A DNA stretch of 64,000 bases from Thermomicrobiales bacterium (GTDB taxonomy: Bacteria > Chloroflexota > Chloroflexia > Thermomicrobiales > UBA6265), in contig JAMLHR010000003.1 in the NCBI GenBank assembly GCA_023957015.1, positions 22,555-86,554 of the forward strand, given 5' to 3'. The first letter of the stretch is position 1. The number at the start of each line of letters is the position of its first letter. The notes under the pieces were generated by a model. It was not told the DNA's origin. It saw nothing but the letters and a program-made list of their open reading frames with translations, and did not search any database. Positions 1 through 64,000 of the stretch are shown here, in pieces. The position numbers and the translations under genes are program-made.

Positions 1-200
1 TTACGTCGTGTTGCCATTGTCGAACATCCTTTAGGTAGCTGCTTGCGGGCGAAAACGCGACGGAGGTCGCCGCACCCATATGTATCCTACCTGAGCGAGT
101 TGCGATTTGCATCCGCCGGGGAGCGTCGTCAGCGGGGATAACGTGATGGACTGTGCTATCTGCACAATCCATCACTTCATAATTGCTACTTTTGTTGGAC

Positions 201-1193
201 CTAGATCACCTTCTGGGCATCGCGCAGCGGAATCAGGATCTCCTCCAGGAATCCGGTTACTCCCTGGTAGCTGGCGGGATAATCGCGCAGCCAGTTGCCA
301 ACCTGACCAGCCTGGGCTGCCGGCATGGCGGCGTAAGCCGGTTCCGCCATCAGGTCATCGGCGGTCTTGAGGCCGCTATAGACATCCATATAGAGCACAT
401 CGGCCGGGTAGAGCAGCGCCTGCTCGGCACTGAGCGATTCCCAATAATCGGTGGCTGCCGGGGAATCGTAGTTCGCGAATTGCAGACCCAGCGAACCCAG
501 GAACTTGAGATCGGATACGTCCTTCGGTCCGGCCACGTAGAGATCAGACGCGCTCGCGTTGAGGAAGAGCGTGAGGATATCGCTCTGCTCGGCGGCAACG
601 GTTTTGAACTCTTCCAGCTTGGCATCATATGCCTCGCGCATGGCCACGATCTCCGGCGCTTCCAGATCGGCACCCAGTGAACCAGCGATCTCCACGATCC
701 GTTCGACATTGACGTCGGCAGCTTCCATATCGGTCACGATTAGTACTGGCGCGATTTCGTTAATCACGCTGTACATATCGACGGGGATACCATTGGTGGA
801 TTCCGGATCACCAAGCTCGAAGGTCTGGGCGAACAGCACCTCGACATCGGCGGCGATCAGCAGCTCGGGCTCGATATTGCCATCAAGATTGCTGATGATC
901 TGGACCTCCTCCGCGTTGATGTTGCCCCAGGCGATGTGATCGCCATCCGGATAGGCGGAAGACGTCCAGTCATAAACAGCGGTTACCTTGATACCGAGGT
1001 CCCACAGGGCGGCAGCGGTGACGATATTCGCGGCAATCCGGGTTGGAGCTTCCGGAAGGGTGAGTTCCGTGCCCTCAAGGTCGGTGAGGCTCCATTCGCC
1101 ACCAGGTGTCGCTGCTGACTGGGCCAGAGTGCGTTGACCACCAAGCACCGCGGCGGATGCGACGGAGAGGGCAGCAAAATGTCGTCGATTCAT
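201..1193 (-). CDS. extracytoplasmic substrate-binding protein of an iron-siderophore/cobalamin-type ABC importer (type-2 PBP, FecB/BtuF-like)
   Basis: 330-aa ORF. The N-terminal MNRRHFAALSVASAAVLGG...AQS resembles a twin-arginine/Sec signal. Length and motifs (TRIAANIVTAAALWDLG, DVEVLFAQT, APVLIVTD) fit siderophore/B12 binding proteins. Family call is from memory of the fold family. Confidence 0.7.
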   Translation of the reverse strand: MNRRHFAALSVASAAVLGGQRTLAQSAATPGGEWSLTDLEGTELTLPEAPTRIAANIVTAAALWDLGIKVTAVYDWTSSAYPDGDHIAWGNINAEEVQIISNLDGNIEPELLIAADVEVLFAQTFELGDPESTNGIPVDMYSVINEIAPVLIVTDMEAADVNVERIVEIAGSLGADLEAPEIVAMREAYDAKLEEFKTVAAEQSDILTLFLNASASDLYVAGPKDVSDLKFLGSLGLQFANYDSPAATDYWESLSAEQALLYPADVLYMDVYSGLKTADDLMAEPAYAAMPAAQAGQVGNWLRDYPASYQGVTGFLEEILIPLRDAQKVI

Positions 1194-1347
1194 GGTCTGT
1201 TCCTTTGCGTATGATTACGATCACGGGTTGGCCGAATGCTTTATCCGACCTGAATAGTATGATATATCAACTCCCATCCACCAACTATCTTGGTCTGACC
1301 ACCACGTATACTCACAGGAAGAACACTCGCCTCAGCACCGAGGGCCC

Positions 1348-2115
1348 ATGTCCGATTCAAAACCAACGCCATTCCGCACACCAGATCTCGCCACCGAGCT
1401 TGCTCTGGCCCAACGATTGGGTGTCTCCTTCGCCGATCCGTATCAACTTCGCCTGGCCCTGACGCATCGATCCGTGCTGCACGAATGGACGCAGCATGGC
1501 GAGATCGACGCCATTATGCAGAACAATGAACGCCTGGAGTTTCTGGGTGATGCCGTGTTGGGATTCGTGACGGCGGATCGGCTCTACCGCTCACTGCCGG
1601 TTGCGCTCGAAGGCGAGCTCACGCGCGGTCGAGTAGCGCTCGTGCGGGCGGAAACACTCGTCGATTGGGCGACGGCGCTGGGTGTCCCGGAAGCGCTCTA
1701 CCTTGGTACTGGCGAGGCGGTAACTGACTCGCCGCGTGATCGTATTCTCGCGGGCGCGATGGAGGCGATTATCGGTGCCATTTACCTGGATCAGGGGCAG
1801 GATGTCGTCACCAGCTTCATCAGTTCGTGGCTGGATACCGTTGAGCCAGAGATGGAATCGGACGATGCGGTCGCCAATCCCAAAGGTCGGCTTCAGGAGG
1901 TTGTGCAGGAGCGAAAACTGGAGCAACCTGTGTATGAAACGGTGGCGGAAGACGGGCCAGAGCACGCCAGAGTCTTTACTATTGATGCCATTGTGAACGG
2001 CCAACGAGTTGGTACTGGTATTGGCCGTAGCAAGCGCGAGGCCCAGCAGATCGCCGCACGGGAAGCACTGGCCGCGATCGTTGCTGACGAGTCGATTCTG
2101 GAGACAAAGGAGTAG
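1348..2115 (+). CDS. rnc: ribonuclease III
   Basis: 255-aa ORF with the RNase III signature NERLEFLGDAVLG and the downstream motif EAIIGAIYLD. It also has a C-terminal dsRNA-binding domain (PKGRLQEVVQ...GIGRSKREAQQIAAREAL). Confidence 0.95.
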   Translation: MSDSKPTPFRTPDLATELALAQRLGVSFADPYQLRLALTHRSVLHEWTQHGEIDAIMQNNERLEFLGDAVLGFVTADRLYRSLPVALEGELTRGRVALVRAETLVDWATALGVPEALYLGTGEAVTDSPRDRILAGAMEAIIGAIYLDQGQDVVTSFISSWLDTVEPEMESDDAVANPKGRLQEVVQERKLEQPVYETVAEDGPEHARVFTIDAIVNGQRVGTGIGRSKREAQQIAAREALAAIVADESILETKE

Positions 2116-2118
2116 CGC

Positions 2119-3113
2119 ATGGCCGGACCATGGGAGCAGATTCAGGTTTTCAGCGGCAACTCAAATCCCCGCCTTGTAGAAGATATCTGCGCCTACCTCA
2201 ATATCCCGGTTGGTAAGGCGGAGGTGTTTAAGTTCAGTAACGACAACACCTTCGTTCGTATCGGCAACAGCGTCCGCCAGGACGATGTGTTTGTGGTCCA
2301 GAGCTTCTCCACACCGGTCAATGACTCGATCATGGAGCTGCTGATCATGATCGATACGCTCAAGCGCGCCTCCGCTGGTCGCATTACGGCAGTGATACCG
2401 TATTACGGCTATGGTCGTACCGATAAGAAGGATCAGCCGCGTGTGCCGATCACGGCGCGGTTGGTGGCAAAGCTCATCGTGCAGGCGGGTGCCGATCGTG
2501 TTCTCACGGTCGATCTCCACGCGGGTCAGATTCAGGGATTCTTCGATATCCCGGTCGATGAGATGAGCGCCATGTATCTGACCGCACGCTATTTCGTGGA
2601 GAAAGGGCTGGAGAACCCGGTTGTCGTTAGTCCGGATCTCGGCAATACCAAGCGTGCCCGCAACTTCGCCGATAGCCTCCAGTGTCCGTTGGCGATTATC
2701 GAAAAGCGACGCGTCGGCAATCAGGACAAGACCGAGATACTGAACCTGATTGGTTCGGTGGAGGCAAGCAGGCGGTCATCGTCGACGACGAGATTGATAC
2801 GGCAGGCTCAATCACCCAGGCGGTCGATGTCTGTATTCGGGGCGGCGCTCGCGAGGTCTACGCTACATGCATCCACTCGGTCTTCAGTGGTCCCGCGGTT
2901 GAACGGTTGAAGACGTCACCTTTGAAGGAAGTTGTGACCACCAATACGGTGCTGCTCCCGCCGGAGAAGCACTTCGATAAATTGGTTGTGCTGAATGTAG
3001 CGGAGCTGCTCGGTGAGGCCATTCAGCGTATTCACGCCGGTGCCAGTGTCAGCACCGCCTATCGCAGCACCGATGCGTTCCAGGCACGACTGAGCCTGAT
3101 CACCGAATTTTAG
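2119..3113 (+). pseudogene. prs: ribose-phosphate pyrophosphokinase (PRPP synthetase), frame interrupted by a 1-nt deletion at ~2763-2764
   Basis: ORF 2119..2910 carries the N-terminal half (VFSGNSNPRLVEDICAYL, PYYGYGRTDKKDQPRVPITARL). ORF 2682..3113 in the next frame carries the PRPP-binding loop (AVIVDDEIDTAGSI) and the C-terminus. The combined span is 995 nt (3n-1). The junction gtggaggcaag would read VEGKQAVIVDD with one extra G. Confidence 0.9.
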
Positions 3114-3116
3114 GGG

Positions 3117-4370
3117 ATGACTCCCCACCAACGCCGGGAGCGGACTGGATTTGCCGTCGCGATTTTAGTCGTGGTCGGTCTCGCCGTTATTGTTTTTCGG
3201 ATGGTCCTCACCAGCGATCAGGGGCCGCTCGAACCCATGCCAACACCGGAGCCAACGGCGACGTTGAGCCCAGTCACGCCCGCCGCAACTCCGGCAACAC
3301 CGCTACCAACGTTCGATCCCGATCCAGCATCACCGCCCGGTAGCCTGTTGCACATGCTTGGGTACGCGCCGGATCGCCTGGCGGATGGCTCCATTCCCCT
3401 GAACGAGATCGCGGACTACGCGGATATTCAGCGTTGGATGGCATCCCAGGGCATCGCTATACCCACCGATAGCGGTGATCCGAACTGGGATGCCTGGATC
3501 ACAGGCTTGGAACCACTGGCGATTCCGGAGGTGCTAGCCACGCGCGGTAATGATGCCACCTGGCGAGCGACCTACGGATTCGGATTAGTCGATGTCTACC
3601 AGGTGCTCGCCGTTGGGAGTGCGCCCGATTTGGTGATTGTCCTCCGCGGCGATTTCGATGCCGACGTGCTTCAGAGTGCCTGGGCGGAGAACGGCTACCA
3701 GGCAGTACGTGTGAATGGCGTCACCTATTGGTCGCTGAATCCCGCCGGATCGCTCGATCTCTCCGCCACCGCCTCGCGACCTGCGCTCGGGAATATGAAT
3801 AATCTGGTCCTGCTCGAGGATGGCACCTTGATCGCGACGGCACGGTCGACACGCCTGGAGCAGACGCTCAATACCGTCAACGGCACCCAGTCATCAATCG
3901 CTGACAACACCGATATCCTGACGCTCCTGCCAAGTGGCGCGTATCCGGACCAGATCGTAACGGCTTCGATACTTCGCGGCTCGGTGTTGGAGATGCCTGC
4001 GGTTTCGCCAACGATTGTTACTGTGGCCACACCGATCACGCCGATTCCGAAGGTTGGATTGCTGTTAACTGGGCTCAGCATCGCGGATTCCGGATCGCCG
4101 ATCTTCGTCAGTATCGCCACCTATGACTCGGTGGAGAGTGCGACGATAGCCTACACTCGCGCCCAACGGGAGCTCGCGGTCGGTCAGTCCAGCGTAACTG
4201 GTCTACCATATAGTGAACGACTGGCCGTTACATCCATGCGCGTGCTGGCCAGCCGCAATCCGAAAAGCCTGCTCATCATTGAAGGCGTTCCGATTCAGGG
4301 ATGGGATGACTGGCTGCAGATGACAGAAGAACGTGATTTCGGCTACCTCATGTGGCCGCGTGAACCATAA
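3117..4370 (+). CDS. hypothetical membrane-anchored extracytoplasmic protein (paralogue of 4439..5542)
   Basis: 417-aa ORF with an RBS-like aggggATG. An N-terminal TM helix (FAVAILVVVGLAVIVF) is followed by a Pro/Thr-rich linker. It shares colinear motifs with the next ORF: WAENGYQAVRVNGVTYWSL vs WEANGYESRRQRGTSFWTI, and NNLVLLEDGTLIATARS vs NNLAIVNDSLIVMAPRS. Confidence 0.7.
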   Translation: MTPHQRRERTGFAVAILVVVGLAVIVFRMVLTSDQGPLEPMPTPEPTATLSPVTPAATPATPLPTFDPDPASPPGSLLHMLGYAPDRLADGSIPLNEIADYADIQRWMASQGIAIPTDSGDPNWDAWITGLEPLAIPEVLATRGNDATWRATYGFGLVDVYQVLAVGSAPDLVIVLRGDFDADVLQSAWAENGYQAVRVNGVTYWSLNPAGSLDLSATASRPALGNMNNLVLLEDGTLIATARSTRLEQTLNTVNGTQSSIADNTDILTLLPSGAYPDQIVTASILRGSVLEMPAVSPTIVTVATPITPIPKVGLLLTGLSIADSGSPIFVSIATYDSVESATIAYTRAQRELAVGQSSVTGLPYSERLAVTSMRVLASRNPKSLLIIEGVPIQGWDDWLQMTEERDFGYLMWPREP

Positions 4371-4438
4371 ACACGAGGAACCTTGACTCTACTCGATTCG
4401 TTTTAGTTGTAGGTCTTAACGATCCACCGGAGGTACCC

Positions 4439-5542
4439 ATGCATCTGACCCGACGAGCATTAGTCGCATCATCCGTAACCCTCTCGCTGCTGTCGCGGGG
4501 GCATGCGTTCGCGCGCCAGGATGAGGAGGAGTTCGTTGCCGATGCCCAGAATCGGTTGCGAACAATGCTGGATTACCTACCGGGTGGAATCCTGGATGAT
4601 CACCTCGATATCACCTGGACCGATTTCGAAGGCCACTACGCCAAGCTCCCAGGTTTGGATACCGATCAGCAGTATCAGCTCGCCCCGGCATCTGAGATCA
4701 CGACCATCTTCGCCAATCGACAGGATGTGCAGGATCTACTCGGGTTGGAGCTTACCTCCATCCGACAAGGGATCATCAGTGGTCTTGCCCCGAACAGGGT
4801 CATCGTCCTCGATATGGCGAGTGATCTCAGCAACCTGCCTGACCTGTGGGAGGCGAACGGATATGAATCGCGCAGACAGCGTGGCACATCGTTCTGGACG
4901 ATCGGTGAGAATGGGGAGATAGACCTCGAGAATCCCGTCAATCGCCTCATGATCGCTCGTGCCAACAACCTGGCGATCGTCAACGATTCCCTGATCGTGA
5001 TGGCTCCGAGATCGGCTCTATTGGCCGAGGTGGTGGAGACCATTAATGGTCAGCGAGATGGACGCGCCCAGGAGTTCGAGAAGGTGATCGCTATCATCCC
5101 CCAGGAGACGACCAATTTGTGGTTGCTCAATGGAGAAATGGTTGCCGCCACCAATCCGGAGTCTTCCGCCTATCTGGCGGAGTCCGATGCCGCAGTCGGT
5201 CCTATGCCGGAGATCATGACGCTGGCGATTGGCCAGACCGCTGGCGCGACCTGGAGCGCGGAATCACAACCGGATGATGTGCGTGCCTTCACCGTGTTGC
5301 AGCCGACTTCCCCCGATCAGGCCGAGCAAGTGGCCGCGGTGGCGGAGTGGCGTCTGCAGAACATGGTGACCGGTCGTGGTGCCATGCCGTTCGCTGATGT
5401 CGTTGGACCAGTCACCGCCGAAGTATCAGACGGTGTCGCGATCATCAGCACCACCGGTGCTGACCGCGATATGTATATCTTCACCAAGATCATGACGAAT
5501 GGCGACATCGCGCCATTCGCCTACATCCCGGAGGAATCCTGA
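4439..5542 (+). CDS. hypothetical secreted protein (paralogue of 3117..4370)
   Basis: 367-aa ORF with RBS ggaggtacccATG and a Tat-like signal (MHLTRRALVASSVTLSLLSRGHAFA). Motifs are colinear with the upstream ORF. Confidence 0.7.
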   Translation: MHLTRRALVASSVTLSLLSRGHAFARQDEEEFVADAQNRLRTMLDYLPGGILDDHLDITWTDFEGHYAKLPGLDTDQQYQLAPASEITTIFANRQDVQDLLGLELTSIRQGIISGLAPNRVIVLDMASDLSNLPDLWEANGYESRRQRGTSFWTIGENGEIDLENPVNRLMIARANNLAIVNDSLIVMAPRSALLAEVVETINGQRDGRAQEFEKVIAIIPQETTNLWLLNGEMVAATNPESSAYLAESDAAVGPMPEIMTLAIGQTAGATWSAESQPDDVRAFTVLQPTSPDQAEQVAAVAEWRLQNMVTGRGAMPFADVVGPVTAEVSDGVAIISTTGADRDMYIFTKIMTNGDIAPFAYIPEES

Positions 5543-5548
5543 TAGCCC

Positions 5549-6397
5549 TTAGTGGTTGAGATTGCGCAACGCTGATTCGATCGCATCGGTCAGCGTTGCG
5601 TGTTCCTCCAACAGGGCCTCGATCCGCTCGACCTTGCCCGAGAGTTCGCTCAACGCCTGGATATCGCGCGGATTCTCCTTCACCTGGCTAATCACCTCAC
5701 GCACATCCGAGTAGTCAGCTGTTTTCAGACTCGCCTCCGTGAGTGTCATCGCGGCCGTGCCCTCGTCTGCGATGGCAATCTTTGGCACCAGTCCCTGCAG
5801 CTCGGTTAGCAGTTCAAGTACACGGTGACGAGGATCGTCCGGTGTCAGGGCGAGCGATGCTGCGGCAGGTACTTCAGTAGAAATACCGACTTCCTCGGCA
5901 GTATCGGTGAGCTGGACCTCAACGGCGGCACTGGCGACCTCCGATTCCGTGGCGGGTTCTACCAACGGCTCAGACTCGGTTTCGGGTGTACTTTGAGGTG
6001 TTCCCCAGCTGTTTTCGGCATCTGTCTGGTGGCTGTGACTCCATGACGTTTGCGACGTTGTCCAGCCCGCTGCGATCGTATCATCGCTGGTTGGTTTTAC
6101 CTCGTCATCCAGCGCGGTAATAAAGCGGCTCGCCGGATCCGGTCCACCTGTAGATGGCGATGCCCCCCAGCCGCTCGACCAGCGATTACTCTGGTCATGT
6201 CCCGAGATGGCTGGTACTGATTCCGCGGATGTCACTGGTGCGAGGACGGCAGTCTGCTGGTCTTCCGCATCTGTCGAACTGGTAGCGGCTCCCCACTCGG
6301 TGTCGTTGGTGCTCGGCGTTGCGACGCGGGTACCACAGGTCGTGCAGAATCGGGCCCCCGATCTGATCGTGGCTCCACAGTTGGTACATGTTTCCAT
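5549..6397 (-). CDS. zinc-ribbon domain protein with a long acidic low-complexity middle region and a helical C-terminus
   Basis: CxxC...CxxC motif METCTNCGATIRSGARFCTTCG at the N-terminus. I prefer the start at 6397 (gaggagatcactATG) over the longest ORF start at 6493. The middle is Ser/Thr/Glu/Asp/Trp-rich. The C-terminal ~90 aa look helical. Confidence 0.65.
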   Translation of the reverse strand: METCTNCGATIRSGARFCTTCGTRVATPSTNDTEWGAATSSTDAEDQQTAVLAPVTSAESVPAISGHDQSNRWSSGWGASPSTGGPDPASRFITALDDEVKPTSDDTIAAGWTTSQTSWSHSHQTDAENSWGTPQSTPETESEPLVEPATESEVASAAVEVQLTDTAEEVGISTEVPAAASLALTPDDPRHRVLELLTELQGLVPKIAIADEGTAAMTLTEASLKTADYSDVREVISQVKENPRDIQALSELSGKVERIEALLEEHATLTDAIESALRNLNH

Positions 6398-6600
6398 AGT
6401 GATCTCCTCGTCGAGCGCGTCGTCGCTAGCCCGACTTGATTCTGGATGCAGAAGTCTCTGCGCAAATCCTACCAGCTTGCGAATGAGTGACAAAGATCGT
6501 TCCCGGAACTTTCGCTACGAACATGCGCGGTACAATACTCTGTATTGTGCACCGGAATGTTCCGGTTTTTACGAACGTGTAACACGAGGCAGATAGCAGC

Positions 6601-7218
6601 ATGGCAAATGTACTTGTCGGGCGCCGGGTGATGCAGAGCAAGCAGCTCCCGGTTGGAACCGCGGCCCTCTTCAACGTTGCTGCCGGTGAGCTGATTCAGA
6701 TTGTTGATATGGCTGGAGCTCAGGTGGCGTCTTTAGTGGCTTGGGGAGGTACCGAACGTCTCAGTACTCCGGTCACAGTAAGCGCAAACGCATCGATCGT
6801 GCTCAAGAAGGGTGACAAACTCTACGGAAGCAACAAGACGGAGTTGCTGGAACTCGTGGAGGATACCGTTGGTCGACATGATCTTCTGACGGGAACCCTG
6901 CCGACACCGGCACCAACTTCAACGGTGCAGACGGTAGTGACCAGCAATCAGGAGGCGCTCAAGGCCGCCGCCGCGGATGCTCCCGACGACGATGTCAGCA
7001 ATCCGGTGAACTTCTTTAAGCACGTCACGATCAAGGGCAAGGGCGAGTTGGATTGCAAGGAATCGTTCAGCGAGCGGAACGATACGGTGGTGTTGGTGGC
7101 GCTCACCAATTGCACCGTGATCATCGGCAATCAGTATCACGAGCGAAAACCCGGTGTCACCGCTGGCAAGACAGCGATGGAGAAGGATGGTGTGGTTCTG
7201 GTGCGTGTCTACGCCTAG
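6601..7218 (+). CDS. DUF1989-family protein (urea-carboxylase-associated / aminomethyltransferase-fold family)
   Basis: 205-aa ORF. LPVGTAALFNVAAGELIQIVDMAGAQVASLVAW...KGDKLYGSNKTELLELVEDTVGRHDLL matches my recollection of the DUF1989 N-terminal pattern (x-G-x-Q-V-x-D-L...HD-L-L). Confidence 0.6.
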   Translation: MANVLVGRRVMQSKQLPVGTAALFNVAAGELIQIVDMAGAQVASLVAWGGTERLSTPVTVSANASIVLKKGDKLYGSNKTELLELVEDTVGRHDLLTGTLPTPAPTSTVQTVVTSNQEALKAAAADAPDDDVSNPVNFFKHVTIKGKGELDCKESFSERNDTVVLVALTNCTVIIGNQYHERKPGVTAGKTAMEKDGVVLVRVYA

Positions 7219-7334
7219 AACAGCAGGAGCACCAGCCAGGCGGTGGTGATGACGATCACGATGGCCGTGATCACAGCCACAATGATATCGGTGCGCGAAG
7301 CATATCGCTTCAGATCGTGATCGGCTGGCTTCAT
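7215..7334 (-). CDS. possible small single-pass membrane protein (39 aa)
   Basis: Internal start of ORF 7215..7457 preceded by gggagatgttgtgtATG. The product MKPADHDLKRYASRTDIIVAVITAIVIVITTAWLVLLLF has one strongly hydrophobic helix. No homology evidence. Confidence 0.3.
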   Translation of the reverse strand: MKPADHDLKRYASRTDIIVAVITAIVIVITTAWLVLLLF

Positions 7335-7455
7335 ACACAACATCTCCCGGCTCAACCTCACCGGTATAGCACACACGGAACGGTATTGGCAGACCGTTCT
7401 CTTAGGAGCGCAATGACGCGACTCCGAAATACCCCGAAAGGAGTGGTACCCTCTC

Positions 7456-8385
7456 ATGGCACACCATCATCTGCTCATCATGGCCTATGGCGGACCCGAC
7501 AAAATGGAGGATGTCCGACCATATCTTCTCGACGTGCGTCATCACCGTCCGACATCTGAGGAGATCTTCGCGGAAGTGGAATCGCGCTACCAGCTTATCG
7601 GTGGTCGCTCCCCGATTCTGGAGCTGACCCTGGCGCAGGGTCATGGTATCGAGCAGTACCTCAACGATCAGGCCGCCGATGGCGAGCACTGGAAGGTCTG
7701 GTTCGGTATGCGCCACTGGCATCCATACATCGCTGAGACCATGGAGACGATGAAAGCCGAGGGAGTCGACCAGATTGTCACCCTCGCTATGGCTCCCCAC
7801 TACAGCAGCATGTCGATCGGTGCCTATCACAAGGCGGTTGACGCCGCTGCTGATGGTATGCAGGTTGCCCATATCAATCGTTGGAATCTGCTTCCTGGCT
7901 ATCTCGACGCGCTTACCGAGCGCATCAACGACGCCCTGCTGAAGTTCCCTGAAGACGTTCGGGACTCGGTGCCGATTATCTACACCGCCCACAGCTTGCC
8001 GGAAGCTATCAAGGCGATGGGCGACCCGTATGAGTCTGACCTCCACGCCACCTTCGAAGAGATGAAGTCTCGCTTCTCCAGTCATCCCGGCTTCTGGGCC
8101 TATCAGAGCGCCGCGATGACCAAGGATCCGTGGCTGGGGCCGGACGCCAGCGTCATCATCGACCGTATTCATGCGGAAGGCGGTCAGCATGTGTTGGTGG
8201 TACCGGTAGGATTCGTCTGCGAGCACGTTGAGGTTCTCTACGACATCGATGTCGAGTTCATGGAGCAGGCGAAGAAGCTCGGCATGCAACTCGAGCGTCC
8301 GATAATGGTCAACGATCACCCCACGATGATGGCTGGTTTGGCCGAACTGGTGCGTACTCGCGCCAGTGAAGAAGGTTGGCTCTAG
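7456..8385 (+). CDS. hemH: ferrochelatase / coproporphyrin ferrochelatase
   Basis: 309-aa ORF with RBS aaaggag upstream. The N-terminal LIMAYGGPDKMEDVRPYLLDV, SPILELT, and the YTAHSLP and CEHVEVLYDID motifs are typical of ferrochelatases. Confidence 0.93.
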   Translation: MAHHHLLIMAYGGPDKMEDVRPYLLDVRHHRPTSEEIFAEVESRYQLIGGRSPILELTLAQGHGIEQYLNDQAADGEHWKVWFGMRHWHPYIAETMETMKAEGVDQIVTLAMAPHYSSMSIGAYHKAVDAAADGMQVAHINRWNLLPGYLDALTERINDALLKFPEDVRDSVPIIYTAHSLPEAIKAMGDPYESDLHATFEEMKSRFSSHPGFWAYQSAAMTKDPWLGPDASVIIDRIHAEGGQHVLVVPVGFVCEHVEVLYDIDVEFMEQAKKLGMQLERPIMVNDHPTMMAGLAELVRTRASEEGWL

Positions 8386-9776
8386 ACGTGCCGAGAAACG
8401 TCGCCGTTATCGGGGGTGGTATCAGCGGGCTCGCTGCTGCCTACGCGTTGTCGCAGCAGGTGGATATCCGCGTCACGCTCTATGAGGCCAGCGATCGTGT
8501 CGGTGGCGTACTGCACACGGAAACCAGCGATGGTTGGGTGATCGAGCACGGACCGGAGAGTTTTCTCACCTTGAAGCCGCGCGGCATCGGAATGGCGCGG
8601 GAGCTTGGCCTGGAACCGCGGTTCCAGACAACGAATCCGAAAAATCGCGGTTCGCTGATCATGAAGAGCGGCAAGCTCCACCCCATGCCGGAAGGATTGA
8701 CGGGGCTCATCCCGAGTCAGTTTGGTCCCATGGCGAAGACACCATTGGTCTCGCCGCTGGGCAAGCTGCGCATGGGTATGGATTTCGTCATACCGGCGAA
8801 GAAGGACGATGTCGACGAGTCGCTCGGATCGTTCATTCGCCGCCGCCTCGGCAGTGATATCTACGATCATCTGATCGAACCACTGATGGCTGGCATCTAT
8901 AGCGGCAACGGCGATGAACTCAGTCTGCAGGCGACATTTCCTCAACTCCGGACCGCCGAACGAGAGTACGGTGGGTTGATTAAGGGCGTGTTGGCGCAGA
9001 AGAAGGCACAGAAAGCCCGACCCATCGGTCATCAGGCGCCCATGGGATTTCTGAGTTTTCGCAATGGCATTCAGGAACTCGTCGATGCTTGTGCCGGCGC
9101 GATTACCGCCAATGGTGGCAAGATCGTTATCCAGGCTCCCGTCAGCTCGCTTCGCCGCACCTCGTCTGGTTTCGCCTTCACCTTGCCAGATGGCGAGGTC
9201 GAAGCGGATGCCGTTGTTCTGGCGGCGCCGGTGCATGTGCAATCGGCGCTTCTCCGCGAGATCGCACCCCGATCCTCGGCAGCGATGACGGCTATTCCGC
9301 AGGTTTCATCCGCGGTGGTCATGCTCGGGTACGAGGAGACATCCACCAATCGCGCACCGGGCAACTACGGGTATCTCAGCCCTCGGGCAGAGAGACGCCC
9401 CGTCAAAGCCATTACCTGGATGTCGTCCAAATGGGAGGGGCGAGCACCGAATGGGCATTTTCTGGTGCGCGGTTTCCTCGGTCGGGCTGGTGACGAGTCG
9501 GTTCTGTCTGGATCGGATGCGGATCTGGAGCGCCTGGTCCGTGCGGAGATCGCGGCAACAGCTGGCATCACCGGTGAGCCGGTGTTAAGCCGCGTCGTGC
9601 GTCTCAATGCCGCCAGTCCCCAATATCTGGTTGGTCATCTCGATCGCGTAGCCGTGATTGAGGAGGAGATCGCCACGATTCCCGGTCTGGAAATCGCTGG
9701 CAACATGCTGCGCGGCGTCGGTATTCCGGATGCAATCGCCGCAGGAGAGCGTGCATCTGCTAACGTGGTTGCATGA
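8376..9776 (+). CDS. hemY: protoporphyrinogen/coproporphyrinogen III oxidase (HemY type, FAD-dependent)
   Basis: 466-aa ORF directly after hemH. It has the dinucleotide-binding motif VAVIGGGISGLAAAY and is of HemY length. The start may be TTG 8376 or GTG 8388. Confidence 0.88.
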   Translation: MALDVPRNVAVIGGGISGLAAAYALSQQVDIRVTLYEASDRVGGVLHTETSDGWVIEHGPESFLTLKPRGIGMARELGLEPRFQTTNPKNRGSLIMKSGKLHPMPEGLTGLIPSQFGPMAKTPLVSPLGKLRMGMDFVIPAKKDDVDESLGSFIRRRLGSDIYDHLIEPLMAGIYSGNGDELSLQATFPQLRTAEREYGGLIKGVLAQKKAQKARPIGHQAPMGFLSFRNGIQELVDACAGAITANGGKIVIQAPVSSLRRTSSGFAFTLPDGEVEADAVVLAAPVHVQSALLREIAPRSSAAMTAIPQVSSAVVMLGYEETSTNRAPGNYGYLSPRAERRPVKAITWMSSKWEGRAPNGHFLVRGFLGRAGDESVLSGSDADLERLVRAEIAATAGITGEPVLSRVVRLNAASPQYLVGHLDRVAVIEEEIATIPGLEIAGNMLRGVGIPDAIAAGERASANVVA

Positions 9777-10252
9777 GCAAGCGACACGAACCCGATCGCG
9801 AATACACGGGCGCGGAGCAGCAGCAGAGCTTCCTCAAACGACGCTATCAGGCGTTCGCTGATCGCTCACGCGATCCCGGCGACGTGTTGACCTGGGCGGT
9901 TGTGTTAGGGGCGTTGATCTGTTCGCTTCTCATCGTCTGCGTCGCTGTTGCGGATTTACGTAATTTAGTGCTACCGACGCTATTTGCCATAGTTCTCTGG
10001 GTTATCGTGGTGAGCCGTTTCGGTAGGGTCAATGTTGCCGCGATCCTGTGGGGCGCCTCGACCGCCGATAGCGAGCGGGTGCCAAACCCAGTCTTCGTTT
10101 ACTTCCCGACACTTGCTCTGGCTGTTGTTTGCCTTGTTGCCGTCGTCATTGACGCGGGCACCGGTTGGGGCTTCGGCTGGTTTGGTCTGGCGCTTGGCAT
10201 CGCTTCGTTCTGCTACTGCGTGATGTTCGCGCGGAGTTGGTCACATCGCTGA
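9773..10252 (+). CDS. hypothetical integral membrane protein
   Basis: 159-aa ORF whose start overlaps the hemY stop (ATGA). About 4 predicted TM helices. No recognisable family. Confidence 0.55.
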   Translation: MSKRHEPDREYTGAEQQQSFLKRRYQAFADRSRDPGDVLTWAVVLGALICSLLIVCVAVADLRNLVLPTLFAIVLWVIVVSRFGRVNVAAILWGASTADSERVPNPVFVYFPTLALAVVCLVAVVIDAGTGWGFGWFGLALGIASFCYCVMFARSWSHR

Positions 10253-10275
10253 CATCGAAACGAAAGGAAAATCCC

Positions 10276-11643
10276 ATGGTTAACCGACGTCACCTTATAG
10301 CCGGTGCGCTGGCTGCTCCCGCGTTCTCGATCGGATCGGCTATCGCCCAGGAGGCGACTCCAGCGGTTGATCGGCAGGCACCGACGACGACGGCCGTATT
10401 GTCGGACTGGCTCACTGCCCAGGCAGCCTTGAGTGAGTTGGGAAATGCTGTCACCGAGGCGTTCTTCGCCGCCGATATCGAAGCCATCGCGAGTGTCTCA
10501 GATGCTGCCGTTAGGGCTGCCCTGGCTAACGGCCAGGATGTGCAGCGTATTATCGATAGATTCACGACTAACCAGATTCGCTTCTCCTTCAGCGCTGTCG
10601 ATGCCTGGTTCTATCTGCAGTACACGCCAGAGGTCATTGTTGGTCACATGGTTCAGGGATCGGCATTCGTCTTCCAGGCCGCTCCCGAGGAGCCGCAGAC
10701 CGAGACCTTTCCTACTGGTACATGGCGTGGCGTTATCGGTCCGGGAGTGATCGATCTACGCTGTCTGCTGGAGTTTGCAGGTACCGCCGAATCACCGGAG
10801 GTGCAACTGTCTATCCCCTCACAGATGCTCGCCAACCAGCCGATGGATAATGTCACCTTCCAGGCCGATGTGCCCATTGGCGAACGGATCGATGAGCGTT
10901 CCATGCCGATTGGTGGTGACGTCATCGCGACCAATATCTGGGCGGCGGAGTACGAGTGGGGCGGACATTCCCTGGTGGTGAATACCTTCTGGGATACCGA
11001 GATGCGGATGGCGGGATTGACGTTGAGTCCGCAACCGCCAGTGTTATCGGCGGTTGCGCGAGAACCGATTCGTTGCCGATTGCCGTTCGATGGTGCCTGG
11101 CTGGTGTATTGGGGTGGCGAAACGGTTTTCGCCAACTACCACGCCGCGGTGGCACCGCAGCGACACGCCTTGGACATTATGATCTGGCGTAATGGTGCCA
11201 CCAGCACGGGTACCGGCCGTAAACCAGAGGAGTATTGGTGCTTCGGGCAGCCACTGTTGGCACCAGTAGCCGGGACCGTTGTTCATGTGCTGGACGGTCT
11301 GGAGGATATCCAGCCGCAAGCTGCGTTAAGCGGGGCTGATCATCCCGCTGGCAACCACATTGTGATCGAGACCGAGGGCGGTTTCATCTACCTGGCACAT
11401 TGTCAGCAGGGCAGTATCCAGGTGGCGGAGGGCGATGAGATCGTCGCTGGTGATGTGCTGGCATTGGTTGGCAACTCCGGTAACACCTCAGAACCACATA
11501 TTCATATCCACGCGCAGACCGTTGCCGATTTCTATGATCCACGTGCGGTCGGCGTGCCACTGATCTTCACTGAACTCACGGTCAACGGTGAATTCATGGA
11601 CGAGACACCGCTCTTGTACGGCACCATTGTCGAGTCCGCCTAG
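10276..11643 (+). CDS. secreted M23-family metallopeptidase with N-terminal uncharacterised domain
   Basis: Start chosen at aaaggaaaatcccATG, giving the Tat-like signal MVNRRHLIAGALAAPAFSIGSAIAQ. The C-terminal M23 motifs are HALDIMIW, GNHIVIETEGGFIYLAHCQQGSI and GNSGNTSEPHIHIHAQ. Confidence 0.85.
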   Translation: MVNRRHLIAGALAAPAFSIGSAIAQEATPAVDRQAPTTTAVLSDWLTAQAALSELGNAVTEAFFAADIEAIASVSDAAVRAALANGQDVQRIIDRFTTNQIRFSFSAVDAWFYLQYTPEVIVGHMVQGSAFVFQAAPEEPQTETFPTGTWRGVIGPGVIDLRCLLEFAGTAESPEVQLSIPSQMLANQPMDNVTFQADVPIGERIDERSMPIGGDVIATNIWAAEYEWGGHSLVVNTFWDTEMRMAGLTLSPQPPVLSAVAREPIRCRLPFDGAWLVYWGGETVFANYHAAVAPQRHALDIMIWRNGATSTGTGRKPEEYWCFGQPLLAPVAGTVVHVLDGLEDIQPQAALSGADHPAGNHIVIETEGGFIYLAHCQQGSIQVAEGDEIVAGDVLALVGNSGNTSEPHIHIHAQTVADFYDPRAVGVPLIFTELTVNGEFMDETPLLYGTIVESA

Positions 11644-11680
11644 CACCAGACCGTTTTCGTCACCATAGAAGGAGGGCACG

Positions 11681-12862
11681 ATGACTGACCGCATCCACCG
11701 TATGCTCACGATGTTGCTCGGCGTAGTCCTCGTGATTACTGGTTCTTCACCTCTCACCGCTGCAGCACAAGGTAGTTTCGATCTCGGTTTCGAACCGGTG
11801 GCCCAAGGCGAAGGCTTCACGCGTCCGACCGTTATCACCAATGCCGGTGATGGCAGCGGTGTGCTCTACATCGCCGAGCAGCCGGGGATTGTGTCCACAA
11901 TCGTCGACTCCGAGCGCTCTGAGGAGGTCTTCCTCGATATCACCGATCGCGTCAACGATAGCGGCAATGAGCAGGGCTTACTTGGTCTGGCGTTTCCTCC
12001 GGATTACGCGGTCTCCCACGTCTTTTACGTCTACTACATCGATGGCGCTGGTAGTACCGTTGTCAGCCGTTTCGCCGTCGCCGATAACGGTGTCGCTGAC
12101 CCTGAGAGCGAGCAGGTGATCCTTACCCAGGAACAACCTTATGCGAATCACAATGGCGGTCAGCTCGCCTTTGGACCGGATGGGTATCTGTATATCGGCC
12201 TCGGTGACGGCGGATCGCAGGGTGATCCCAATGGTAATGGAGAGCGGCTCGATACGTGGCTCGGCAAGATCCTGCGTATCGATGTTGATCCCGCCTACCT
12301 GCCCGCTGATCAACCCTACGCGATCCCGGAGGACAATCCGCTCATCGATACCGAAGGGGCGTTACCGGAGATCGTTGCATACGGACTGCGCAATCCCTGG
12401 CGGTTCAGCTTCGATGCCGAGACAGGCGATCTGCTGATCGCCGATGTTGGTCAGAACAGGATTGAGGAGATCAATCTGATACCCATCGATCCGGGGGAAG
12501 CTGTCAACTTCGGTTGGAACACGATGGAGGGTAGCGAGTGTTACACCGATCCTGGTTGTGACCGTACCGGACTGACCCTACCCATCATGGAATACACCCA
12601 TGATATCGGTGGTTGCTCCGTTACCGGTGGATATGTGTATTATGGAGAGAACCTGCCTGACCTGAACGGCACCTATATCTTTGGCGATTACTGCACCGGC
12701 TATATCTGGCAGGGTGTGCGTAACGGCGACGGTACGTGGACGATGAACGGTCCCATTCCGAGTGGTCTCGCCATCTCTACGTTTGGCGTGGATGAGCAGG
12801 GCGAACTGTATGTGGCTGATCTGAACAGCGGCATCATCTACCGACTGGAGGCACCGTTATGA
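11681..12862 (+). CDS. PQQ-dependent sugar (glucose/sorbosone) dehydrogenase family beta-propeller protein
   Basis: 393-aa ORF with a signal peptide. Motifs: GLLGLAFPPDY, HNGGQLAFGPDGYLYIGLGDGG and GLRNPWRFSFD. Confidence 0.85.
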   Translation: MTDRIHRMLTMLLGVVLVITGSSPLTAAAQGSFDLGFEPVAQGEGFTRPTVITNAGDGSGVLYIAEQPGIVSTIVDSERSEEVFLDITDRVNDSGNEQGLLGLAFPPDYAVSHVFYVYYIDGAGSTVVSRFAVADNGVADPESEQVILTQEQPYANHNGGQLAFGPDGYLYIGLGDGGSQGDPNGNGERLDTWLGKILRIDVDPAYLPADQPYAIPEDNPLIDTEGALPEIVAYGLRNPWRFSFDAETGDLLIADVGQNRIEEINLIPIDPGEAVNFGWNTMEGSECYTDPGCDRTGLTLPIMEYTHDIGGCSVTGGYVYYGENLPDLNGTYIFGDYCTGYIWQGVRNGDGTWTMNGPIPSGLAISTFGVDEQGELYVADLNSGIIYRLEAPL

Positions 12863-13368
12863 TCCGATTCCGTCTGGCGAGTCTGGACGATGTCCCGCAG
12901 ATTGCACCAATTGAACGAGCCGCCTCGGAACTTTTCCGGGGGACAGAGATGTCATCGATTGCGGACGATCCGCCCATTCCCGATTTGGTACTCGAACAGG
13001 CGGTGGCGGAGCAGCGGCTGTGGGTTGCGACCGAGTATGGTACCGTTCGCGCCTATTTACTGGCGAATGTGTTGCCGGAGAGCCTGCATATCGAGCAGGT
13101 TACAGTGCATCCGGATGCAGCGCGCCGAGGTATCGGTGCCATGCTGATCGAGTCTGTTTCTAACGATTCGCGTGCAGCCACGCTGGGGAAGCTCACACTC
13201 ACGACCTTCAGCGATGTACCGTGGAATGCGCCGTACTATGAGCGCCTTGGTTTCGTTGAGGTTGCGGAGTCCGAGTGGCCGGCCGGTGTCGCTGAGATCG
13301 TCCAGACGGAACGGAATCAGGGGTTATGGTCATGGCCGCGTGTGGTCATGGCGCGCCTCGTGGGTTGA
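12859..13368 (+). CDS. GNAT-family N-acetyltransferase
   Basis: 169-aa ORF translationally coupled to the previous gene (ATGA overlap). Acetyl-CoA binding motif: IEQVTVHPDAARRGIGAMLIE. Confidence 0.8.
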   Translation: MIRFRLASLDDVPQIAPIERAASELFRGTEMSSIADDPPIPDLVLEQAVAEQRLWVATEYGTVRAYLLANVLPESLHIEQVTVHPDAARRGIGAMLIESVSNDSRAATLGKLTLTTFSDVPWNAPYYERLGFVEVAESEWPAGVAEIVQTERNQGLWSWPRVVMARLVG

Positions 13369-13544
13369 ACCTGGCTCCGGATCTGACTTGGGGTGGCTGG
13401 GGCGACCAGGTCGACCCCTACGGGACGACGTGACGGTTTGTTCTGGACTACGTGCCGCGTGTGATGAATCTCGTTATCGGTAGCACTTTGGACCGGCTAC
13501 GGCGGGGGGTTCTGCGGAGCCGCTTCGCGTCTCGCAGGATGAGC

Positions 13545-13595
13545 AAAGCGCCCCGCTGAGTGTTCGAGTTGGCTGAATCTCGAACCGGGGCGCCC
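13545..13595 (-). terminator. nested GC-rich stem-loop, candidate terminator shared by convergent genes
   Basis: The outer stem is GCGCCCCG...CGGGGCGC. It encloses an inner hairpin GTTCGAG-ttggctgaat-CTCGAAC. On the minus strand it is followed by TTTGC. It lies between convergent genes 12859..13368(+) and 13724..14512(-). Confidence 0.35.
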
Positions 13596-13723
13596 TGCCA
13601 AGGGGAGGGGAAGGAGAAGGAACTACGGACGTAGGTTTGGGGAATCCGTACTTCCTGATATCTCCATAACGACCACTATGCAAGAATGGTTCCACGAATC
13701 GCGGAGTTCTTAGTACCTGGTCA

Positions 13724-14512
13724 TTATCTATAACGGATGAACGCCTCAAAAGTGTCGGTCACAGACGATATTGTCCTCGGTTCGATGCTGAGGGCCATAC
13801 CGTCCATCACATTCCACATGGACATGAACGTTGCCCAATCGTAGTAGCGCCAGACCGCCGTTCCCGGGTCCGTCAGATAGACGCCGGATTCATCGTAACC
13901 ATAGGCGGTCATGACATGCATGTACTGGGTGAGTTGGTAGCGTGTGCCATCGGCTTCGTAGGCATCGAACGAATTCACCGTACCTTGTATCGCCAGCCAA
14001 ACGACGACCGGTCTGCCAGCCGCGAGTTCCTGTTTCAGGAGCTCGGGATCGCCATCCGCATAGAAGGCATGCGATGGAATCCCCCAACCACTGAGCGCGA
14101 TCTGCAGCGGATTTGCATAGATACCGTAATCGGTGGTGTTGCCCCATTCACCCCAGATGTTGCCGCGATAGCCTTTGTGTGGATTCTCGCTCAGTGGGAC
14201 GACCGTATCGAAGTCGTACTCAGTAATGTTCCAACCGCCCATCGTGGCGGCGATAGTGGCGCTGGCGTACTCGCAACTTAGCGGACGCTGCTGCTGGTAG
14301 AGATACGCACCCGGAAGCATGACACTGGAATGAGTGCCCGATGTGGGGATGTGCTGCTCAATGGCGTCGGGTATGTACTGGCCGGGAATCCTGGTCACCA
14401 GTCCCGATTGCCAGACAACGATACCGAGCACGAGCAGCACTGCCACCACACCCAGTTTTCGTGGGAATCTGCCTATTTTCGCATGCTGGTGAGAGAGAAA
14501 CGCCGTAGCCAT
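13724..14512 (-). CDS. C39-like cysteine peptidase domain protein (Peptidase_C39_2 type), membrane anchored
   Basis: 262-aa ORF with an N-terminal TM helix (LGVVAVLLVLGIVVW). Candidate catalytic Cys context: QRPLSCEYASATIAA. Candidate His context: YMHVMTAYGYDESGVYLTDPG. Confidence 0.7.
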   Translation of the reverse strand: MATAFLSHQHAKIGRFPRKLGVVAVLLVLGIVVWQSGLVTRIPGQYIPDAIEQHIPTSGTHSSVMLPGAYLYQQQRPLSCEYASATIAATMGGWNITEYDFDTVVPLSENPHKGYRGNIWGEWGNTTDYGIYANPLQIALSGWGIPSHAFYADGDPELLKQELAAGRPVVVWLAIQGTVNSFDAYEADGTRYQLTQYMHVMTAYGYDESGVYLTDPGTAVWRYYDWATFMSMWNVMDGMALSIEPRTISSVTDTFEAFIRYR

Positions 14513-14579
14513 CTATAACGCTCCTGCCGGTTAACAGGATAACGTTCCAGATGCGGGAAGGTGTCATGCATACGTGTAG

Positions 14580-14611
14580 GGGCGGATCCGATCGCAATCG
14601 GTATCCGCCCG
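14580..14611 (-). terminator. long GC hairpin downstream of metY
   Basis: GGGCGGATCCGAT-cgca-ATCGGtATCCGCCC lies 24 nt after the metY stop. There is no clear U-tract, so function is inferred from position only. Confidence 0.4.
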
Positions 14612-14634
14612 TGTGAGAGTGCCGTTCTTCGGAT

Positions 14635-15921
14635 TTACACCTGAGCCAGCGCCTGATCCAGATCGGCGATGATATCTGCCACATCCTCCAGGCCGATACT
14701 GAGGCGGAGGAAGTCCGGTGTGACACCGGTACTGATCTGCTCCTCCTCGGTCAACTGCGAGTGCGTGGTTGTTGCCGGGTGAATAATCAGACTCTTGGCG
14801 TCACCGATATTCGCCAGGTGGCTGAACAGCTTGACGCTCTCCACCACCTTCTTCCCCGCTTCAGCACCACCCTGGACGCCGAAGCCGATGATGGCACCGT
14901 ACTGCCCCGCCTTGAAGTACTTCGTCGCCGCCTCGTGCGTTTCGCTGCCAGGGAGACCCGGGTAATTCACCCACGCCACCTTCGGGTGCTGGGAGAGGTA
15001 CTCGGCCACGGCAAGTGCGTTGGCGCTGTGCTTCTCCAATCGTAGACCAAGCGTCTCGGCGCCCTGCAGGATTTGCCAGGCATTGAATGGACTGATTGCC
15101 GGACCGAGATCGCGCAGTAGCTGGGTACGTACCTTGATGATGAATGCGATTGCGCCAAACGTATTGGCGAAGCTGAGACCGTGATAGCTCGGATCGGGAT
15201 CAACGAAATCCTCCTTGAAACGAGGGTTGTTGGCCCAGTCGAACTTGCCTGCATCGACGATCGCGCCGCCCATGCTGGTGCCGTGACCGCCGATGAACTT
15301 GGTCAGCGAGTGGATGACGATATCGGCACCGTGCTCGATCGGTCGCACCAGCGCCGGGCTGGGCGTGGTGTTGTCCAGCACCAGTGGCAAACCAGCCGCA
15401 TGCGCCACCTCCGCCACGGCGGCGATATCCAGCGTGCGCAGATCCGGATTACCGATTGTCTCGCTATAGACCGCACGAGTTTTGTCGGTGATCGCCGCCG
15501 CGATTGCCTCCGGTGTGGCATCGACGAACTTCACCGTCACACCGAAGCGTGGCAGCACATAGTGCAGCAGATTGAACGTGCCGCCGTAGAGACTGGTGGT
15601 GGAGACGATCTCGTCGCCGCTCTTGGCCAATGTCAGCAAGGCGAGACTGATTGCCGACTGCCCGCTGGCCAGCGCCAGCGCCGCCACACCGCCTTCGAGC
15701 GCTGCCAGGCGCTGCTCCAGCACATCAGTCGTCGGGTTCATCAGGCGGGTATAGATATTGCCGAACTCTTTCAGACCAAACAGATTGGCCGCGTGTTCGG
15801 TGCTGTTGAACTGGTATGAGGTCGTTTGATACAGCGGCACCGCCCGGGCGCCAGTGGTGGGATCGGGCTGCTGGCCAGCGTGAAGGGCGTTGGTATCGAA
15901 TCCGTATGTGGTGTCAGACAT
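14635..15921 (-). CDS. metY: O-acetylhomoserine sulfhydrylase / aminocarboxypropyltransferase
   Basis: Start chosen at acggagaaccaataccATG ([17 protein letters not shown]), not the longer ORF start at 16053. PLP-Lys motif [15 protein letters not shown]. Full-length similarity pattern of the Cys/Met PLP family. Confidence 0.92.
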
Positions 15922-16001
15922 GGTATTGGTTCTCCGTAATTGGGTAAACGATTCACAGCACCTCGTTTTATACGCGGTGAAAGGCCGTGATTTGTTGTCG
16001 C

Positions 16002-16083
16002 TCACGTAGCATCGGACTTTATGTCCGGTGACCGCCGCAGGATCACGTAGCATCGGACTTTACGTCCGGTGACCGTCGCAGGC
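16002..16083. repeat. 2 x 41-nt tandem direct repeat, each unit with a CGGAC/GTCCG hairpin, in the metX-metY spacer
   Basis: tcacgtagcatcggactttatgtccggtgaccgccgcagga (16002-16042) is followed directly by tcacgtagcatcggactttacgtccggtgaccgtcgcaggc (16043-16083). There are 3 mismatches. Confidence 0.9.
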
Positions 16084-16143
16084 TGTAGTTGTTGGATCAG
16101 TGGCTATAACACATGATGTTTTCCCGGGGCCGGTGCATCGTCA

Positions 16144-17337
16144 TCACGATGTCGCCTGCCCGGCGGAAACGCCCTCTTCCAGGTGGGACATGAAATCGGC
16201 CACGATCGGATTTAACTGATCCCAATCCTTGAGAAAGGAATCGTGACCATTCGGAGAGTTGATCAGTTTGTAGCGAGCATCCTTGCCGCGATCAGCGAGG
16301 CGGGCCGCCAGCAACTCGATATCATCCGGCGGGAAGAGCCAGTCGCTACTGATACCGACAAAGAGCATCGGTGCCGCGATCTTCTCGAACCAGTGCTCAT
16401 CGCCGCCATCCCGACCCACATCGTACATATCCATGGCCCGGGTGAGATAGAGATAGCTGTTGGCATCGAAGCGTTGCACCAGCGCCTTGCCGTGGTAATG
16501 AAGATAGCCCTCGACATCGTAGGTTGGACCGAACTCGGGGTAAATCGACTTTCGCACCGCCGGATTGCGACCGAAGCGATTCCCCAGGCTCTCGCGGCTG
16601 TGATAAGTGGTCATTGCTGCCATGCGAGCGATAGCGAGACCCTGTTCCGGAAAGACGCCGAACTGGAGATAATCGCCATTGAGCCAATTGGGATCGGCCA
16701 TGATCGCCCGCCGTCCGACCTCACCATGGACGGCGATACCGAGCGCGTTCAGATTACCGGCGGCGGCGATGCAGCCGGTGCCGGCGACGATATCGGCGTG
16801 ACGCGTCGCCCACTCCAACGCCTGGAAGCCACCGATGCTGCCGCCAATCGCGATGACGCGGGTGATGCCGAGCGAATCCAGCAGCAAGCGTTGCGTCGTG
16901 ACGATATCGCCGATCGTGATTAGCGGGAAGCGGAGTCCGTAATAGCCACCGAAGGCATCCTTGCTGGCCGGACCGGTGCTGCCCTGGCAGCCACCGAGTA
17001 CATTCGCGCAGATGATGCAGTGGGTGCGGGTATCGATTGGCTTGCCTGGTCCAATCACCGGTTCCCACCAGCCGCCATCGCCGGCGGCAAGCGAATCGCC
17101 TGTGAGCGCGTGCAGGATGATGACGGCGTTATCGCGGGCGGTGTTGAGTTCGCCCCAGGTGCGGTAGGCGATGGTGACGTTATCCAGCGTATCTCCGTGC
17201 TCCAGCGTGACCGGACCCAGCTGGGCCAGCTTCATCACGCCCTCTTGCGATGGTCGATAGCTCGGCACGACATGGAGATGCCGTCGCATGAGTTCGTTCG
17301 TGGTGGCTGGATTGTCGTCGATACCGCTCATGGTCAC
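16144..17337 (-). CDS. metX: homoserine O-acetyltransferase
   Basis: 397-aa ORF with alpha/beta-hydrolase nucleophile elbow AIGGSIGGFQALEWA. MetX-typical N-terminus: LEHGDTLDNVTIAYRTWGELN. Start is GTG 17337 or ATG 17331. Confidence 0.92.
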   Translation of the reverse strand: MTMSGIDDNPATTNELMRRHLHVVPSYRPSQEGVMKLAQLGPVTLEHGDTLDNVTIAYRTWGELNTARDNAVIILHALTGDSLAAGDGGWWEPVIGPGKPIDTRTHCIICANVLGGCQGSTGPASKDAFGGYYGLRFPLITIGDIVTTQRLLLDSLGITRVIAIGGSIGGFQALEWATRHADIVAGTGCIAAAGNLNALGIAVHGEVGRRAIMADPNWLNGDYLQFGVFPEQGLAIARMAAMTTYHSRESLGNRFGRNPAVRKSIYPEFGPTYDVEGYLHYHGKALVQRFDANSYLYLTRAMDMYDVGRDGGDEHWFEKIAAPMLFVGISSDWLFPPDDIELLAARLADRGKDARYKLINSPNGHDSFLKDWDQLNPIVADFMSHLEEGVSAGQATS

Positions 17338-17379
17338 TGTCCGTTACTGGAGAGGGTGGGGCAGTGCATGCGGGAGACG

Positions 17380-17533
17380 AAAAACGCCTCCTGCGGATGG
17401 GAGGCGACAATGCGGATGCAGTGTAGCTGATCCCTTATCTCGCAGATACATCTGCCGGAGTTGGCACCTTGTGAGCATATGCTCCAGGTTGCCGGGCTTC
17501 ACAGGGCCGAGTCCCTCCACCTCTCTGGATAAG
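17380..17533 (-). promoter_or_regulatory. SAM-I (S-box) riboswitch with intrinsic terminator expression platform, upstream of metX-metY
   Basis: The minus strand reads CTTATCCAGAGAGGTGGAGGGACTCGGCCCTGTGAAGCCCGGCAACC...AAGGTGCCAACTCCGGCAG...GCGAGATAAGG (17533 down to 17434). This matches the conserved SAM-I core, including the P1 pairing CTTATC/GATAAG. It is followed by the terminator CGCCTCC-catccgca-GGAGGCG-TTTTT (17406 down to 17380), 43 nt before metX. Confidence 0.9.
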
Positions 17534-17554
17534 GTCATTCAGTTGTTAGCGGCG

Positions 17555-17584
17555 ATTGTAGGTGGGTGGGGGAGGAGATGTCAA
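17555..17584 (-). promoter_or_regulatory. sigma-70-type promoter of the riboswitch-metX-metY transcript
   Basis: The minus strand reads TTGACA (17584-17579), an 18-nt spacer, then TACAAT (17560-17555), about 20 nt upstream of the riboswitch P1. Confidence 0.6.
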
Positions 17585-17700
17585 GACATCTTGCTGTTTT
17601 ACCATCTTGCTGTCTGAATAGCTCGTTGGATTCGCGACGATCCGGACTTCTTTCCAGGGCATACGACCTGGACACTCTGTCGGGAACTGCTTTGGCTATG

Positions 17701-18723
17701 CTAGTCTGCAGGAGACTCCAGCAACGTCACCGAAACGGTTTTCGTATCCACCAACGCCCGCACACCCAGCGGCATGGCGATCATCGGGGAGTAGTGGCCG
17801 AAATCCATGTTCGTGATTACCGAAATCATGTTGCTGATCGCTCTCCGGAGCAGTCGATCCAGAGATGTCCCAATGATCCTCAGGGAAGTCATAGGGCTTC
17901 GCGAACAGGAGCCCTGCGATTCGGTCGAAGAAGCGCCCGTGAACTCCAAACCTCCCATGAGTTCATCGGTGGCGTAGGCGGACTTCAGATCGCCAGCGGT
18001 TTCGATGAAGAGGATGGTGCCGTCCAGATTCGGCCAGTACCGCGTTCCCCACAGCAGATTGAGGCACTCCAGGCATCCGCCAATCAGCGGTCCTTCGGCG
18101 CGACCTTCTTTGAGGACAGTCCAATCGGTATTGGGTTCATGAGTGCGGCGGCGAGTTCGATCCTCGCCTGTCTCCCAATCCAGAAACTCGCGTGTCCACT
18201 CTTCTGGATAGGGAACGTTGCCTGGGGAGTCGGACGATGTGAGGAGTTTGAGCATCCAATCCTGACTGATCTCCGGCATCCTGGGGAACTCGGCCCAATC
18301 GCTCAGCAGATAGGGGCCGTTGATCGTGCAGAGACCTGTCATTGCATGGATCGCGACATTGAGTGAGGTGGTATCGCTGTACCCGATGAACGGCTTGGGA
18401 TTGGCGCGGATCAGGTCGAAATCCAGATATGGAATCACATCGATACTATGCGTACCACCGATGGTGCACATGATCGCGTTCACCCCAGGATCGGCGAACA
18501 TGGCATTGATATCTGCAGCGCGGTTTTCGGCAGTATCGGAGACATGTCCGCGATTGTTGAAGGCATGCGGTGCGATTTTGACCCGGTAGCCCAGTGATTC
18601 GATATAGCGAACACCATGCATCGCGCGTGGCAGGAATGTCTCACCACCAAACCACGATGGACTGACGATGCCGAAGCATCCTCCTGGTCCAAGAGCCGGG
18701 TATTTCAGCAGGTTTGTGCCCAT
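17701..18723 (-). CDS. S66-family LD-carboxypeptidase (MccF-like), with an internal out-of-frame stretch
   Basis: 340-aa ORF. Motifs: GIVSPSW, AENRAADINAMFADPGVNAIMCTIGG, the nucleophile region FIGYSDTTSL, and C-terminal ITNMDFGH. Codons corresponding to ~17862-17947 read better in another frame (see findings). Confidence 0.85.
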   Translation of the reverse strand: MGTNLLKYPALGPGGCFGIVSPSWFGGETFLPRAMHGVRYIESLGYRVKIAPHAFNNRGHVSDTAENRAADINAMFADPGVNAIMCTIGGTHSIDVIPYLDFDLIRANPKPFIGYSDTTSLNVAIHAMTGLCTINGPYLLSDWAEFPRMPEISQDWMLKLLTSSDSPGNVPYPEEWTREFLDWETGEDRTRRRTHEPNTDWTVLKEGRAEGPLIGGCLECLNLLWGTRYWPNLDGTILFIETAGDLKSAYATDELMGGLEFTGASSTESQGSCSRSPMTSLRIIGTSLDRLLRRAISNMISVITNMDFGHYSPMIAMPLGVRALVDTKTVSVTLLESPAD

Positions 18724-18775
18724 CCTGATCCCTTTCAGTCAACTGGATGCAATGATAGCAACGAGGTTTGGCGTG

Positions 18776-18904
18776 ATGAATACCGCCACGTGTAAGCGAA
18801 TCGCCGAGGAACGGCATCGGGTGATGCAGACGTTCCTCGACGATTTCATGCGTGAGTGGGAGATGACTCATCGCTATGTGAACGAGCAATTGATCCGGGA
18901 GTGA
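18776..18904 (+). CDS. possible small protein (42 aa), unsupported by homology
   Basis: An ATG preceded by gagg at -11. Product: MNTATCKRIAEERHRVMQTFLDDFMREWEMTHRYVNEQLIRE (helical, charged). It lies in the gap between divergent/convergent genes. Confidence 0.25.
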   Translation: MNTATCKRIAEERHRVMQTFLDDFMREWEMTHRYVNEQLIRE

Positions 18905-18906
18905 CG

Positions 18907-19145
18907 TTACTCCGTCGCCTGCTTGGTCAACACCACGCGCCAGGTCTCAGGACCCTCTTCCAGGTACTCCCACCCCAGCTGACCCGGACGCTCGGCCATG
19001 AACTGGTAATAGAGCGGCAGGATCGCAAGTCGTTGACCAGCTCGAACGACTCACCGGCAGCCAGATCGTCGAACGTCTGGAACAGGAGCGGATGTCGCTC
19101 ACGCGGGGCGATCGGGCGAACATCGATAGACTTGGTGGTGCTCAT
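18907..19145 (-). pseudogene. DUF2249-domain protein, frame lost at ~19020-19032
   Basis: MSTTKSIDVRPIAPRERHPLLFQTFDDLAAGESFELVND is in one frame. The conserved continuation ILPLYYQFMAERPGQLGWEYLEEGPETWRVVLTKQATE* is in another. The span is 239 nt (3n-1). RBS is acaggagcacacacATG. Confidence 0.7.
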
Positions 19146-19188
19146 GTGTGTGCTCCTGTCACGAATGCGATCCGGGGATGACCGACTC

Positions 19189-20235
19189 TCACCCGGATGT
19201 AACAATACCTACCATAGTCCTCGGATATGATCGTGAGTATCGAGATTGCTGATATCGTGTCGGGATAAAGCTTACGCGTCGATGCCAGACCCCTTGCTCA
19301 GTCGTTGTCCCCGGTCCTAGTGGTTGTCGAGCTCCATTTCGCCTGAGTACCTGGCCTTGTTCGACGGCAGTGAGCCAGGCGCTCATGCCCTCGTCCCAGT
19401 GCGATGGATAACCGAATCCCTGTGATACCGCCACTTGCCTTGCGGCGTTACGGAACAACGTCGTGATACCGTGGATCGCCTTCCAAATATCGTCGCGGTC
19501 GGCGTGAGGGTAGGTGCTTAGCAGCAGTGCATAATCTTCCGTTGGCAGGAGGTTTGCCAGAACTTGCCCTGTTTGCCGATGCGACGTGCCACGCATACAA
19601 CTCGCCGACGTACCAACCCAGCATCTGGTAGAGCATGTCCCGCACCGGCGATTCCAGATGGGAGACCACTTCATCGGATACTGACCGCGCGCGTTCGCTT
19701 TGGCAACGTTGTTCAGGCACCACCAAAACTCGTTGCAGCAGGCTAGATACCCGTTCTCCGTCGGAGGTGTATGCCAGAATGCAGCTCCGGTTGAGAGAGA
19801 TCTTTAGTCGGCAACAATCCCGTCTTTATCAAGCAGCACCTGGCGCAGAGGCGTCGTTGTGGAAATCGGCAACGCTGCATTAACTCATCCATCATCTGTA
19901 GATCAACGCGTTGATAACTCAGCAAAGATCATCAAGCCAGGCATAGCGGTGCATCATCGGCGGCATCTCCCAGCCGAATGCCGATTTGTACGGCTCCTGC
20001 ACCATGATCGGCTCACCGAATACCCGACTCCAGTCAGGATCCTGCAGGTATCCGGAGAGATCGCTGACGATCAGTGCGATATCGAAGTCCTGCCAGGCAT
20101 CAGCGGCCACCGCCGGATCGGTTCGCGAGCCATCCAGGAAGATCGCGCGTATCGATCATCCACGCGACGAGTTCGAGGACGCAATCAATAGCCGTGAGTA
20201 TCGGGAATTTGCTGATATCGTGTCGGGATAAAGCC
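19189..20235 (-). pseudogene. aminoglycoside 6-nucleotidyltransferase (ANT(6)/AadK-like) relic with at least four frame changes and no clear start codon
   Basis: Family-typical segments are scattered over three frames: AIFLDGSRTDPAVAADAWQDFDIALIVSD...FGEPIMVQEP, QRVDLQMMDE, RQVLLDKDGIVAD, ACCNEFWWCLNNVAKA and LPTEDYALLLSTYPHADRDDIWKAIHGITTLFRNAARQVA. Confidence 0.7.
19232..19275. repeat. copy 1 of a ~45-nt direct repeat flanking the ANT(6) relic
   Basis: cgtgagtatcgagattgctgatatcgtgtcgggataaagcttac, compared with cgtgagtatcgggaatttgctgatatcgtgtcgggataaagcctac at 20193-20238. Confidence 0.9.
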
Positions 20236-20238
20236 TAC
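20193..20238. repeat. copy 2 of the ~45-nt direct repeat flanking the ANT(6) relic
   Basis: Shares a 26-nt identical core, ttgctgatatcgtgtcgggataaagc, plus the 11-nt cgtgagtatcg with 19232-19275. Confidence 0.9.
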
Positions 20239-20383
20239 AAACATTTGCATTGGCATTTGGCCGTGTCCCTGTTACTACCAACCGGCCGGTGATAACGTCT
20301 CTCGACGGTGCCGTATAATAATCCGACTGAAATACTCGGGAAACCATCAAATCCCCAAGTACGTAATATCGGAGTGCCATCAG

Positions 20384-21646
20384 ATGACGACAGCATCAAC
20401 ATCCACCATCATCTCACCACACCTGCGATCATTAGCGGAATCGATTGCCTCCGCTCCGGATCAATCCGAGCGTCTCCTGCAAGACTTCTGGACCGTGATC
20501 CAGCAAGAGGGCACGCCCCTGATCGAACCATCAGATACGTCGAACGCGTGCCTCGTTACCTGGCTCTATCGCCAGACCGATCGCGAGATCGCCAGCATCG
20601 AGGTGATCGAACCGTTCAGCTGGAAGGCGCGGGAGGCGCGTCGTCTCTCCAAATTGGATGGCACCGATATCTGGTACATCAGTTGGCATGTGCGTAACGA
20701 TCTGCGAGGGTCCTATGGCTTTCTGATTACGTGGGCGGATGGTGGCGAGCCCTGGCGTGGTGCCGATCCGCTGGCACGCGATTACGAGGGCGATGGTTGG
20801 GAGGAAGAGGGGCGCACCTCCGTGATCGTGATGCCGCAGGCAGCGTCGCTGACCTGGCGCCACGCCGACCCCTCCGTTCCGCGCGGCACGATACATGAGC
20901 ACACTTTCCACTCCGATACTCTCGGCAATAAGCGCGCGATCCTGGTCCATACGCCCGCGGGATACGAGAAGTCAGCGGGACCATATCCATTCGTCGTCAT
21001 CTTCGATGGCGAGGAACCCGGTCACCCGGCACCGGACGTGATCGATAACCTCATCGCTGCGGGGATGATTCCGCCATTGGTCGCGATTCTGGTGGACCAG
21101 ATCGAGATTCGCGATCAGGAACTCCCGGGTAATCCACACTTCTCTCGTGCCATTGCCACCGAACTCGTGCCTTGGTTGCATACTGAATACAAACTCTCCA
21201 ACGACCCCAGGGACGCAATCCTGAATGGCGGTAGCTACGGTGGCTTCTGTTCCGCTTACACCGCGCTCCATCACCCGGATGTCTTTGGAAATGTCGTCAT
21301 GCACTCACCCTCGTGCTGGATGCATCCCAATCTGATGGAAACCTGGGCGACGCGGAACGGCGACATGACCGCGGATCCGGTCGGTGAACCGGCGGATATC
21401 CCGTTGCTGATCCAGGAGTTCCAGACCGCTGAGCGCGTGCCAATCCGCATCTGGCACGAGTGCGGTGGCGTCGAAAATGGACCCGCTCCAGCCCGAATCT
21501 GGCAGACGTTCGGCAATCGCTGGCTGCACGATATCCTGCAACTGAAGGGATACGACACCACCTACCGCGAGTATGTCGGCGGTCACGATCACGCCTGGTG
21601 GCGTGGCACCATGGCCGAGGGATTGATCTGGGTATTTGACCGATAG
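20384..21646 (+). CDS. enterochelin-esterase-like alpha/beta hydrolase (Fes/IroE-type, putative esterase family)
   Basis: 420-aa ORF. The N-terminal domain pattern LQDFWTVIQQEGTPLIE...CLVTWLYR is followed by the esterase core: ILVHTPAGY, PFVVIFDGEE and the nucleophile region LNGGSYGGFCSAYTALHHPDVFGNVVMHSPS. Confidence 0.8.
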   Translation: MTTASTSTIISPHLRSLAESIASAPDQSERLLQDFWTVIQQEGTPLIEPSDTSNACLVTWLYRQTDREIASIEVIEPFSWKAREARRLSKLDGTDIWYISWHVRNDLRGSYGFLITWADGGEPWRGADPLARDYEGDGWEEEGRTSVIVMPQAASLTWRHADPSVPRGTIHEHTFHSDTLGNKRAILVHTPAGYEKSAGPYPFVVIFDGEEPGHPAPDVIDNLIAAGMIPPLVAILVDQIEIRDQELPGNPHFSRAIATELVPWLHTEYKLSNDPRDAILNGGSYGGFCSAYTALHHPDVFGNVVMHSPSCWMHPNLMETWATRNGDMTADPVGEPADIPLLIQEFQTAERVPIRIWHECGGVENGPAPARIWQTFGNRWLHDILQLKGYDTTYREYVGGHDHAWWRGTMAEGLIWVFDR

Positions 21647-21681
21647 GGTTGCGGGAGGTCCGATGGTAATCGGTGATTGCC

Positions 21682-22119
21682 CTACGCTCGACAATAGAGG
21701 ACGTCTGGTTCCTTTTCCTCGTTGTCGGCACCATCGGTGAACTCAACCGCTTCGAAACCGCGATGCTCGTAGAACGCTCGTGCCGCCTCGTTTCTCTGGA
21801 ACGTCCACAATCGCATTGGCGGTTCGGCCATCTCGATCGCCTTCTGGAGGAGCGCGCTCCCGACTCCCCGACCCTGATACTCGGGCAGGATATAGAGCTG
21901 CTCCAACATATCGCCGAGCACCGCAGCATATCCAGCGATCACACCGTCGATTTCGGCCACCCAGACCTGCTGTTCCGGCAAAACAATTGTCTCCATCCAC
22001 CAGAGGTCTTCTGCGGGAGTATGGAGCTTTGGTAGCCATGGCATGGCGGTTTCTACGGAAATACGATGAAGCCGAGCAAGCGTCGGTGCATCCTCCTTGC
22101 GGGCGAGGCGAAGATTCAT
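21682..22119 (-). CDS. GNAT-family N-acetyltransferase
   Basis: 145-aa ORF with LEQLYILPEYQGRGVGSALLQKAIE and AARAFYEHRGFE motifs. Confidence 0.85.
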   Translation of the reverse strand: MNLRLARKEDAPTLARLHRISVETAMPWLPKLHTPAEDLWWMETIVLPEQQVWVAEIDGVIAGYAAVLGDMLEQLYILPEYQGRGVGSALLQKAIEMAEPPMRLWTFQRNEAARAFYEHRGFEAVEFTDGADNEEKEPDVLYCRA

Positions 22120-23378
22120 GCCAATGGTTCCTTTCTGAGGAGGCTAACGATAACGCCAAACGTCACACCGATGCCTACCGCCATCGCCGACAGGATCGGA
22201 CCATGATAGCGCGCCCAATCTACACCCATGCCGCCAAAGGTGATTGCCACCATCGTTCCTAACACGATTGCGATCAACGCCGTCGCGCTGCCGATTCCGC
22301 GTCGCCAACATAGCCACGCCAGAACCACCCCACCGATCAGCGCCAGCAAAACCTCCAGCGACCACGCCACACCGAAGAAGCGTCCAAGTACTGACCACTC
22401 GACACCGGTGAGTCGATTCCAGCTCCGCTGGATTGCCTCGAGTGGATCCCCAACGGCATTCTGGGACCAGATATCGCCCTGTATCTCCATCCCCAGCCTG
22501 CGGTAATCGAGCAGGTTTCGGCTGTGCTGAATCGGATGTCGCCACAGATAGGGATAGCTGGCGATGAACGTGAGCGCTGCGACCAACGGTGTGCTCAGCA
22601 ACATCCAACCCAACCTGATCTGGCTCTGGCATAGCCCTCTCTTGGTGATAGCGGGAGTGTTCCACAGAACAAGCACGACACCGATGAGCGCAAGTGCCAC
22701 GGCGATGCCCAGGGGGCTCAGCTTGGTACCACCTCCGAGACCGATGGCGATACCGAGCATAGTTGCTCGCCACCACGATGGCTTCTCCGCCAGTCGCGCC
22801 GCCAGCCACGCACTCAGCGCGATGAAGAGCAGGAGGGTGATGTCCGAGCCCGCAAAGGTGGCGAGGTAAATCGCCAATGGATGTAGAGCGAAGAACGTCG
22901 CTCCGACAGCGGCACCAACCGGGTTGGTCAGGCGCAATCCAATCAGATAGATCAGCAGCGCAGTCAGTGCACCAACGAATGCCGTTGTCCGTCGTGCTGC
23001 TACGAGCTGAGCATCGCCTGGTTTGTTGCCGTGAGCCTGGTTCCAGGCGTCATCGTGATCCATATTCCAGTAACCAATGCGCGGTAATGGTTCGCCCTGC
23101 AGCAGCATGCCGATACCGATGATATAGGAACCAACCGGTGGCTGCGCTCGCAGTCGATATATCTCGTCCAGTGATCGACCGCTGGTTTGCCAGGTGGAAT
23201 CCTGCCAATAGGCGCTGAAGGGATGCATCGCTTCCTGTAGGTATATTGTGCGATGTATCCATCTCGCTTCATCGCGATGGAACTCGCGACTGTCGATCGC
23301 AGCCGCGAACTGCCACATCCCCAGGAGGAAGATGAGTATCCCGAGTACCGATGTGCCATAGCGCTGAAGGGCCGTCAT
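22116..23378 (-). CDS. GT-C fold glycosyltransferase (family 39 / ArnT-PMT-like) integral membrane protein
   Basis: 420-aa polytopic ORF. The first extracytoplasmic loop has the DE motif (FHRDEARWIHRT), followed by many TM helices. The stop overlaps the downstream GNAT start. Confidence 0.65.
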   Translation of the reverse strand: MTALQRYGTSVLGILIFLLGMWQFAAAIDSREFHRDEARWIHRTIYLQEAMHPFSAYWQDSTWQTSGRSLDEIYRLRAQPPVGSYIIGIGMLLQGEPLPRIGYWNMDHDDAWNQAHGNKPGDAQLVAARRTTAFVGALTALLIYLIGLRLTNPVGAAVGATFFALHPLAIYLATFAGSDITLLLFIALSAWLAARLAEKPSWWRATMLGIAIGLGGGTKLSPLGIAVALALIGVVLVLWNTPAITKRGLCQSQIRLGWMLLSTPLVAALTFIASYPYLWRHPIQHSRNLLDYRRLGMEIQGDIWSQNAVGDPLEAIQRSWNRLTGVEWSVLGRFFGVAWSLEVLLALIGGVVLAWLCWRRGIGSATALIAIVLGTMVAITFGGMGVDWARYHGPILSAMAVGIGVTFGVIVSLLRKEPLA

Positions 23379-23436
23379 CGCATCCTGTCTTACATACGGA
23401 GAGCTAAACCCGGCAACTCGCGCTTGTCAGCGCGGG

Positions 23437-23904
23437 TCAAGCGTTGTGGTCCCCATCCAGTATTCCGGCTTCGCGCAATACGTTTTTGATCCCCTCGAAC
23501 GTGAGATGGATGCGCATGAGGATGACGGTTGCCGCCAGGCTGGTAACGACCACACTGGCGATATCTCCTCGGCCGAATCCGGCTTCGACAATGTCATTAC
23601 GGAAGATGAGATAGAGCAGGTACATCACCAGGACGAAGGTGCCGAGCTTGTCCATGCGCGCGACCACCGCCCCCTGAGATCTGTCCCAGCTGTGCAGATA
23701 CATGCGGTCCGCTGCTTTGCCGATGATGAGTCCCGGTACCACACCCGCAATCACCCACCACCAGCTCACATCGCGGAAGAACAGCAGTTGCACCAATACC
23801 AGCAGCTTGAGCGCCACAATTACAAACAGCACCCAGAGGCGGGTGCGAATGCTGCTACTAATGAGCTCGCCAGTTGACTTGACTCTCGGTTTCGGCTGGG
23901 CCAC
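23437..23904 (-). CDS. hypothetical integral membrane protein
   Basis: 155-aa ORF with about 4 TM helices. No family recognised. Confidence 0.55.
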   Translation of the reverse strand: MAQPKPRVKSTGELISSSIRTRLWVLFVIVALKLLVLVQLLFFRDVSWWWVIAGVVPGLIIGKAADRMYLHSWDRSQGAVVARMDKLGTFVLVMYLLYLIFRNDIVEAGFGRGDIASVVVTSLAATVILMRIHLTFEGIKNVLREAGILDGDHNA

Positions 23905-24059
23905 GGTGTCGTCCTGAATAGGGATAACGTGTCTCTTCAGACGGTAATTATGCCCTATGGATCATCTGTCCGATAGCTGAAGATTGCCAGTGGTCCAGAA
24001 CGAGAGTCAGATCCAGCACGGCAGAAGAGGTCTGGGCAACCGTTCTTCGCGTCGTTGTG

Positions 24060-24443
24060 TTACTGGCCCGTCAGCTGGTCTCGCATGATGGTGCGATCCA
24101 CCAGGAAGTTCCCACTCAGGATCAGTCCATTATCAATGCGCCAGAACCCTGCTTCCAGGAAATCGAACTTGGCACCCATTGGCGGAATGTCTTTCCATTC
24201 GCCCGTCTGCGTGCCCGTTAAGCGCACGAAGGCAGCAGCGGTATCGCCATCGGCCACGAACTGCTCAATCGTCAGGCGGAGATCGGGGAACGCCGTTCGC
24301 CAGTTAGTTACATTTCGCTGCACCCCCGCGATACCGAAGGGTTCTCCGTTCACGGTGTAGGAGGGAGCGATGAACTCGGGAATGCGATCGATCTGGCCTT
24401 CATTCCAGATTGTCTCGATGAATGCGGGAACTGGGTGTGTCAT
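24060..24443 (-). CDS. SnoaL-like ester cyclase / NTF2-fold protein
   Basis: 127-aa ORF. FIETIWNEGQIDRIPEFIAPSY...WRTAFPDLRLTIEQFVADGDTAAAFVRLTGTQTGEW is the classic ester-cyclase pattern. Confidence 0.8.
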   Translation of the reverse strand: MTHPVPAFIETIWNEGQIDRIPEFIAPSYTVNGEPFGIAGVQRNVTNWRTAFPDLRLTIEQFVADGDTAAAFVRLTGTQTGEWKDIPPMGAKFDFLEAGFWRIDNGLILSGNFLVDRTIMRDQLTGQ

Positions 24444-25378
24444 GATGTGATTTCCCTTCGTTCAGAAGCCTGATGGGTTCGGCTGTAGTGCATATGGCAC
24501 CAGTAGAAGAGCCATCCAACAGCTAATCCGCCCACCGTATTGCCGAGTGTGACCGGGATCAGATTGTGGGTGACGAATGACCCCCAGCTTGCGATATCGA
24601 CATCAATACCAGCCTGAATCGCCAGGTCGCGGTAACGATCGATCGTGCTGGCGAAGAGTCCTGCCGGGACATAGTAGAGATTCGCGATACTGTGCTCGAA
24701 ACCAGCAATGACGAAGAAGGAGATCGGAACAAACGCGGCCACCGCTTTGCCCGTAACATCCTTGGCACCGAGTGCCATCAGCACTCCGATAGTGACGAGC
24801 ACGTTACAGAAGATACCCATCACAAACGCGTTCATCGGATCCATCGTGCTCTTTGCAGCCGCCTGTTTGATGGAGAACACCGCCAGCATGCCACCGGAGA
24901 TATTGAGTTGACCGAAGAATGCCATGCCAATCGCCACCGAGATCGCCCCGATCGCGTTTCCGGCAAACACCAATATCCAGTGATAGACCATGCGGACCAG
25001 GGTGATGCGCTTCTCTTTGAGTGTGATGGCCATCAAGGTATCGCCGGTGTAGAGTTCTGCTCCGGTGAGGATCACCATGATCAATCCAAAGGGAAAGAGC
25101 AGACCCATAACGAGTCGGGCCAGCCCTTCGTTGCCGATCATGTGCGCGGCGGTGTTGGCGGCGACACCACCCATGGCGATGAAGAATCCCGCCAGATAGG
25201 CCAGCGAGAGGATCTGCCAGGCTGGTCGGCGAGCTTTCGCTTCTCCTGAATCTGCGAATAGCGCAGTGTATTCGGCAGGTGTATACAGACCGACTCTCCC
25301 CACGGTATCCAGGTTGCGTACGTCATAAGTATAGGGTGAGGACGAGATCCATGATTCCAGTATCCCGGTGGATTGCAT
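24440..25378 (-). CDS. formate/nitrite transporter (FNT) family channel
   Basis: 312-aa ORF with FNT signatures GAELYTGD and GFEHSIANLYYVP, and 6 TM helices. Confidence 0.9.
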   Translation of the reverse strand: MQSTGILESWISSSPYTYDVRNLDTVGRVGLYTPAEYTALFADSGEAKARRPAWQILSLAYLAGFFIAMGGVAANTAAHMIGNEGLARLVMGLLFPFGLIMVILTGAELYTGDTLMAITLKEKRITLVRMVYHWILVFAGNAIGAISVAIGMAFFGQLNISGGMLAVFSIKQAAAKSTMDPMNAFVMGIFCNVLVTIGVLMALGAKDVTGKAVAAFVPISFFVIAGFEHSIANLYYVPAGLFASTIDRYRDLAIQAGIDVDIASWGSFVTHNLIPVTLGNTVGGLAVGWLFYWCHMHYSRTHQASERREITS

Positions 25379-25414
25379 GTAATGCAGTTTTCGTCGTGAA
25401 GAAGATAGGGGAGA

Positions 25415-26809
25415 TTATCGCGAGCACGATTCCTCAAGCCAATTTAGGATCGGCGCAAGTGTGGTTTCCGAGATGGACGTGGACATTCCAATCGAGTCGT
25501 CCTCGATATCTGGTTCAATAGCGCCGATATGGACGCTGCCCTTCAGATCAAGTCCCGCCATGGTTGCCAGTGCCATCATATTCCCATCAAAGAGATGGAA
25601 TGTAGTGTTCGCCGTCGTGTAACCGGCAGTTGCCGATCCAAACGACAGGAGATTCTGACGGCTCATCAACGATAGCAACGCAAATTCGCCAGCGCTGGCC
25701 GTCTGGAATCCCGTCAGGACCGCAACCGGGATATCGAAGTCGATAGACTCGACTGGCTCTAAGCCATGCACGGCGAGGAGCGGAGCGGCGTTCCTCAGGA
25801 TGTCGCTTTTGGTGGTCCAATGTTGACCGCCATCAACATCTACGAATCCAGCGACCCGGCCTTCAGGAAGGAACGGATAGAGGATCGTGCCCAGTACGCG
25901 CGTGCTGCCACCAGTCATCTGGCGTAAATCAATGATCCACCCGCATACATCATCGTCGTAGAGTGCGTCACGTAGCGCGCTACCACGGGCGGCATATTCC
26001 GCGTGATACTCAGTTGTGGATCCATTGGTCATTGGAAAGCTGAGATATCCGAACGAACCGATTTTCGATCCGGTCGGGAAATACTCCGGTGCCCTTGCGG
26101 TGCTGACTGAGGTTCGGGAACGCATATCATAGACAGTCGTATGCTTGTCGCCCGCTGAACGGAGCAGACTTGTGAGTCGGGAGGGAAGTAGGGTGCTGAC
26201 ATCGCTTTGGGTCATCAGCCCTGTCGCCCATTTAGCCAACGTATCCCAATCGACACCGTCTCGAAAATACGCATGTCCTCTCACCACTCTGATGACGCTT
26301 TGTGCCAGATCCTGTGGAGAGACGGCGGTAATCCCAAGCGATACCGTCTCGAGAATAGTATCGAAACTCTCGGATGTGCCGACAATATGGAGGTAGGTGC
26401 CCTCGCCATCAATGGTTGGAACAGGATTCGGGTTTGGCACGATGAGCGACGTTGTACTCGCGGGCGTGAAGGCGGAGATTGTATTGCCGCGCACGCCATC
26501 CAATCCATTCCAGTTGACGCGCTCCGACGAATCGAAGGTGACCCCATAGACGCGTTCCAATTGGGCACTTGCCTGCTCCAAAGAGTCCGCGTGTACGGGC
26601 CATGCGTCCAGAAAGCCAGACTCACCGCCCATTGCAGTGATCGAGCCTGGCACACCTGGATGGATAGCCCAGTTGAAGGGAACTTCGGCGATCATGTGCG
26701 CACCCTGGCAGATATAGATTTGCGTTGCCTGATAGGCGCGAATGGTGGTCGAATCACCGCCTATGGTTGACGCGATGGCTGAGACGAGTTGACGCCTTGA
26801 GATCACCAA
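25415..26809 (-). CDS. S41-family peptidase (C-terminal processing protease-like)
   Basis: 464-aa ORF. Motifs: WIIDLRQMTGGS and the catalytic-serine motif VAVLTGFQTASAGEFALLSL. Confidence 0.8.
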   Translation of the reverse strand: MVISRRQLVSAIASTIGGDSTTIRAYQATQIYICQGAHMIAEVPFNWAIHPGVPGSITAMGGESGFLDAWPVHADSLEQASAQLERVYGVTFDSSERVNWNGLDGVRGNTISAFTPASTTSLIVPNPNPVPTIDGEGTYLHIVGTSESFDTILETVSLGITAVSPQDLAQSVIRVVRGHAYFRDGVDWDTLAKWATGLMTQSDVSTLLPSRLTSLLRSAGDKHTTVYDMRSRTSVSTARAPEYFPTGSKIGSFGYLSFPMTNGSTTEYHAEYAARGSALRDALYDDDVCGWIIDLRQMTGGSTRVLGTILYPFLPEGRVAGFVDVDGGQHWTTKSDILRNAAPLLAVHGLEPVESIDFDIPVAVLTGFQTASAGEFALLSLMSRQNLLSFGSATAGYTTANTTFHLFDGNMMALATMAGLDLKGSVHIGAIEPDIEDDSIGMSTSISETTLAPILNWLEESCSR

Positions 26810-26921
26810 GTACCCTCCTCTTTCCTCTCTAGCCTACCAGTTGATAAGTGACAAAATGCTTGCGGACCCGGAGCCTGTAACGGGATGCCCGCCTTCTGGG
26901 AGGAGCCCGTGATCCTCCACA

Positions 26922-27566
26922 TTGGTAAGTCATGCGTCAAAGACCTATCATGCGGTCATGTTGAGCCATGATGAGATTACTCGCCTCTACGGACCGTGGA
27001 AGCACAATACACCAGCGGATGCAGCGTTGTTGCTCATGGACTATCCGGGTCAATGGTGGATCGCGGGTGGTTGGGCAATCGAGGCCTTCACAGGCATATC
27101 CCGTGTCCATGATGACCTTGATATCGGCATTCCGCGGACTGATGTTCCCCTGTTGTGCTCATTTCTGCACCAGAAAATGGATGTGTGGGCCGCTACGGGC
27201 AGCTTAACTCCCATGACCGAAGTCGGGCCTGAACTGCCAGAGGATTGCGATAACCTGTGGCTTCGCCCGAGTGGCGCGGAGCCTTGGGAGTACGATGTCC
27301 TCCTTGATGATGCCGACACCGTGACCTGGACGTGCAAACGTGATCCAAGTATCACCCGACCACTGGCTGACGTGCTGTGGCAACAGGATGGTGTCACGTT
27401 TCTGCGCCCAGAGGTGCAACTCTTGCTCAAAGCAAAGCGCGCCCGCCCCAAGGACACATTAGACTTTGAGGCTTGTCTGCCAGCTTTGGATCAAGGGAGT
27501 CGGTCGTGGCTGGCCGATGCGCTCCGGCAGGTGCATCCCGATCATCCCTGGCTTCACAAACTCTGA
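26922..27566 (+). CDS. nucleotidyltransferase-fold protein (aminoglycoside-2''-adenylyltransferase-like family)
   Basis: 214-aa ORF (start possibly 26961). WWIAGGWAIEAF...HDDLDIGIPRTD resembles the G-G...D-x-D minimal NTase motif. Confidence 0.5.
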   Translation: MVSHASKTYHAVMLSHDEITRLYGPWKHNTPADAALLLMDYPGQWWIAGGWAIEAFTGISRVHDDLDIGIPRTDVPLLCSFLHQKMDVWAATGSLTPMTEVGPELPEDCDNLWLRPSGAEPWEYDVLLDDADTVTWTCKRDPSITRPLADVLWQQDGVTFLRPEVQLLLKAKRARPKDTLDFEACLPALDQGSRSWLADALRQVHPDHPWLHKL

Positions 27567-27643
27567 GGGGATACGCAAAACGGGACGAACAGCAAATGCC
27601 GCCCGCCCCGTTGTTATCATCGTCTGGATCTATGCCGTGGAGA

Positions 27644-28933
27644 TTACCCCTCCAGCAGCATCGTCTCCGGATCTTCCAGCAACTGCTTCACCTTCACCAG
27701 GAAGCGGACAGCCGTGCTGCCATCGACCACGCGATGGTCGTAGCTGAGCGCGATGTACATCATCGGACGAATCACGATCTCTCCATCGACCACAACCGGT
27801 CGCTGCTGGATCGTGTGCATACCGAGGATACCCACCTGCGGTGCATTCAGGATCGGAGTGCTGAGCAGGCTGCCATAAACACCACCATTGGTGATGGTGA
27901 AGCTGCCACCCTGCAGTTCCTCAAGCCCCAACTTGCCCTCACGAGCGCGACCAGCGAGCTCAACAATCGTCTGCTCGATCTGGGCGAAGCCCTTGCGGTC
28001 GGCATCGCGCACAACCGGCACGACCAGACCTTCTTCCACACCGACCGCGATACCGATGTCATAGAACTTCTTCACGATCAACGAATCGCCGTCAAGCTCG
28101 GAGTTCACATCCGGGAATGCCTTCAGCGCCCCCACTACGGCCTTGGTGAAGAAGCTCATGAAGCCGAGATTCACGCCGTGCGCATCCTTGAATGCGTCCT
28201 TTCGGCGTTTACGTACATCCATAATCGCCGTCATATCCACCTCATTGAAGGTGGTGAGCATGGCAGCGGTCTGCTGTGCTTCAACCAGACGCTTGGCGAT
28301 TGTCTGACGACGTCGGCTCAGGCGCACTCGCTCGGTGCGATTATCCGCAACCTCAACCGGTGCGCTCTTGCTGCTTGTCTGCGGCTGCGCAGCCGCAGGC
28401 ATCTGCTTCGGAGCGGCGCTCACAGCACTTGGTGGCGGAGCAGGCGCTGCTGGCACAGCGGGAGCAGCAGCTGTTGATCGCGCCATCATCACATCATCGC
28501 GAGTGATGCGCCCATCTGGACCGGTGCCTTTGATGGAGTAGAGGTCGATGCCGTGCTCCTCGGCCAGACGTTGCACAACCGGCGTGGCGCGGACACCAGG
28601 GCCACTGCCAGCTGTCTGCTGCTCGGGCTCGGGTGCGGCGTTTTCATTGATGGTGGGTTGTTCCTGCTTGCCCGTCTCCGGTGCTGGCGCAGCAGCACCC
28701 GGTTCGATCTCGGCCAGCGTCGCGCCAACTTCCACTACATCGCCCTCCTGGGCGATGATCTTGCTCAACACACCGTCCTGATCGGCGGTGACATCCAGAT
28801 TCACCTTATCGGTTTCGAGTTCCAGAATCGCCCCGCCGGTGGAAACGGGAATCGCCCTCTGCCTTCAGCCAGGCTCCACCACAGCATCGACAAGCGATTC
28901 ACCCAACGCCGGAACTTTCACAGTAATAGCCAT
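27644..28933 (-). pseudogene. sucB: 2-oxoglutarate dehydrogenase E2 (dihydrolipoyl succinyltransferase); lipoyl domain interrupted by a compensated -1/+1 indel pair that creates an in-frame TGA
   Basis: RBS caggagatcgggaacacgATG followed by [28 protein letters not shown] is then readable only in another frame (28873-28847). The original frame then resumes with [19 protein letters not shown], the E3-binding domain [17 protein letters not shown] and the catalytic motif SYDHRVVDG. The 1290-nt total is 3n, but TGA sits at 28865-28867. Confidence 0.9.
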
Positions 28934-29045
28934 CGTGTTCCCGATCTCCTGCACCCGTCAGTTAGCGCACCGCTTTCCGACCGCTCTCTTCATACTATCG
29001 GTGCTCGCGTCGATTTTCGAACACGAGCACCGTTTTCTTCAACTC

Positions 29046-31937
29046 TTAGTCGGCTGTCGCGACCGAGACGTCTTCCCGTCGAACCGGAACGTCCTCATCG
29101 CGGTGACCATTACGATCGACGGAATCGGCGGGCAACACATCGGCGAACGCAGCCGCAACGATGCGATCCTGATTCTCCTTGTGCTTCTCGGCGTAGCCTT
29201 CGGCTGGGCTCGCCTGCTCCGGTCGACCGATGTAGCGAACCGGAATCCGATCCTCCACCAGATCACGGAGCCGATACCCCATGTAGTTCCAGGCGCCCAT
29301 ATTGCGTGGTTCTTCCTGCAACCACACGATCTCGCGCAGGTTCGGATAGGTGCTGATCACTTCGTGCAGCGGTCCCTTTTGGAACGGTGCCAGCATTTCC
29401 ACACGTACAACCGCCACATTCTCGGAATCGCGAACCGGACTCTGCTCCAGATCGATCGAGACCTTACCGGTGCAGAGGATCAGGCGCGTGACGAGTTCCT
29501 TGCGGTTCTGTGCGCGGGGGTCATCGATCACCGGCTGGAAGCGACCCTCGGTGAGCTTGCTCACCGGGCTCGCGGCCAGTGGATTACGCAGCAGACTCTT
29601 CGGTGTGAAGATCACCAGCGGCCGCGGATCGGTCGTGAGCGTCTTGGCCTGGTAGCGCAGGAGATGGAAGTACTGGCCAGATGAGCTCACATTGGCGATA
29701 CGCATATTGTCTTCTGCAGCCAGCTGGAGGTAGCGCTCGGGGCGAGCATTGGAGTGCTCCGGACCCTGGCCCTCATAGCCATGTGGCAGCAGCAATACCA
29801 GGCTTGGCTTTTCGCCCCACTTGGAGCGAGCCGCAGCGATGAATTGATCGATAACCGTCTGGGCGCCGTTGGCGAAGTCGCCGAACTGACCCTCCCAGAG
29901 CACCAGCGTCTCTGGCGCATTCTGGTTGTAGCCGTATTCCCAGCCCATCACACCGTATTCGCTCAACGGACTGTTGTAGACCGTGAAGGAGACATTCACA
30001 CCGGGTACCTGGTACATCGGCGTGAATTCATCGCCGGTTTCGGCATCGTGCAGCACCAGGTGGCGATGGTTGAATGTGCCCCGCTGGCTGTCCTCACCGC
30101 TGAAGCGGATCGGTGTGCCATCCTGCAGGATTGAGGCGAAGGCGATGCTCTCGGCATGACCCCAGTCCAGCAATCCGCCCTCGCTACGCACGACCTGTGC
30201 TCGCTGCTGGAGCTGCCGACCCAGTTTGCGATTGGCCACGAATCCCTGTGGGAAGTCGTGAATGGCCTGGTCGATCTCGTCCAGCCGCTCCAGATTGATC
30301 TTTGTCTCGATCTCGTGGCTCGGCTGCATCGGCTCGATCCACTCCATCGGATAGGTGTCCTTGCCCTCGGTGATACCGCGACGAATAACCGCCAGCTCAT
30401 CGAAGACCTCTTTGTTCATCTTCTCGGCGTCGTCGAGCGCGATCACACCTTCATCCGCCAACTGCCTGGCGAAGACGGCGCGCACCGTCGGGTGCTTGGC
30501 GATCTTGGTGTAGGTGATCGGTTGGGTGTAGAGCGGTTCGTCGCCCTCGTTATGGCCGTAGCGACGGTAACCGACGCAATCGATCACGAAGTCCTTGTGG
30601 AACTTCTTGCGATAGGCCATGGCGAAGTGGATTGCGCTCAGGCAGCCAACCACATCGTCAGCATTGACGTGGATCACCGGGATCTCGAAGCCCTTGGCCG
30701 GATCGGCCGCATAGGTGGTGCTGCGTGAATCCGAAGGGAGTGTGGTGTAGCCGATATTGTTGTTCTCGATGATGTGGACGGTACCGCCGGTGGTGAAGCC
30801 CTTGAGGGCGTTCATATTCATCGTTTCGGCGTTGATACCGAGGCCGGCGAAGGCGGCATCACCATGCAACAGGATACCGACTGCGCGATCCGGATTCTGT
30901 ACCGCCGGACCGGCCTTGTCCCGGTCATCCTGGGCGGCACGGGTCATACCCATCACCACCGGGTTCACGGCTTCCAGGTGACTCGGATTCGGAGCCAGCA
31001 CGATCGGCACCGTCAGCTTCTCGCCGGTGATGGGGTGGCGCGTGAGACGCGCACCCATGTGGTACTTCACATCGCCAGAGCGCATCTCCTCCAGTTCCAG
31101 ATTGAATCCGGAGGGTGGCTGTGCTTCATCATGTCGATTCTCGAACTGGGCGATTAGATTGCCGTAGGGCCGATTCATGGTGTGAACCAGCACGTTCAGG
31201 CGACCGCGGTGGGCCATACCCAGTACGACCTCGCGGGCACCGTTCTCTGCGGCATCGTCGATGACCAGATCGAGCATCGGCACGATCATGTCAAGACCTT
31301 CGATGGAGAATCGCTTCACACCCGGATAGGTCTTGTGGATGAACTGCTCGAATCCCTCCACGCGGGTCAGGCGCTTGAGCACGCGTTTCTTCTGATCCAC
31401 ATTGAGGTCGTAGTCCCACTCGCCACTCTCGGCGGCAGCTTCCAGCCACTCGCGTTCTTCCGCGATCTGGACCTGATCGAAATCGAATCCCATACGGGTG
31501 GTGTAGCGATAGCGGAGTCGCGCCATGGCCTCGTAGGCATTGGCGGCACCCTCGGCGGCCTTGCCACCGACGGCTGATGCCGGGATCGCGCGCAGATCGT
31601 CATCGGTGAGACCGTAGCTGCTGTTCTCGATTTCCGGCGCACCGGGTGGCGGTGTTCCGATGGGATCGAGCGGTACGGCCAGGTGGCCATACTCGCGGAT
31701 ACCGGTGGCGAGCTGCACTGCGGCCACGATCTTTTCGATCATATCCTCGCGGGGAGCAACGGCCATCGCCGCTGGCTGGGAACTGCCGCTGGCGGCTGCC
31801 TCCAGAGATGCTGGATCGAAGGAACTGAAGAAGGTCTGAAACTCTGTGGATACAGAATTCGGATCGGCCACATAGCGGTCGTACTGTTCCAGGACGTACC
31901 CGGCGTTGGGTCCGTAGAAGGCGTTGAGGTCGCTCAT
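29046..31937 (-). CDS. sucA: 2-oxoglutarate dehydrogenase E1 component
   Basis: ~963-aa ORF. Start preferred at ggaaggaaccATG (MSDLNAFYGPNAGYVLEQYDRY). The ThDP region is LLHGDAAFAGLGINAETMNM. Length is typical of OGDH E1, and sucB lies immediately downstream. Confidence 0.95.
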   Translation of the reverse strand: MSDLNAFYGPNAGYVLEQYDRYVADPNSVSTEFQTFFSSFDPASLEAAASGSSQPAAMAVAPREDMIEKIVAAVQLATGIREYGHLAVPLDPIGTPPPGAPEIENSSYGLTDDDLRAIPASAVGGKAAEGAANAYEAMARLRYRYTTRMGFDFDQVQIAEEREWLEAAAESGEWDYDLNVDQKKRVLKRLTRVEGFEQFIHKTYPGVKRFSIEGLDMIVPMLDLVIDDAAENGAREVVLGMAHRGRLNVLVHTMNRPYGNLIAQFENRHDEAQPPSGFNLELEEMRSGDVKYHMGARLTRHPITGEKLTVPIVLAPNPSHLEAVNPVVMGMTRAAQDDRDKAGPAVQNPDRAVGILLHGDAAFAGLGINAETMNMNALKGFTTGGTVHIIENNNIGYTTLPSDSRSTTYAADPAKGFEIPVIHVNADDVVGCLSAIHFAMAYRKKFHKDFVIDCVGYRRYGHNEGDEPLYTQPITYTKIAKHPTVRAVFARQLADEGVIALDDAEKMNKEVFDELAVIRRGITEGKDTYPMEWIEPMQPSHEIETKINLERLDEIDQAIHDFPQGFVANRKLGRQLQQRAQVVRSEGGLLDWGHAESIAFASILQDGTPIRFSGEDSQRGTFNHRHLVLHDAETGDEFTPMYQVPGVNVSFTVYNSPLSEYGVMGWEYGYNQNAPETLVLWEGQFGDFANGAQTVIDQFIAAARSKWGEKPSLVLLLPHGYEGQGPEHSNARPERYLQLAAEDNMRIANVSSSGQYFHLLRYQAKTLTTDPRPLVIFTPKSLLRNPLAASPVSKLTEGRFQPVIDDPRAQNRKELVTRLILCTGKVSIDLEQSPVRDSENVAVVRVEMLAPFQKGPLHEVISTYPNLREIVWLQEEPRNMGAWNYMGYRLRDLVEDRIPVRYIGRPEQASPAEGYAEKHKENQDRIVAAAFADVLPADSVDRNGHRDEDVPVRREDVSVATAD

Positions 31938-32097
31938 GGTTCCTTCCATAAAGGTTTCGCCTCGTACAGCAGTGACCGCACGAGGCCGAGAGGCAGCACC
32001 CGGTCAGACGCCCGAGTGAAGAGGGGAATGCACCCTCAATATCTACGCTCAATCATATCACGGAGTTGTGATACATACACACCAGATTCCTAATTAC

Positions 32098-32117
32098 AAT
32101 CGGGAAGATTCCCGATT
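32098..32117. promoter_or_regulatory. perfect 9-bp inverted repeat (AATCGGGAA-ga-TTCCCGATT), candidate operator in the divergent sucA / ABC-importer control region
   Basis: Read directly. It lies in an AT-richer ~500-nt divergent intergenic region. Confidence 0.3.
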
Positions 32118-32445
32118 CTCACGGTGATTGTTCAGGTTGTCACAATGTTTGTGCGTAACAAACTAATCATCATCAGAAGGTGATAACGACAAGGTTTGTT
32201 GTGTTTGTACGTTGTTGGCGAAATTAACGTGTTTGGGTGCTCTTGGGCATCTCCCTGGAGTGGGGAGATCGTGCAGGACGGACGTATCGAAATTGCCCGA
32301 AATCCGGGGCGTTTGCTATAATTCCGGCATACTTCAATGATGAATGTATGCAGACGACAGTGTTCCGACTTCGCATTGTGCGAGGCCCCGTTGGGGATGG
32401 ACTGAGGCCCGTCACCTTGGCGAGCCACGAGGAAAGGTTGTTTCC

Positions 32446-34005
32446 GTGAAGAATGCTATTTCCCGCCGCCGACTTACCCAATTGGCGGCATCGCTGCCGG
32501 TTTCCTACAGCATGCTGGCAGGCATGAACGCGATGGGCGCGCTCTCCGTTTCGGCGCAGGGCAACACCGTCGATAGCGTTGCCCTCGGTGTTGGTTCCGA
32601 TCCGCTCACCCTCATCGGTAACCATATCGTCGATGGCCCGACCGGTGTCATTACCTACCATCTACACGATGCCGCCATCATCCGCAACAAGGATGATGAG
32701 TTCCGTTACCAGCCATGGCTGTGTGAGCTCACCAATATCGATGACCTCACCTGGCATCTGACTCTGGTTCAGGAAGGCGTCACTTTCAGCAGCGGTAATC
32801 CCCTGACGATTCAGGATTTCATGACCGCGTTCGAGTTCGCCGCCAATCCGGATAACAACAGTCACTATCTGGAGCGCTGGAAGCCATTCACCGGTTTGGC
32901 AGTGATCGATGACAAGACCATCGAGATCACAACCGAGAATCCATTCCCGCTGGCTCACGACCGCATCGCCGAGGTCTATCCCATGGACACGGCCAAGATC
33001 GAAGAGGTCGGTCTTGAGGAGTACATGAAGAACCCATCGGGTACCGGTCCATACACCGTCAAGGAGTGGGTCCGTAACGAATACATCACCCTCTCCGCTC
33101 GTGAAGATTACTGGGCAGGGGATGTCCTTATTAAGGAAGTACAGTTCCGCACCATGCCGGAGTTTGCGACCCGACTTGCCGCCCTGCTGGCTGGCGAGCT
33201 CGCGATCGTGAAGGATGTGCCCGTTGATTCCTTCCAGACGGTTGAGGATAGCGGTCTGGCTAGCATCAAGTCGATTCCGTCCTCCCGTGTTAACTATGTC
33301 GCTCTGGTGACCAACCGTGAGGACAGCGTCTTCTTCGACAATCAGGCACTCCGTCAGGCGATTAATCACGCCGTGGATGTCGATGGGATCATCGCCGGTA
33401 TCTTCCAGGATCATGCCACCCGCATGGCCGGTTGCCTTTCGGAACTGAATCCGGAGCGTCTAACCTCGCTCGTGCCATACGAGTACAATCCGGACCGCGC
33501 TCGCGAACTGCTGGCCGAGGCTGGCTACGCCGATGGCCTGGAAATCACCATGGATGCACCGCAAGGTCGTTACCCGATGGACGCCGATGCGGCGATGGCG
33601 ATCGCAGCCTCGCTGGGCGAGGTCGGTATCACCGTCAACGTGCAGTACAACGAGTGGGGCACCCACCTGGACAAGATCGTGAACCGCCAGACCGGCGATA
33701 TGTTCTATCTCGGTTGGGGTCCCGCGCTTGATGCCTTTGGTACCATCGCCTATCTCTTCGTTGGTGATTCCACCTACAGTGGATTCGGCGATGCTGCTCT
33801 GGAGGAGAAGATCTCCGCCGCCAGCGCCACGGTGAACGCCGATGAGCGCCGGGCGCAGTGGGATGTGATCCAGCAGGAGATCTACGATCAGGCTGGTTGG
33901 CTCTTCCTGTGGCAGCAGCACGATAGCTACGGTATCTCCAACGATATCGTGTGGGAGCCACGCGCAGACGAGCGATTGTGGATGTTTGAGGCCAGCGGTG
34001 CCTAA
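32446..34005 (+). CDS. ABC transporter substrate-binding protein, family 5 (peptide/nickel/opine type)
   Basis: Start chosen at gaggaaaggttgtttccGTG, giving the Tat-like signal VKNAISRRRLTQLAASLP...SAQG. Length (~519 aa) and motifs (PYTVKEWVRNEYITLSAREDYW, YNPDRARELLAEAGY) are typical of DppA/OppA-like SBPs. Confidence 0.9.
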   Translation: MKNAISRRRLTQLAASLPVSYSMLAGMNAMGALSVSAQGNTVDSVALGVGSDPLTLIGNHIVDGPTGVITYHLHDAAIIRNKDDEFRYQPWLCELTNIDDLTWHLTLVQEGVTFSSGNPLTIQDFMTAFEFAANPDNNSHYLERWKPFTGLAVIDDKTIEITTENPFPLAHDRIAEVYPMDTAKIEEVGLEEYMKNPSGTGPYTVKEWVRNEYITLSAREDYWAGDVLIKEVQFRTMPEFATRLAALLAGELAIVKDVPVDSFQTVEDSGLASIKSIPSSRVNYVALVTNREDSVFFDNQALRQAINHAVDVDGIIAGIFQDHATRMAGCLSELNPERLTSLVPYEYNPDRARELLAEAGYADGLEITMDAPQGRYPMDADAAMAIAASLGEVGITVNVQYNEWGTHLDKIVNRQTGDMFYLGWGPALDAFGTIAYLFVGDSTYSGFGDAALEEKISAASATVNADERRAQWDVIQQEIYDQAGWLFLWQQHDSYGISNDIVWEPRADERLWMFEASGA

Positions 34006-34033
34006 CCCGCTAATCTGATTCGTTGGCATTGAT

Positions 34034-34073
34034 GGACCGGCGGGAGGAGAGCGATGCTCACTTCCGCCGGACC
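34034..34073 (+). other. intercistronic stem-loop after the SBP gene
   Basis: CCGGCGG (34037-34043) pairs with CCGCCGG (34064-34070). It lies 30 nt after the SBP stop and before the permease genes. Confidence 0.35.
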
Positions 34074-34149
34074 GTCCCGGGGCAGATAGACAGCCAGCGA
34101 GTTACCAGCCAAAAACCTCTTCATCAGCGATCTATCCGGGGGGAGACAT

Positions 34150-35067
34150 GTGAAGCGATACGTTATAGGTCGCATATTCTCGGGTATCCTCGTCATCTTC
34201 CTGGCGTTGACAGCTGTCTTCTTCATGTTGCGGTTGTCGGGTGATCCCGTTCTGCTCTTCGCACCGATGGACACATCCAGACAGGATATGGATGCGATTC
34301 GGGAGCGCATGGGATTCAACGATCCCGTTCTGGTGCAGTACGGAAGATTCATGCAGGATGCTGTTCGCGGGGACTTCGGTGACTCATCCCGAGAACGCCG
34401 GCCAGCTATGGAAGTTGTAATCGAGCGCCTACCCGCCACCGTTCTCCTTGGCACCATTGCGTTGGTCTTGGCGATCGCCATTGGTGTGCCACTCGGTATT
34501 CTCTCGGCGGTGAAACACGGATCAATTTGGGATAAACTCGCCCGGCTGTTATCGGTGCTTGGTCAGGCCATCCCCAGTTTCTGGCTTGGTGTGATTCTGA
34601 TCATGTTCTTCTCCGTGCGACTCGGGTGGTTACCTACCAGTGGTCGTGGTGGCTGGGAGCATCTCATCATGCCAGCGATCACGCTCTCCGCATTTAGCAT
34701 GGCGCGGTATGCCCGCCTGACGCGCTCCACGTTTATCGATGTCCTGGGGCAGGACTATATCCGCACCGCTCGCGCCAAAGGATTGACGCAGAGCATCATC
34801 CTGCAACGGCATGCGTTCAAGAATGCCAGTGTGTCGCTCATTACGATGACGGCGCTGGAGATCGGCAACCTCATCGCAGGTGCCGTTGTGGTGGAGCAGG
34901 TCTTTGCCTGGCCCGGTATGGGCCGCATGATGGTGCAGTCGTTGCTCAATCGCGATTTCGCTGTGGTTACTGCGGCGGTGGTGCTCTTTGCGGCGATGTA
35001 TACAACCTGCAACATCATTGCGGATCTCGCCTATGGTTGGGTCAATCCAACAGTGAGGTTGAACTAA
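34150..35067 (+). CDS. ABC transporter permease (DppB/OppB-like)
   Basis: 305-aa ORF with 6 TM helices and the EAA-loop motif QDYIRTARAKGL. Confidence 0.9.
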   Translation: MKRYVIGRIFSGILVIFLALTAVFFMLRLSGDPVLLFAPMDTSRQDMDAIRERMGFNDPVLVQYGRFMQDAVRGDFGDSSRERRPAMEVVIERLPATVLLGTIALVLAIAIGVPLGILSAVKHGSIWDKLARLLSVLGQAIPSFWLGVILIMFFSVRLGWLPTSGRGGWEHLIMPAITLSAFSMARYARLTRSTFIDVLGQDYIRTARAKGLTQSIILQRHAFKNASVSLITMTALEIGNLIAGAVVVEQVFAWPGMGRMMVQSLLNRDFAVVTAAVVLFAAMYTTCNIIADLAYGWVNPTVRLN

Positions 35068-35960
35068 TGGCCGCATCAGCCACTGTTGACAGAAACGACA
35101 TCACCAAGGTCGCCAAACCGACGCTCCGGCGGCGTTTGCGACCACTTCTCAAGGACAAATGGGCGACGGTGGCGGTGATCTTCCTGATCGCTGTTGTGCT
35201 GATGGCCATCTTTGCCGATATGCTCGTCCCGGATAATATCAACAGCCCGAACTTCGGAGCGCGTCTCCTGCCACCGATGACCGATGGCCATATCGCCGGT
35301 ACCGATCAACTTGGTCGCGACGTCTTTGGTCGGCTCATTCTTGGTTCGCGGGTATCCATTGTTGTTGGCTTTGGCACGGTGTTCTTTGCGTTGCTTATCG
35401 GTATTCCCATTGGTATGATGGCTGGCTACTTCGGTGGCTGGTTCGATGCCATTCTCATGCGATTGGTGGATGTGCAGCTCTCGTTCCCGTTCATCCTGTT
35501 GGCGCTAACCATCAATGCCATCATGGGATTGGGTCTGAAGAATATCCTGATTACGCTCGTGATTGTGGGCTGGATCGAGTACGCCCGTATTGCTCGTGGT
35601 GAGACGTTGATCGTGCGGGAACGAGAGTTCATTCAGGCCGCGCACCTCATCGGTTCGCGGGAGTGGGTCATTCTGCTGCGTCACATTCTCCCGAATATCA
35701 CCACACCATTGATCGTTATCGGCACACTGCAGGTGGCGCGATTCATCATCGCCGAGGCTAGCATCAGCTTCCTCGGATTCGGTGTGCAGCCACCCACACC
35801 CGCCTGGGGAAGTATGGTGAGCGATGGCCTCAAGTTCATCCTCTCGGCCTGGTGGCTGATTACTTTCCCGGGTCTGGCCCTGGCCCTGGTTGCTCTGGCC
35901 GTGAATATCACCGGAGACTGGTTGCGGGATACGCTCGATCCCCGTATCCGCAATCGCTAA
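35067..35960 (+). CDS. ABC transporter permease (DppC/OppC-like)
   Basis: Start at gaggttgaactaATG. Contains the EAA-loop motif REFIQAAHLIGS and the typical C-terminus GDWLRDTLDPR. Confidence 0.9.
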   Translation: MAASATVDRNDITKVAKPTLRRRLRPLLKDKWATVAVIFLIAVVLMAIFADMLVPDNINSPNFGARLLPPMTDGHIAGTDQLGRDVFGRLILGSRVSIVVGFGTVFFALLIGIPIGMMAGYFGGWFDAILMRLVDVQLSFPFILLALTINAIMGLGLKNILITLVIVGWIEYARIARGETLIVREREFIQAAHLIGSREWVILLRHILPNITTPLIVIGTLQVARFIIAEASISFLGFGVQPPTPAWGSMVSDGLKFILSAWWLITFPGLALALVALAVNITGDWLRDTLDPRIRNR

Positions 35961-36062
35961 TGAGTTCTTGTCAGGATACGTATTCGCTCGTACCGTGATA
36001 CCAGTGTTGGATATATCGCAGTGATGCGCGCTGCTCGGTCACTGTGGCAGAAGGAGACTTAG

Positions 36063-37253
36063 ATGGCATTCGTACCGCAGTCCGTTTTCGCCGATCGTGC
36101 CGTTCGGATTCAGGCCTGGCTGGAAGCTCAGGACTACAACGCGCTGATCGTGACCACACCGCTCAACTTCTATATGGTGACGGGTTTTCATTTGGATGTG
36201 GAACCGTGGGAGCGCCCGGTGGCAGCGGTGTTCCCGCGCGGTGCCGAGCCATTCCTGGTGATGAACGAGCTCAGCACCAATCACCTCAAGTTCGCTGAGA
36301 ACCGGGATACGTTGTTCGTCCGCGATTACACCATCTATCAGGAGCATCAAACGACCTACAACCGCACCTTCACGCGCGATCAGTTCGGCGCGATTGTTGC
36401 CGATCGGCTGGCCGAGCGCGGTGTCAGCCGCGGCACGATTGCTGTTGAAGGCGGACCTCATCCGCTGATGCAGATCGCGATGCCGCAGATCAGCTGGGCC
36501 AACGCCACCCGATTCCTGGTGGATATGCGTGGTGTGAAGTACCCGGAAGAGCTCGCGATCATGCGCGATGCCGCCCTGCTAACCGATTGGGGGCAGGACA
36601 AGTACATGGAACTCCTGAAGCCGGGTCGAAATGTGAAGGCATTCGACTTCGAGATTGCCATGCATATGATGGAAGAAGGTGCTCGCCGCTTCCCGAACGA
36701 GAAGGTAGAGGTTCGTCTCTTCTCCTCCGGTGGTAGTTGGTCATCGGCACCGCACGGATCGGGTGCTGAGGCCGCCGAAGCCTTTGAGGTTGGCACCAGT
36801 GTCGTCAATATCATCATTGTGCGGCTGAACGGGTTGGTGGTTGAGAACGAGCGCACCTTGTTCGTGGGTCAGCCGAAATCCGATGTGCAAATTCGGGCGT
36901 TCAATGCTGCCACGGCCGCCTGCGAGGCTGCCGCCGCCCAGATGATTGCCGGTAATCCCGTCTCCAGTGCCGATGCCGCTGCCCAACGTGCCTATGAGGA
37001 TGCCGGTTTCGGGGAGTACATCAATCACCGTACCGGTCACGGACTCGGTATTGGCGGTCACGAGTTCCCGGAGGATATGCCGTTCCTGCATCGCCCATTT
37101 AAGGAGAACGAAGTGTTCTCCTCCGAGCCGGGTATCTACATCTACGGTGTGGGTGGGTTCCGGCATGACGATACCGTCATCGTTGGCAAGGACGCACCGG
37201 AGATCATCACCAAGAGATCGAAGACGCTTGAGGATCAGATCGTCCCGGTCTAG
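36063..37253 (+). CDS. M24-family (Xaa-Pro dipeptidase / creatinase fold) protein with atypical metal-ligand positions
   Basis: 396-aa ORF with RBS aaggagacttagATG and a creatinase/prolidase N-domain. Pita-bread motifs HRTGHGLGIGGHEFP and VFSSEPGIYIYG are present. The region expected to carry the two Asp ligands reads VVNIIIVRLNGLVVENERT. Confidence 0.8.
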   Translation: MAFVPQSVFADRAVRIQAWLEAQDYNALIVTTPLNFYMVTGFHLDVEPWERPVAAVFPRGAEPFLVMNELSTNHLKFAENRDTLFVRDYTIYQEHQTTYNRTFTRDQFGAIVADRLAERGVSRGTIAVEGGPHPLMQIAMPQISWANATRFLVDMRGVKYPEELAIMRDAALLTDWGQDKYMELLKPGRNVKAFDFEIAMHMMEEGARRFPNEKVEVRLFSSGGSWSSAPHGSGAEAAEAFEVGTSVVNIIIVRLNGLVVENERTLFVGQPKSDVQIRAFNAATAACEAAAAQMIAGNPVSSADAAAQRAYEDAGFGEYINHRTGHGLGIGGHEFPEDMPFLHRPFKENEVFSSEPGIYIYGVGGFRHDDTVIVGKDAPEIITKRSKTLEDQIVPV

Positions 37254-37273
37254 CGTCGCCCAGGACCTGTGAA

Positions 37274-37303
37274 GAATGCGGAGGCACGCGTGTCTCCGCA
37301 TTC
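37274..37303 (+). terminator. intrinsic-terminator-like hairpin after the M24 gene
   Basis: GAATGCGGAG-gcacgcgtgt-CTCCGCATTC, a 10-bp perfect stem 20 nt after the stop. The T-tract is weak. Confidence 0.55.
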
Positions 37304-37423
37304 GGCGTTGGTGCCGTGAAGGGGTAGGCGCACTCGTATTGTGGGTAGCGGGGGTGGATGCTACCATTTCGTCGGTGTTCGCCCCTGCGGACCGCCGGTA
37401 CCCACTTCCCGATACGAGATCCG

Positions 37424-38578
37424 ATGCTTCGCAATGCGCCCCGAGTCGCCATCTCCATTGCCTTCCTTCTGCGCGGTTTCATTCAGGGCAGCTGGTATCC
37501 TCGCATCCCCGGTATGACCACCAAGGTCGAGGTCGATCCGGCCACGCTTGGCACCATCTTCTTCCTCTTTGCCTTCGGAAACATCGTTGCCTTCAATCTG
37601 GCGGCGAAGTGCGTCCTCAGAATCGGATCACCACGCACGCATGTGCTCTTCGCTACTCCCTTCGCCCTGGCGGTGGTCGGTATCAGCTACGCCATCACGC
37701 CGATCCATTTCGGGATCGGTATGTTCGTTTTCGGCCTGTTCACCGGCGGCTATGACATCAGTACCTCGGTTCAGGGTGCGGTAGTGGAAAGGCAGACCCA
37801 TCGACCGATCCTTTCCACGCTCTATGGACTCTTCAGCGTCGGCGCCCTGCTGGGATCGTTCTCCAGTGGACTGCTGGCGCAAGCAGAGGTAGCGCTCTCG
37901 CTGCAATTTGCCGTTCTCGGAACCATTGCCATTCCGGTCACGCTGCTGATCACCCGCAGCATGCTGCCCGATGATATTGTCCCGGCACCCGCAATGCGCA
38001 AACAGCGACGCTTGCCGACGTTGCCACCCAAGGCGCTCCTGCCGCTTGGACTGACGATTGTCTGTATCGCGCTCGGCGAGGAGACGGTTAACAATTGGGT
38101 GGCGCTCTATCTTCGGGAGGAGCTGGGAGCGAGCGCAGCTGTGGCTAGCTGGGCGTTCACAGCCTTCGCGATTGCCACGGCCGGTGGGAGATTAGTGGGC
38201 GATGCCGTGATTGCCCGGATCGGTATTGATAGGACGCTCATCATCGGTACACTTGCCGCCGCGGCCGGTGTGGGAGCTGGCATGCTCATCAATGCACCCT
38301 GGGCCATTATTCTCGGCTACACCATCATGGGTCTCGGGCTCTCGGTAGTTGTACCAGTGACCTATCGCCGCGCCAATCGGGTGCCGGGTATCCCTCCCGC
38401 CACCGCAGTCGCTACTGTGGCCACCATCGGATTCTCGGGGTTCCTGATTGGACCACTGCTGGTGGGAACCATTGCCGATTTCACCACACTTCGGATCGCG
38501 ATTAGCGCTGTTGCCATGGTATTTCTCGGTATCCTGATATTAACGAAGATGAATCCCGTGAAGGAGGAGACGATATGA
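37424..38578 (+). CDS. MFS transporter
   Basis: ~384 aa from ATG 37424 (the longest ORF starts at 37358). About 12 TM helices. Paralogous to 39525..40688. Confidence 0.8.
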   Translation: MLRNAPRVAISIAFLLRGFIQGSWYPRIPGMTTKVEVDPATLGTIFFLFAFGNIVAFNLAAKCVLRIGSPRTHVLFATPFALAVVGISYAITPIHFGIGMFVFGLFTGGYDISTSVQGAVVERQTHRPILSTLYGLFSVGALLGSFSSGLLAQAEVALSLQFAVLGTIAIPVTLLITRSMLPDDIVPAPAMRKQRRLPTLPPKALLPLGLTIVCIALGEETVNNWVALYLREELGASAAVASWAFTAFAIATAGGRLVGDAVIARIGIDRTLIIGTLAAAAGVGAGMLINAPWAIILGYTIMGLGLSVVVPVTYRRANRVPGIPPATAVATVATIGFSGFLIGPLLVGTIADFTTLRIAISAVAMVFLGILILTKMNPVKEETI

Positions 38579-39528
38579 CCACGCTCGTAACACCCGTTCC
38601 CGCTGATCAGCCGACATTCGCCATGGCCGAACGCTGTGATGATCTGGCCACGCTTGAGGCGGACATTGCCATCATCGGTACTCCGTACGGCGTCATCTAT
38701 CCATCATATTCTGATCGCCCGAGGTACTCCGAGGGAGCAGAATCTATCAGGAAACACTCGCAGAAATTTGGCAAGTTCCGTGATCATTACGACTTTGATC
38801 TTGGCGGCACCATGCTTGGTGGCCGCCCCATACGAATTGTGGATTGCGGTGATGTCATGGGCGATCCCGATGGTGGATCTGAAAATCATGCGAAGGTCGA
38901 GGAGGCCGTTCGTCTCATACGAAGTCACGGTGCAACTGTGATCACGCTTGGCGGAAACGACGGCACTTCCACACCGGTCATGCGTGGTCTTGATGCCAGC
39001 TCCAATGTTTCTATCGTCCATTTCGATGCCCACCTGGATTATCGTGACGAGGTCGAGGGGCTCAACGATGGCTGGAGCAGTTCCATGCGACGCGCCTCCG
39101 AGATGGAGCACATGGGCAAGCCCGTTCATCTTGGATTGCGGGGTGTCGGCAGCGCGCGTGCGCAGGATGTGATGGATGCCAAAGCCAACGGTAGTACATT
39201 CATAACTGCCCGCGAGATCTATGATCGTGGCAGTCGGGATATCGCTCATTCTCTACCAACAATGGAGGATATCTACATCCACTTCGATGTTGATGTGATG
39301 GATCTCGCGATTGCGTCCGGTGCTGGTGCTCCTGCGATGGGTGGTCTCGGATACTGGCAAGCAACAGATTTGCTACGAGGTACAGCGAACCGGGGCCGGA
39401 TCGTTGCCGCGCACTTCTCATCGTTTATTCCGTCGCTTGATCCGAGCGGCATTACATCCATGTTGGTCGCGCAATTGATCATGAACCTGATGAGCGCTAT
39501 GGCACGATCCGGACAGTTCGATCGATGA
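38575..39528 (+). CDS. ureohydrolase-family protein (agmatinase/guanidino-acid hydrolase-like) with a variant first metal motif
   Basis: 317-aa ORF coupled by ATGA overlaps on both sides. Family motifs VHFDAHLDYRD and IHFDVDVMDLA are present. The usual GGDH motif reads LGGNDGTS. Confidence 0.8.
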   Translation: MTTLVTPVPADQPTFAMAERCDDLATLEADIAIIGTPYGVIYPSYSDRPRYSEGAESIRKHSQKFGKFRDHYDFDLGGTMLGGRPIRIVDCGDVMGDPDGGSENHAKVEEAVRLIRSHGATVITLGGNDGTSTPVMRGLDASSNVSIVHFDAHLDYRDEVEGLNDGWSSSMRRASEMEHMGKPVHLGLRGVGSARAQDVMDAKANGSTFITAREIYDRGSRDIAHSLPTMEDIYIHFDVDVMDLAIASGAGAPAMGGLGYWQATDLLRGTANRGRIVAAHFSSFIPSLDPSGITSMLVAQLIMNLMSAMARSGQFDR

Positions 39529-40688
39529 CACCTGCCGATCGGCGGGCGCGCTGGGCAATCTCCGCCATTTTCCTGGCCAACGGGTTAACCCTTTCGGCCT
39601 GGATCAGCCGCGTCCCCACGATCGTGAGTGAGCTGGGTATGAACACCGGCAGCACTGGCACTGTGATGATGGGGATGGCGCTGGGCGCGTTCGTCTCGTT
39701 TCCGATCACGGGTCGGTTAATCGATACGCTCGGTAGTGCCCGCATGACCATGATCTACGGATTGGTCTTCTTCCTGGCGCTGCCACTGATCGCGATCATG
39801 CCGAATGCCGTCATGCTGATGCTGGCCCTGATGCTCTTTGGGTTTGGCAACGGCGGTATGGATCTGGCCATGAACGCGCAGGGAATCGAGATTGAGGCGC
39901 GGGCGGGGAGGAGCATCATTAACTCGCTGCACGGGTTCTTTAGTCTTGGTGGCTTCCTTGGGGCCGGTATCGGTGCCTTCATGGCCTGGCAGTCGATCAC
40001 ACCGCTCCCGCATTTCATCGTCGTGACCGTGATCAACGTGGTGCTGATTGCGGTGCTGCAGCGATACCTGGTTCCCGATCTCACCAGCAACAAACGCGAC
40101 GCATCCACACCGATCTTCACCTTTCCGCATCGATCGCTGTGGATGCTGGGCGTGATCGCGCTGTGTACAGCGGTCGGTGAGGGGGCGATGAATAGCTGGA
40201 GCGCGTTGTATCTGAACAAGCACCTGCAGACGAGCGACGATATCGCCGCACTCGGATACGCCACCTTCAGTCTTGCTATGTTGACCGGGCGATTCACCGG
40301 CGACTGGTTTGTGCGCCATTGGGGTTCGGGCAAGCTGATCCGCCGCAGCGGATCGCTGGCCGCGATCGGACTCGGCATCGCTACGCTGATCGACCAGCCG
40401 TGGAGCATGCTCACGGGCTTCGTTTTCGTCGGGTTAGGGCTTTCGGTCATCTATCCGCTGGTGTTCTCGGCGGCGGGGAATCATCCTACACTTCCGCGAG
40501 GACAGGCCGTGGCTGGTACAGCAACGGTCGGTTACACCGGCTTCCTTGCCGGTCCGCCGATCCTTGGTTGGGTGGCGCAGGCCACCAGCATGCGCAGCAT
40601 CATGGTCATCGTGATGTTGCTCTGCGCCACCGCTGCGGTGCTCGCTCCCGCCACCGAGAAGTTCCAGAAGTTCACTCGCACGGTGTAG
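39525..40688 (+). CDS. MFS transporter (paralogue of 37424..38578)
   Basis: 387-aa ORF with 12 TM helices. Its N-terminal region is colinear with the other MFS (RWAISAIFLANGLTLSAWISRVP vs RVAISIAFLLRGFIQGSWYPRIP). Confidence 0.85.
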   Translation: MTPADRRARWAISAIFLANGLTLSAWISRVPTIVSELGMNTGSTGTVMMGMALGAFVSFPITGRLIDTLGSARMTMIYGLVFFLALPLIAIMPNAVMLMLALMLFGFGNGGMDLAMNAQGIEIEARAGRSIINSLHGFFSLGGFLGAGIGAFMAWQSITPLPHFIVVTVINVVLIAVLQRYLVPDLTSNKRDASTPIFTFPHRSLWMLGVIALCTAVGEGAMNSWSALYLNKHLQTSDDIAALGYATFSLAMLTGRFTGDWFVRHWGSGKLIRRSGSLAAIGLGIATLIDQPWSMLTGFVFVGLGLSVIYPLVFSAAGNHPTLPRGQAVAGTATVGYTGFLAGPPILGWVAQATSMRSIMVIVMLLCATAAVLAPATEKFQKFTRTV

Positions 40689-40861
40689 GCTCGCAATTCA
40701 TACCGGGCAAATGCAGACTCGTGCTTCGAGCGACAAAGTCGCGAAGAATCGCGCGGGTTAGACGATTCACCGACACGACATATCGCCATCGACCTCCGGA
40801 TGTGGTGCTGGTGGGTATGAACCGAGAGGTTTGGAACCGGAGTTTGGTGTTGTTGAGACGT

Positions 40862-40972
40862 TGAACCCGGACCCCTGCGGCTCCGATCGAGATCGCAGGG
40901 TCACGGGCGCTCCCCGGAAGTCAACAGCGATCCTCTCGATCGCGCCCGATCGATCTGGGTCTACATGTCCGA
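40862..40972. repeat. intergenic repeat element, copy A (modules tgaacccggac / hairpin CCCTGCG..CGCAGGG / cgcgc..gatcg..gggtctacatgtccga)
   Basis: Modules are shared with 56253-56401. The 29-nt hairpin module 40872-40900 differs by 1 nt from 56373-56401. The 32-nt module 40941-40972 differs by 5 nt from 56305-56336. Confidence 0.85.
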
Positions 40973-41136
40973 ACCGAATGGAGGCTATACCGCCGCCCTG
41001 CCCCCTGTCGACACATGTGCCATTAGGTCACATGGGTCGACTCATCTTGTCACAGCCAGTCACAGTCTCGGTGGGGGACTCTCGGAAATATCGGAGGGGT
41101 ATATCCGATGATTTGGGATTTACGGAACTTCGGGTA

Positions 41137-41691
41137 CTAGATCATTATGTCCGCAACCAATACTGCCACACCGGCAACTGCGGTGATGATGGCGGCGCGG
41201 CGGGTTGCCGAGGTGGAATCCGGCATCGTGTACCAGATAAGCGCACCACCGAGAACGATCAGGAGTTCGAGGATACCGACGAAGATCGGGAAGTCCCACA
41301 TACCGAGACCAACGCGTGGTGTCACTCCGGCGTCGCCCGGTGCGATCGGGAGATCAAGCCGATGCACGATCACATCCAGGAACCAGTGGCTGAACACCAC
41401 GCAACTCAGCACGAACGCACCCTTGCCGCCCCACCAGCGTGTGCACAGGATCAATACGATCAGACAGACCAGCAAGGTGCCGAAAAAGGAGTGACTCCAG
41501 TCAATCTGGAATTGCGTAGTTCCGTATCTGCCATCCAGGCCCGGAATCGCCTCTATATCCTCGATACCAAGTGCCCAGAAGACAAGAAAGAGGATGTCCA
41601 ACAGGAAGCTGGCGATCAGCAATGCCCAGATGGGAACCTGTGGGGCCCAGCGTTTCGCGCCGGCGGCGACGCCAATGTGTCCAGCAAGCAT
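41137..41691 (-). CDS. integral membrane protein, YdjM/DUF457-like metal-dependent hydrolase family (tentative)
   Basis: 184-aa ORF with about 5 TM helices and conserved-looking His clusters (DWSHSFFG, SHWFLDVIVHR). Confidence 0.5.
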   Translation of the reverse strand: MLAGHIGVAAGAKRWAPQVPIWALLIASFLLDILFLVFWALGIEDIEAIPGLDGRYGTTQFQIDWSHSFFGTLLVCLIVLILCTRWWGGKGAFVLSCVVFSHWFLDVIVHRLDLPIAPGDAGVTPRVGLGMWDFPIFVGILELLIVLGGALIWYTMPDSTSATRRAAIITAVAGVAVLVADIMI

Positions 41692-41751
41692 ATGAGTCTC
41701 TATCCTTTAGCCATAAATAGCGCCGTTGCACCGCGTTCGTATACTAGGTGA

Positions 41752-42693
41752 ATGGTACGTGATAGCCTGGTGGCGGACACGTGGAACTCGACCCCGCAGG
41801 ACTTCATGAACTCGCAGCTCGTTCCCATCACGATCCAGATCGAATACGAATGCGCGCTGCTGGCGATGCAGATCGCGGACCGGCAGCGTGAGCTGACACG
41901 GCTCCAGCGAGAGCTCTCGCCCCTGGAGACCGCTTTCGGCCTGTTTGAGCGCAAAGTCGCGAACCAGAGCAGCAGTCTCACGGCCGAACGCAACCGACTG
42001 CGCCGCCGCTGCGTCGAGATCGAGCGCTATACCGAACGTATCCACGCCCGGCTTCTCGCCGATCCGGATCGACACCTGTCGATGGTCTTCTCTCCGGAAG
42101 AACTCCTCGCCATTGCTGATTTATTCGGAATATACGTAGATCAGGACATGATCGGCGACCAGCCAATCGGCGCCGCATCCGGTGCATGGGAGTGGGCGGA
42201 GCAGCGCGCTCCCGTTATGCATCCCCGGCAGCTGCCGGCGACTGAATACGATGAGCTTCGCGCTACCTATCGCCAACTCGCCAAGATCTGGCACCCGGAT
42301 CTCGCGCTCGATGTGGAGGATGCGAGCTATCGCCAGGAGATGATGCTCCGCATCAACCATGCCTGGCAGGAACGCGACCTGGGGGCGTTAAGACGCTTAC
42401 AGCGGGGTCATAACCTGGATAACGGTGTGGATCGGTATCGCCAACGCCAGCTGGAGCGACTGCAGCGAGAGCTTGCGCAGATCATACAGCGCTGTGCTCA
42501 GACCCAGGCACGCCTTAACGCACTGCGTCGCAGTAAAACTCGTGCGCTTTGGTATGACGCGGCACTCGCCAATGTCGCCATTACTCGACATGTGCGTAAG
42601 CTTGAGGCGGAGATCGAGCAACTACAGCAGCGTGAAACCACCGCGGTGGAGGAGTTCCGGCTTGCCTTTGGACACTACGCATCGCTCATATAG
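41752..42693 (+). CDS. J-domain-containing coiled-coil protein
   Basis: 313-aa ORF with a central J-like segment, YDELRATYRQLAKIWHPDLA...EMMLRINHAWQ, that contains an HPD tripeptide. Heptad-rich Arg/Glu/Leu segments flank it. The start is uncertain (41752 or 41806). Confidence 0.6.
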   Translation: MVRDSLVADTWNSTPQDFMNSQLVPITIQIEYECALLAMQIADRQRELTRLQRELSPLETAFGLFERKVANQSSSLTAERNRLRRRCVEIERYTERIHARLLADPDRHLSMVFSPEELLAIADLFGIYVDQDMIGDQPIGAASGAWEWAEQRAPVMHPRQLPATEYDELRATYRQLAKIWHPDLALDVEDASYRQEMMLRINHAWQERDLGALRRLQRGHNLDNGVDRYRQRQLERLQRELAQIIQRCAQTQARLNALRRSKTRALWYDAALANVAITRHVRKLEAEIEQLQQRETTAVEEFRLAFGHYASLI

Positions 42694-42876
42694 CAATCGT
42701 GGTGCATTGCGGCATGCGTTCACAGCCCCGAAAAAATAAGCAAATGCTTAAGAGAAAAATTCCACGGAAATTCGGTCAAAATAACCCCCCAAATTTCCGC
42801 ATCAGATCCGCATAATTAAAGAAGTCGCCCACCGAAAAAATAAAGCTGGACGCGTATTCACAGGCGATACGCGGAG

Positions 42877-42905
42877 TTGACGCCCCCGTACGGATACTCT
42901 ATGCT
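42877..42905 (+). promoter_or_regulatory. candidate sigma-70 promoter upstream of the giant surface-protein gene
   Basis: TTGACG (42877-42882), a 17-nt spacer, then TATGCT (42900-42905). It implies a ~400-nt leader. Confidence 0.4.
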
Positions 42906-43313
42906 ACGCGCACGGTATGTTGACAGCGCCGTACGGTCAATGCGGTCGGTACACCCGCATGGCACCCGAGGCACCCTGGGAACGCATACGCGTTAAGGCG
43001 ACGTTGACCAGGTTTACCTGTCAATGCACGCAGAGGATTCGGTTGATGTTCACGCATCAGCCGGTTTGTATAGCCAGCTTTTGTGCTGGCCCGTTTTGGT
43101 GTGGTGTGGCGTTCAGATAGCTACTGGTACGCGCGCGTAACACCTTATGGTCACCAGAAAGGCTGGGGTTGCGATGCTTTGGCACGCGGAGAAAGAGGTT
43201 ATGGCTAGGAGAGAACACAGTCGGTATCTCGTCACCAATAAGACGCAGACAATTGCATCTGGTCAGGTGTTTCCCTTCGTGACGCCAGCGGATGCAACAT
43301 GGGGGAAGCAGAG

Positions 43314-46300
43314 ATGAGGTTCGCTAACTCAACAAGGTTCAGGGTGTTCCTGGCCGTATTCATGATGATCTCGATGGTGCAATCGTCATTTGCACAATCG
43401 ATGCAGGCATCTCGTCCATTGACGGGTGGCGTCACTATCATCCTGCGGGATGAGAAGGGTGCGAACCTCGCCGATGGCTGTTTCACATTCAAGCTGACAG
43501 GTGTTGATGATTTCAGCGCCTGTGATGAAGACGGCGACGGCCAGATCGATCTCCGCAACTTGCCACCTGGCAAGCTGAAGGTCACACAGACCTCCGGCCC
43601 CACGGGCTTTGCGTTGGCCGATCCATTGACGGTCACCATCCAGACCAACAGAATCTTGCCCGTTCCGGTAGCGGTATCGGCGGTCGTGGCAGAGAGGACA
43701 TCTCTCGTCCAGGGACCGCTTTTGGCGTTCCAGGATGCAGGTGTCGATGTTGTCACTGGCTCACCCGAGCTGGAACCAACGGAGACACCGTCTGAGACGC
43801 CAACCGAGGCTCCGGCCATCGTGCCCGCGTCTCTTCAGACGGAATCGACTGATGAGGCGACAGAGGTGCCGACGGAACCGGCAACGGAACCAGCCACAGA
43901 GGAAGTGACGGAAACCGCCACTGAGGTCGTTACCGAAGTTGCAACGGAACCGGCCACAGAAGCTCCGACGCTGGCAGCAACCGAAGCTGCCACGGAAGCT
44001 CCGACGCAGGTAGCAACAGAAGCTGCCACGGAAGCTCCGACGCAGGTTGCAACGGAAGCTCCAACCCAGGTTGCAACCGAAGCTCCATCGGTTCAGACCA
44101 CGAACGTGACGCTGACCATTGATGCCGGTGGAACTGACCTGACCGGTGCGCCGTGGAAGCTGTATGCCGATCTCGCCTCCATGGCGGCGCTGACCGAGTA
44201 CGCCTCGGGCACCGTTGGTGCTGGCAACACGATCGTCATTCCGAACGTGATTGACGGCAACTACACGCTGGTGATCTCACCAGCCGGTATGGATCCGATC
44301 ACCAACACCTTCACCGTAGTGGGTGATGGCAATGGCAACCAGACCATTCCGCTGACCGCCACCGTTTCCTCACCCAAGATTCAGAGTCTCATAACGCCAC
44401 TTGATACTGGCGCGATGGAGTTTGGCGTAACCTGCGCCCCTCTGAACTCAGAAGGTCGCATCCAGTCCAGGATCTTTGTCCTCAATGTTCCTGATGGTAA
44501 GGATGCTTCTCCAGCGCCGAGTTTCACCTATCAGGTGTTTGATCGCTTCGGCAATGGCGGCCCCATCACGCCCGGCACCATGACCTGGAATGCTTCCACC
44601 AATCGGTGGGAATCCGAGGTCTTTGATGTTGTGGCACGCCCGCTCACCTACGTTGCGACGGCGGCCGGTGTTCAGAACACCCTGCATGGTGCATGTGCCG
44701 TCTTCAATCCGATCATTCCGGCAATTGACACCATGGCCAAGGATGAGCAGGGCAAGGACCTGCCAGACGGAAGCCAGGTTGTCGCCGGCACCAAGTTCCG
44801 CGATACCGCTCAGTTCAAGGGGCTGGATGGAATCCCGGGCGCGCTTCAGGCGCTCGAGGGGCAGACGGTTGTCTACAACCTCTATCGCAATGCGGCTTGT
44901 ACCGGTACGCCTGAGAAGACCTTCTCGGTGATTGTCGGCGCGAACGGTGTCATTCCGGATTCCCCGCTCTTCGATTCGGCCACGGTTGGCGATGGCACCT
45001 ACGATTGGCAGGTGACATTCACCCCAACCGGTAGTGCCGCCACGAACTTCCAGGGTGCCAAATCCGAATGCCAGAGTGAGACGGTGATCGTTGGTAAGAC
45101 GACGCCGACGTTGACAACGGCGATGCGGCGCGTGACGGGCACCAACACCAGCACAGGGATTAATCAAAACGGCAATGTCACCATCGGTGCCACCGTTTTC
45201 GACCGATCCACGCTCACGAACGCCTCCACAACGGTGACTGGTTCGCTGACCTATACGTTGATGATGGGCACCTGTGCTCAGAACACCGTCGTTCTGGGGC
45301 CGACAACGTTGCAGATCACCAATGGTGTGCTGCCGGAGTCTCCCCAGTTCACGCCAGCCGCAGTTGGGACGTATCACTGGATCGTCACCTATAGCGGCGA
45401 TAATCTGAACAGCGACGCCGAGAGCAAGTGTGGTGCCGAGACGTTCAATGTGATCAAGGCCAAGCCTTCGATTACGACCGAGGTGATGAAGGAAGGCAGC
45501 AGCACGCCAATCACTGGTAAGTCTGTTGACCTGAACACCAAGGTGTATGACACCGCCACGGTTTCTGGCCTGTACAAGCCAGCGACTGGTGACTACACCG
45601 GTACGGTGACCTACAAGCTCTATGCCAATGCCAACTGCACGGGAACTCCGCAAGAGTTCACGGTGACGATCAACCCAGACGGCACCGTGCCGAATTCGCC
45701 ATCGGTCGAGATGACCGCTCGCGGTACCTACAACTGGGTGGCTACCTACAATGGCAATGAGTTCAACGATACGGTCAGCGGTAACTGCGGTGACGAGAAG
45801 TTCACCGTTGAAGGCAAGACGCTTGGTATAACCACCATACCGCAGTACAAACCAGAGGGAAGTCAGAACTTCCAGGATATGACCAACAACCAGACGATCA
45901 ATGCGCCGGCGACGGTGCGTGATACGGCTGTGTTCACCGGTCTCGACCCCGCTGACCCCAAGCCAACGGGTACGGTCACATATCGGCTGTATGCGAATGA
46001 CACCTGCCAGGGAACAGCGCTGTTTACCCAGAGTGTCACTGTCGCCGCCGATGGCACGATTCCTCCGGCACCGACGAACGGTGTGACGCCAGCGCTTGGT
46101 ATCGGTCGCTATAACTGGAAGGCGACCTATAACGGCGATGGGAACTACGGAACCGCGACGCATGATTGTCTGACCGAGCAGTTCTTCGTCAGCGCAGCGG
46201 GCGACGGTGAAGGTTATATCCAGACCCAGGTCTATCGCGCCGATAACAACAATGCCATTGCCGATGGCGGCACCATTCCGATGGGCCGTAGCGCCCGCGA

Positions 46301-49300
46301 TACCGCCACCTTCTTCGGGAGCATTGCCCAGAACAATGATCCCAACAAGGTTGCATTCGATGGAACGGTGACCTACAAGCTCTTCAATACCCAGTCGTGT
46401 GGCTCCACACCGATCAAGACCTGGACGTATAACGTCAAGGCTGGCGATGCCGTCCCGGCGATACCATCGGCCGAAGCCTATCGCTTCACTGCGGCTGGCG
46501 AATACGATTTCCAGGTGACCTACGAGTGGACTGCCGGTGGTAAGAACCATACGGTGAGTAGCCAGTGTCTCACCGAGACCGTCATCGTCAGCAAGGTCAC
46601 GCCATCGGCGACAACCACCCAGATGAAGTCCGGTGATCCGTTGGCGAACATGACGCAGAACATCCGCGTCCTGGGACCGGTCACCGTCGGCGACACGATG
46701 CTGAACAACACGGTCACGTGGCCAGGCAATGTTGACCTGACTGGTATCCAACCGAACGGCACACTCGTCTACACGCTGTACAAGCACAGCAGCACCTCCA
46801 ATAGTTGTGGCACCAGTGCCACTGTGGTTCAAAGCTTCTCGGTTAATGTTGTTGATGGTGTGTTCCAGCCAAGTGGCACCACCACCATTGCAGCTGATGC
46901 CTACGGTGTCTACAACTGGACTGTGAAGTTCGAACCAACGGGCGATTCTGCGACGAGGTACGAAGGTTGGACAACCACCTGCGGCGACGAGCGCTTCTTT
47001 GTTGAGGCGCAGCCAACGCTGACCACCGAGATGTACAAGAACACCGCGAACTCCGATGCTGGTGCGGTGATCCTGCCCGATAATGAGACCATTGATGTTG
47101 GTATGTTTGTTCGTGACACGGGTACGCTCAAGGACTTCGTGCCGGGCTCTGCTAACGGTAATGTTGTCTTCAAGCTCTATCGCAGTGCCGATTGCACCGG
47201 TACAGTCGTGTTCGAAGATAGCGTCTCTGTTACGAACGGTGTGCTGGCCAGCGGTACGGACTGGTACGAGGTCACAATCAGCGGTGACTACAGTTGGAGC
47301 GCAACCTTCACCCGTAGCGGTAGCGGTAACAACGCCCAACTGACACGCAGTGCGAACAGCGACTGCGCCACCGAGACCTTCAAGGTGAATCCGCCAAGTG
47401 GCAATCCGTCCATGGTGACGATCATGCGTGACACGAGTAACAACGTGATCCCGCACAAGTCGTTCGTCTCTGGCACGGTATCGGTGACCGACCAGGCCGT
47501 GTTCTCAAACATGCCAGGCGATGCCTCCGGTAAGGTGACCTACAAGCTCTACCCGAACGCCACCTGTGATGGCAACCCAGTTCACACCAGTGAGAAAAAC
47601 GTTGTCAATGCGCAGGCACCGATCTCTGATCCGTATCTGTTGCCACTGGTTCAGGCACCTGAGGGTCGGATCTACAGTTGGACGGTGGAGTTTGTCAGCA
47701 CAGATGGCCAGATAAAGGTGGATAGCCCGTGCGGTGCTGAACAGTTCCGCAAGTACGATGCCATTCAGTACGGTGCCGAGACAGTCTGTGTCTACAACAC
47801 CGCAACGGGGAACACCTCCTTCACCATCACGCTGCACCCGCAGCCGGTGCCAGGTGGCGTCTACGCCAATCCGACGGTGGTGGTCAACCCCTTCAACCTG
47901 GATCTTTCGGCGGCAACGCAGGAGACCGTGGTCAATGAGTGGGTGATTACCTTCAATGACAAGCCATGGCGGAAGATCACTGGGCGTGCCGATTGGAACA
48001 ACGGTGATCCGAACTCTTGGGCAACCTTCGAAGTTGGCTGCAATAGCCAGCCGATGAAGCCCGAGATCTCGACCAAGATGTTCCAGGTTGGCGTCGTCGA
48101 CGAGATGAAGAACGACACGACGGTTGAGATCGGTACGGTCGTCTATGACACCACGCAGGTCACCCCGGGTACCAGCACGGTCATCATGGACGGTACGCTC
48201 ACCTACGAGCTGTTCCACAACAGTGGTTCGGATCAGCAGTGCACGCTTGCCAATCGTGTCTTCTTCGAAGAGCACAAGCTGGACAAGACTCCGTGGGACA
48301 AGATGCCGAACTCCGGCAACTTCACGACGGACAAAGCCGGTACCTACTACTGGGTGGTCACATTCAACCCGCCAGCTGGTCAGTACCCGGATAACGCGAC
48401 AGCTGTGAGCAAGTGTGGTGAGGAGTACTTCAAGGTCAAGCCGAATCTGCCGGAACTCGTGTTGGAGAAGACGGCTGTTCAGGGTGAGATCGTTGCTGGT
48501 CAGAACGCGGTCTACGAGATCAAGGTCACCAACAAGGCCGATGGCCCAGCCATGGGTGTCGTGGTCACGGATACGTTGCCGGATACCACGAACTACACGT
48601 GGAAGGTGACGAAGAACGGCGCTGAGCTCACATTGACCGATCTCGGTAATGGCAAGGTCTCGTTCGCTATCGGTGATCTCCCGAATAAGGACGACTCGAT
48701 ATCGGTGACCGTGACCGGCACGCCGAAGCTGGGCAGCGACTACAACCCGACACCGCAGGAATGCGAGAAGGGTGTCAAGCTGACGAACAAGGCCGTCGCT
48801 GTTGATGACAAGAAGAACGAGTCCAATGAGGATTCGGCTGACATCACAGTGAAGTGCAAGCCGCAGTTGCCGAAGATCACGGCGCAGGGAATCGCCTGTG
48901 TCAATGGTCAGACGACGGGCAAGAACGAGTTCACGGTTACTCCAGGTGTTGGTGTGACGATCACGCATGTGACCTACACCGAAGTTGGCAATGCTGCGAA
49001 CACGGGTGCAGCGACGCCAGGAGCAGGGAACACCTACTCGATACCGGCGAGTGCCGGGAACGGGACGTTCACGCTGACGGTGCGCTACACGATCAATGCG
49101 AACTACATCGTGCCGACGAATCCGGCGCCGATTGCGCATCCGGATGGTGGCTACCAGGTCACCGATACGATGAAGCTCGAGCCGTGTGTTGACTCTGATG
49201 TGCCGACGGTGAAGGTGACGAAGGCGGTTTGTACGTCTGACGTGCTGACACCGCACAAGCTGACGCTGAACGCAACGACCGGATGGACGGTTGTGAGCGT

Positions 49301-50660
49301 GACGCCGAACGCGATTGGGAACCCGGCAGCTGGCTTTGGTGACTTCACCTGGCCGGGTGGCGAAGCGGTGACGGTTGTTGTCACCTACGAGTTGAACGTC
49401 GGACAGCAATGGCCAGCGAACTTCCCGCCGACGGGACCGGATGCGAATGGTGGTACATGGAAGAAGGTTGACAACAACCCGAACCAGGTGACGTACACGA
49501 TCACGTTCGAGAAGGAAACGTGTGAGCCAGAGATCAAGGTCGTCAAGAAGGCGGACAAGGCTGAGTACAAGCCGGGTGACACCATCACCTACACGATCAC
49601 GATCACGAACACGGGTGAGGGAAGCGCGAAGGATCAGACGGTCCTGGACACCCTGCCGATGAACGTGTTCTGGAATGGCGGTGCGGTTGTTGTTACCCCG
49701 AACGGTACGACGATCAGTGGACCGACCACGAGTACAGATCCGATTTCGGGTGCACAAACACTCAAGTGGACTGGCTTGACCATTCCGTACAAGAGTGAGG
49801 TCACGATCTCCTTCGGTGCCGTGATCCCGGTTGATGGCTCCGTCTGTGGTGAAATCACCAATACCGTCAGGGTCACCCCGGTTGATAAGGGCGACAAGGA
49901 AACAGTATTGGTACGTTGCTCCTCGATGGTCGACGCCAAGAAGACCGCGGATCTGAGCGAAGTGACCGATGCTGGCACGGTGATCAACTACACCGTGACG
50001 GTTGAGAACACTGGTAACACGGCGCTGAAGAACCTGGTGGTGACCGACCTGATTAGCGGTACCGCGAGTCCGGTGAACGTGACGCCTGGTGCTGCGACCA
50101 GCAGCCTGGCACCACTCGGATTCAATCAGGATCCGTTCCTGGGCACGATCACGACCCTGAAGGTTGATGAGACTGTCACCATCAAGTACAGCTACGTGGT
50201 GAGCCAGGCGGACATCGACAAGGGTGGACCGATTGAGAACTGCGTGATCGTCAGTAACGACACGACGGATAAGGACAACTGCGCGAAGACCAAGGTGAAG
50301 AAGAATCCGAAGGTCGAGGCGAGTAAGGTTGCCGATCTGAGTGAAGTCTCAGAGGACGGCGCAGTGATCAACTACACGATCACGGTGAAGAACACGGGTA
50401 ACGTGACGTTGACCAAGCTGCCTGTGACCGATGAGCTGACAGGAGTAGCGAGTCCGGCAAACGTGGTCTGGGGTACTGCGAGCAGCAGCCTGGCACCAGC
50501 GGGCTTCAATGAGGATCCGTTCCTCGGCACGATCTCGACCCTGAAGGTCGGTGAAGTTGTCACGATCAAGGCGAGCTACGTCGTGAGCCAGGCGGACATC
50601 GACGCAGGTGGACCGATTGAGAACTGTGTGATTGTCGAGCACGACACGACGGAAGGGTGA
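43314..50660 (+). CDS. giant surface protein, N-terminal segment
   Basis: RBS gggggaagcagagATG gives MRFANSTRFRVFLAVFMMISMVQSSFAQS. A prealbumin-like motif follows (DGQIDLRNLPPGKLKVTQTSGPTGFAL), then the linker repeats ATEAPTQV. There are nine modules ending C-x-x-E-x-F-x-V. DUF11-like segments include YEIKVTNKADGPAMGVVVTDTLP and YTITITNTGEGSAKDQTVLDTLP. Confidence 0.9.
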   Translation: MRFANSTRFRVFLAVFMMISMVQSSFAQSMQASRPLTGGVTIILRDEKGANLADGCFTFKLTGVDDFSACDEDGDGQIDLRNLPPGKLKVTQTSGPTGFALADPLTVTIQTNRILPVPVAVSAVVAERTSLVQGPLLAFQDAGVDVVTGSPELEPTETPSETPTEAPAIVPASLQTESTDEATEVPTEPATEPATEEVTETATEVVTEVATEPATEAPTLAATEAATEAPTQVATEAATEAPTQVATEAPTQVATEAPSVQTTNVTLTIDAGGTDLTGAPWKLYADLASMAALTEYASGTVGAGNTIVIPNVIDGNYTLVISPAGMDPITNTFTVVGDGNGNQTIPLTATVSSPKIQSLITPLDTGAMEFGVTCAPLNSEGRIQSRIFVLNVPDGKDASPAPSFTYQVFDRFGNGGPITPGTMTWNASTNRWESEVFDVVARPLTYVATAAGVQNTLHGACAVFNPIIPAIDTMAKDEQGKDLPDGSQVVAGTKFRDTAQFKGLDGIPGALQALEGQTVVYNLYRNAACTGTPEKTFSVIVGANGVIPDSPLFDSATVGDGTYDWQVTFTPTGSAATNFQGAKSECQSETVIVGKTTPTLTTAMRRVTGTNTSTGINQNGNVTIGATVFDRSTLTNASTTVTGSLTYTLMMGTCAQNTVVLGPTTLQITNGVLPESPQFTPAAVGTYHWIVTYSGDNLNSDAESKCGAETFNVIKAKPSITTEVMKEGSSTPITGKSVDLNTKVYDTATVSGLYKPATGDYTGTVTYKLYANANCTGTPQEFTVTINPDGTVPNSPSVEMTARGTYNWVATYNGNEFNDTVSGNCGDEKFTVEGKTLGITTIPQYKPEGSQNFQDMTNNQTINAPATVRDTAVFTGLDPADPKPTGTVTYRLYANDTCQGTALFTQSVTVAADGTIPPAPTNGVTPALGIGRYNWKATYNGDGNYGTATHDCLTEQFFVSAAGDGEGYIQTQVYRADNNNAIADGGTIPMGRSARDTATFFGSIAQNNDPNKVAFDGTVTYKLFNTQSCGSTPIKTWTYNVKAGDAVPAIPSAEAYRFTAAGEYDFQVTYEWTAGGKNHTVSSQCLTETVIVSKVTPSATTTQMKSGDPLANMTQNIRVLGPVTVGDTMLNNTVTWPGNVDLTGIQPNGTLVYTLYKHSSTSNSCGTSATVVQSFSVNVVDGVFQPSGTTTIAADAYGVYNWTVKFEPTGDSATRYEGWTTTCGDERFFVEAQPTLTTEMYKNTANSDAGAVILPDNETIDVGMFVRDTGTLKDFVPGSANGNVVFKLYRSADCTGTVVFEDSVSVTNGVLASGTDWYEVTISGDYSWSATFTRSGSGNNAQLTRSANSDCATETFKVNPPSGNPSMVTIMRDTSNNVIPHKSFVSGTVSVTDQAVFSNMPGDASGKVTYKLYPNATCDGNPVHTSEKNVVNAQAPISDPYLLPLVQAPEGRIYSWTVEFVSTDGQIKVDSPCGAEQFRKYDAIQYGAETVCVYNTATGNTSFTITLHPQPVPGGVYANPTVVVNPFNLDLSAATQETVVNEWVITFNDKPWRKITGRADWNNGDPNSWATFEVGCNSQPMKPEISTKMFQVGVVDEMKNDTTVEIGTVVYDTTQVTPGTSTVIMDGTLTYELFHNSGSDQQCTLANRVFFEEHKLDKTPWDKMPNSGNFTTDKAGTYYWVVTFNPPAGQYPDNATAVSKCGEEYFKVKPNLPELVLEKTAVQGEIVAGQNAVYEIKVTNKADGPAMGVVVTDTLPDTTNYTWKVTKNGAELTLTDLGNGKVSFAIGDLPNKDDSISVTVTGTPKLGSDYNPTPQECEKGVKLTNKAVAVDDKKNESNEDSADITVKCKPQLPKITAQGIACVNGQTTGKNEFTVTPGVGVTITHVTYTEVGNAANTGAATPGAGNTYSIPASAGNGTFTLTVRYTINANYIVPTNPAPIAHPDGGYQVTDTMKLEPCVDSDVPTVKVTKAVCTSDVLTPHKLTLNATTGWTVVSVTPNAIGNPAAGFGDFTWPGGEAVTVVVTYELNVGQQWPANFPPTGPDANGGTWKKVDNNPNQVTYTITFEKETCEPEIKVVKKADKAEYKPGDTITYTITITNTGEGSAKDQTVLDTLPMNVFWNGGAVVVTPNGTTISGPTTSTDPISGAQTLKWTGLTIPYKSEVTISFGAVIPVDGSVCGEITNTVRVTPVDKGDKETVLVRCSSMVDAKKTADLSEVTDAGTVINYTVTVENTGNTALKNLVVTDLISGTASPVNVTPGAATSSLAPLGFNQDPFLGTITTLKVDETVTIKYSYVVSQADIDKGGPIENCVIVSNDTTDKDNCAKTKVKKNPKVEASKVADLSEVSEDGAVINYTITVKNTGNVTLTKLPVTDELTGVASPANVVWGTASSSLAPAGFNEDPFLGTISTLKVGEVVTIKASYVVSQADIDAGGPIENCVIVEHDTTEG
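43846..44092 (+). repeat. low-complexity Thr/Glu/Ala/Pro/Val linker encoded by short imperfect tandem repeats
   Basis: Iterations of gcaac(a/g)gaagct(gccacggaagct)ccgacgcaggt encode (ATEA)ATEAPTQV. Confidence 0.85.
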
Positions 50661-52970
50661 CGACTGCGCGAGCGGAAGACAGACCAAAGGGTGAAGAAGG
50701 ATCCGGAAGGTTGAGTGCGAAGAAGGTCATGCTGATCTGAAGGAAGTGAGCATGGCAAGGCACCACGATCAACTACACGATCACGGTGAAGAACGACCGA
50801 CCTGGGATTAGACGTGACGTTGACCACGCTGGCAGTGAATGACGAGTACCTGACGGGAGCTGCGAGTCCGGAGAAACGAACGTGGTATGGGGCACCAGAT
50901 GCCAAAGGTGAGTGACCGGGGTCAGAACGCGGCGACGATCGCGAGTCTTGTGACCGAATTCGCCGACCGCGAGTGTTGAGATTCCGGCGAGCTACGTCGT
51001 AGCCAGGCGGACATTGATGCTGGTGGACCGATTGAGAACTGTGTGATTGTCGAGCACGACACGACGAAGGGTGACGACTGCGCGAAGACCAAGGTGAAGA
51101 AGGATCCGCTAAGGTTGAAGGCGAAGTAAGGTTGCTGATCTGAGTGAAGTGAGCATGGCAGGCGGCACCACGATCAACTACACGATTACGGTGAAGAACA
51201 CGGGTAACGTGACGTTGACCACGCTGGCGGTGAACGACGAGCCTGACGGGAGTAGCGAGTCCGGCAAACGTGGTATGGGGGGCACTCATGCCAGCAGGTG
51301 TGACCGTGGTGAACGGCGTGCCGACGATCGCGAGTCTTGCACCGAATGCGAGTGTTGAGATTCCGGCGGAGCTACGTGGTGAGCCAGGCGGACATCGATG
51401 CTGGTGGACCGATCGAGAACTGTGTCGATTGTCGAGCACGACACGACGAAGGGTGACGACTGCGCGAAGACCAAGGTGAAGAAGGATCCGGAAGGTTGAG
51501 GCGGAAGTAAGGCTGCTGATCTGGAGTGAAGTGAGCATGGCAGGCACCACGATCAACTACACGATCACGGTGAAGAACACGGGTAACGTGACGTTGACCA
51601 CGCTGGCGGTGAATGACGAGCTGACAGGAGCTAGCGAGTCCGGCGAACGTGGTATGGGGCACCATGCCAGCAGGTGTGACCGTGGTGAACGGCGTACCGA
51701 CGATCGCGAGTCTTGCACCGAATGCGAGTGTTGAGATTCCGGCGAGCTACGTCGTGAGCCAGGCGGACATTGATGCTGGTGGACCGATCGAGAACTGTGT
51801 GATTGTCGAGCACGACACGACGAAGGGTGACGACTGCGCGAAGACCAAGGTGAAGAAGGATCCGAAGGTTGAGGCGAAGAAGGTTGCTGATCTGAGTGAA
51901 GTGAGCATGGCAGGCACCACGATCAACTACACGATCACGGTGAAGAACACGGGTAACGTGACGTTGACCACGCTGGCGGTGAACGACGAGCTGACAGGAG
52001 TAGCGAGTCCGGCGAACGTGGTATGGGGCACCATGCCAGCGGGTGTGACCGTGGTGAACGGCGTACCGACGATCGCGAGTCTTGCACCGAATGCGAGTGT
52101 TGAGATTCCGGCGAGCTACGTGGTGAGCCAGGCGGACATCGATGCCGGTGGACCGATTGAGAACTGTGTGATTGTCGAGCACGACACGACGAAGGGTGAC
52201 GACTGCGCGAAGACCAAGGTGAAGAAGGATCCGAAGGTTGAGGCGAGTAAGGTTGCTGATCTGAGTGAAGTGAGCATGGCAGGCACCACGATCAACTACA
52301 CGATCACGGTGAAGAACACGGGTAACGTGACGTTGACCACGCTGGCGGTGAATGACGAGCTGACAGGAGTAGCGAGTCCGGCGAACGTGGTATGGGGCAC
52401 CATGCCAGCGGGTGTGACCGTGGTGAACGGCGTACCGACGATCGCGAGTCTTGCACCGACCGCGAGTGTTGAGATTCCGGCGAGCTACGTGGTGAGCCAG
52501 GCGGACATCGATGCCGGTGGACCGATCGAGAACTGTGTGATTGTCGAGCACGACACGACGAAGGGTGACGACTGCGCGAAGACCAAGGTGAAGAAGGATC
52601 CGAAGGTTGAGGCGAAGAAGGTTGCTGATCTGAGTGAAGTGAGCATGGCAGGCACCACGATCAACTACACGATCACGGTGAAGAACACGGGTAACGTGAC
52701 GTTGACCACGCTGGCGGTGAATGACGAGCTGACGGGAGTTGCGAGTCCGGCGAACGTGGTATGGGGCACCATGCCAGCGGGTGTGACCGTGGTGAACGGC
52801 GTACCGACGATCGCGAGTCTTGCGCCGACCGCGAGTGTTGAGATTCCGGCGAGCTACGTCGTGAGCCAGGCGGACATCGATGCAGGTGGACCGATTGAGA
52901 ACTGTGTGATTGTCGAGCACGACACGACGGAAGAAGATGATTGTGCCAAGACTGACGTGAAGCAGAATCG
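49931..52970 (+). repeat. tandem repeat family A: 8 units of ~369 nt (123-aa DUF11/TIGR01451-like modules), last six nearly identical at DNA level
   Basis: The marker gtgagcatgg recurs at 50746, 51149, 51531, 51901, 52270 and 52639. Spacings are 403, 382, 370, 369 and 369 nt. Two more diverged units precede. Confidence 0.9.
50661..51648 (+). pseudogene. frame-broken, insertion-rich copies of the family-A repeat
   Basis: The sequence aligns to the clean unit but with many extra bases. One example is gcgagcggaagacagaccaaagggtgaag versus the clean gcgaagaccaaggtgaag. It has multiple stops in every frame. Confidence 0.85.
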
Positions 52971-53178
52971 CGAGATCCTCCTGGTGAAGGATGGTGTACT
53001 TGATCTGGGCGAGAATGAGATTTCCAACCCAGGCGATATCATCACCTACACCTTCAAGGTGACCAATATCGGTAACACGACGCTGAAGGGTATGACGATC
53101 ACTGATCCGCTCCCAGGTCTGACATGGGTCGATGGCAACACCATTGATTCCCTGGCCCCGGCGAGAGTGCGACCTTGA
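51649..53178 (+). CDS. in-frame continuation of the surface protein (family-A repeats, then first family-B repeat); no independent start expected
   Basis: 509-aa ORF made of repeated ...VADLSEVSMAGTTINYTITVKNTGNVTLTTLAVNDELTGVASPANVVWGTMPAGV... units. Confidence 0.8.
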   Translation: MVWGTMPAGVTVVNGVPTIASLAPNASVEIPASYVVSQADIDAGGPIENCVIVEHDTTKGDDCAKTKVKKDPKVEAKKVADLSEVSMAGTTINYTITVKNTGNVTLTTLAVNDELTGVASPANVVWGTMPAGVTVVNGVPTIASLAPNASVEIPASYVVSQADIDAGGPIENCVIVEHDTTKGDDCAKTKVKKDPKVEASKVADLSEVSMAGTTINYTITVKNTGNVTLTTLAVNDELTGVASPANVVWGTMPAGVTVVNGVPTIASLAPTASVEIPASYVVSQADIDAGGPIENCVIVEHDTTKGDDCAKTKVKKDPKVEAKKVADLSEVSMAGTTINYTITVKNTGNVTLTTLAVNDELTGVASPANVVWGTMPAGVTVVNGVPTIASLAPTASVEIPASYVVSQADIDAGGPIENCVIVEHDTTEEDDCAKTDVKQNREILLVKDGVLDLGENEISNPGDIITYTFKVTNIGNTTLKGMTITDPLPGLTWVDGNTIDSLAPARVRP

Positions 53179-54372
53179 TGGCGACCTACCCGATCACGCA
53201 GGAAGACATCGATGCTGGTACACGCCACAACATGGCGACGGTGAAGGACACCCCGCCGGATGGCGAGGAGCCAGTGAAGGATAAGGATCCGGAAGATGTG
53301 CCGATCCCACGCGAGCGCGACATTGTCCTGGTGAAGGATGGTGTGCTTGATCTCGGTACGGACAAGATCGCCAATCCTGGTGATGTGATTACCTACAGCT
53401 TCACGGTGACCAACGTTGGGAACATGACGCTCAAGGGCATGACGATCACCGATCCGCTCCCAGGTCTGACATGGGTCGATGGCAACACCATTGATTCCCT
53501 GGCCCCAGGCGAGAGTGCGACCTTGACCGCGACCTACGCGATCACGCAGGACGACATCGATGCCGGTACGCGCGAAAACCTGGCGGTTGTGGAAGACACC
53601 CCGCCGGATGGCGAGGAGCCGGTGAAGGATAAGGATCCGGAAGAAGTGCCGATTCCGCAGGAGCGCGAGATCGATCTGGTGAAGACCGGTGAGCTCGACC
53701 TGGGTGAGAATGGCGTATCCGATCCTGGTGACGTAATCACCTATGAGTTCACGGTGACGAATGTCGGTAACACGACACTGAAGGGCATGACGATCACTGA
53801 TCCGCTCCCAGGTCTGACTTGGGTGGCTGGAAACACGATCGACGAGCTGGCACCAGGCGAAAGCGCAGTGCTCACCGCGACCTACGGAATTACGCAGGAA
53901 GATATCGATGCTGCCACTCGTCACAACCTGGCGACGGTAACGGATACCCCGCCGGATGGCGAGGAGCCGGTGAAGGATGAGGATCCTGAGGACGTGCCGA
54001 TTCCGCAGAAGCGTGGTGTGAGTCTCGATAAGGTGGGCGTGCTCGATCTGGGTGCGAATGCATCTGCCAATCCTGGCGATGTGACCACCTACGAGTTCAC
54101 GGTGACCAACACCGGTAACGCGACACTCAAGGGTCTGACGATCACCGATCCGCTGCCAGGTCTGACCTGGGTCGCGGGTAACACGATCGAGTCTCTGGCC
54201 CCAGGTGAGAGCGTCACGCTCCAGGCGACGCGCATCATCACCCAGGCAGATATTGACGCCTGTCAGGTTGTCAACATCGCGCTGGTGAGAGACACGCCAC
54301 CTGCGGGTGAGGAGCCGGTGGAAGATCCGGGCGACGCACTGGTGAAGATCCCGTGCAAGCCGGTGACACCGC
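52981..54372 (+). repeat. tandem repeat family B: 4 units of 348 nt (116 aa)
   Basis: Unit starts are ctggtgaag / ctcgataag at 52981, 53328, 53676 and 54024. Spacings are 347, 348 and 348 nt; the 347 reflects the missing base at ~53159. Confidence 0.9.
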
Positions 54373-54518
54373 CAACGGTTGAGGTCCTGCCGAACACTGG
54401 TTCGGGTGCCGGGTCTGGTAACGGACTTGGTGCGGCCACCATGGTCTGGGCGTCTGCCGCCCTCCTGATCATGGCTCTGGGAGTCGGTGCCATCGGCACC
54501 CGCCGCCAGCAGCCGTAA
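53175..54518 (+). CDS. C-terminal segment of the surface protein with LPXTG-type sorting signal
   Basis: Contains family-B repeats (NPGDVITYxFTVTNxGNxTLKGMTITDPLPGLTWV). It ends VEVLPNTGSGAGSGNGLGAATMVWASAALLIMALGVGAIGTRRQQP*, i.e. LPNTG, a hydrophobic helix and a basic tail. Confidence 0.85.
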   Translation: MMATYPITQEDIDAGTRHNMATVKDTPPDGEEPVKDKDPEDVPIPRERDIVLVKDGVLDLGTDKIANPGDVITYSFTVTNVGNMTLKGMTITDPLPGLTWVDGNTIDSLAPGESATLTATYAITQDDIDAGTRENLAVVEDTPPDGEEPVKDKDPEEVPIPQEREIDLVKTGELDLGENGVSDPGDVITYEFTVTNVGNTTLKGMTITDPLPGLTWVAGNTIDELAPGESAVLTATYGITQEDIDAATRHNLATVTDTPPDGEEPVKDEDPEDVPIPQKRGVSLDKVGVLDLGANASANPGDVTTYEFTVTNTGNATLKGLTITDPLPGLTWVAGNTIESLAPGESVTLQATRIITQADIDACQVVNIALVRDTPPAGEEPVEDPGDALVKIPCKPVTPPTVEVLPNTGSGAGSGNGLGAATMVWASAALLIMALGVGAIGTRRQQP

Positions 54519-54523
54519 CCTCA

Positions 54524-54545
54524 GACGGGTGCTCCGGCACCCGTC
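54524..54545 (+). terminator. GC hairpin immediately after the surface-protein stop
   Basis: GACGGGTGC-tccg-GCACCCGTC, 5 nt after the TAA. No U-tract. Confidence 0.5.
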
Positions 54546-54546
54546 A

Positions 54547-54584
54547 CCCCGGGCAACTCGTGATCGCTCATGAGTTGCCCGGGG
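54547..54584 (+). terminator. second, 13-bp hairpin abutting the first
   Basis: CCCCGGGCAACTC-gtgatcgctcat-GAGTTGCCCGGGG. Confidence 0.45.
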
Positions 54585-54595
54585 GGACGAAAGAA

Positions 54596-55996
54596 GTCCC
54601 GGGAGCGATCGCCCCGGACCCTTAACTTTGGGGTCAGACGGGCTGGCGGCCTCTTCATGATCCATGGCCAAGGAGTCTGTGATGCCCGGATCCTACCACG
54701 TTCTCGACCCAGTTTGTTACTACCTGGCCACCATGCTCCGTCACGCTACCCACCAACGCAGGACTGCGCTGCGCTCCCCCCGAGCTGGTTCTGGGGCCGG
54801 AGCATGGTCTCACGCATGCCCTCGTCATGGGCATGGGTGACTGGACCGCGACCTACCGGGTGTTCTCCGGCCCCACGGTTGCGATCAGCGCGTTGCAGCG
54901 TCAGGTTATCGCGGGTATGCACGTCATGATCCGGTGGTGGTGGTGGTCGATGCCAGCTCCCACGGACCGGGCGGAAGATGCCGGAGGTGGGGACGATCCC
55001 CGCGGACACCACCGAAGCCTGGCATCCATCATGCCCAGGACGAGGTACACCACCCACCGCGGAAGGAGACAGTCGTGATCCGCTGGTGTTTGCACCAGCT
55101 CCATCACCGACCCGCGGCCATGGGCAGTCAGACGGAATGGCAGGCCGCGTGGAGGGTCTGGATCATCCGGGAGGCGATGGACGCGGTGAACAGGATCGTC
55201 CCCGTGGTGACGGGGGATGGTGCCTATAGTCGGGAACCTACCCGGCACGAGGGATTGCGCGTAAAATCGGGCGCTGTACCATCCCCGATCCGAACGAACC
55301 ACCCCGACGTGCGGAAGGAGACCGCGGTCTCACACCGCCGCAGGGACAGGAGCATTCCGGGTGGAGACATGTCATTCGGGTGCGGGGCAAAGACGTCATC
55401 TACGGATCCAGGTGACCGGTCCCTGGGTGATCAAGAAGAGGACCATCCCCGATGTCATCACGATTGCCGGGATTGGACGTGGGCGTGGATCGTCACGAGA
55501 TCGCGTGACATGATGCAGGTCAATGCCCGCCAATCACACGGATGGGAGCTGCCCTATCCGGTGGAACAGCTGGCGCTCTGGGTGGGCAACGGTGGGAAGT
55601 GGGGTAATGCATCGGGAACGGGAGGGACCAGCAACAGTGGTCGGCCGAGGTGCAGTAAGACGCAGTGGGTGGTCTGGGTGGGTCCTCATCCTGACGGGAG
55701 TCGTGTCCGCCGTCCATTCGGCATTCCCGGGGTACCGCCAGCGTCGGACCCGCGTGACCGACGGATGCAACTCCGGGAAGAGCGGAGCACCACCCCGGCA
55801 GGTAACACCCCATTGTGCTTCGGAACCCCACGGAAAAATACCGCCTTTGAAGGTGCTGTTGGCGGTCGCGGATGCCATCTAACGCCAACGATACGCAGAC
55901 TCGCACAATCCAGACATGTCCCACGATGACGACGACCAGAACCCCCCTCAGAGTGCAAAGAGTCCCGGGAGCGATCGCTCCCTGGACTCTCTTTGC
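54596..55996 (+). mobile_element. IS remnant: multiply frameshifted DDE (IS4/IS701-like, YREK-type) transposase gene between two GCGATCGC-centred palindromes
   Basis: A good start exists (aaggagtctgtgATG at 54682: MPGSYHVLDPVCYYLATMLRHATHQRR). Transposase-like segments are then spread over all three + frames: GDWTATYRVFS, VVVVDAS, IVPVVTGDGAYS, ALYHPRSERTTPTCGRRPRS, QRWEVG and DQQQWSAE. The palindromes are at 54596-54619 and 55955-55996. Confidence 0.55.
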
Positions 55997-56252
55997 TTCG
56001 TCGGTAGTCGCGCCCGTGCACGCTCGGGCAAGGGTGCGGATCTTCGCCCCTCGGTGGCCACCGTCGCCTCAGTCACAGATGCGCGTAGAGCCGTGGCCCC
56101 TGCGCATCGGTACCGAGTGGATCCGTGAAGAGGATGTCCGGAAGGCGTAGCCCCGGACCGATCGGTCGCAGTCCAGAGGGTAGCTGTCCTCCAACTAACC
56201 GCGACCGTGAGTTATCCGGGTTCAGTGGCGAATCTGGGCTCCATCGGCGGAG

Positions 56253-56401
56253 TGAACCCGGACAACTCACAAGCGCGACCTCTTTCGCAGGATTATCGAT
56301 GGTTCGCGCTTGATCGGTCCGGGTCTACATGTCCGACTAGAGCCCTTCAGTGATTTTCTCGGTTCAGATGGGCCCCTGCGGCTCCGCTCGAGATCGCAGG
56401 G
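56253..56401. repeat. intergenic repeat element, copy B (same modules as 40862-40972, different order/spacing)
   Basis: tgaacccggac at 56253-56263; cgcgcttgatcggtccgggtctacatgtccga at 56305-56336; cccctgcggctccgctcgagatcgcaggg at 56373-56401. Confidence 0.85.
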
Positions 56402-56479
56402 CTACGCAGGAGCGAGCCTCCGCCGGGAGATTCTGCCGTAGGCACATTGGATGTGACTGTGATCCACCCGCAGCCGGAT

Positions 56480-57670
56480 CTAGAACATCGACTCGATTAT
56501 CGGTACGACTGGCGGGAAGATCTGCGCCAACGTCGCCATCGCGTCGGTGTGTACTCGTCCCCAACCGCGGATTGGCAACAGGCGGGCATCAATGCCGCTG
56601 AATACCAACGCCGAGAGGCCATGGATCGTGACCTCACCTTGCGGTGTCCCTCCCTCATGCACCAGCAACGTGCCGTCGTGGCCAGTGAATGTGAATGTCC
56701 CGTTGTTCCAGGGTGCCTGGTCATCGGATACCGTCAGGCAGACGGCACCATCTCCCGCGCCAATCCCGGTTAGTCCGGCAACGGTCACGATGCGACCCAT
56801 GGCGGGTCCCCAGCTATCGGCGTCGTTGGTGATGACGTCCATCGATCCCTCATAGGTCGCCCACAGGTGTGGCTCCTCGTTCGGGATCATCGGCATGCGC
56901 ACCGTCTTGATCTGATCAACGTGGCGTGCCAGAAAATCCAGCACATTCAATTCGCCGTTGAAGGTCGACCAATGCACGAGATCAACGACCATCTCCTGCT
57001 TGTCGATATCCATGCGATAGACCATCGCGGCGGTGACGTCGTCGCCCTCATGCACGGTCATCACCCAACTCTTGTTGAATGAGAGCCAGGCATCCTGCTT
57101 GGCGCGCTGGAACAGACTCATGCCATGCACCGTGCGCTGTGTTCCGGCCAGTATCGTTGCCACATCCTCAATGGCGGCGCCGCTGAGTCGATGTTTCACC
57201 GTGCCGCTCTTCTCCGCCGTGAGATACGGCGCAAGTGCGGCCGGATTCACATGAAGCCAGACCGGTGCCTGCCAACCCGCATACCCGAACTTCTCGTAGT
57301 AGGAAGTCTTGAACGGGTAGAGGGTGCTAACGGCTTCGCCCTGTTCATGCATGTCACGAATCGCGCGATGGAGCAACTCGCGGACGTGTCCGCCGCGTCT
57401 GGCCGCTGGCATACTGGCCACACCGCTGATACCACCCATAGGAATTACGGTATTACGTACATTGGTTGTCATCGGCACGATCGCGACTTTCGCGATGGCG
57501 ACATCATCGACATAGCTGAGGAAGACGCGATCGGTGACACGCATTGCCCGGCGTCGCTCTGCCTGTTCGGGCGTTTCGGTGGCGGGTGTTGAAGCAAAGG
57601 CATAACTTCCCAGCAGAATCGCTTCCTCGCTGTTGTTGTCACCGGGCCGGATATCAAAGGGCGTATTCAT
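56480..57670 (-). CDS. Eis-like GNAT acetyltransferase with C-terminal sterol-carrier-like domain
   Basis: 396-aa ORF. The GNAT core is GGISGVASMPAARRGGHVRELLHRAIRDMHEQG...YEKFGYAGW. The length and three-domain layout are typical of the Eis family. Confidence 0.8.
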   Translation of the reverse strand: MNTPFDIRPGDNNSEEAILLGSYAFASTPATETPEQAERRRAMRVTDRVFLSYVDDVAIAKVAIVPMTTNVRNTVIPMGGISGVASMPAARRGGHVRELLHRAIRDMHEQGEAVSTLYPFKTSYYEKFGYAGWQAPVWLHVNPAALAPYLTAEKSGTVKHRLSGAAIEDVATILAGTQRTVHGMSLFQRAKQDAWLSFNKSWVMTVHEGDDVTAAMVYRMDIDKQEMVVDLVHWSTFNGELNVLDFLARHVDQIKTVRMPMIPNEEPHLWATYEGSMDVITNDADSWGPAMGRIVTVAGLTGIGAGDGAVCLTVSDDQAPWNNGTFTFTGHDGTLLVHEGGTPQGEVTIHGLSALVFSGIDARLLPIRGWGRVHTDAMATLAQIFPPVVPIIESMF

Positions 57671-57730
57671 GGTGTTCTCGCAGGTGCGGGCAGAAGAGCC
57701 AAGTCAGATGAAATCCTACCAAACCCTCAC

Positions 57731-57771
57731 GGGAAAAGGAACGACACCCGGTGGCTGGCCGGGCGTCGTTC
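57731..57771 (-). terminator. intrinsic terminator after the Yip1-like gene
   Basis: The minus strand reads GAACGACGCCCGG-ccagcca-CCGGGTGTCGTTC followed by CTTTTCCC. It is a 13-bp stem with one mismatch. Confidence 0.6.
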
Positions 57772-57794
57772 GGAAAGAGGGGAGGGGGAGTGGA

Positions 57795-58343
57795 CTAGAA
57801 AGGAACGTTCAGACTGATATTGAAGATGGCACCGAAGATCGCGAAGGTGATGATGCTACCGATCCAGGCGACCAGCCCTGTGGCAACCGCGCGGCCGGTA
57901 TCCATGTTCAGTGCGACTTTGATCGCGACGATCATGGTCGCCAGTGTCCACAGCCAGAGAACCGAACCGATGATGCCACCGATAAGCCAGATACCGGTCA
58001 CAAACTGGAAGACATTCGGCACCGCGGCGTAGCCGACGATACGCATAACGCGCTCGACCGAGCTGCTGGTATGGGGCGTTGATGTGATGCGGGTGCCAAC
58101 GAAGTAGATAATCGCCGCGCTCAGCACCCAGCCGAGCAGCATCGCCACCACGCCCCCAATCAGGGCGCCGGGCCCTTGCAGCAACCAACCGAGTCCGGAG
58201 GCGATCGCTACCGTGGCCACCACAATTCCGGCTTCCGGTGTGGCGGAGGGATCGCGTGTGATCTCCTCATAGGTGCGAGTGTTGAACGTCATCACGTCTT
58301 TGGCGCGTTGGACGATTCTATCGAGCGAGATGTTGGTTTCCAT
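57795..58343 (-). CDS. Yip1-domain integral membrane protein
   Basis: Start chosen at ccagggaggatttcATG (METNISLDRIVQRAKDVMTFNTRTYEEI). About 5 TM helices. The N-terminal pattern is typical of the Yip1/DUF1282 family. Confidence 0.7.
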   Translation of the reverse strand: METNISLDRIVQRAKDVMTFNTRTYEEITRDPSATPEAGIVVATVAIASGLGWLLQGPGALIGGVVAMLLGWVLSAAIIYFVGTRITSTPHTSSSVERVMRIVGYAAVPNVFQFVTGIWLIGGIIGSVLWLWTLATMIVAIKVALNMDTGRAVATGLVAWIGSIITFAIFGAIFNISLNVPF

Positions 58344-58484
58344 GAAATCCTCCCTGGAACGATGTGCTGGAATGTTCTCGTTCATCCTGCGGTGTTTGGC
58401 AGAAATCCCGAACTCCTGCCATTAGTGTAGGAGCCCGGGATTGGGGGTGTAGTATGGGTAACCGGTAATTCTAACGGTGGGGTA

Positions 58485-58904
58485 TTACCCCTCCGATGGT
58501 CGTGGTTTCTGCCAGAGAAGCGTTGCCAGCACGGCGATGGTGGCGGTGAGTGCCACACCCAGGGCGATATGCCAGCCGACGATATCGAGCATGCGCGTGC
58601 GCGTCATATACCCGAGACCTGTCTGGATGAAGGTGAGCACGAAGACCAGCGCGGATATCGACAATACCGCCGCCGATACCACTTTCTGGGAGAAGAGCGT
58701 GTAACTCATCAACATCTGCGCGATAGAGACGAAGACCAGCGTGTTCCCCAGATGCATATGCCCGGTGATCAACCAGGGATCGGTACCGGCGCGGAGGAGA
58801 CCGTTCCCCGCCAGCGCCGCCGTCACCACCATCAGGATGGTGAATAGAACCACAAGCCAGCGGTTAGCGATCAGAAGACCAGGTGTCGGAGAGGGAGTTG
58901 GCAT
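58485..58904 (-). CDS. hypothetical integral membrane protein (4 TM)
   Basis: 139-aa ORF with conserved-looking His residues in its TM helices. No family recognised. Confidence 0.55.
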   Translation of the reverse strand: MPTPSPTPGLLIANRWLVVLFTILMVVTAALAGNGLLRAGTDPWLITGHMHLGNTLVFVSIAQMLMSYTLFSQKVVSAAVLSISALVFVLTFIQTGLGYMTRTRMLDIVGWHIALGVALTATIAVLATLLWQKPRPSEG

Positions 58905-59019
58905 TAAGCGTAATCCTGTGCGTTCATCGAATCAGCGCGAACCGCTCTCCCGATTCTACGTGCCAATCCTGACGATATTGTGAATGGATGCACAATCTTC
59001 AAATAGGGCATCCGTCCAC

Positions 59020-60177
59020 CTATCCGAACAATTCTGCTTCCACTTCGGTGACGCCTTCGGCGAAGCGATGGAGTCGGAATGGCGAGAGATCGAAGCGAGG
59101 ATCGCCTCCCTCTGTGGTCAGATTCGCCAATATCTCGCCGCTCATGGGGCCGATACCGAATCCGTGACCGCTGAATCCGGCACCAACCACCAGACCGGGA
59201 TGACTTGGTACGGCATCGAACACCGGGATCAGATCCAGTGTGTCGTCGATCAAGCCGCCCCAGACCCGTTCGATTCGTAGATCGGCCAATCGCGGCAGCA
59301 CTGCAATTGCGTTACGGGTCATGTTTTCTTTCTGGCGGACGGTCATGCCAACATTTGCCGGCGTGTGCTGCCCTTCGTTCCACGGCACACTGGCACCGAT
59401 GAAGCGGACACCACCACCGACTGTTTGCCGGGCGGCAAACGAACCGGTAGCGACACCAAGTACGGGACTGAGTGTGAAGTCATCTGTCGGTACGGTTTGG
59501 GCGACCGGGCAGTGAACGATATTCAGTGGCAGGTACAATCCCAGCGATTCCAGCAGTCTGGGTGTGTAGATCCCCGCAGCCACAACGACGACATCGGCGG
59601 TATAGGAACCCTTGGCAGTAGTGACGCCGGTGACGCGGTCGCCATGCGTGGTCAGACCAAGCACTTCTTCACCGCTGATGATGGCGGCCCCAAGGCGACG
59701 GGCCGCGTCGTCGTAGGCTCTGACCACCTTGTGATTGTCCGCGTGGCCATCGGTGGGGCAGAAGCTGGCACCCACCACCGTCTCGTTCACTTCCGGCGCG
59801 ATCTGTCGGACAGCGTCGGCGGTATCGAGATACTCCATCGGTATACCGGCGGCGTTCCCATCGGCGACGACTTGTCGAATCATCGCTTCATGGTCGGGAA
59901 CCAAAGCGAGACGGAGATTGCCATTCTGGACGTAGTCCAGTTCGGCCTCGAGTTCCTCTCCCAGGTGCGCCCAGCGCTTGATCGCTTCGCGCGCGATGGG
60001 GAGCTCTGTCGCGTCACGGCCACTCTGGCGCACACCGGCCAGCGTCCAACCGCTGGCCATCGCGTGGATCGACTCGCGCTCGAAGAGCGTGACCTTGACG
60101 CCTCGTTTACTGAGCTCATAGGCAGTAGCGCAACCGGTGATGCCGCCGCCAATTACGATCACCTCAGATGTGGACAT
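59020..60177 (-). CDS. FAD-dependent oxidoreductase (DAO family: sarcosine/glycine/D-amino-acid/opine oxidase-like)
   Basis: Start chosen at cagggagcagatcaATG (MSTSEVIVIGGGITGCATAYELSKRGVKVTLFE, a Rossmann GxGxxG motif). ~385 aa. Confidence 0.85.
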   Translation of the reverse strand: MSTSEVIVIGGGITGCATAYELSKRGVKVTLFERESIHAMASGWTLAGVRQSGRDATELPIAREAIKRWAHLGEELEAELDYVQNGNLRLALVPDHEAMIRQVVADGNAAGIPMEYLDTADAVRQIAPEVNETVVGASFCPTDGHADNHKVVRAYDDAARRLGAAIISGEEVLGLTTHGDRVTGVTTAKGSYTADVVVVAAGIYTPRLLESLGLYLPLNIVHCPVAQTVPTDDFTLSPVLGVATGSFAARQTVGGGVRFIGASVPWNEGQHTPANVGMTVRQKENMTRNAIAVLPRLADLRIERVWGGLIDDTLDLIPVFDAVPSHPGLVVGAGFSGHGFGIGPMSGEILANLTTEGGDPRFDLSPFRLHRFAEGVTEVEAELFG

Positions 60178-60261
60178 TGATCTGCTCCCTGAAAACGAAC
60201 CTGGCCGGTGATAATGGCACACTTTCGCCATTATCACCGGCCAGGAGCAATCTGAACAGAC

Positions 60262-61158
60262 CTAATTTGCGCGCGGATCCAGGACATCGCGCAAGCCATC
60301 ACCGACCAGGTTGAAGGCGAACACCGCTATCAACAGTGCCGCGCCTGGCGCGAGGCTTAAGAGTGGCAAGTCAGATAGACGCACGGCACCATCCCGGATC
60401 ATCTGTCCCCAGGTTGGCGTCGGTGGCGGAACGCCGAGTCCGATAAAGCTCAGACTGGCTTCGAGTCGGATCGCGGACGCCGTCCACAGGCTTCCCAGCA
60501 CGATCATCTCACCTGCGATATTCGGGAGGATATGGCGATTGATGATCTTTGGTGTGGATTGGCCGATGGCGCGGGCCGCTTCGATATACTCGGTTTCCTT
60601 CAGTCCCAACACCGGTCCGTAGGCGATTCGCGCGAATCTGGGCGCGACCGTGAGTCCGATGGCGATGATGAGCTTGGTCTTGCCAGCACCGAGCACGGCC
60701 ATCACCAGCAAACCGGTGATCAGATCCGGGAAGCTGAGCATGATATCCACGATACGCATGAGCACGTTATCGATGACACCACCGAAATACCCGGCGGTGA
60801 CACCAAGTGTGATGCCGATGACGGCACCGATGATCACGGAGAAGATACCAACCTGGAGTGCTACGCGCGTACCCCAGATGATGCGGCTCAGCACATCGCG
60901 GCCATAGTCATCGGTACCCAGCCAGTGTGCGCTGGATGGACCCTGGAACTTGTTGATCGTGCTCTGGACCAGCGGATCATAGGGTGCGATCCAGGGGGCG
61001 AATACCGCCATGATGACCAGAAACACGATCATCACTGCGCCAACAACGGCTGCTTTATTCCGCATGAATGATCGGAATGCCCGCTGACGTTGCGAGATGA
61101 GGGCTTTCTTGGGCGTTCCTGGCGCGCTGCCACCAGCAGCTGCAATCGATGTAGCCAT
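60262..61158 (-). CDS. ABC transporter permease (DppC/OppC-like)
   Basis: 298-aa ORF with the EAA-loop motif TEYIEAARAIGQS and C-terminal GDGLRDVLDPR. Confidence 0.9.
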   Translation of the reverse strand: MATSIAAAGGSAPGTPKKALISQRQRAFRSFMRNKAAVVGAVMIVFLVIMAVFAPWIAPYDPLVQSTINKFQGPSSAHWLGTDDYGRDVLSRIIWGTRVALQVGIFSVIIGAVIGITLGVTAGYFGGVIDNVLMRIVDIMLSFPDLITGLLVMAVLGAGKTKLIIAIGLTVAPRFARIAYGPVLGLKETEYIEAARAIGQSTPKIINRHILPNIAGEMIVLGSLWTASAIRLEASLSFIGLGVPPPTPTWGQMIRDGAVRLSDLPLLSLAPGAALLIAVFAFNLVGDGLRDVLDPRAN

Positions 61159-62105
61159 CAGGAATTCCTCACTCTCGGATCAACGTAGGTGTAGACGATA
61201 TCCACGATGATATTCACGATCACAATGATGAACGCATACACCACCATGATGGCCTGCACCATGTTGTAGTCAAACTGCCGGGTGGCACCGACCAGGCGAC
61301 TGCCCAGTCCTGGCCGACCAAAGACTTGCTCGGTCAGCACCGATCCACCGATGAGACCGATGGTGAAGATACCGACCAGCGAGATAATGGGGACCATTGC
61401 GGATCGCAGCGCGTGCTCGCGCATTACCCGGCTTTCCACCAGTCCTTTTGCACGGGCAGTGCGGACATAGTCCGCATTCAGCACGTTCAGCATCACGGAT
61501 CTGGTCATGCGCGTTACCGAGGCGGTTTCCACCATCCCTAGCGTCAGCGCCGGAAGGACGAGACGTCGCAAGTTATCCCACGGATCGCTGAAATCTCCAG
61601 CACCCACCGCGGGGAACCACCCCAGCTTGGCCGCGAAGATATACATGAGGAGGAGGCCGATGTAGAACGCAGGCGCGCTCAGTCCCGCCAGCGATACCAC
61701 GCGAGTGACATAGTCAATCGTGGTATTCCGCTTCATCGCACTGATCACACCCATCGGGATACCGACGGCGAGTGCCAAGATGATGGCGGCGATACTGAGT
61801 TCGATCGTGTGCGGCAGCACGTTTCGAATCTGATCCCAGGCCGGTGTGCGAGTTACCAGGGAGTTCCCCAAATCACCCTGCAGCAGTCCGAAGATATAGT
61901 TCTTGTACTGCACCCACAGTGAATCATTGAGCCCCATCTGCTCGCGATAGGCGTTGATCGTCTCCTCGCTCGCATAATCGCCCAATACAGCGCGGGCAGG
62001 ATCACCCGGTACGACGCGAACCACCAGAAAGATGATGGTTACCACCGCCCACAGTGTGGGTATAGCCAGCAACAGCCGCCTCAGGATATGTCGCAGCATC
62101 GGCAA
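61158..62105 (-). CDS. ABC transporter permease (DppB/OppB-like)
   Basis: 315-aa ORF with the EAA-loop motif ADYVRTARAKGL. Confidence 0.9.
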   Translation of the reverse strand: MPMLRHILRRLLLAIPTLWAVVTIIFLVVRVVPGDPARAVLGDYASEETINAYREQMGLNDSLWVQYKNYIFGLLQGDLGNSLVTRTPAWDQIRNVLPHTIELSIAAIILALAVGIPMGVISAMKRNTTIDYVTRVVSLAGLSAPAFYIGLLLMYIFAAKLGWFPAVGAGDFSDPWDNLRRLVLPALTLGMVETASVTRMTRSVMLNVLNADYVRTARAKGLVESRVMREHALRSAMVPIISLVGIFTIGLIGGSVLTEQVFGRPGLGSRLVGATRQFDYNMVQAIMVVYAFIIVIVNIIVDIVYTYVDPRVRNS

Positions 62106-62190
62106 TCCTTTGCTCTACGTGGAGCGAAAATGAGGAATGACCTGGCCACCCGCCAGGCCATTCCCGCAGTACGATCAGGAGGGATGAACC

Positions 62191-63780
62191 CTACCCCATC
62201 GAGGTGGTCTCGTTGATACCCGGGTACAACTGCACCACGGCGGTCAGTTCGTGACCGTAGTCAACCTCATCACGGCGGACAAACACCTGGTTCTGGAACA
62301 TCAAGCCGTAACCGGCATAGTTCTGCAGAATCTCGATGTTGGCCTGTCGCCACAGTTCCGCCTGCGCATCGGCATCCAACTCTCCGCGGGCCTGATCGCG
62401 CAGATCGTTCACCGTGAACTTGGAGAAGTTGGTGACACCGCCATCGGTGGAGAAGAACTGGGTCAGGTAGATGTCCGCAGTTGGGCGGAACGCGATGTAG
62501 ATCGTGATCGCGTTGCGATCCTGTCGAATCAGCTCGTGCATGGTGGCGTGCTGTACCACTTCCAGATTCACGGTGATACCGATCTGGCGCAGCTCCTCCT
62601 GAAGCACCTCGGATGTGGTGCGATAGGCGGTCTGCTCGGAGGCGATCATGTCCAGCTCGAAGCCGTCAGGATAGCCCGCTTCCGCCAGGAGCGCCTTGGC
62701 TCCCTCGATATCCTGCTGGTAGTTGACGCCAGCAGCCTCGGCGTCTTCCTCGCTCAATCCACCTGGGAGGAAGGCTGGCACCACGGAGAAGACCTTCTCA
62801 CCAACGGGTGCGCCAGAGAGGGCGACGTAGTTGTCGCGGCTGATCGCCTTGAAGATCGCCTCGCGAACCTTGACGTCCTTGAGGATATCGTGCTCAATAT
62901 TGAAGTTGAGCCAGACAACCTCACCAACGCCGAAGACATCAGCGGTGAAGCCATCGAGATCATCGAGACGTTGCGCCCAGGAGGACTCGCTAACGCCGTA
63001 GATGACATCGTAATCGCCGGCCTGCAGGGCCAACTCGCGCGCGGTGGCATCAGCCTGGAACATCACGTTCACGCCAGCGAGCTGAGGAGCGCCACGGAAG
63101 AAGTCTGCATGTGCGGTCAGTTCAACGCTGAGTTGTGGCGTGTGAGCCACAAACGCGAACGGGCCGGTACCAACCGGATGAGAGACGAAGGCTTCTGCAC
63201 CAACGGCCTCGAAGGCGGCCTGAGGAATGACATAGCCACCAGAGTAGTTGGCGACATTCGGCAGGAAGAGAGAAGTCGAGATCGGCACTGGTACGGTAAC
63301 CACGAACTCGTTCTCACCATCGCCGGCTGCAAATGCCCAGCCCGCATAGTTTCCGGCGTAGGCCGATGTTTCGGCATTCGCCGCCTTGGTGAAGGAGAAG
63401 AGCAGGTCATCGACCGTGAGATCAGCGGAGTCCGCACCATCGGTGGCGTGCGTCTTCACACCGGACTTCAGGGTGAAGGTCCAGCTCTGCGTGCCATCGT
63501 CATTGGTCACTGGATCCGGAATCGCCTCGGCCAGATCGGCTTCGAACTCATCGGACTTGCCGGGCACGTAGCGCACCAGGCCATTGAAGATCATATCGAC
63601 GATGGCGCGATCCTGCGAGCCAGAGGCGAAGTGCGGATCGAGGTTACCGATATCCGATGTATTCATCGCGATTCGCAGCGTTCCGCCATCCTGGGCGAAG
63701 GCAGCGGGTGCCTTGAAAACCGCGGCACCAATCGCGCCAACTCCGATGAGTTGGGTAAACTGCCGTCGTGTAATAGCCAT
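62191..63780 (-). CDS. ABC transporter substrate-binding protein, family 5, Tat signal
   Basis: 529-aa ORF. MAITRRQFTQLIGVGAIGAAVFKAPAAFAQ is a twin-arginine signal. Layout is DppA/OppA-like. Confidence 0.9.
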   Translation of the reverse strand: MAITRRQFTQLIGVGAIGAAVFKAPAAFAQDGGTLRIAMNTSDIGNLDPHFASGSQDRAIVDMIFNGLVRYVPGKSDEFEADLAEAIPDPVTNDDGTQSWTFTLKSGVKTHATDGADSADLTVDDLLFSFTKAANAETSAYAGNYAGWAFAAGDGENEFVVTVPVPISTSLFLPNVANYSGGYVIPQAAFEAVGAEAFVSHPVGTGPFAFVAHTPQLSVELTAHADFFRGAPQLAGVNVMFQADATARELALQAGDYDVIYGVSESSWAQRLDDLDGFTADVFGVGEVVWLNFNIEHDILKDVKVREAIFKAISRDNYVALSGAPVGEKVFSVVPAFLPGGLSEEDAEAAGVNYQQDIEGAKALLAEAGYPDGFELDMIASEQTAYRTTSEVLQEELRQIGITVNLEVVQHATMHELIRQDRNAITIYIAFRPTADIYLTQFFSTDGGVTNFSKFTVNDLRDQARGELDADAQAELWRQANIEILQNYAGYGLMFQNQVFVRRDEVDYGHELTAVVQLYPGINETTSMG

Positions 63781-64000
63781 GGGATTACTCCTTACTTTCC
63801 ATAAACGGATACTGTGGTTGTAAACGAATCGCTCATGCTGTCATTGAAAGGACTACGGATCATGGTGTGCATACGCGCCCACGTGTCTGTACTCACGCTT
63901 ATATGACGAACTCTCACAATTCATTCAGTTCCGCAATGGTGCCATACATGCGGACCATGCGTCCACAATTTGCTTCACTTGGGTACATATCGCCTATCTT

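Follow-up and report, generated by a model that had tools for sequence, protein, structure and literature searches.

The stretch of DNA analysed here (64 kb; the window) probably carries a strain-specific relic haplotype of an ancestral stretch with an ANT(6)-like and a DUF2249 gene, in a clade that is losing the ANT-like gene. Judged from its sequence, the ANT-like gene is dead as a result of an ectopic 46-nt copy of a short element (E) and many frameshifts, in agreement with the decay that an earlier note on this DNA had described. The direct repeat formed by the two copies of E is a recombination scar that links ANT-bearing and ANT-less haplotypes. We regard the locus as an ordinary gene loss caught half-way, with three states visible: intact, shattered with bracketing repeats, and cleanly deleted with one copy. 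The features are listed in Table 1.

Table 1. Features of the locus in window coordinates, followed by the junction and element sequences.
Feature	Positions	Strand	Content or basis
Diverged haplotype block	17586..20192	.	ANT relic, copy B, DUF2249 pseudogene, small ORF, S66 peptidase
S66 LD-carboxypeptidase-like gene	17701..18723	-	ORF open; nucleotide alignment to L092, protein alignment
DUF2249 (PF10006) pseudogene	18907..19146	-	lesion cluster ~19033-19016, NDHDPKP motif destroyed
Rest of putative DUF2249 promoter and leader	19147..19239	-	TACTCA 19239-19234, TATGGT 19216-19211, 5' UTR with hairpin-forming stretch
Copy B	19232..19275	-	native E, ~90 nt upstream of DUF2249 start
41-nt spacer, ANT stop to copy B	19276..19316	-	sequence reading
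ANT(6)-like (PF04439) pseudogene body	19317..20192	-	~codon 7 to stop TAG 19319-19317; Pfam, tblastn, frameshift-aware alignment
Copy A	20193..20238	-	ectopic 46-nt copy of DUF2249 element E (GTAGGCTTTATCCCGACACGATATCAGCAAATTCCCGATACTCACG), within 5' end of ANT-like ORF
Probable original ANT start region	20239..20270	-	RBS AGGGA 20270-20266 and first six codons ATG CCA ATG CAA ATG TTT 20256-20239
Junction of copy A and ANT in window			GATACTCACG joined to GCTATTGATTGC; junction k-mer ACTCACGGCTATTGATTGCG
Predicted uninterrupted ANT junction (copy A removed)			CAAATGTTTGCTATTGATTGC
Deletion allele junction (sister type)			ACTCACGGTCATATCCGAGG
Sequence of E			GTARGCTTTNNCCCGACA .. AAWWWYCCCGAT

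A minus-strand local alignment of 20238-20193 with 19275-19232 gave a direct repeat with sharp bounds (46 vs 44 nt), and no significant similarity was found past either edge. The copies differ by 2 substitutions and one 2-nt indel and share an exact 26-nt core (TTGCTGATATCGTGTCGGGATAAAGC; 19246-19271 and 20209-20234 on the plus strand). With up to 3 mismatches allowed, this core matched only twice in the 64 kb, and 100 shuffles gave an expectation of 0 matches. The bracketed 961 nt hold the ANT relic as their sole content. Both the ~45-nt direct repeats that the earlier note had seen around the relic and its observation that, on the minus strand, each copy precedes the next ORF are therefore borne out. 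Copy A keeps the ancestral AAATTCCCGAT and dyad, and is identical to the single E at the sister loci L092-L095 and L097 (L092-L096 in a second listing). The derived changes are in copy B: its dyad/A-tract has lost 2 nt and carries a C>T, and there is a G>A at its 5' edge. The deletion is unique to copy B, full-length AAWWWYCCCGAT being present in all other lineages, so that copy A is ancestral in sequence and copy B derived. The 41-nt spacer next to copy B showed no significant similarity to other lineages and is missing in L001, where the ANT stop abuts E.

Several other readings of the repeat were rejected. With 2 copies in 64 kb and one per related locus, always upstream of DUF2249, it is not a dispersed repeat. 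A mobile cassette or att site was discarded for lack of a recombinase and because the 'empty' site retains the putative ANT start region; the marks of a MITE, an IS, an attC integron cassette or an att-site islet (dispersed copies, terminal inverted repeats, an attC-like structure or a recombinase) were not found at the repeat. With regard to a riboswitch or leader RNA, Rfam gave no match beyond noise at the repeat (E-value <= 1), and the consensus fold of four leaders contained only a 6-bp dyad with 1 compensatory pair; with no Rfam family and no covarying structure beyond the dyad, this reading was also set aside. The only Rfam family in the window is a SAM riboswitch, which lies elsewhere than the repeat.

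Fragments of the ANT relic matched PF04439 with 60.1 and 70.2 bits (cut-off 22), and the frame-corrected relic protein aligned over 271/280 profile positions and was 58-60% identical to the L001 orthologue. The frame-aware alignment suggested as a check in the earlier note found 9 frame changes between 19936 and 19347 relative to the intact L001 orthologue. Reading of the sequence added two 1-nt deletions near 20163-20155, and there is an in-frame TAA near 19806-19804. In total, the damage amounts to at least 11 frameshifts, one in-frame stop and the 46-nt insertion between start region and body; the relic contains no single open ANT frame with a start codon. The earlier description of an ANT gene spread over at least five frame segments was right about the shattering, but underestimated the count.

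Just upstream of copy A, three in-frame ATGs (20256-20242) follow an SD-like AGGGA. When copy A is removed in silico, the reading continues in frame as MPMQMF followed by AIDCVLELVAW.., with an N-terminal length that fits homologues. In the window the ATG lies 51-63 nt from the conserved upstream box, vs 61 nt in L001. On the basis of frame, spacing and the SD-like motif, 20239-20256 is probably the ANT start; we estimate, without formal computation, a ~2-5% chance that SD, ATG and six codons would coincide in this way, and no significant sequence similarity of 20239..20270 backs the reading. The earlier note had found no start codon. It is correct that none is joined to the body, but the SD and the ATGs at 20256-20242 rejoin the ANT frame once copy A is taken out. 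Copy A would separate the gene from its RBS and start and shift the frame, its length (46 = 3x15+1) making the insertion in itself a frameshift. Two further candidates in this region were dropped. The 45-70 nt upstream of copy A had been considered as an ANT 3'-end remnant or an extended E flank (alleles ~90 nt), but in shuffle-controlled alignments neither any ANT region nor the E flanks of other lineages proved significantly similar to it. The resemblance to E of an old ANT/esterase intergenic box (TTTCCCGAG..TCGG..TATACGG, 20335-20305) was weak and judged not significant.

At columns invariant in four intact orthologues, the relic has 18 unique changes vs 6-12 per intact gene, which suggests relaxed constraint; of 75 columns without variation among intact ANTs, the corrected relic keeps 69. 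In the relative-rate test, its excess of replacements (38 vs 25) is modest and not significant. Part of the 18-change excess may reflect residues mistranslated at frameshift junctions; with so modest an excess, the indel-to-substitution ratio looks high for natural decay. Against the NCBIfam model for ANT(6) (NF033084), the corrected relic scored 177 bits and the intact L001 orthologue 201 bits. Both are below the equivalog cut-off of 420, so the gene should be named only as ANT(6)-like, and the 'resistance-type' label of the earlier note does not hold.

The comparison with relatives that the earlier note had proposed found the segment precisely absent in five sister genomes and the gene intact in more distant relatives. 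In a small clade of Thermomicrobiales the ANT-like and DUF2249 genes form an ancestral pair on the chromosome, and three related lineages have it intact. In L001 the order is esterase, ANT (291 aa), DUF2249 (79 aa) and S66, and ANT is likewise followed by DUF2249 in L006 and L007-L010. The pair is syntenic and vertically inherited, with the same esterase and S66 neighbours in L001, and is not the 'accessory patch' of the earlier note. The five sister genomes (samples GCA_023957065.1, GCA_023957095.1, GCA_039809955.1; SRR2243532), whose flanks are 95-100% identical, lack exactly the bracketed 961 nt and keep a single E, so that the ANT start region is followed by one E and an intact DUF2249 gene. 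Deletion of window positions 20192-19232 in silico gave 274/277 identities to the L092 intergenic region, and L092 aligns without gaps to 23478-20192 at 98.75% identity. Repeats at both ends together with an allele that has one copy (L092-L096) are the signature of a direct-repeat deletion polymorphism. If the start reading holds, the ANT-less state would be the derived one, since the putative ANT start region is still present at the 'empty' site. ANT is also absent in L097, L098 and L099-L108, and the gene appears dispensable in the clade. Among 5.8 billion proteins there was no closer intact ANT allele than that of L001 (60%). Exact-protein look-ups for the esterase, S66 peptidase and relic ORF alleles matched no record, and a scan of the genome collection returned only a relative with 72% esterase identity.

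The element E is read here as the upstream half of a putative DUF2249 promoter. Its parts are a conserved box (GTARGCTTTyyCCCGACA), an A/T tract with CCCGA at its end and a -35-like hexamer, and it lies ~100 nt upstream of DUF2249 in nine lineages (L001, L006, L007, L092, L097, L098, L099, L105/L108), ANT-less contexts included. In an anchored alignment of the nine lineages, the -35-like hexamer (TTGAAC/TTGATT/TACTCA) is followed after 17-18 nt by a -10-like hexamer (TAAGCT/TAAGAT/TATGGT) in one register. In the window, the segment 19147..19239 is 100% identical to L092 over ~85 nt. Copy A has CTCGAA in place of the -10 hexamer at this register and would drive nothing. A strict sigma-70 consensus scan gave no minus-strand promoter, and a terminator scan nothing relevant. 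A dyad (ATCRG-N7-CCGAT), centred at ~-42, is present in the window and in the L001, L006 and L007 lineages; its left half is not conserved in L099, L105 and L108. No regulator gene adjoins E or DUF2249. Neither E nor ANT was found at more distant metagenomic DUF2249 loci (0/80), and E is therefore clade-specific. These results change the meaning of the repeat. The earlier note had assigned it to the first codons and leader of ANT; E is conserved upstream of DUF2249 even without ANT, and copy A is inserted within the ANT frame, behind ~codon 6. Its idea of a duplicated promoter/leader cassette, or of the scar of a deletion, pointed in the right direction.

The damage is not restricted to the ANT-like gene. 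Stitched across its lesion, the DUF2249 gene scored 91 bits against PF10006 (cut-off 29.5; profile positions 2-70 of 70). The lesion at ~19033-19016 combines +1, -2 and substitutions; its net -1, within the NDHDPKP motif, confirms the frameshift reported in the earlier note. It replaces AACGATCACGATCCCAAGCC, which is near-invariant in four intact orthologues (identical in three, with L092 differing at synonymous positions only), and the protein sequences of L001, L006, L007 and L092 all conserve NDHDPKP. Outside the lesion, 74/75 aa are identical to the intact sister proteins (P0129/P0125), and the differences from the L092 gene are mostly third-position. In the S66 gene, indels of +2, +1, -1 and -2 at ~17925-17824 throw 22 and 8 codons off the conserved frame, which is present in L001; they sum to zero and the ORF stays open. 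The genes around the damage, a 2453-aa ORF (7.4 kb) among them, are open, so the damage is local. We note that frame lesions thus affect three unrelated neighbours (ANT, DUF2249 and S66) in one strain-specific block, which ANT loss does not explain.

This block extends over 2.6 kb (20192-17586) and has the ANT relic at its start. Its divergence from the sisters is 6-14%, vs 0.4-1.5% in the flanks. The alignable parts are 86-94% identical to L092 and include stretches of 85-160 nt that are 100% identical, and the flanks differ from L092 by 6 in 1500 nt (left) and 22 in 1486 nt (right). Structural differences from the sister genomes bound the block on both sides; DUF2000 and MerB, found at its right edge in L092 and L094, are absent from the window. 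The alleles are not equally related on the two sides of the segment (0-0.5% on the left; 6-14% on the right, from copy B to S66), and their history must therefore include recombination between diverged haplotypes.

In the history that we favour, which as a whole we consider somewhat more probable than not, a template switch would have copied 46 nt of E into an intact ANT gene. The source would have been either E in cis or an ANT-less allele, in the latter case during recombination and where the homology stops. The interrupted gene would then have decayed, and recombination between the two E copies would have deleted ANT in the now-dominant lineage. The window strain would have retained the old haplotype, and exchange with the ANT-less population would have homogenised its flanks as far as the two structural heterologies on either side of the block. 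The anatomy of the locus, the conservation of E, the precise absence of the segment in the sisters and the divergence of the block are observed; the order of these events, the mechanism of the 46-nt insertion and the promoter role of E are inferred. With regard to the stretch upstream of the relic (U), a simple history (F->W->D) would leave U and copy A as diverged as the block, yet they show 0 differences from the sisters in 191 nt; extra recombination events that end at the heterology must therefore be assumed. It is possible, and we propose this only tentatively, that the 46-nt copy is a template-switch footprint at a homology/heterology boundary between ANT-bearing and ANT-less haplotypes, that the block is an old 'island' which persists in a Thermomicrobiales population with free recombination only because tracts are stopped by structural differences at either side, and that E is a candidate activator site controlling a DrpA-like DUF2249 protein.

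A different history, which we consider unlikely, starts from a resident ANT-less arrangement with one E. A 2.6-kb block from a ~10%-diverged ANT-bearing relative, its ANT already decayed, would have recombined in, spanning mid-ANT to the SAM-riboswitch region. Its right end would be homologous and its left end an illegitimate join of the resident E 3' end to an internal ANT position (homology-facilitated illegitimate recombination), and the repeat copies would be the E alleles of two lineages, with no duplication in cis. This single event would explain both the jump from 0-0.5% to 6-14% divergence exactly at the junction of copy A and ANT and the right-edge change beside the DUF2000/MerB indel. 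It would also be consistent with the identity of copy A to the sisters' E, with the private changes in copy B, and with the mostly third-position differences between the window and L092 DUF2249 genes, as expected from long separate evolution under selection. However, the donor ANT must begin exactly where the resident remnant ends to restore a full-length in-frame N-terminus, a coincidence of ~1 in several hundred if 20239-20256 is truly the ANT start. A donor-like ANT allele was absent among the 5.8 billion proteins and in the exact look-ups, and the stretches of 85-160 nt that are 100% identical to L092 would be odd in a uniformly foreign block.

Sequencing artefacts have to be weighed as well. 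The block could be real while many, perhaps all, of its small indels (in ANT, DUF2249, copy B and S66) are uncorrected consensus errors, with the genes perhaps less broken than they appear; the block would then be the one region where abundant ANT-less sister reads could not polish a long-read draft. All indels are indeed in segments absent from, or most diverged from, the sisters, ~6.5 kb of flanks being essentially without them. The 69/75 invariant columns kept by the corrected relic, its modest replacement excess and the near-identity of DUF2249 to intact sisters outside the lesion point the same way, and frameshift sites are modestly enriched near GATC (median 11.5 nt vs 29 expected, P ~0.01-0.04, post hoc). 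We nonetheless hold this explanation to be improbable. A mixture of ANT-less and ANT-bearing reads cannot yield the junction of copy A and ANT, which is itself enough to inactivate the gene; creation of this junction by polishing was judged implausible, as it occurs in no mixture of both alleles. In DUF2249 several changes cluster within an invariant motif, unlike a single-base slip, the S66 indels are net zero with the ORF open, copy B has substitutions too, the remaining window is clean (7.4-kb ORF included), and decay is to be expected given that related lineages have lost ANT independently. The density of frame changes, which the earlier note took as an argument for decay over error, does not settle the matter, considering that the damage is confined to a strain-specific diverged block, where polishing errors would also persist. 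The tandem gene duplication of the earlier note, that is, duplication of ANT (or ANT and leader) and deletion of most of one copy, is very improbable. Duplicating the interval from ANT codon 7 to the end of E and then deleting the first copy would give the same final structure, and the identity is limited to the repeat. This would, however, take two independent events with endpoints within a few nucleotides at ANT codon 6/7 and no ANT residues lost or duplicated. The window has no second copy of ANT, even as a trace, or of DUF2249, the identity ends sharply at 46 nt, the repeat belongs to DUF2249 and not to an ANT leader, and no relative among all fetched loci has two tandem ANT copies.

The gene-loss history offers a worked example of how a dispensable gene leaves a genome and of how short ectopic copies of regulatory DNA can arise. 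It also corrects the annotation, in that the locus is not an acquired resistance patch and, with a sub-cut-off score and a non-functional gene, should be left out of counts of ANT(6) resistance determinants. By-products are the recurrent ANT-like/DUF2249 pairing in a few Thermomicrobiales lineages and a conserved, clade-specific putative promoter element for DUF2249, a family linked to nitrogen-oxide respiration.

When compared with known systems, the relic and the intact orthologues match the whole of PF04439, as do ANT(6)/AadK/Str proteins, and share with Firmicutes ANT(6) the invariant CCNEFWWCLNNV block and the N-terminal GSR..P motif. The clade sequences are only 34-45% identical to the Firmicutes proteins, however, and the gene is chromosomal here and, in other lineages, located behind a PMT-type glycosyltransferase and a GNAT gene. 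Among DUF2249 proteins, DrpA of Thermus thermophilus is a proposed sensor of nitrate respiration (PMC6282519), and in Haloferax mediterranei DUF2249 genes are induced in denitrification (PMC11218638). The protein of our clade is likewise a single PF10006 domain of ~79 aa, matched over its full length and with the conserved His-containing motif. It differs in that there is no nar, nor or hemerythrin neighbourhood, the gene standing alone behind the clade-specific putative promoter element, and in that NDHDPKP is destroyed in the window gene.

As in activator-dependent or UP-element promoters, E has a conserved box and an A/T tract directly 5' of a weak -35-like hexamer, with 17-18 nt from there to the -10-like hexamer. 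The spacing of its dyad (5-7-5) differs from that of CRP/FNR sites, and the likeness may indicate a possible mode of action, not membership in a described regulon. The closest parallel to the locus as a whole is pseudogenisation followed by deletion between short direct repeats, with a dead gene between flanking repeats, a one-copy deletion in sisters and an intact gene in distant relatives. Here, in contrast, the upstream repeat did not pre-exist by chance and is an ectopic putative promoter fragment inside the gene, and the relic is part of a block far more diverged than its flanks, so that at least one recombination event between haplotypes was also involved.

The direct repeat on both sides of the ANT relic (the broken ANT(6)-like gene of family PF04439) is real. 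Local alignment of the two neighbourhoods gave sharp bounds, with nothing alignable past either edge; two substitutions and a 2-nt indel separate the copies of this element (E), 46 nt (copy A) and 44 nt (copy B). Across the 64 kb of the window, the 26-mer TTGCTGATATCGTGTCGGGATAAAGC has two exact matches; allowing up to three mismatches added no other site, and chance predicts none. The ancestral form AAATTCCCGAT is kept in copy A, and copy B is the sole case among all lineages in which this stretch has lost two bases and had one C changed.

The earlier note took the repeat for the leader and first codons of the ANT relic, but in relatives E accompanies DUF2249, not ANT. The loci with an intact ANT-like gene (L001, L006, L007) have a single E copy, which precedes DUF2249 by ~100 nt, and lack E upstream of the ANT gene. 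E also precedes DUF2249 in closer relatives retrieved by DUF2249 search (L092-L098, L099-L104, L105-L108), most of them with unrelated upstream neighbours and no nearby ANT gene, and is missing at all 80 metagenomic DUF2249 loci that are more distant. Anchoring the lineages on an invariant CCCGA gave one register in all, consisting of a conserved box (GTARGCTTTyyCCCGACA), an A/T tract, the CCCGA, a -35-like hexamer (TTGAAC, TTGATT; TACTCA in the window's group), a 17-18 nt spacer and a -10-like hexamer (TAAGCT, TAAGAT or TATGGT). Shuffle-controlled alignments detected no conservation between lineages 5' of GTARGC, and thus the repeat's 5' edge is the functional edge of E. Conserved 'structure' is confined to a short dyad, ATCRG-N7-CCGAT; E has no Rfam match, and a strict consensus scan at E and DUF2249 called no promoter. 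From this shared architecture, E is probably the upstream half of a putative DUF2249 promoter. Copy B is E at its native position. Copy A holds the box, tract and -35 hexamer with CTCGAA at the -10 position, and is therefore no working promoter; under every history considered, it serves no function itself.

An SD-like AGGGA and the codons ATG CCA ATG CAA ATG TTT immediately precede copy A. With the 46 nt removed, these join GCT ATT GAT in frame (MPMQMF followed by AIDCVLELVAWDDRIRAIFLDGSRTDP), and the N-terminal length and VIDxxL-like start agree with intact homologues. The ATGs are 51-63 nt from an L001-conserved box in the esterase/ANT intergenic region (61 nt for the L001 start), while the similarity of this short, unconstrained region to homologues is not significant. 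Frame, spacing and motif point to a putative original ANT start, with chance coincidence put at 2-5% by rough estimate, not computation. That no start codon had been seen holds for the body of the relic, because the ectopic copy A parts it from this putative start.

When relatives were compared, as the earlier note had proposed, the locus proved to exist in three forms: an intact one (L001, L006, L007), a shattered one between two E copies (the window), and a deleted one with one E (the sister loci L092-L096, which encode P0129 and come from three NCBI MAGs plus another two contigs). In their flanks the sisters match the window at 95-100% identity; all five have the esterase, 277 nt and then an intact DUF2249, lack an ANT gene and hold one E, whose sequence is that of copy A. 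In-silico deletion of window 20192-19232 left a sequence matching the L092 intergenic region at 274/277 positions. Since the putative ribosome-binding site and first six codons of ANT are still present in the sisters, immediately before E, their ANT-less state would derive from an ANT-bearing ancestor, if our reading of the start holds. The ANT-like gene is also absent in the more distant L097, L098 and L099-L108, which argues that it is being lost repeatedly.

Features of the locus and its surroundings (window coordinates)
Feature	Position (strand)	Observation
PMT and GNAT genes	23378-21682	immediately past esterase
Left flank	21700-20193	6 differences/1500 nt vs L092; 0 in 191 nt (intergenic + copy A)
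SD-like AGGGA	20270-20266	
Putative ANT start	20256-20239	
Copy A	20238-20193 (-)	26-mer at 20209-20234
Diverged block	20192-17586	
ANT relic	~19317-20192 (-)	deletions near 20163-20155; frame changes 19936-19347; TAA near 19806
Copy B	19275-19232 (-)	26-mer at 19246-19271
Copy B to S66 gene end	19275-17708	86-94% identical to L092, with indels
DUF2249 gene	19146-18907 (-)	
42-aa ORF	18776-18904 (+)	convergent with DUF2249
S66 gene	17701-18723 (-)	indels at 17824-17925
Unrelated 122 nt	17586-17707	
Right flank	17585-16100	22 differences/1486 nt vs L092
SAM (S-box) riboswitch	17432-17535 (-)	78 bits
Homoserine O-acetyltransferase-like gene	16144-17337	downstream of riboswitch
2453-aa ORF	43299-50660 (+)	single, uninterrupted

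The contrast in divergence, together with structural differences at both bounds, means that the block holding the relic, copy B, DUF2249, a small ORF and the S66 peptidase gene is a distinct haplotype with copy A as its left edge. DUF2249 differences from L092 fall mostly at third codon positions, which indicates a long period of separate evolution under selection and not decay. The S66 LD-carboxypeptidase-like gene still has an open 340-aa frame; relative to L092 and L001, four indels (+2, +1, -1, -2) within 100 nt shift 22 and then 8 codons off the conserved frame, in the part that separates the catalytic Glu region from the His region. This is a case of a compensated frameshift or else of a cryptic pseudogene.

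The block's right edge lies just upstream of the SAM riboswitch. In the stretch from the S66 gene to the riboswitch, L092 and L094 carry genes for DUF2000 and for MerB, of the organomercurial lyase family (L092 7543-9002), in place of which the window has the unrelated 122 nt, L001 a 520-aa ORF and L097 nothing; this site appears to be a hotspot of gene gain and loss. The 42-aa ORF MNTATCKRIAEERHRVMQTFLDDFMREWEMTHRYVNEQLIRE belongs to no Pfam family; it is conserved in L001 (74% over 39 aa), and its DNA is alignable in L092. Between it and the DUF2249 stop, ~105 nt of L092 (6243-6347) are missing at window 18905, and L001 has ~50 extra nt.

The gene between the repeat copies is recognised by PF04439 in fragments of 60 and 70 bits (gathering score 22). 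The earlier count of at least five frame changes was exceeded: frameshift-aware alignment against an intact orthologue gives nine, reading adds two single-base deletions in the N-terminal part, and there is an in-frame TAA. Both the corrected relic (177 bits) and the intact L001 protein (201 bits) stay below the NCBIfam ANT(6) cut-off of 420 bits, and hence we name it no further than 'ANT(6)-like'. DUF2249 is likewise frameshifted, as had been claimed (stitched gene, 91 bits against PF10006), by a cluster of changes, net -1, where four intact orthologues encode NDHDPKP; outside this lesion, 74/75 aa are identical to P0129 and P0125. The remainder of the window is dense, unbroken coding sequence, and its uninterrupted 2453-aa ORF speaks against an assembly prone to errors throughout.

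The lesion in DUF2249 consists of several changes clustered within an invariant motif, the S66 indels sum to zero and copy B carries substitutions as well, all of which make it quite improbable that most of the small indels are errors, even though every one falls in a segment that the sister strains lack or in which they diverge most, so that polishing with an abundant sister's reads would fail there. Errors would also fit the near-identity of DUF2249 to intact sisters outside its lesion, the 69/75 columns invariant in intact ANTs that the corrected relic retains, and its modest, non-significant replacement excess (38 vs 25). Unique changes at otherwise invariant columns number 18 in the relic and 6-12 in each intact gene, an excess to which frameshift junctions may contribute. 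Also in favour of errors, GATC lies somewhat nearer to the inferred frameshift sites than to random positions (median distance 11.5 nt vs 29 nt; P about 0.01-0.04, tested post hoc); 17701-20192 (2.5 kb) contains 30 GATC, ~3x expectation from base composition by our own estimate. Nonetheless, the junction of copy A with ANT is found in no mixture of both alleles and alone inactivates the gene, and repeated gene loss in relatives makes decay expected. Errors, if true, would alter how shattered the gene is, not the identity of the repeat.

As for the history of the locus, three courses of events agree with its anatomy, and we moderately favour a 46-nt copy made by template switch, in cis or in trans taken together. 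In cis, an intact ANT-like gene would have gained the templated E copy and then decayed; recombination between both copies would have produced the ANT-less allele, which spread, leaving the window as keeper of the old haplotype, its flanks homogenised up to the heterologies by recombination with ANT-less strains. In trans, the 46 nt would have been copied from an ANT-less allele recombining with an ANT-bearing chromosome, where homology ends. The cis history explains without coincidence why the sisters keep exactly the ANT start and E, at the cost of additional recombination events for the identical left flank. A single event would account for the divergence boundary if an ANT-less resident had imported the block from a diverged relative via an illegitimate left junction, but we consider this unlikely, as the imported ANT segment must begin exactly at the end of the resident's ANT remnant. 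Whether by template switch or import, the repeat is a recombination scar linking ANT-bearing and ANT-less haplotypes.

The label 'accessory' in the earlier note does not suit these genes. L001, a Thermomicrobiales MAG found by a genome-collection scan with the neighbouring esterase, shares the window's order (S66 peptidase, small convergent ORF, DUF2249, ANT-like gene, esterase), with DUF2249 (79 aa) and the ANT-like gene (291 aa) both intact. Among 5.8 billion sequences, only four ANT-like proteins are near (55-100% identity to L001), after which identity falls to ~45%, in Firmicutes; on their contigs, the ANT-like gene is again followed by DUF2249, in different surroundings. The L007 ANT-like gene overlaps the end of a PMT-type glycosyltransferase gene by 4 nt and that of L011 comes after a GNAT acetyltransferase gene, both gene types being neighbours of the window's esterase. 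The recurrent order and PMT/GNAT surroundings show that the ANT-like/DUF2249 pair is old and chromosomal in a small clade.

The ANT-like gene directly follows a PMT-type or GNAT gene in L006 (110-1789), L007 (472-2980) and L011 (388-1763), and in the window and the L001 lineage an opposite-strand esterase gene lies between PMT-GNAT and ANT, which suggests an older PMT-GNAT-ANT operon split by insertion. On a more distant Thermomicrobiales contig (L012 787-3228), where E is absent, DUF2249 shares a cluster with genes for a protein of 274 aa, a membrane protein of 438 aa and, downstream, a protein of 187 aa, whereas in the window it is a stand-alone gene.

The DUF2249 protein DrpA in Thermus has been linked to nitrate/nitric-oxide respiration (PMC6282519), and DUF2249 genes in Haloferax are denitrification-induced (PMC11218638); the neighbourhood of the window's DUF2249 holds no link to this pathway. 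The nearest known kind is ordinary gene loss, in which a gene becomes a pseudogene and is then deleted between short direct repeats. Unlike in ordinary gene loss, one repeat copy here would be an ectopic fragment from the promoter of the adjacent gene, and the relic lies within a haplotype block of different ancestry. The locus is thus a new example of a known process and no new kind of element.

Follow-up and report, generated by a model that had tools for sequence, protein, structure and literature searches.

The window analysed here, a 64,000-nucleotide stretch of a Thermomicrobiales contig, carries a giant gene for a predicted surface protein that is deposited in pieces, and the question it raises is whether the gene is broken in the organism or in its assembly. 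The gene and its C-terminal end lie as follows:

43344 to 54518, + strand: giant secreted surface-protein gene, ~3,700 aa if repaired (open reading frames, Pfam, TIGR01451 and intact orthologues).
54387 to 54518, + strand: putative C-terminal sorting signal, made up of LPNTG (54387-54401), the hydrophobic stretch GSGAGSGNGLGAATMVWASAALLIMALGVGAIGT and an RRQQP tail (motif recognised by eye).

The gene start is the one annotated for the deposited protein P0019. The window contains open reading frames at 43299-50660, 51649-53178, and 53175-54518; the first ends at 50660, and the coding sequence is taken up again at 51649 in a different frame. From the N terminus on, the predicted protein comprises a segment resembling a signal peptide, a TEAPTQVA linker, numerous Ig-like modules, and DUF11/DUF7507 (CLIPPER) repeats, followed by the terminal LPNTG. 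Pfam searches match PF24346 at 114 to 274 bits (cut-off 27) and PF01345 at 72 to 85 bits (cut-off 24.6), as well as SpaA, and TIGR01451 matches at 87.6 bits (cut-off 24). An NCBIfam search at E<=0.01 returned no LPXTG anchor model of the TIGR01167 type. The nearest relative beyond the sister metagenome-assembled genomes (MAGs) shows 32% identity. Calling a DUF11/DUF7507 protein an adhesin, as the first-pass annotation did, is a guess.

The interruption falls within a tandem array, and a smaller one follows downstream:

49970 to 50745, + strand: u-2 and u-1, divergent in-frame copies of the 369-nt unit, 72% and 78% identical to the clean unit.
50746 to 52929, + strand: six "VSMAGTT"-type 369-nt units (marker positions, repeat finding, Pfam, sister comparison), starting at 50746 (u0), 51149 (u1), 51531 (u2), 51901 (u3), 52270 (u4) and 52639 (u5, partial).
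50651 to 51631, + strand: noisy patch with a net +1 frame shift, decaying toward 51631 (alignment to the clean unit repeated in tandem).
51632 to 52929, + strand: clean stretch of the array, comprising 3.5 units of 97-100% mutual identity (unit alignment).
52979 to 54211, + strand: second, older tandem array with a period of 348 nt, 3.5 copies, 79% matches and DUF7507 modules (repeat finding, ORF, Pfam).
53159/53160, + strand: 1-bp deletion (missing A, CCCC-GGCGAG) in the first 348-nt unit, a second frameshift that restores the original frame (ORFs, sisters).

Each 369-nt unit corresponds to a single 123-aa DUF7507/DUF11 module, and Tandem Repeats Finder reports a period of 369 nt for an array spanning 50190-52929. 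The marker GTGAGCATGG, with 7 matches in the whole window against 0.22 expected, stands at each of the six unit starts, and its successive spacings of 403, 382, 370, 369, and 369 nt reproduce exactly the unit lengths given by the first-pass annotation. That annotation placed the noisy copies between near-perfect ones, which holds for the downstream side (u2 to u5, 97-100%); the upstream units are clean but divergent (72-78% to the clean unit), apart from the last 95 nt of the u-2/u-1 stretch, from 50651 on, which are already noisy. Near-identity to the clean units begins in the alignment at about 50571, and the clean units differ from one another mostly at third codon positions. The 348-nt array is clean except for its 1-bp deletion, which is absent from the earlier list and breaks the gene a second time.

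The noise was measured in an alignment of 50571-52269 with tandem repetitions of the clean unit. In the 981-nt patch, from the first indel at 50651 to the last at 51631, there are 37 substitutions and 34 indel events, of which 31 are insertions (68 bases) and 3 are deletions (4 bases). Inserted bases make up ~7% locally, the excess of insertions over deletions has a binomial p of 8e-7, and the net gain of 64 bases amounts to a +1 frame shift, in agreement with the ORF frames. Counted per 100 bp from 50600, the indel events number 3, 5, 6, 6, 1, 4, 3, 1, 2, 2, 1, and 0. Both the insertion bias confined to a few units and the gradual decay toward the clean copies, as first described, are thus borne out. 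All three examples quoted at that time were found, namely, an extra G at 50651, GCGGAAGAC with AG inserted at 50672 and 50688, and GGC at 51161, the last being three extra bases, not four. Nine of the 16 single-base insertions equal the adjoining base. Some of the multi-base insertions are near-duplications of adjacent bases, and others merge unit variants in series: CACCGAAT is followed by CGCCGACC at 50960, and GCGAAG and GCGAGT are merged into GCGAAGT at 51124 and 51504.

This noise shapes the public record. The fragments it produces are found exactly among the proteins of the source MAG (locus tags M9950_), as MCO5214829.1 (P0019; 2438 aa, with the terminus ...HDTTEG) and as MCO5214833.1; P0021 (446 aa) likewise equals a noise-truncated product. 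It had been pointed out that the insertions, if real, would truncate the protein at 50660 and cost it its anchor; the deposited 2438-aa protein does end at 50660, parted from the LPNTG signal.

Taken literally, the deposited sequence thus reads as a recent pseudogenisation, with dozens of small insertions in three units and a protein that ends at 50660 with no anchor. Strains often lose or vary their surface proteins, and there are genuine structural differences between these MAGs, including a 24-bp repeat difference and a merB islet. The comparison with the sister MAGs speaks against such a loss, as the gene is intact in both GCA_023957065.1 (97.7% DNA identity to the window; 3096 aa) and GCA_023957185.1 (95.4%; 3110 aa). 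These two agree with the window as far as 50650 and from there on lack the inserted bases, and at 53159/53160 both read CTCCAGGTGAG, in frame. Each carries one unit, so that they confirm the junction, the sequence of u0 and u1 being beyond their reach. A 40-mer taken from the patch had no exact match in the GTDB species-representative genomes, an uninformative result since these do not include the source MAG, and a clean-unit 30-mer had none in JGI metagenome contigs, leaving no further independent assembly.

The balance of indels and substitutions is also unlike a natural spectrum. Between the window and L001 (GCA_023957065.1) or L004, the segment 33344-50650 shows no indels save for the in-frame 24-bp repeat difference, and the segments 10872-17585 and 20192-31964 show almost none alongside hundreds of substitutions. 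The indel-to-substitution ratio is therefore ~1:1 in the patch (34 versus 37, the latter mostly at third positions) versus essentially 0 to hundreds over ~45 kb elsewhere. In genuine frameshifted pseudogenes and phase-variable adhesins the indels are few or even single, they lie as a rule in homopolymer or short-repeat tracts, and substitutions follow with time.

Beneath the indels, the coding signal persists. When only the indels are deleted, the noisy span has zero stop codons, and the resulting protein is 100% identical to the clean unit in u1 and ~93% identical in u0. Of its 30 substitutions, 21 fall at codon position 3 (18 synonymous, 12 not), compared with 17 of 21 differences among the clean units (13 synonymous, 8 not). 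The stops and the even spread of substitutions over codon positions by which a pseudogene would be recognised are both missing from the indel-free patch.

A second garbled patch, immediately downstream of the gene, weighs further on the choice:

54585 to 56076, + strand: garbled IS701-like element (core ~54621-55957) with ~100 nt of flank (alignment to two independent copies).

This patch lacks ~250-300 bases (~16-17%), which are distributed over small deletions that number ~48 in a global alignment and ~110 in a local one, including multi-base deletions of up to 34 nt; its flanks are nearly identical to those of the sister, with a few substitutions only. In a three-way alignment of IS copies, 241 gap columns set the window apart from the other two, 8 set the sister apart, and none sets L002 apart; with odd insertions included, the sister has 22 indel columns and L002 has 10. 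The IS ends, CTTAACTTTGGCA and TGCCAAACTTAAG, are inverted repeats, and a perfect 36-nt palindrome that occurs twice in the sister is degraded in the window. The intact copy in L002 encodes a 472-aa transposase that matches NF049999 (E=3e-44, positions 15-399 of 412) at 151 bits against a cut-off of 170 bits; the longest ORF of the window's patch gave no family match. The sister copy carries a few indels itself. We rejected the notion that the sister holds the noisy copy and the window the sound one, since the L002 copy matches that of the sister in length and has an intact transposase ORF, and the flanking palindromes of the sister are perfect. The contig of the sister GCA_023957185.1 terminates at the left end of this IS. 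An Rfam search of the window found a SAM riboswitch only, far from the array, and structured RNA explains neither patch.

Pseudogenisation would have to account for this equally unnatural patch on the neighbouring IS, for an error gradient that is one-sided and limited to the least anchorable copies, and for an open frame once the indels are removed; we consider it highly improbable. A still more exotic possibility is that the indels are real and stem from a local indel-prone process that hits only repeated DNA (interior units and the IS), inactivating the surface protein and sparing unique DNA. It would be a bacterial counterpart of repeat-targeted mutagenesis, and we regard it as extremely far-fetched. 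Two known mechanisms of variation were considered and rejected: hypermutation of the diversity-generating retroelement type, as the changes are scattered indels and not adenine-specific substitutions, and slipped-strand phase variation, as no one simple tract changes length.

Instead, as far as assembled sequences can tell, the segment 50651-51631 appears to be an unpolished low-accuracy consensus left in the MAG at a near-identical 369-nt array that accurate reads would have failed to assemble or correct, and not biology (probability roughly 0.9). The first-pass annotation had favoured an artefact over pseudogenisation, and the intact sisters, the indel spectrum, the open frame after indel removal, and the second patch on the IS all support that choice. 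Its further attribution of these bases to raw long reads in particular is an inference. The patch begins ~80 nt inside the near-identical array, and another hard-to-place sequence, the IS, is affected as well.

The history that we take to be the most likely is the following. Accurate short-read contigs may have been broken at the array and at the downstream IS, and the two gaps may then have been bridged by long-read-derived sequence. Polishing with short reads would have repaired this sequence wherever reads could be placed, leaving uncorrected the interior repeat copies farthest from a usable anchor, because reads from the repeats would align to the cleaner copies. Such a failure with distance from the anchor would produce both the abrupt start of the noise ~80 nt into non-unique sequence and the gradient of residual errors toward the corrected copies. 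Part of the insertion excess could go back to a consensus step in which alternative unit variants were strung together in series. From its right-hand end, the array is clean for 1.3 kb, a distance beyond the length of a read or an insert, and the polishing account therefore has to assume repeated rounds or multi-mapping reads. The array is biased toward insertions and the IS, conversely, toward deletions, and no single simple error model explains both patches.

The merged unit variants and near-duplications among the multi-base insertions also suggest an artefact that would involve no long reads, in which short-read gap closing or local reassembly over a strain mixture, or over mis-registered copies, stitched alleles together serially. 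At least three closely related strains are present in the same data batch, which would have supplied such a mixture. Short reads alone, however, are normally unable to resolve six near-identical 369-nt units or to span a 1.6-kb IS; many of the single-base insertions match no variant; and what the IS patch shows is scattered deletions rather than merged alleles. We therefore judge this variant of the artefact unlikely.

If the patch is an assembly error, then the broken gene in public databases is an artefact, and the real locus is very probably one intact ~11-kb gene for an LPNTG-tailed surface protein with DUF11/DUF7507 repeats. The main worth of this result lies in quality control, as one ~3,700-aa gene has been split in GenBank/nr into MCO5214829.1 through MCO5214833.1. 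The anchor-less truncated "protein" and the garbled IS are at risk of being misread as pseudogenisation, strain variation, or novel ORFs. The earlier caveat that the true copy number of the array is uncertain was justified: the window has 6 VSMAGTT-type units, each sister MAG has 1, and repeat copy numbers of this kind are unfit for comparative claims unless long accurate reads are at hand. What is left as biology is a DUF11/DUF7507 surface protein, very large but otherwise ordinary, from an uncultured lineage of Thermomicrobiales.

Several known systems offer points of comparison. The strong PF24346, PF01345, and TIGR01451 matches liken the protein to surface proteins of the DUF11/DUF7507 (CLIPPER, TIGR01451) type, and its LPNTG motif, hydrophobic segment, and basic tail liken its end to an LPXTG-type C terminus, from which it differs in leaving the anchor model unmatched. 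Frameshifted pseudogenes and phase-variable adhesins share with this locus a surface-protein gene with frameshifts but not the 34 indels scattered over 1 kb with the coding signal intact. The single unit in each sister versus six in the window, and the sister contig that stops at the IS, resemble the collapse of tandem repeats in short-read assemblies; the single unit may also be a true strain difference, and the copy number of all three genomes is in doubt. Polishing with short reads is documented to fail in repeats, where errors are left behind (the problem addressed by Polypolish, PMC8812927), and the present errors resemble those described there in being found only in repeats (tandem array and IS) within essentially error-free unique surroundings and in being dominated by indels that create false frameshifts and split genes. 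Homopolymer errors in a polished consensus differ in density, which is far higher here, with ~7% of bases inserted in the array and ~16-17% missing in the IS; in this respect, the two patches look closer to gaps filled with a single raw read or a handful of them.

The 369-nt repeat array sits within a single very large gene, which is recovered in the window as three pieces:

43299-50660: first piece (2453 aa), whose stop falls in the noise
51649-53178: second piece, where coding resumes in a frame different from that of the first
53175-54518: third piece, in which the original frame is regained after a 1-bp deletion at 53159/53160

These pieces encode SpaA-like, DUF11 (PF01345) and DUF7507 (PF24346) domains, as well as TIGR01451 repeats, and the translation of the last one ends with LPNTG, then a hydrophobic segment and RRQQP; a search with the curated LPXTG anchor model gave no hit at E<=0.01. 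The product, which the first-pass annotation called an adhesin, is a large repeat-containing surface protein with an LPXTG-type tail, but the adhesin function itself is a guess. In its N-terminal linker, an in-frame 24-nt repeat (44013-44087) encodes TEAPTQVA, with one copy more in the sister MAG GCA_023957065.1 (L001) than in the window; this difference is clean, unlike the noisy patch, and is plausibly a real length polymorphism.

Tandem Repeats Finder places the array of 369-nt period at 50190-52929, and the marker GTGAGCATGG is found at 50746, 51149, 51531, 51901, 52270, and 52639, a spacing that reproduces the previously reported unit lengths of 403, 382, 370, 369, and 369 nt. As had been proposed, multiple alignment of the units attributes the surplus length to scattered extra bases; all three insertions quoted as examples are present, but the third comprises 3 extra bases, not 4. 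When 50571-52269 is aligned to serial copies of the clean unit (51901-52269), 31 insertions totaling 68 bases are counted against 3 deletions totaling 4 bases, along with 37 substitutions; the first indel lies at 50651 and the last at 51631. The claimed insertion bias is strongly nonrandom (binomial p ~8e-7), and the noise does fall off toward the clean copies, with 3, 5, 6, 6, 1, 4, 3, 1, 2, 2, and 1 indel events per 100 bp, then 0. The description of this patch as lying between near-perfect copies holds for the downstream neighbors (97-100% identical) but not for the two upstream units (49970-50745), which are intact yet divergent (72-78% identity). The clean zone extends 1.3 kb into the array.

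A protein search finds a 98% identical protein of 3096 aa in a Thermomicrobiales MAG, whose 90% identity cluster has four members:

M9953_05375: 3096 aa
M9909_13450: 3110 aa
MCO5214829.1: 2438 aa, on a 98,601-bp contig
MCO5214833.1: 446 aa, on the same 98,601-bp contig

The window encodes exactly the last two and thus derives from the MAG in which they were deposited; the noise sits in the public record, and MCO5214829.1 through MCO5214833.1 should be flagged as pieces of one gene. At the DNA level, L001 and a second sister MAG, GCA_023957185.1 (L003), the sources of the 3096- and 3110-aa proteins, are 97.7% and 95.4% identical to the window, respectively; both agree with it base for base to 50650, beyond which their sequence is clean and stays in frame. 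Neither has the deletion at 53159/53160, where one A is missing from the first 348-nt repeat unit, causing the second frameshift of the gene. Since the two flanking bases agree with the next repeat copy and not with the sister MAGs, this deletion suggests a mis-correction from a paralogous copy. Each sister has a single VSMAGTT-type unit, compared to six in the window, which include at least four distinct clean variants. The single units may represent a collapse or a true difference. The earlier caution about copy number was justified. Upstream (5') of the surface-protein gene, L003 carries an IS3-type element (5896-7615, corresponding to window ~40695-40957) with rve integrase and HTH_Tnp_1 ORFs that is absent in the window and in L001.

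Apart from a few patches, the window and L001 differ almost exclusively by substitutions. Over 33344-50650 there are ~300 of these and no indels, save for the one in-frame 24-bp repeat difference; the same near-indel-free pattern is seen at 56100-64000 and, with a handful of exceptions, at 10872-17585 and 20192-31964 in comparison with the upstream part of the same sister contig (L004). The noisy patch has 34 indel events in 981 nt, >100 times the background rate. When the indels alone are removed, with the 4 deleted bases restored and all substitutions kept, 50571-51631 contains zero stop codons, the second unit from 50746 encodes the same protein as the clean unit, and the first has 8 changed residues out of 123, grouped in the noisiest part. 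Third codon positions account for 21 of the 30 substitutions in the noisy span (18 synonymous, 12 not) and for 17 of the 21 differences among clean units (13 synonymous, 8 not). Given this shared pattern, the substitutions look like ordinary variation among functional units, and the indels are a separate layer on top of it.

Several other features were also observed. On the minus strand, a DUF2249 gene (~18905-19145; intact in the sister MAG, 79 aa) is split into two frames by a ~20-bp garbled cluster near 19015-19035 that consists of substitutions, one 2-bp deletion, and one 1-bp insertion; this could be either an error or a real mutation. Pieces of a streptomycin-adenylyltransferase-like gene (PF04439; ~19275-20190, minus strand) occupy three or more reading frames, and its ~0.9-kb segment is wholly absent from the sister MAG; it may represent either genuine gene decay within a variable islet or a further patch of noise. 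L004 (6721-8182) has an extra 1.46 kb relative to window 17585-17708, encoding merB (organomercurial lyase) and a DUF2000 gene, both missing from the window. The adjacent 17708-19275 is unusually divergent (88-93%), and the merB region appears to be a variable islet. A SAM riboswitch (RF00162, 78 bits; 17432-17535, minus strand) lies 5' of a minus-strand operon whose products, according to the sister MAG annotation, are an alpha/beta hydrolase (Abhydrolase_1) and a PLP enzyme of Cys/Met metabolism.

A second garbled patch, an IS701-like element copy (54585-56076), is found 3' of the surface-protein gene. Relative to L001, it lacks ~300 bases, distributed over many small gaps, between near-identical flanks with few substitutions, and the noise passes the right end of the element by ~100 nt. 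A scan of species-representative genomes for a shared 37-mer retrieved a 1619-bp contig (L002) of another Thermomicrobiales MAG (isolate HKST-UBA75), on which the element has inverted-repeat ends and an intact 472-aa ORF similar to IS701-family transposases (E=3e-44, under the curated cut-off); the longest window ORF in the patch has no family match. A three-way alignment gives element lengths of 1594 nt for L002, 1590 nt for L001, and 1339 nt for the window. Here, the window alone departs from the other two copies at 241 gap columns and 78 substitutions. For L001, such lone departures add up to 22 indel columns (8 with a gap, 14 with an insertion), and for L002 to 10 insertions, with no gap column. 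The L001 copy (19420-21000) lacks a long transposase ORF and differs from intact L002 by ~22 indel bases; as the window sides with L002 at several of these sites, the L001 repeat may also hold residual indel errors. Both flanks of the element in L001 (19383-19410 and 21005-21032; window ~54600 and 55961-55988) carry a perfect 36-nt palindrome, AGAGAGTCCCGGGAGCGATCGCTCCCGGGACTCTCT, which is degraded in the window, is missing at the left end of L002, and far exceeds a normal target-site duplication in length. The L003 contig breaks off 121 bp past the gene, where the left end of the element lies. The garbling in the window thus coincides with the array and the element, precisely the two sites at which an assembly from accurate reads would be predicted to break.

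The mutation spectrum, the coding signal preserved beneath the indels, the intact sister genes, and the parallel patch in the element strongly support the first-pass reading of the noise as an assembly artifact in a publicly deposited MAG; its biological interest is low. The same four observations contradict real pseudogenization of the surface-protein gene, which is highly improbable. The accurate contigs are likely to have stopped at the array and the element, which would have been bridged by long-read-derived sequence, and later short-read polishing would have fixed the sites where reads could be placed. The abrupt onset of noise ~80 nt into nonunique sequence fits the distance that reads with an anchor in unique DNA can cover, and the one-sided gradient would fit correction moving in from already clean copies. 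Several of the array insertions consist of two real unit variants in series, such as CACCGAAT followed by CGCCGACC at 50960, or GCGAAG and GCGAGT fused into GCGAAGT at 51124 and 51504, suggesting that the consensus was built across copies that were out of register. An artifact produced by merging alleles from strain or copy mixtures, with no long reads involved, would account for some of the insertions but not for those of single bases, the resolution of six units, or the deletion-riddled element, and we consider it unlikely. The bridging and polishing scheme leaves unexplained how far the clean zone extends into the array (1.3 kb) and why the two patches are biased in opposite directions, the array toward insertions and the element toward multi-base deletions (up to 34 nt). 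Its outcome, errors that persist in repeats past short-read polishing, is a problem already described in the literature (PMC8812927).
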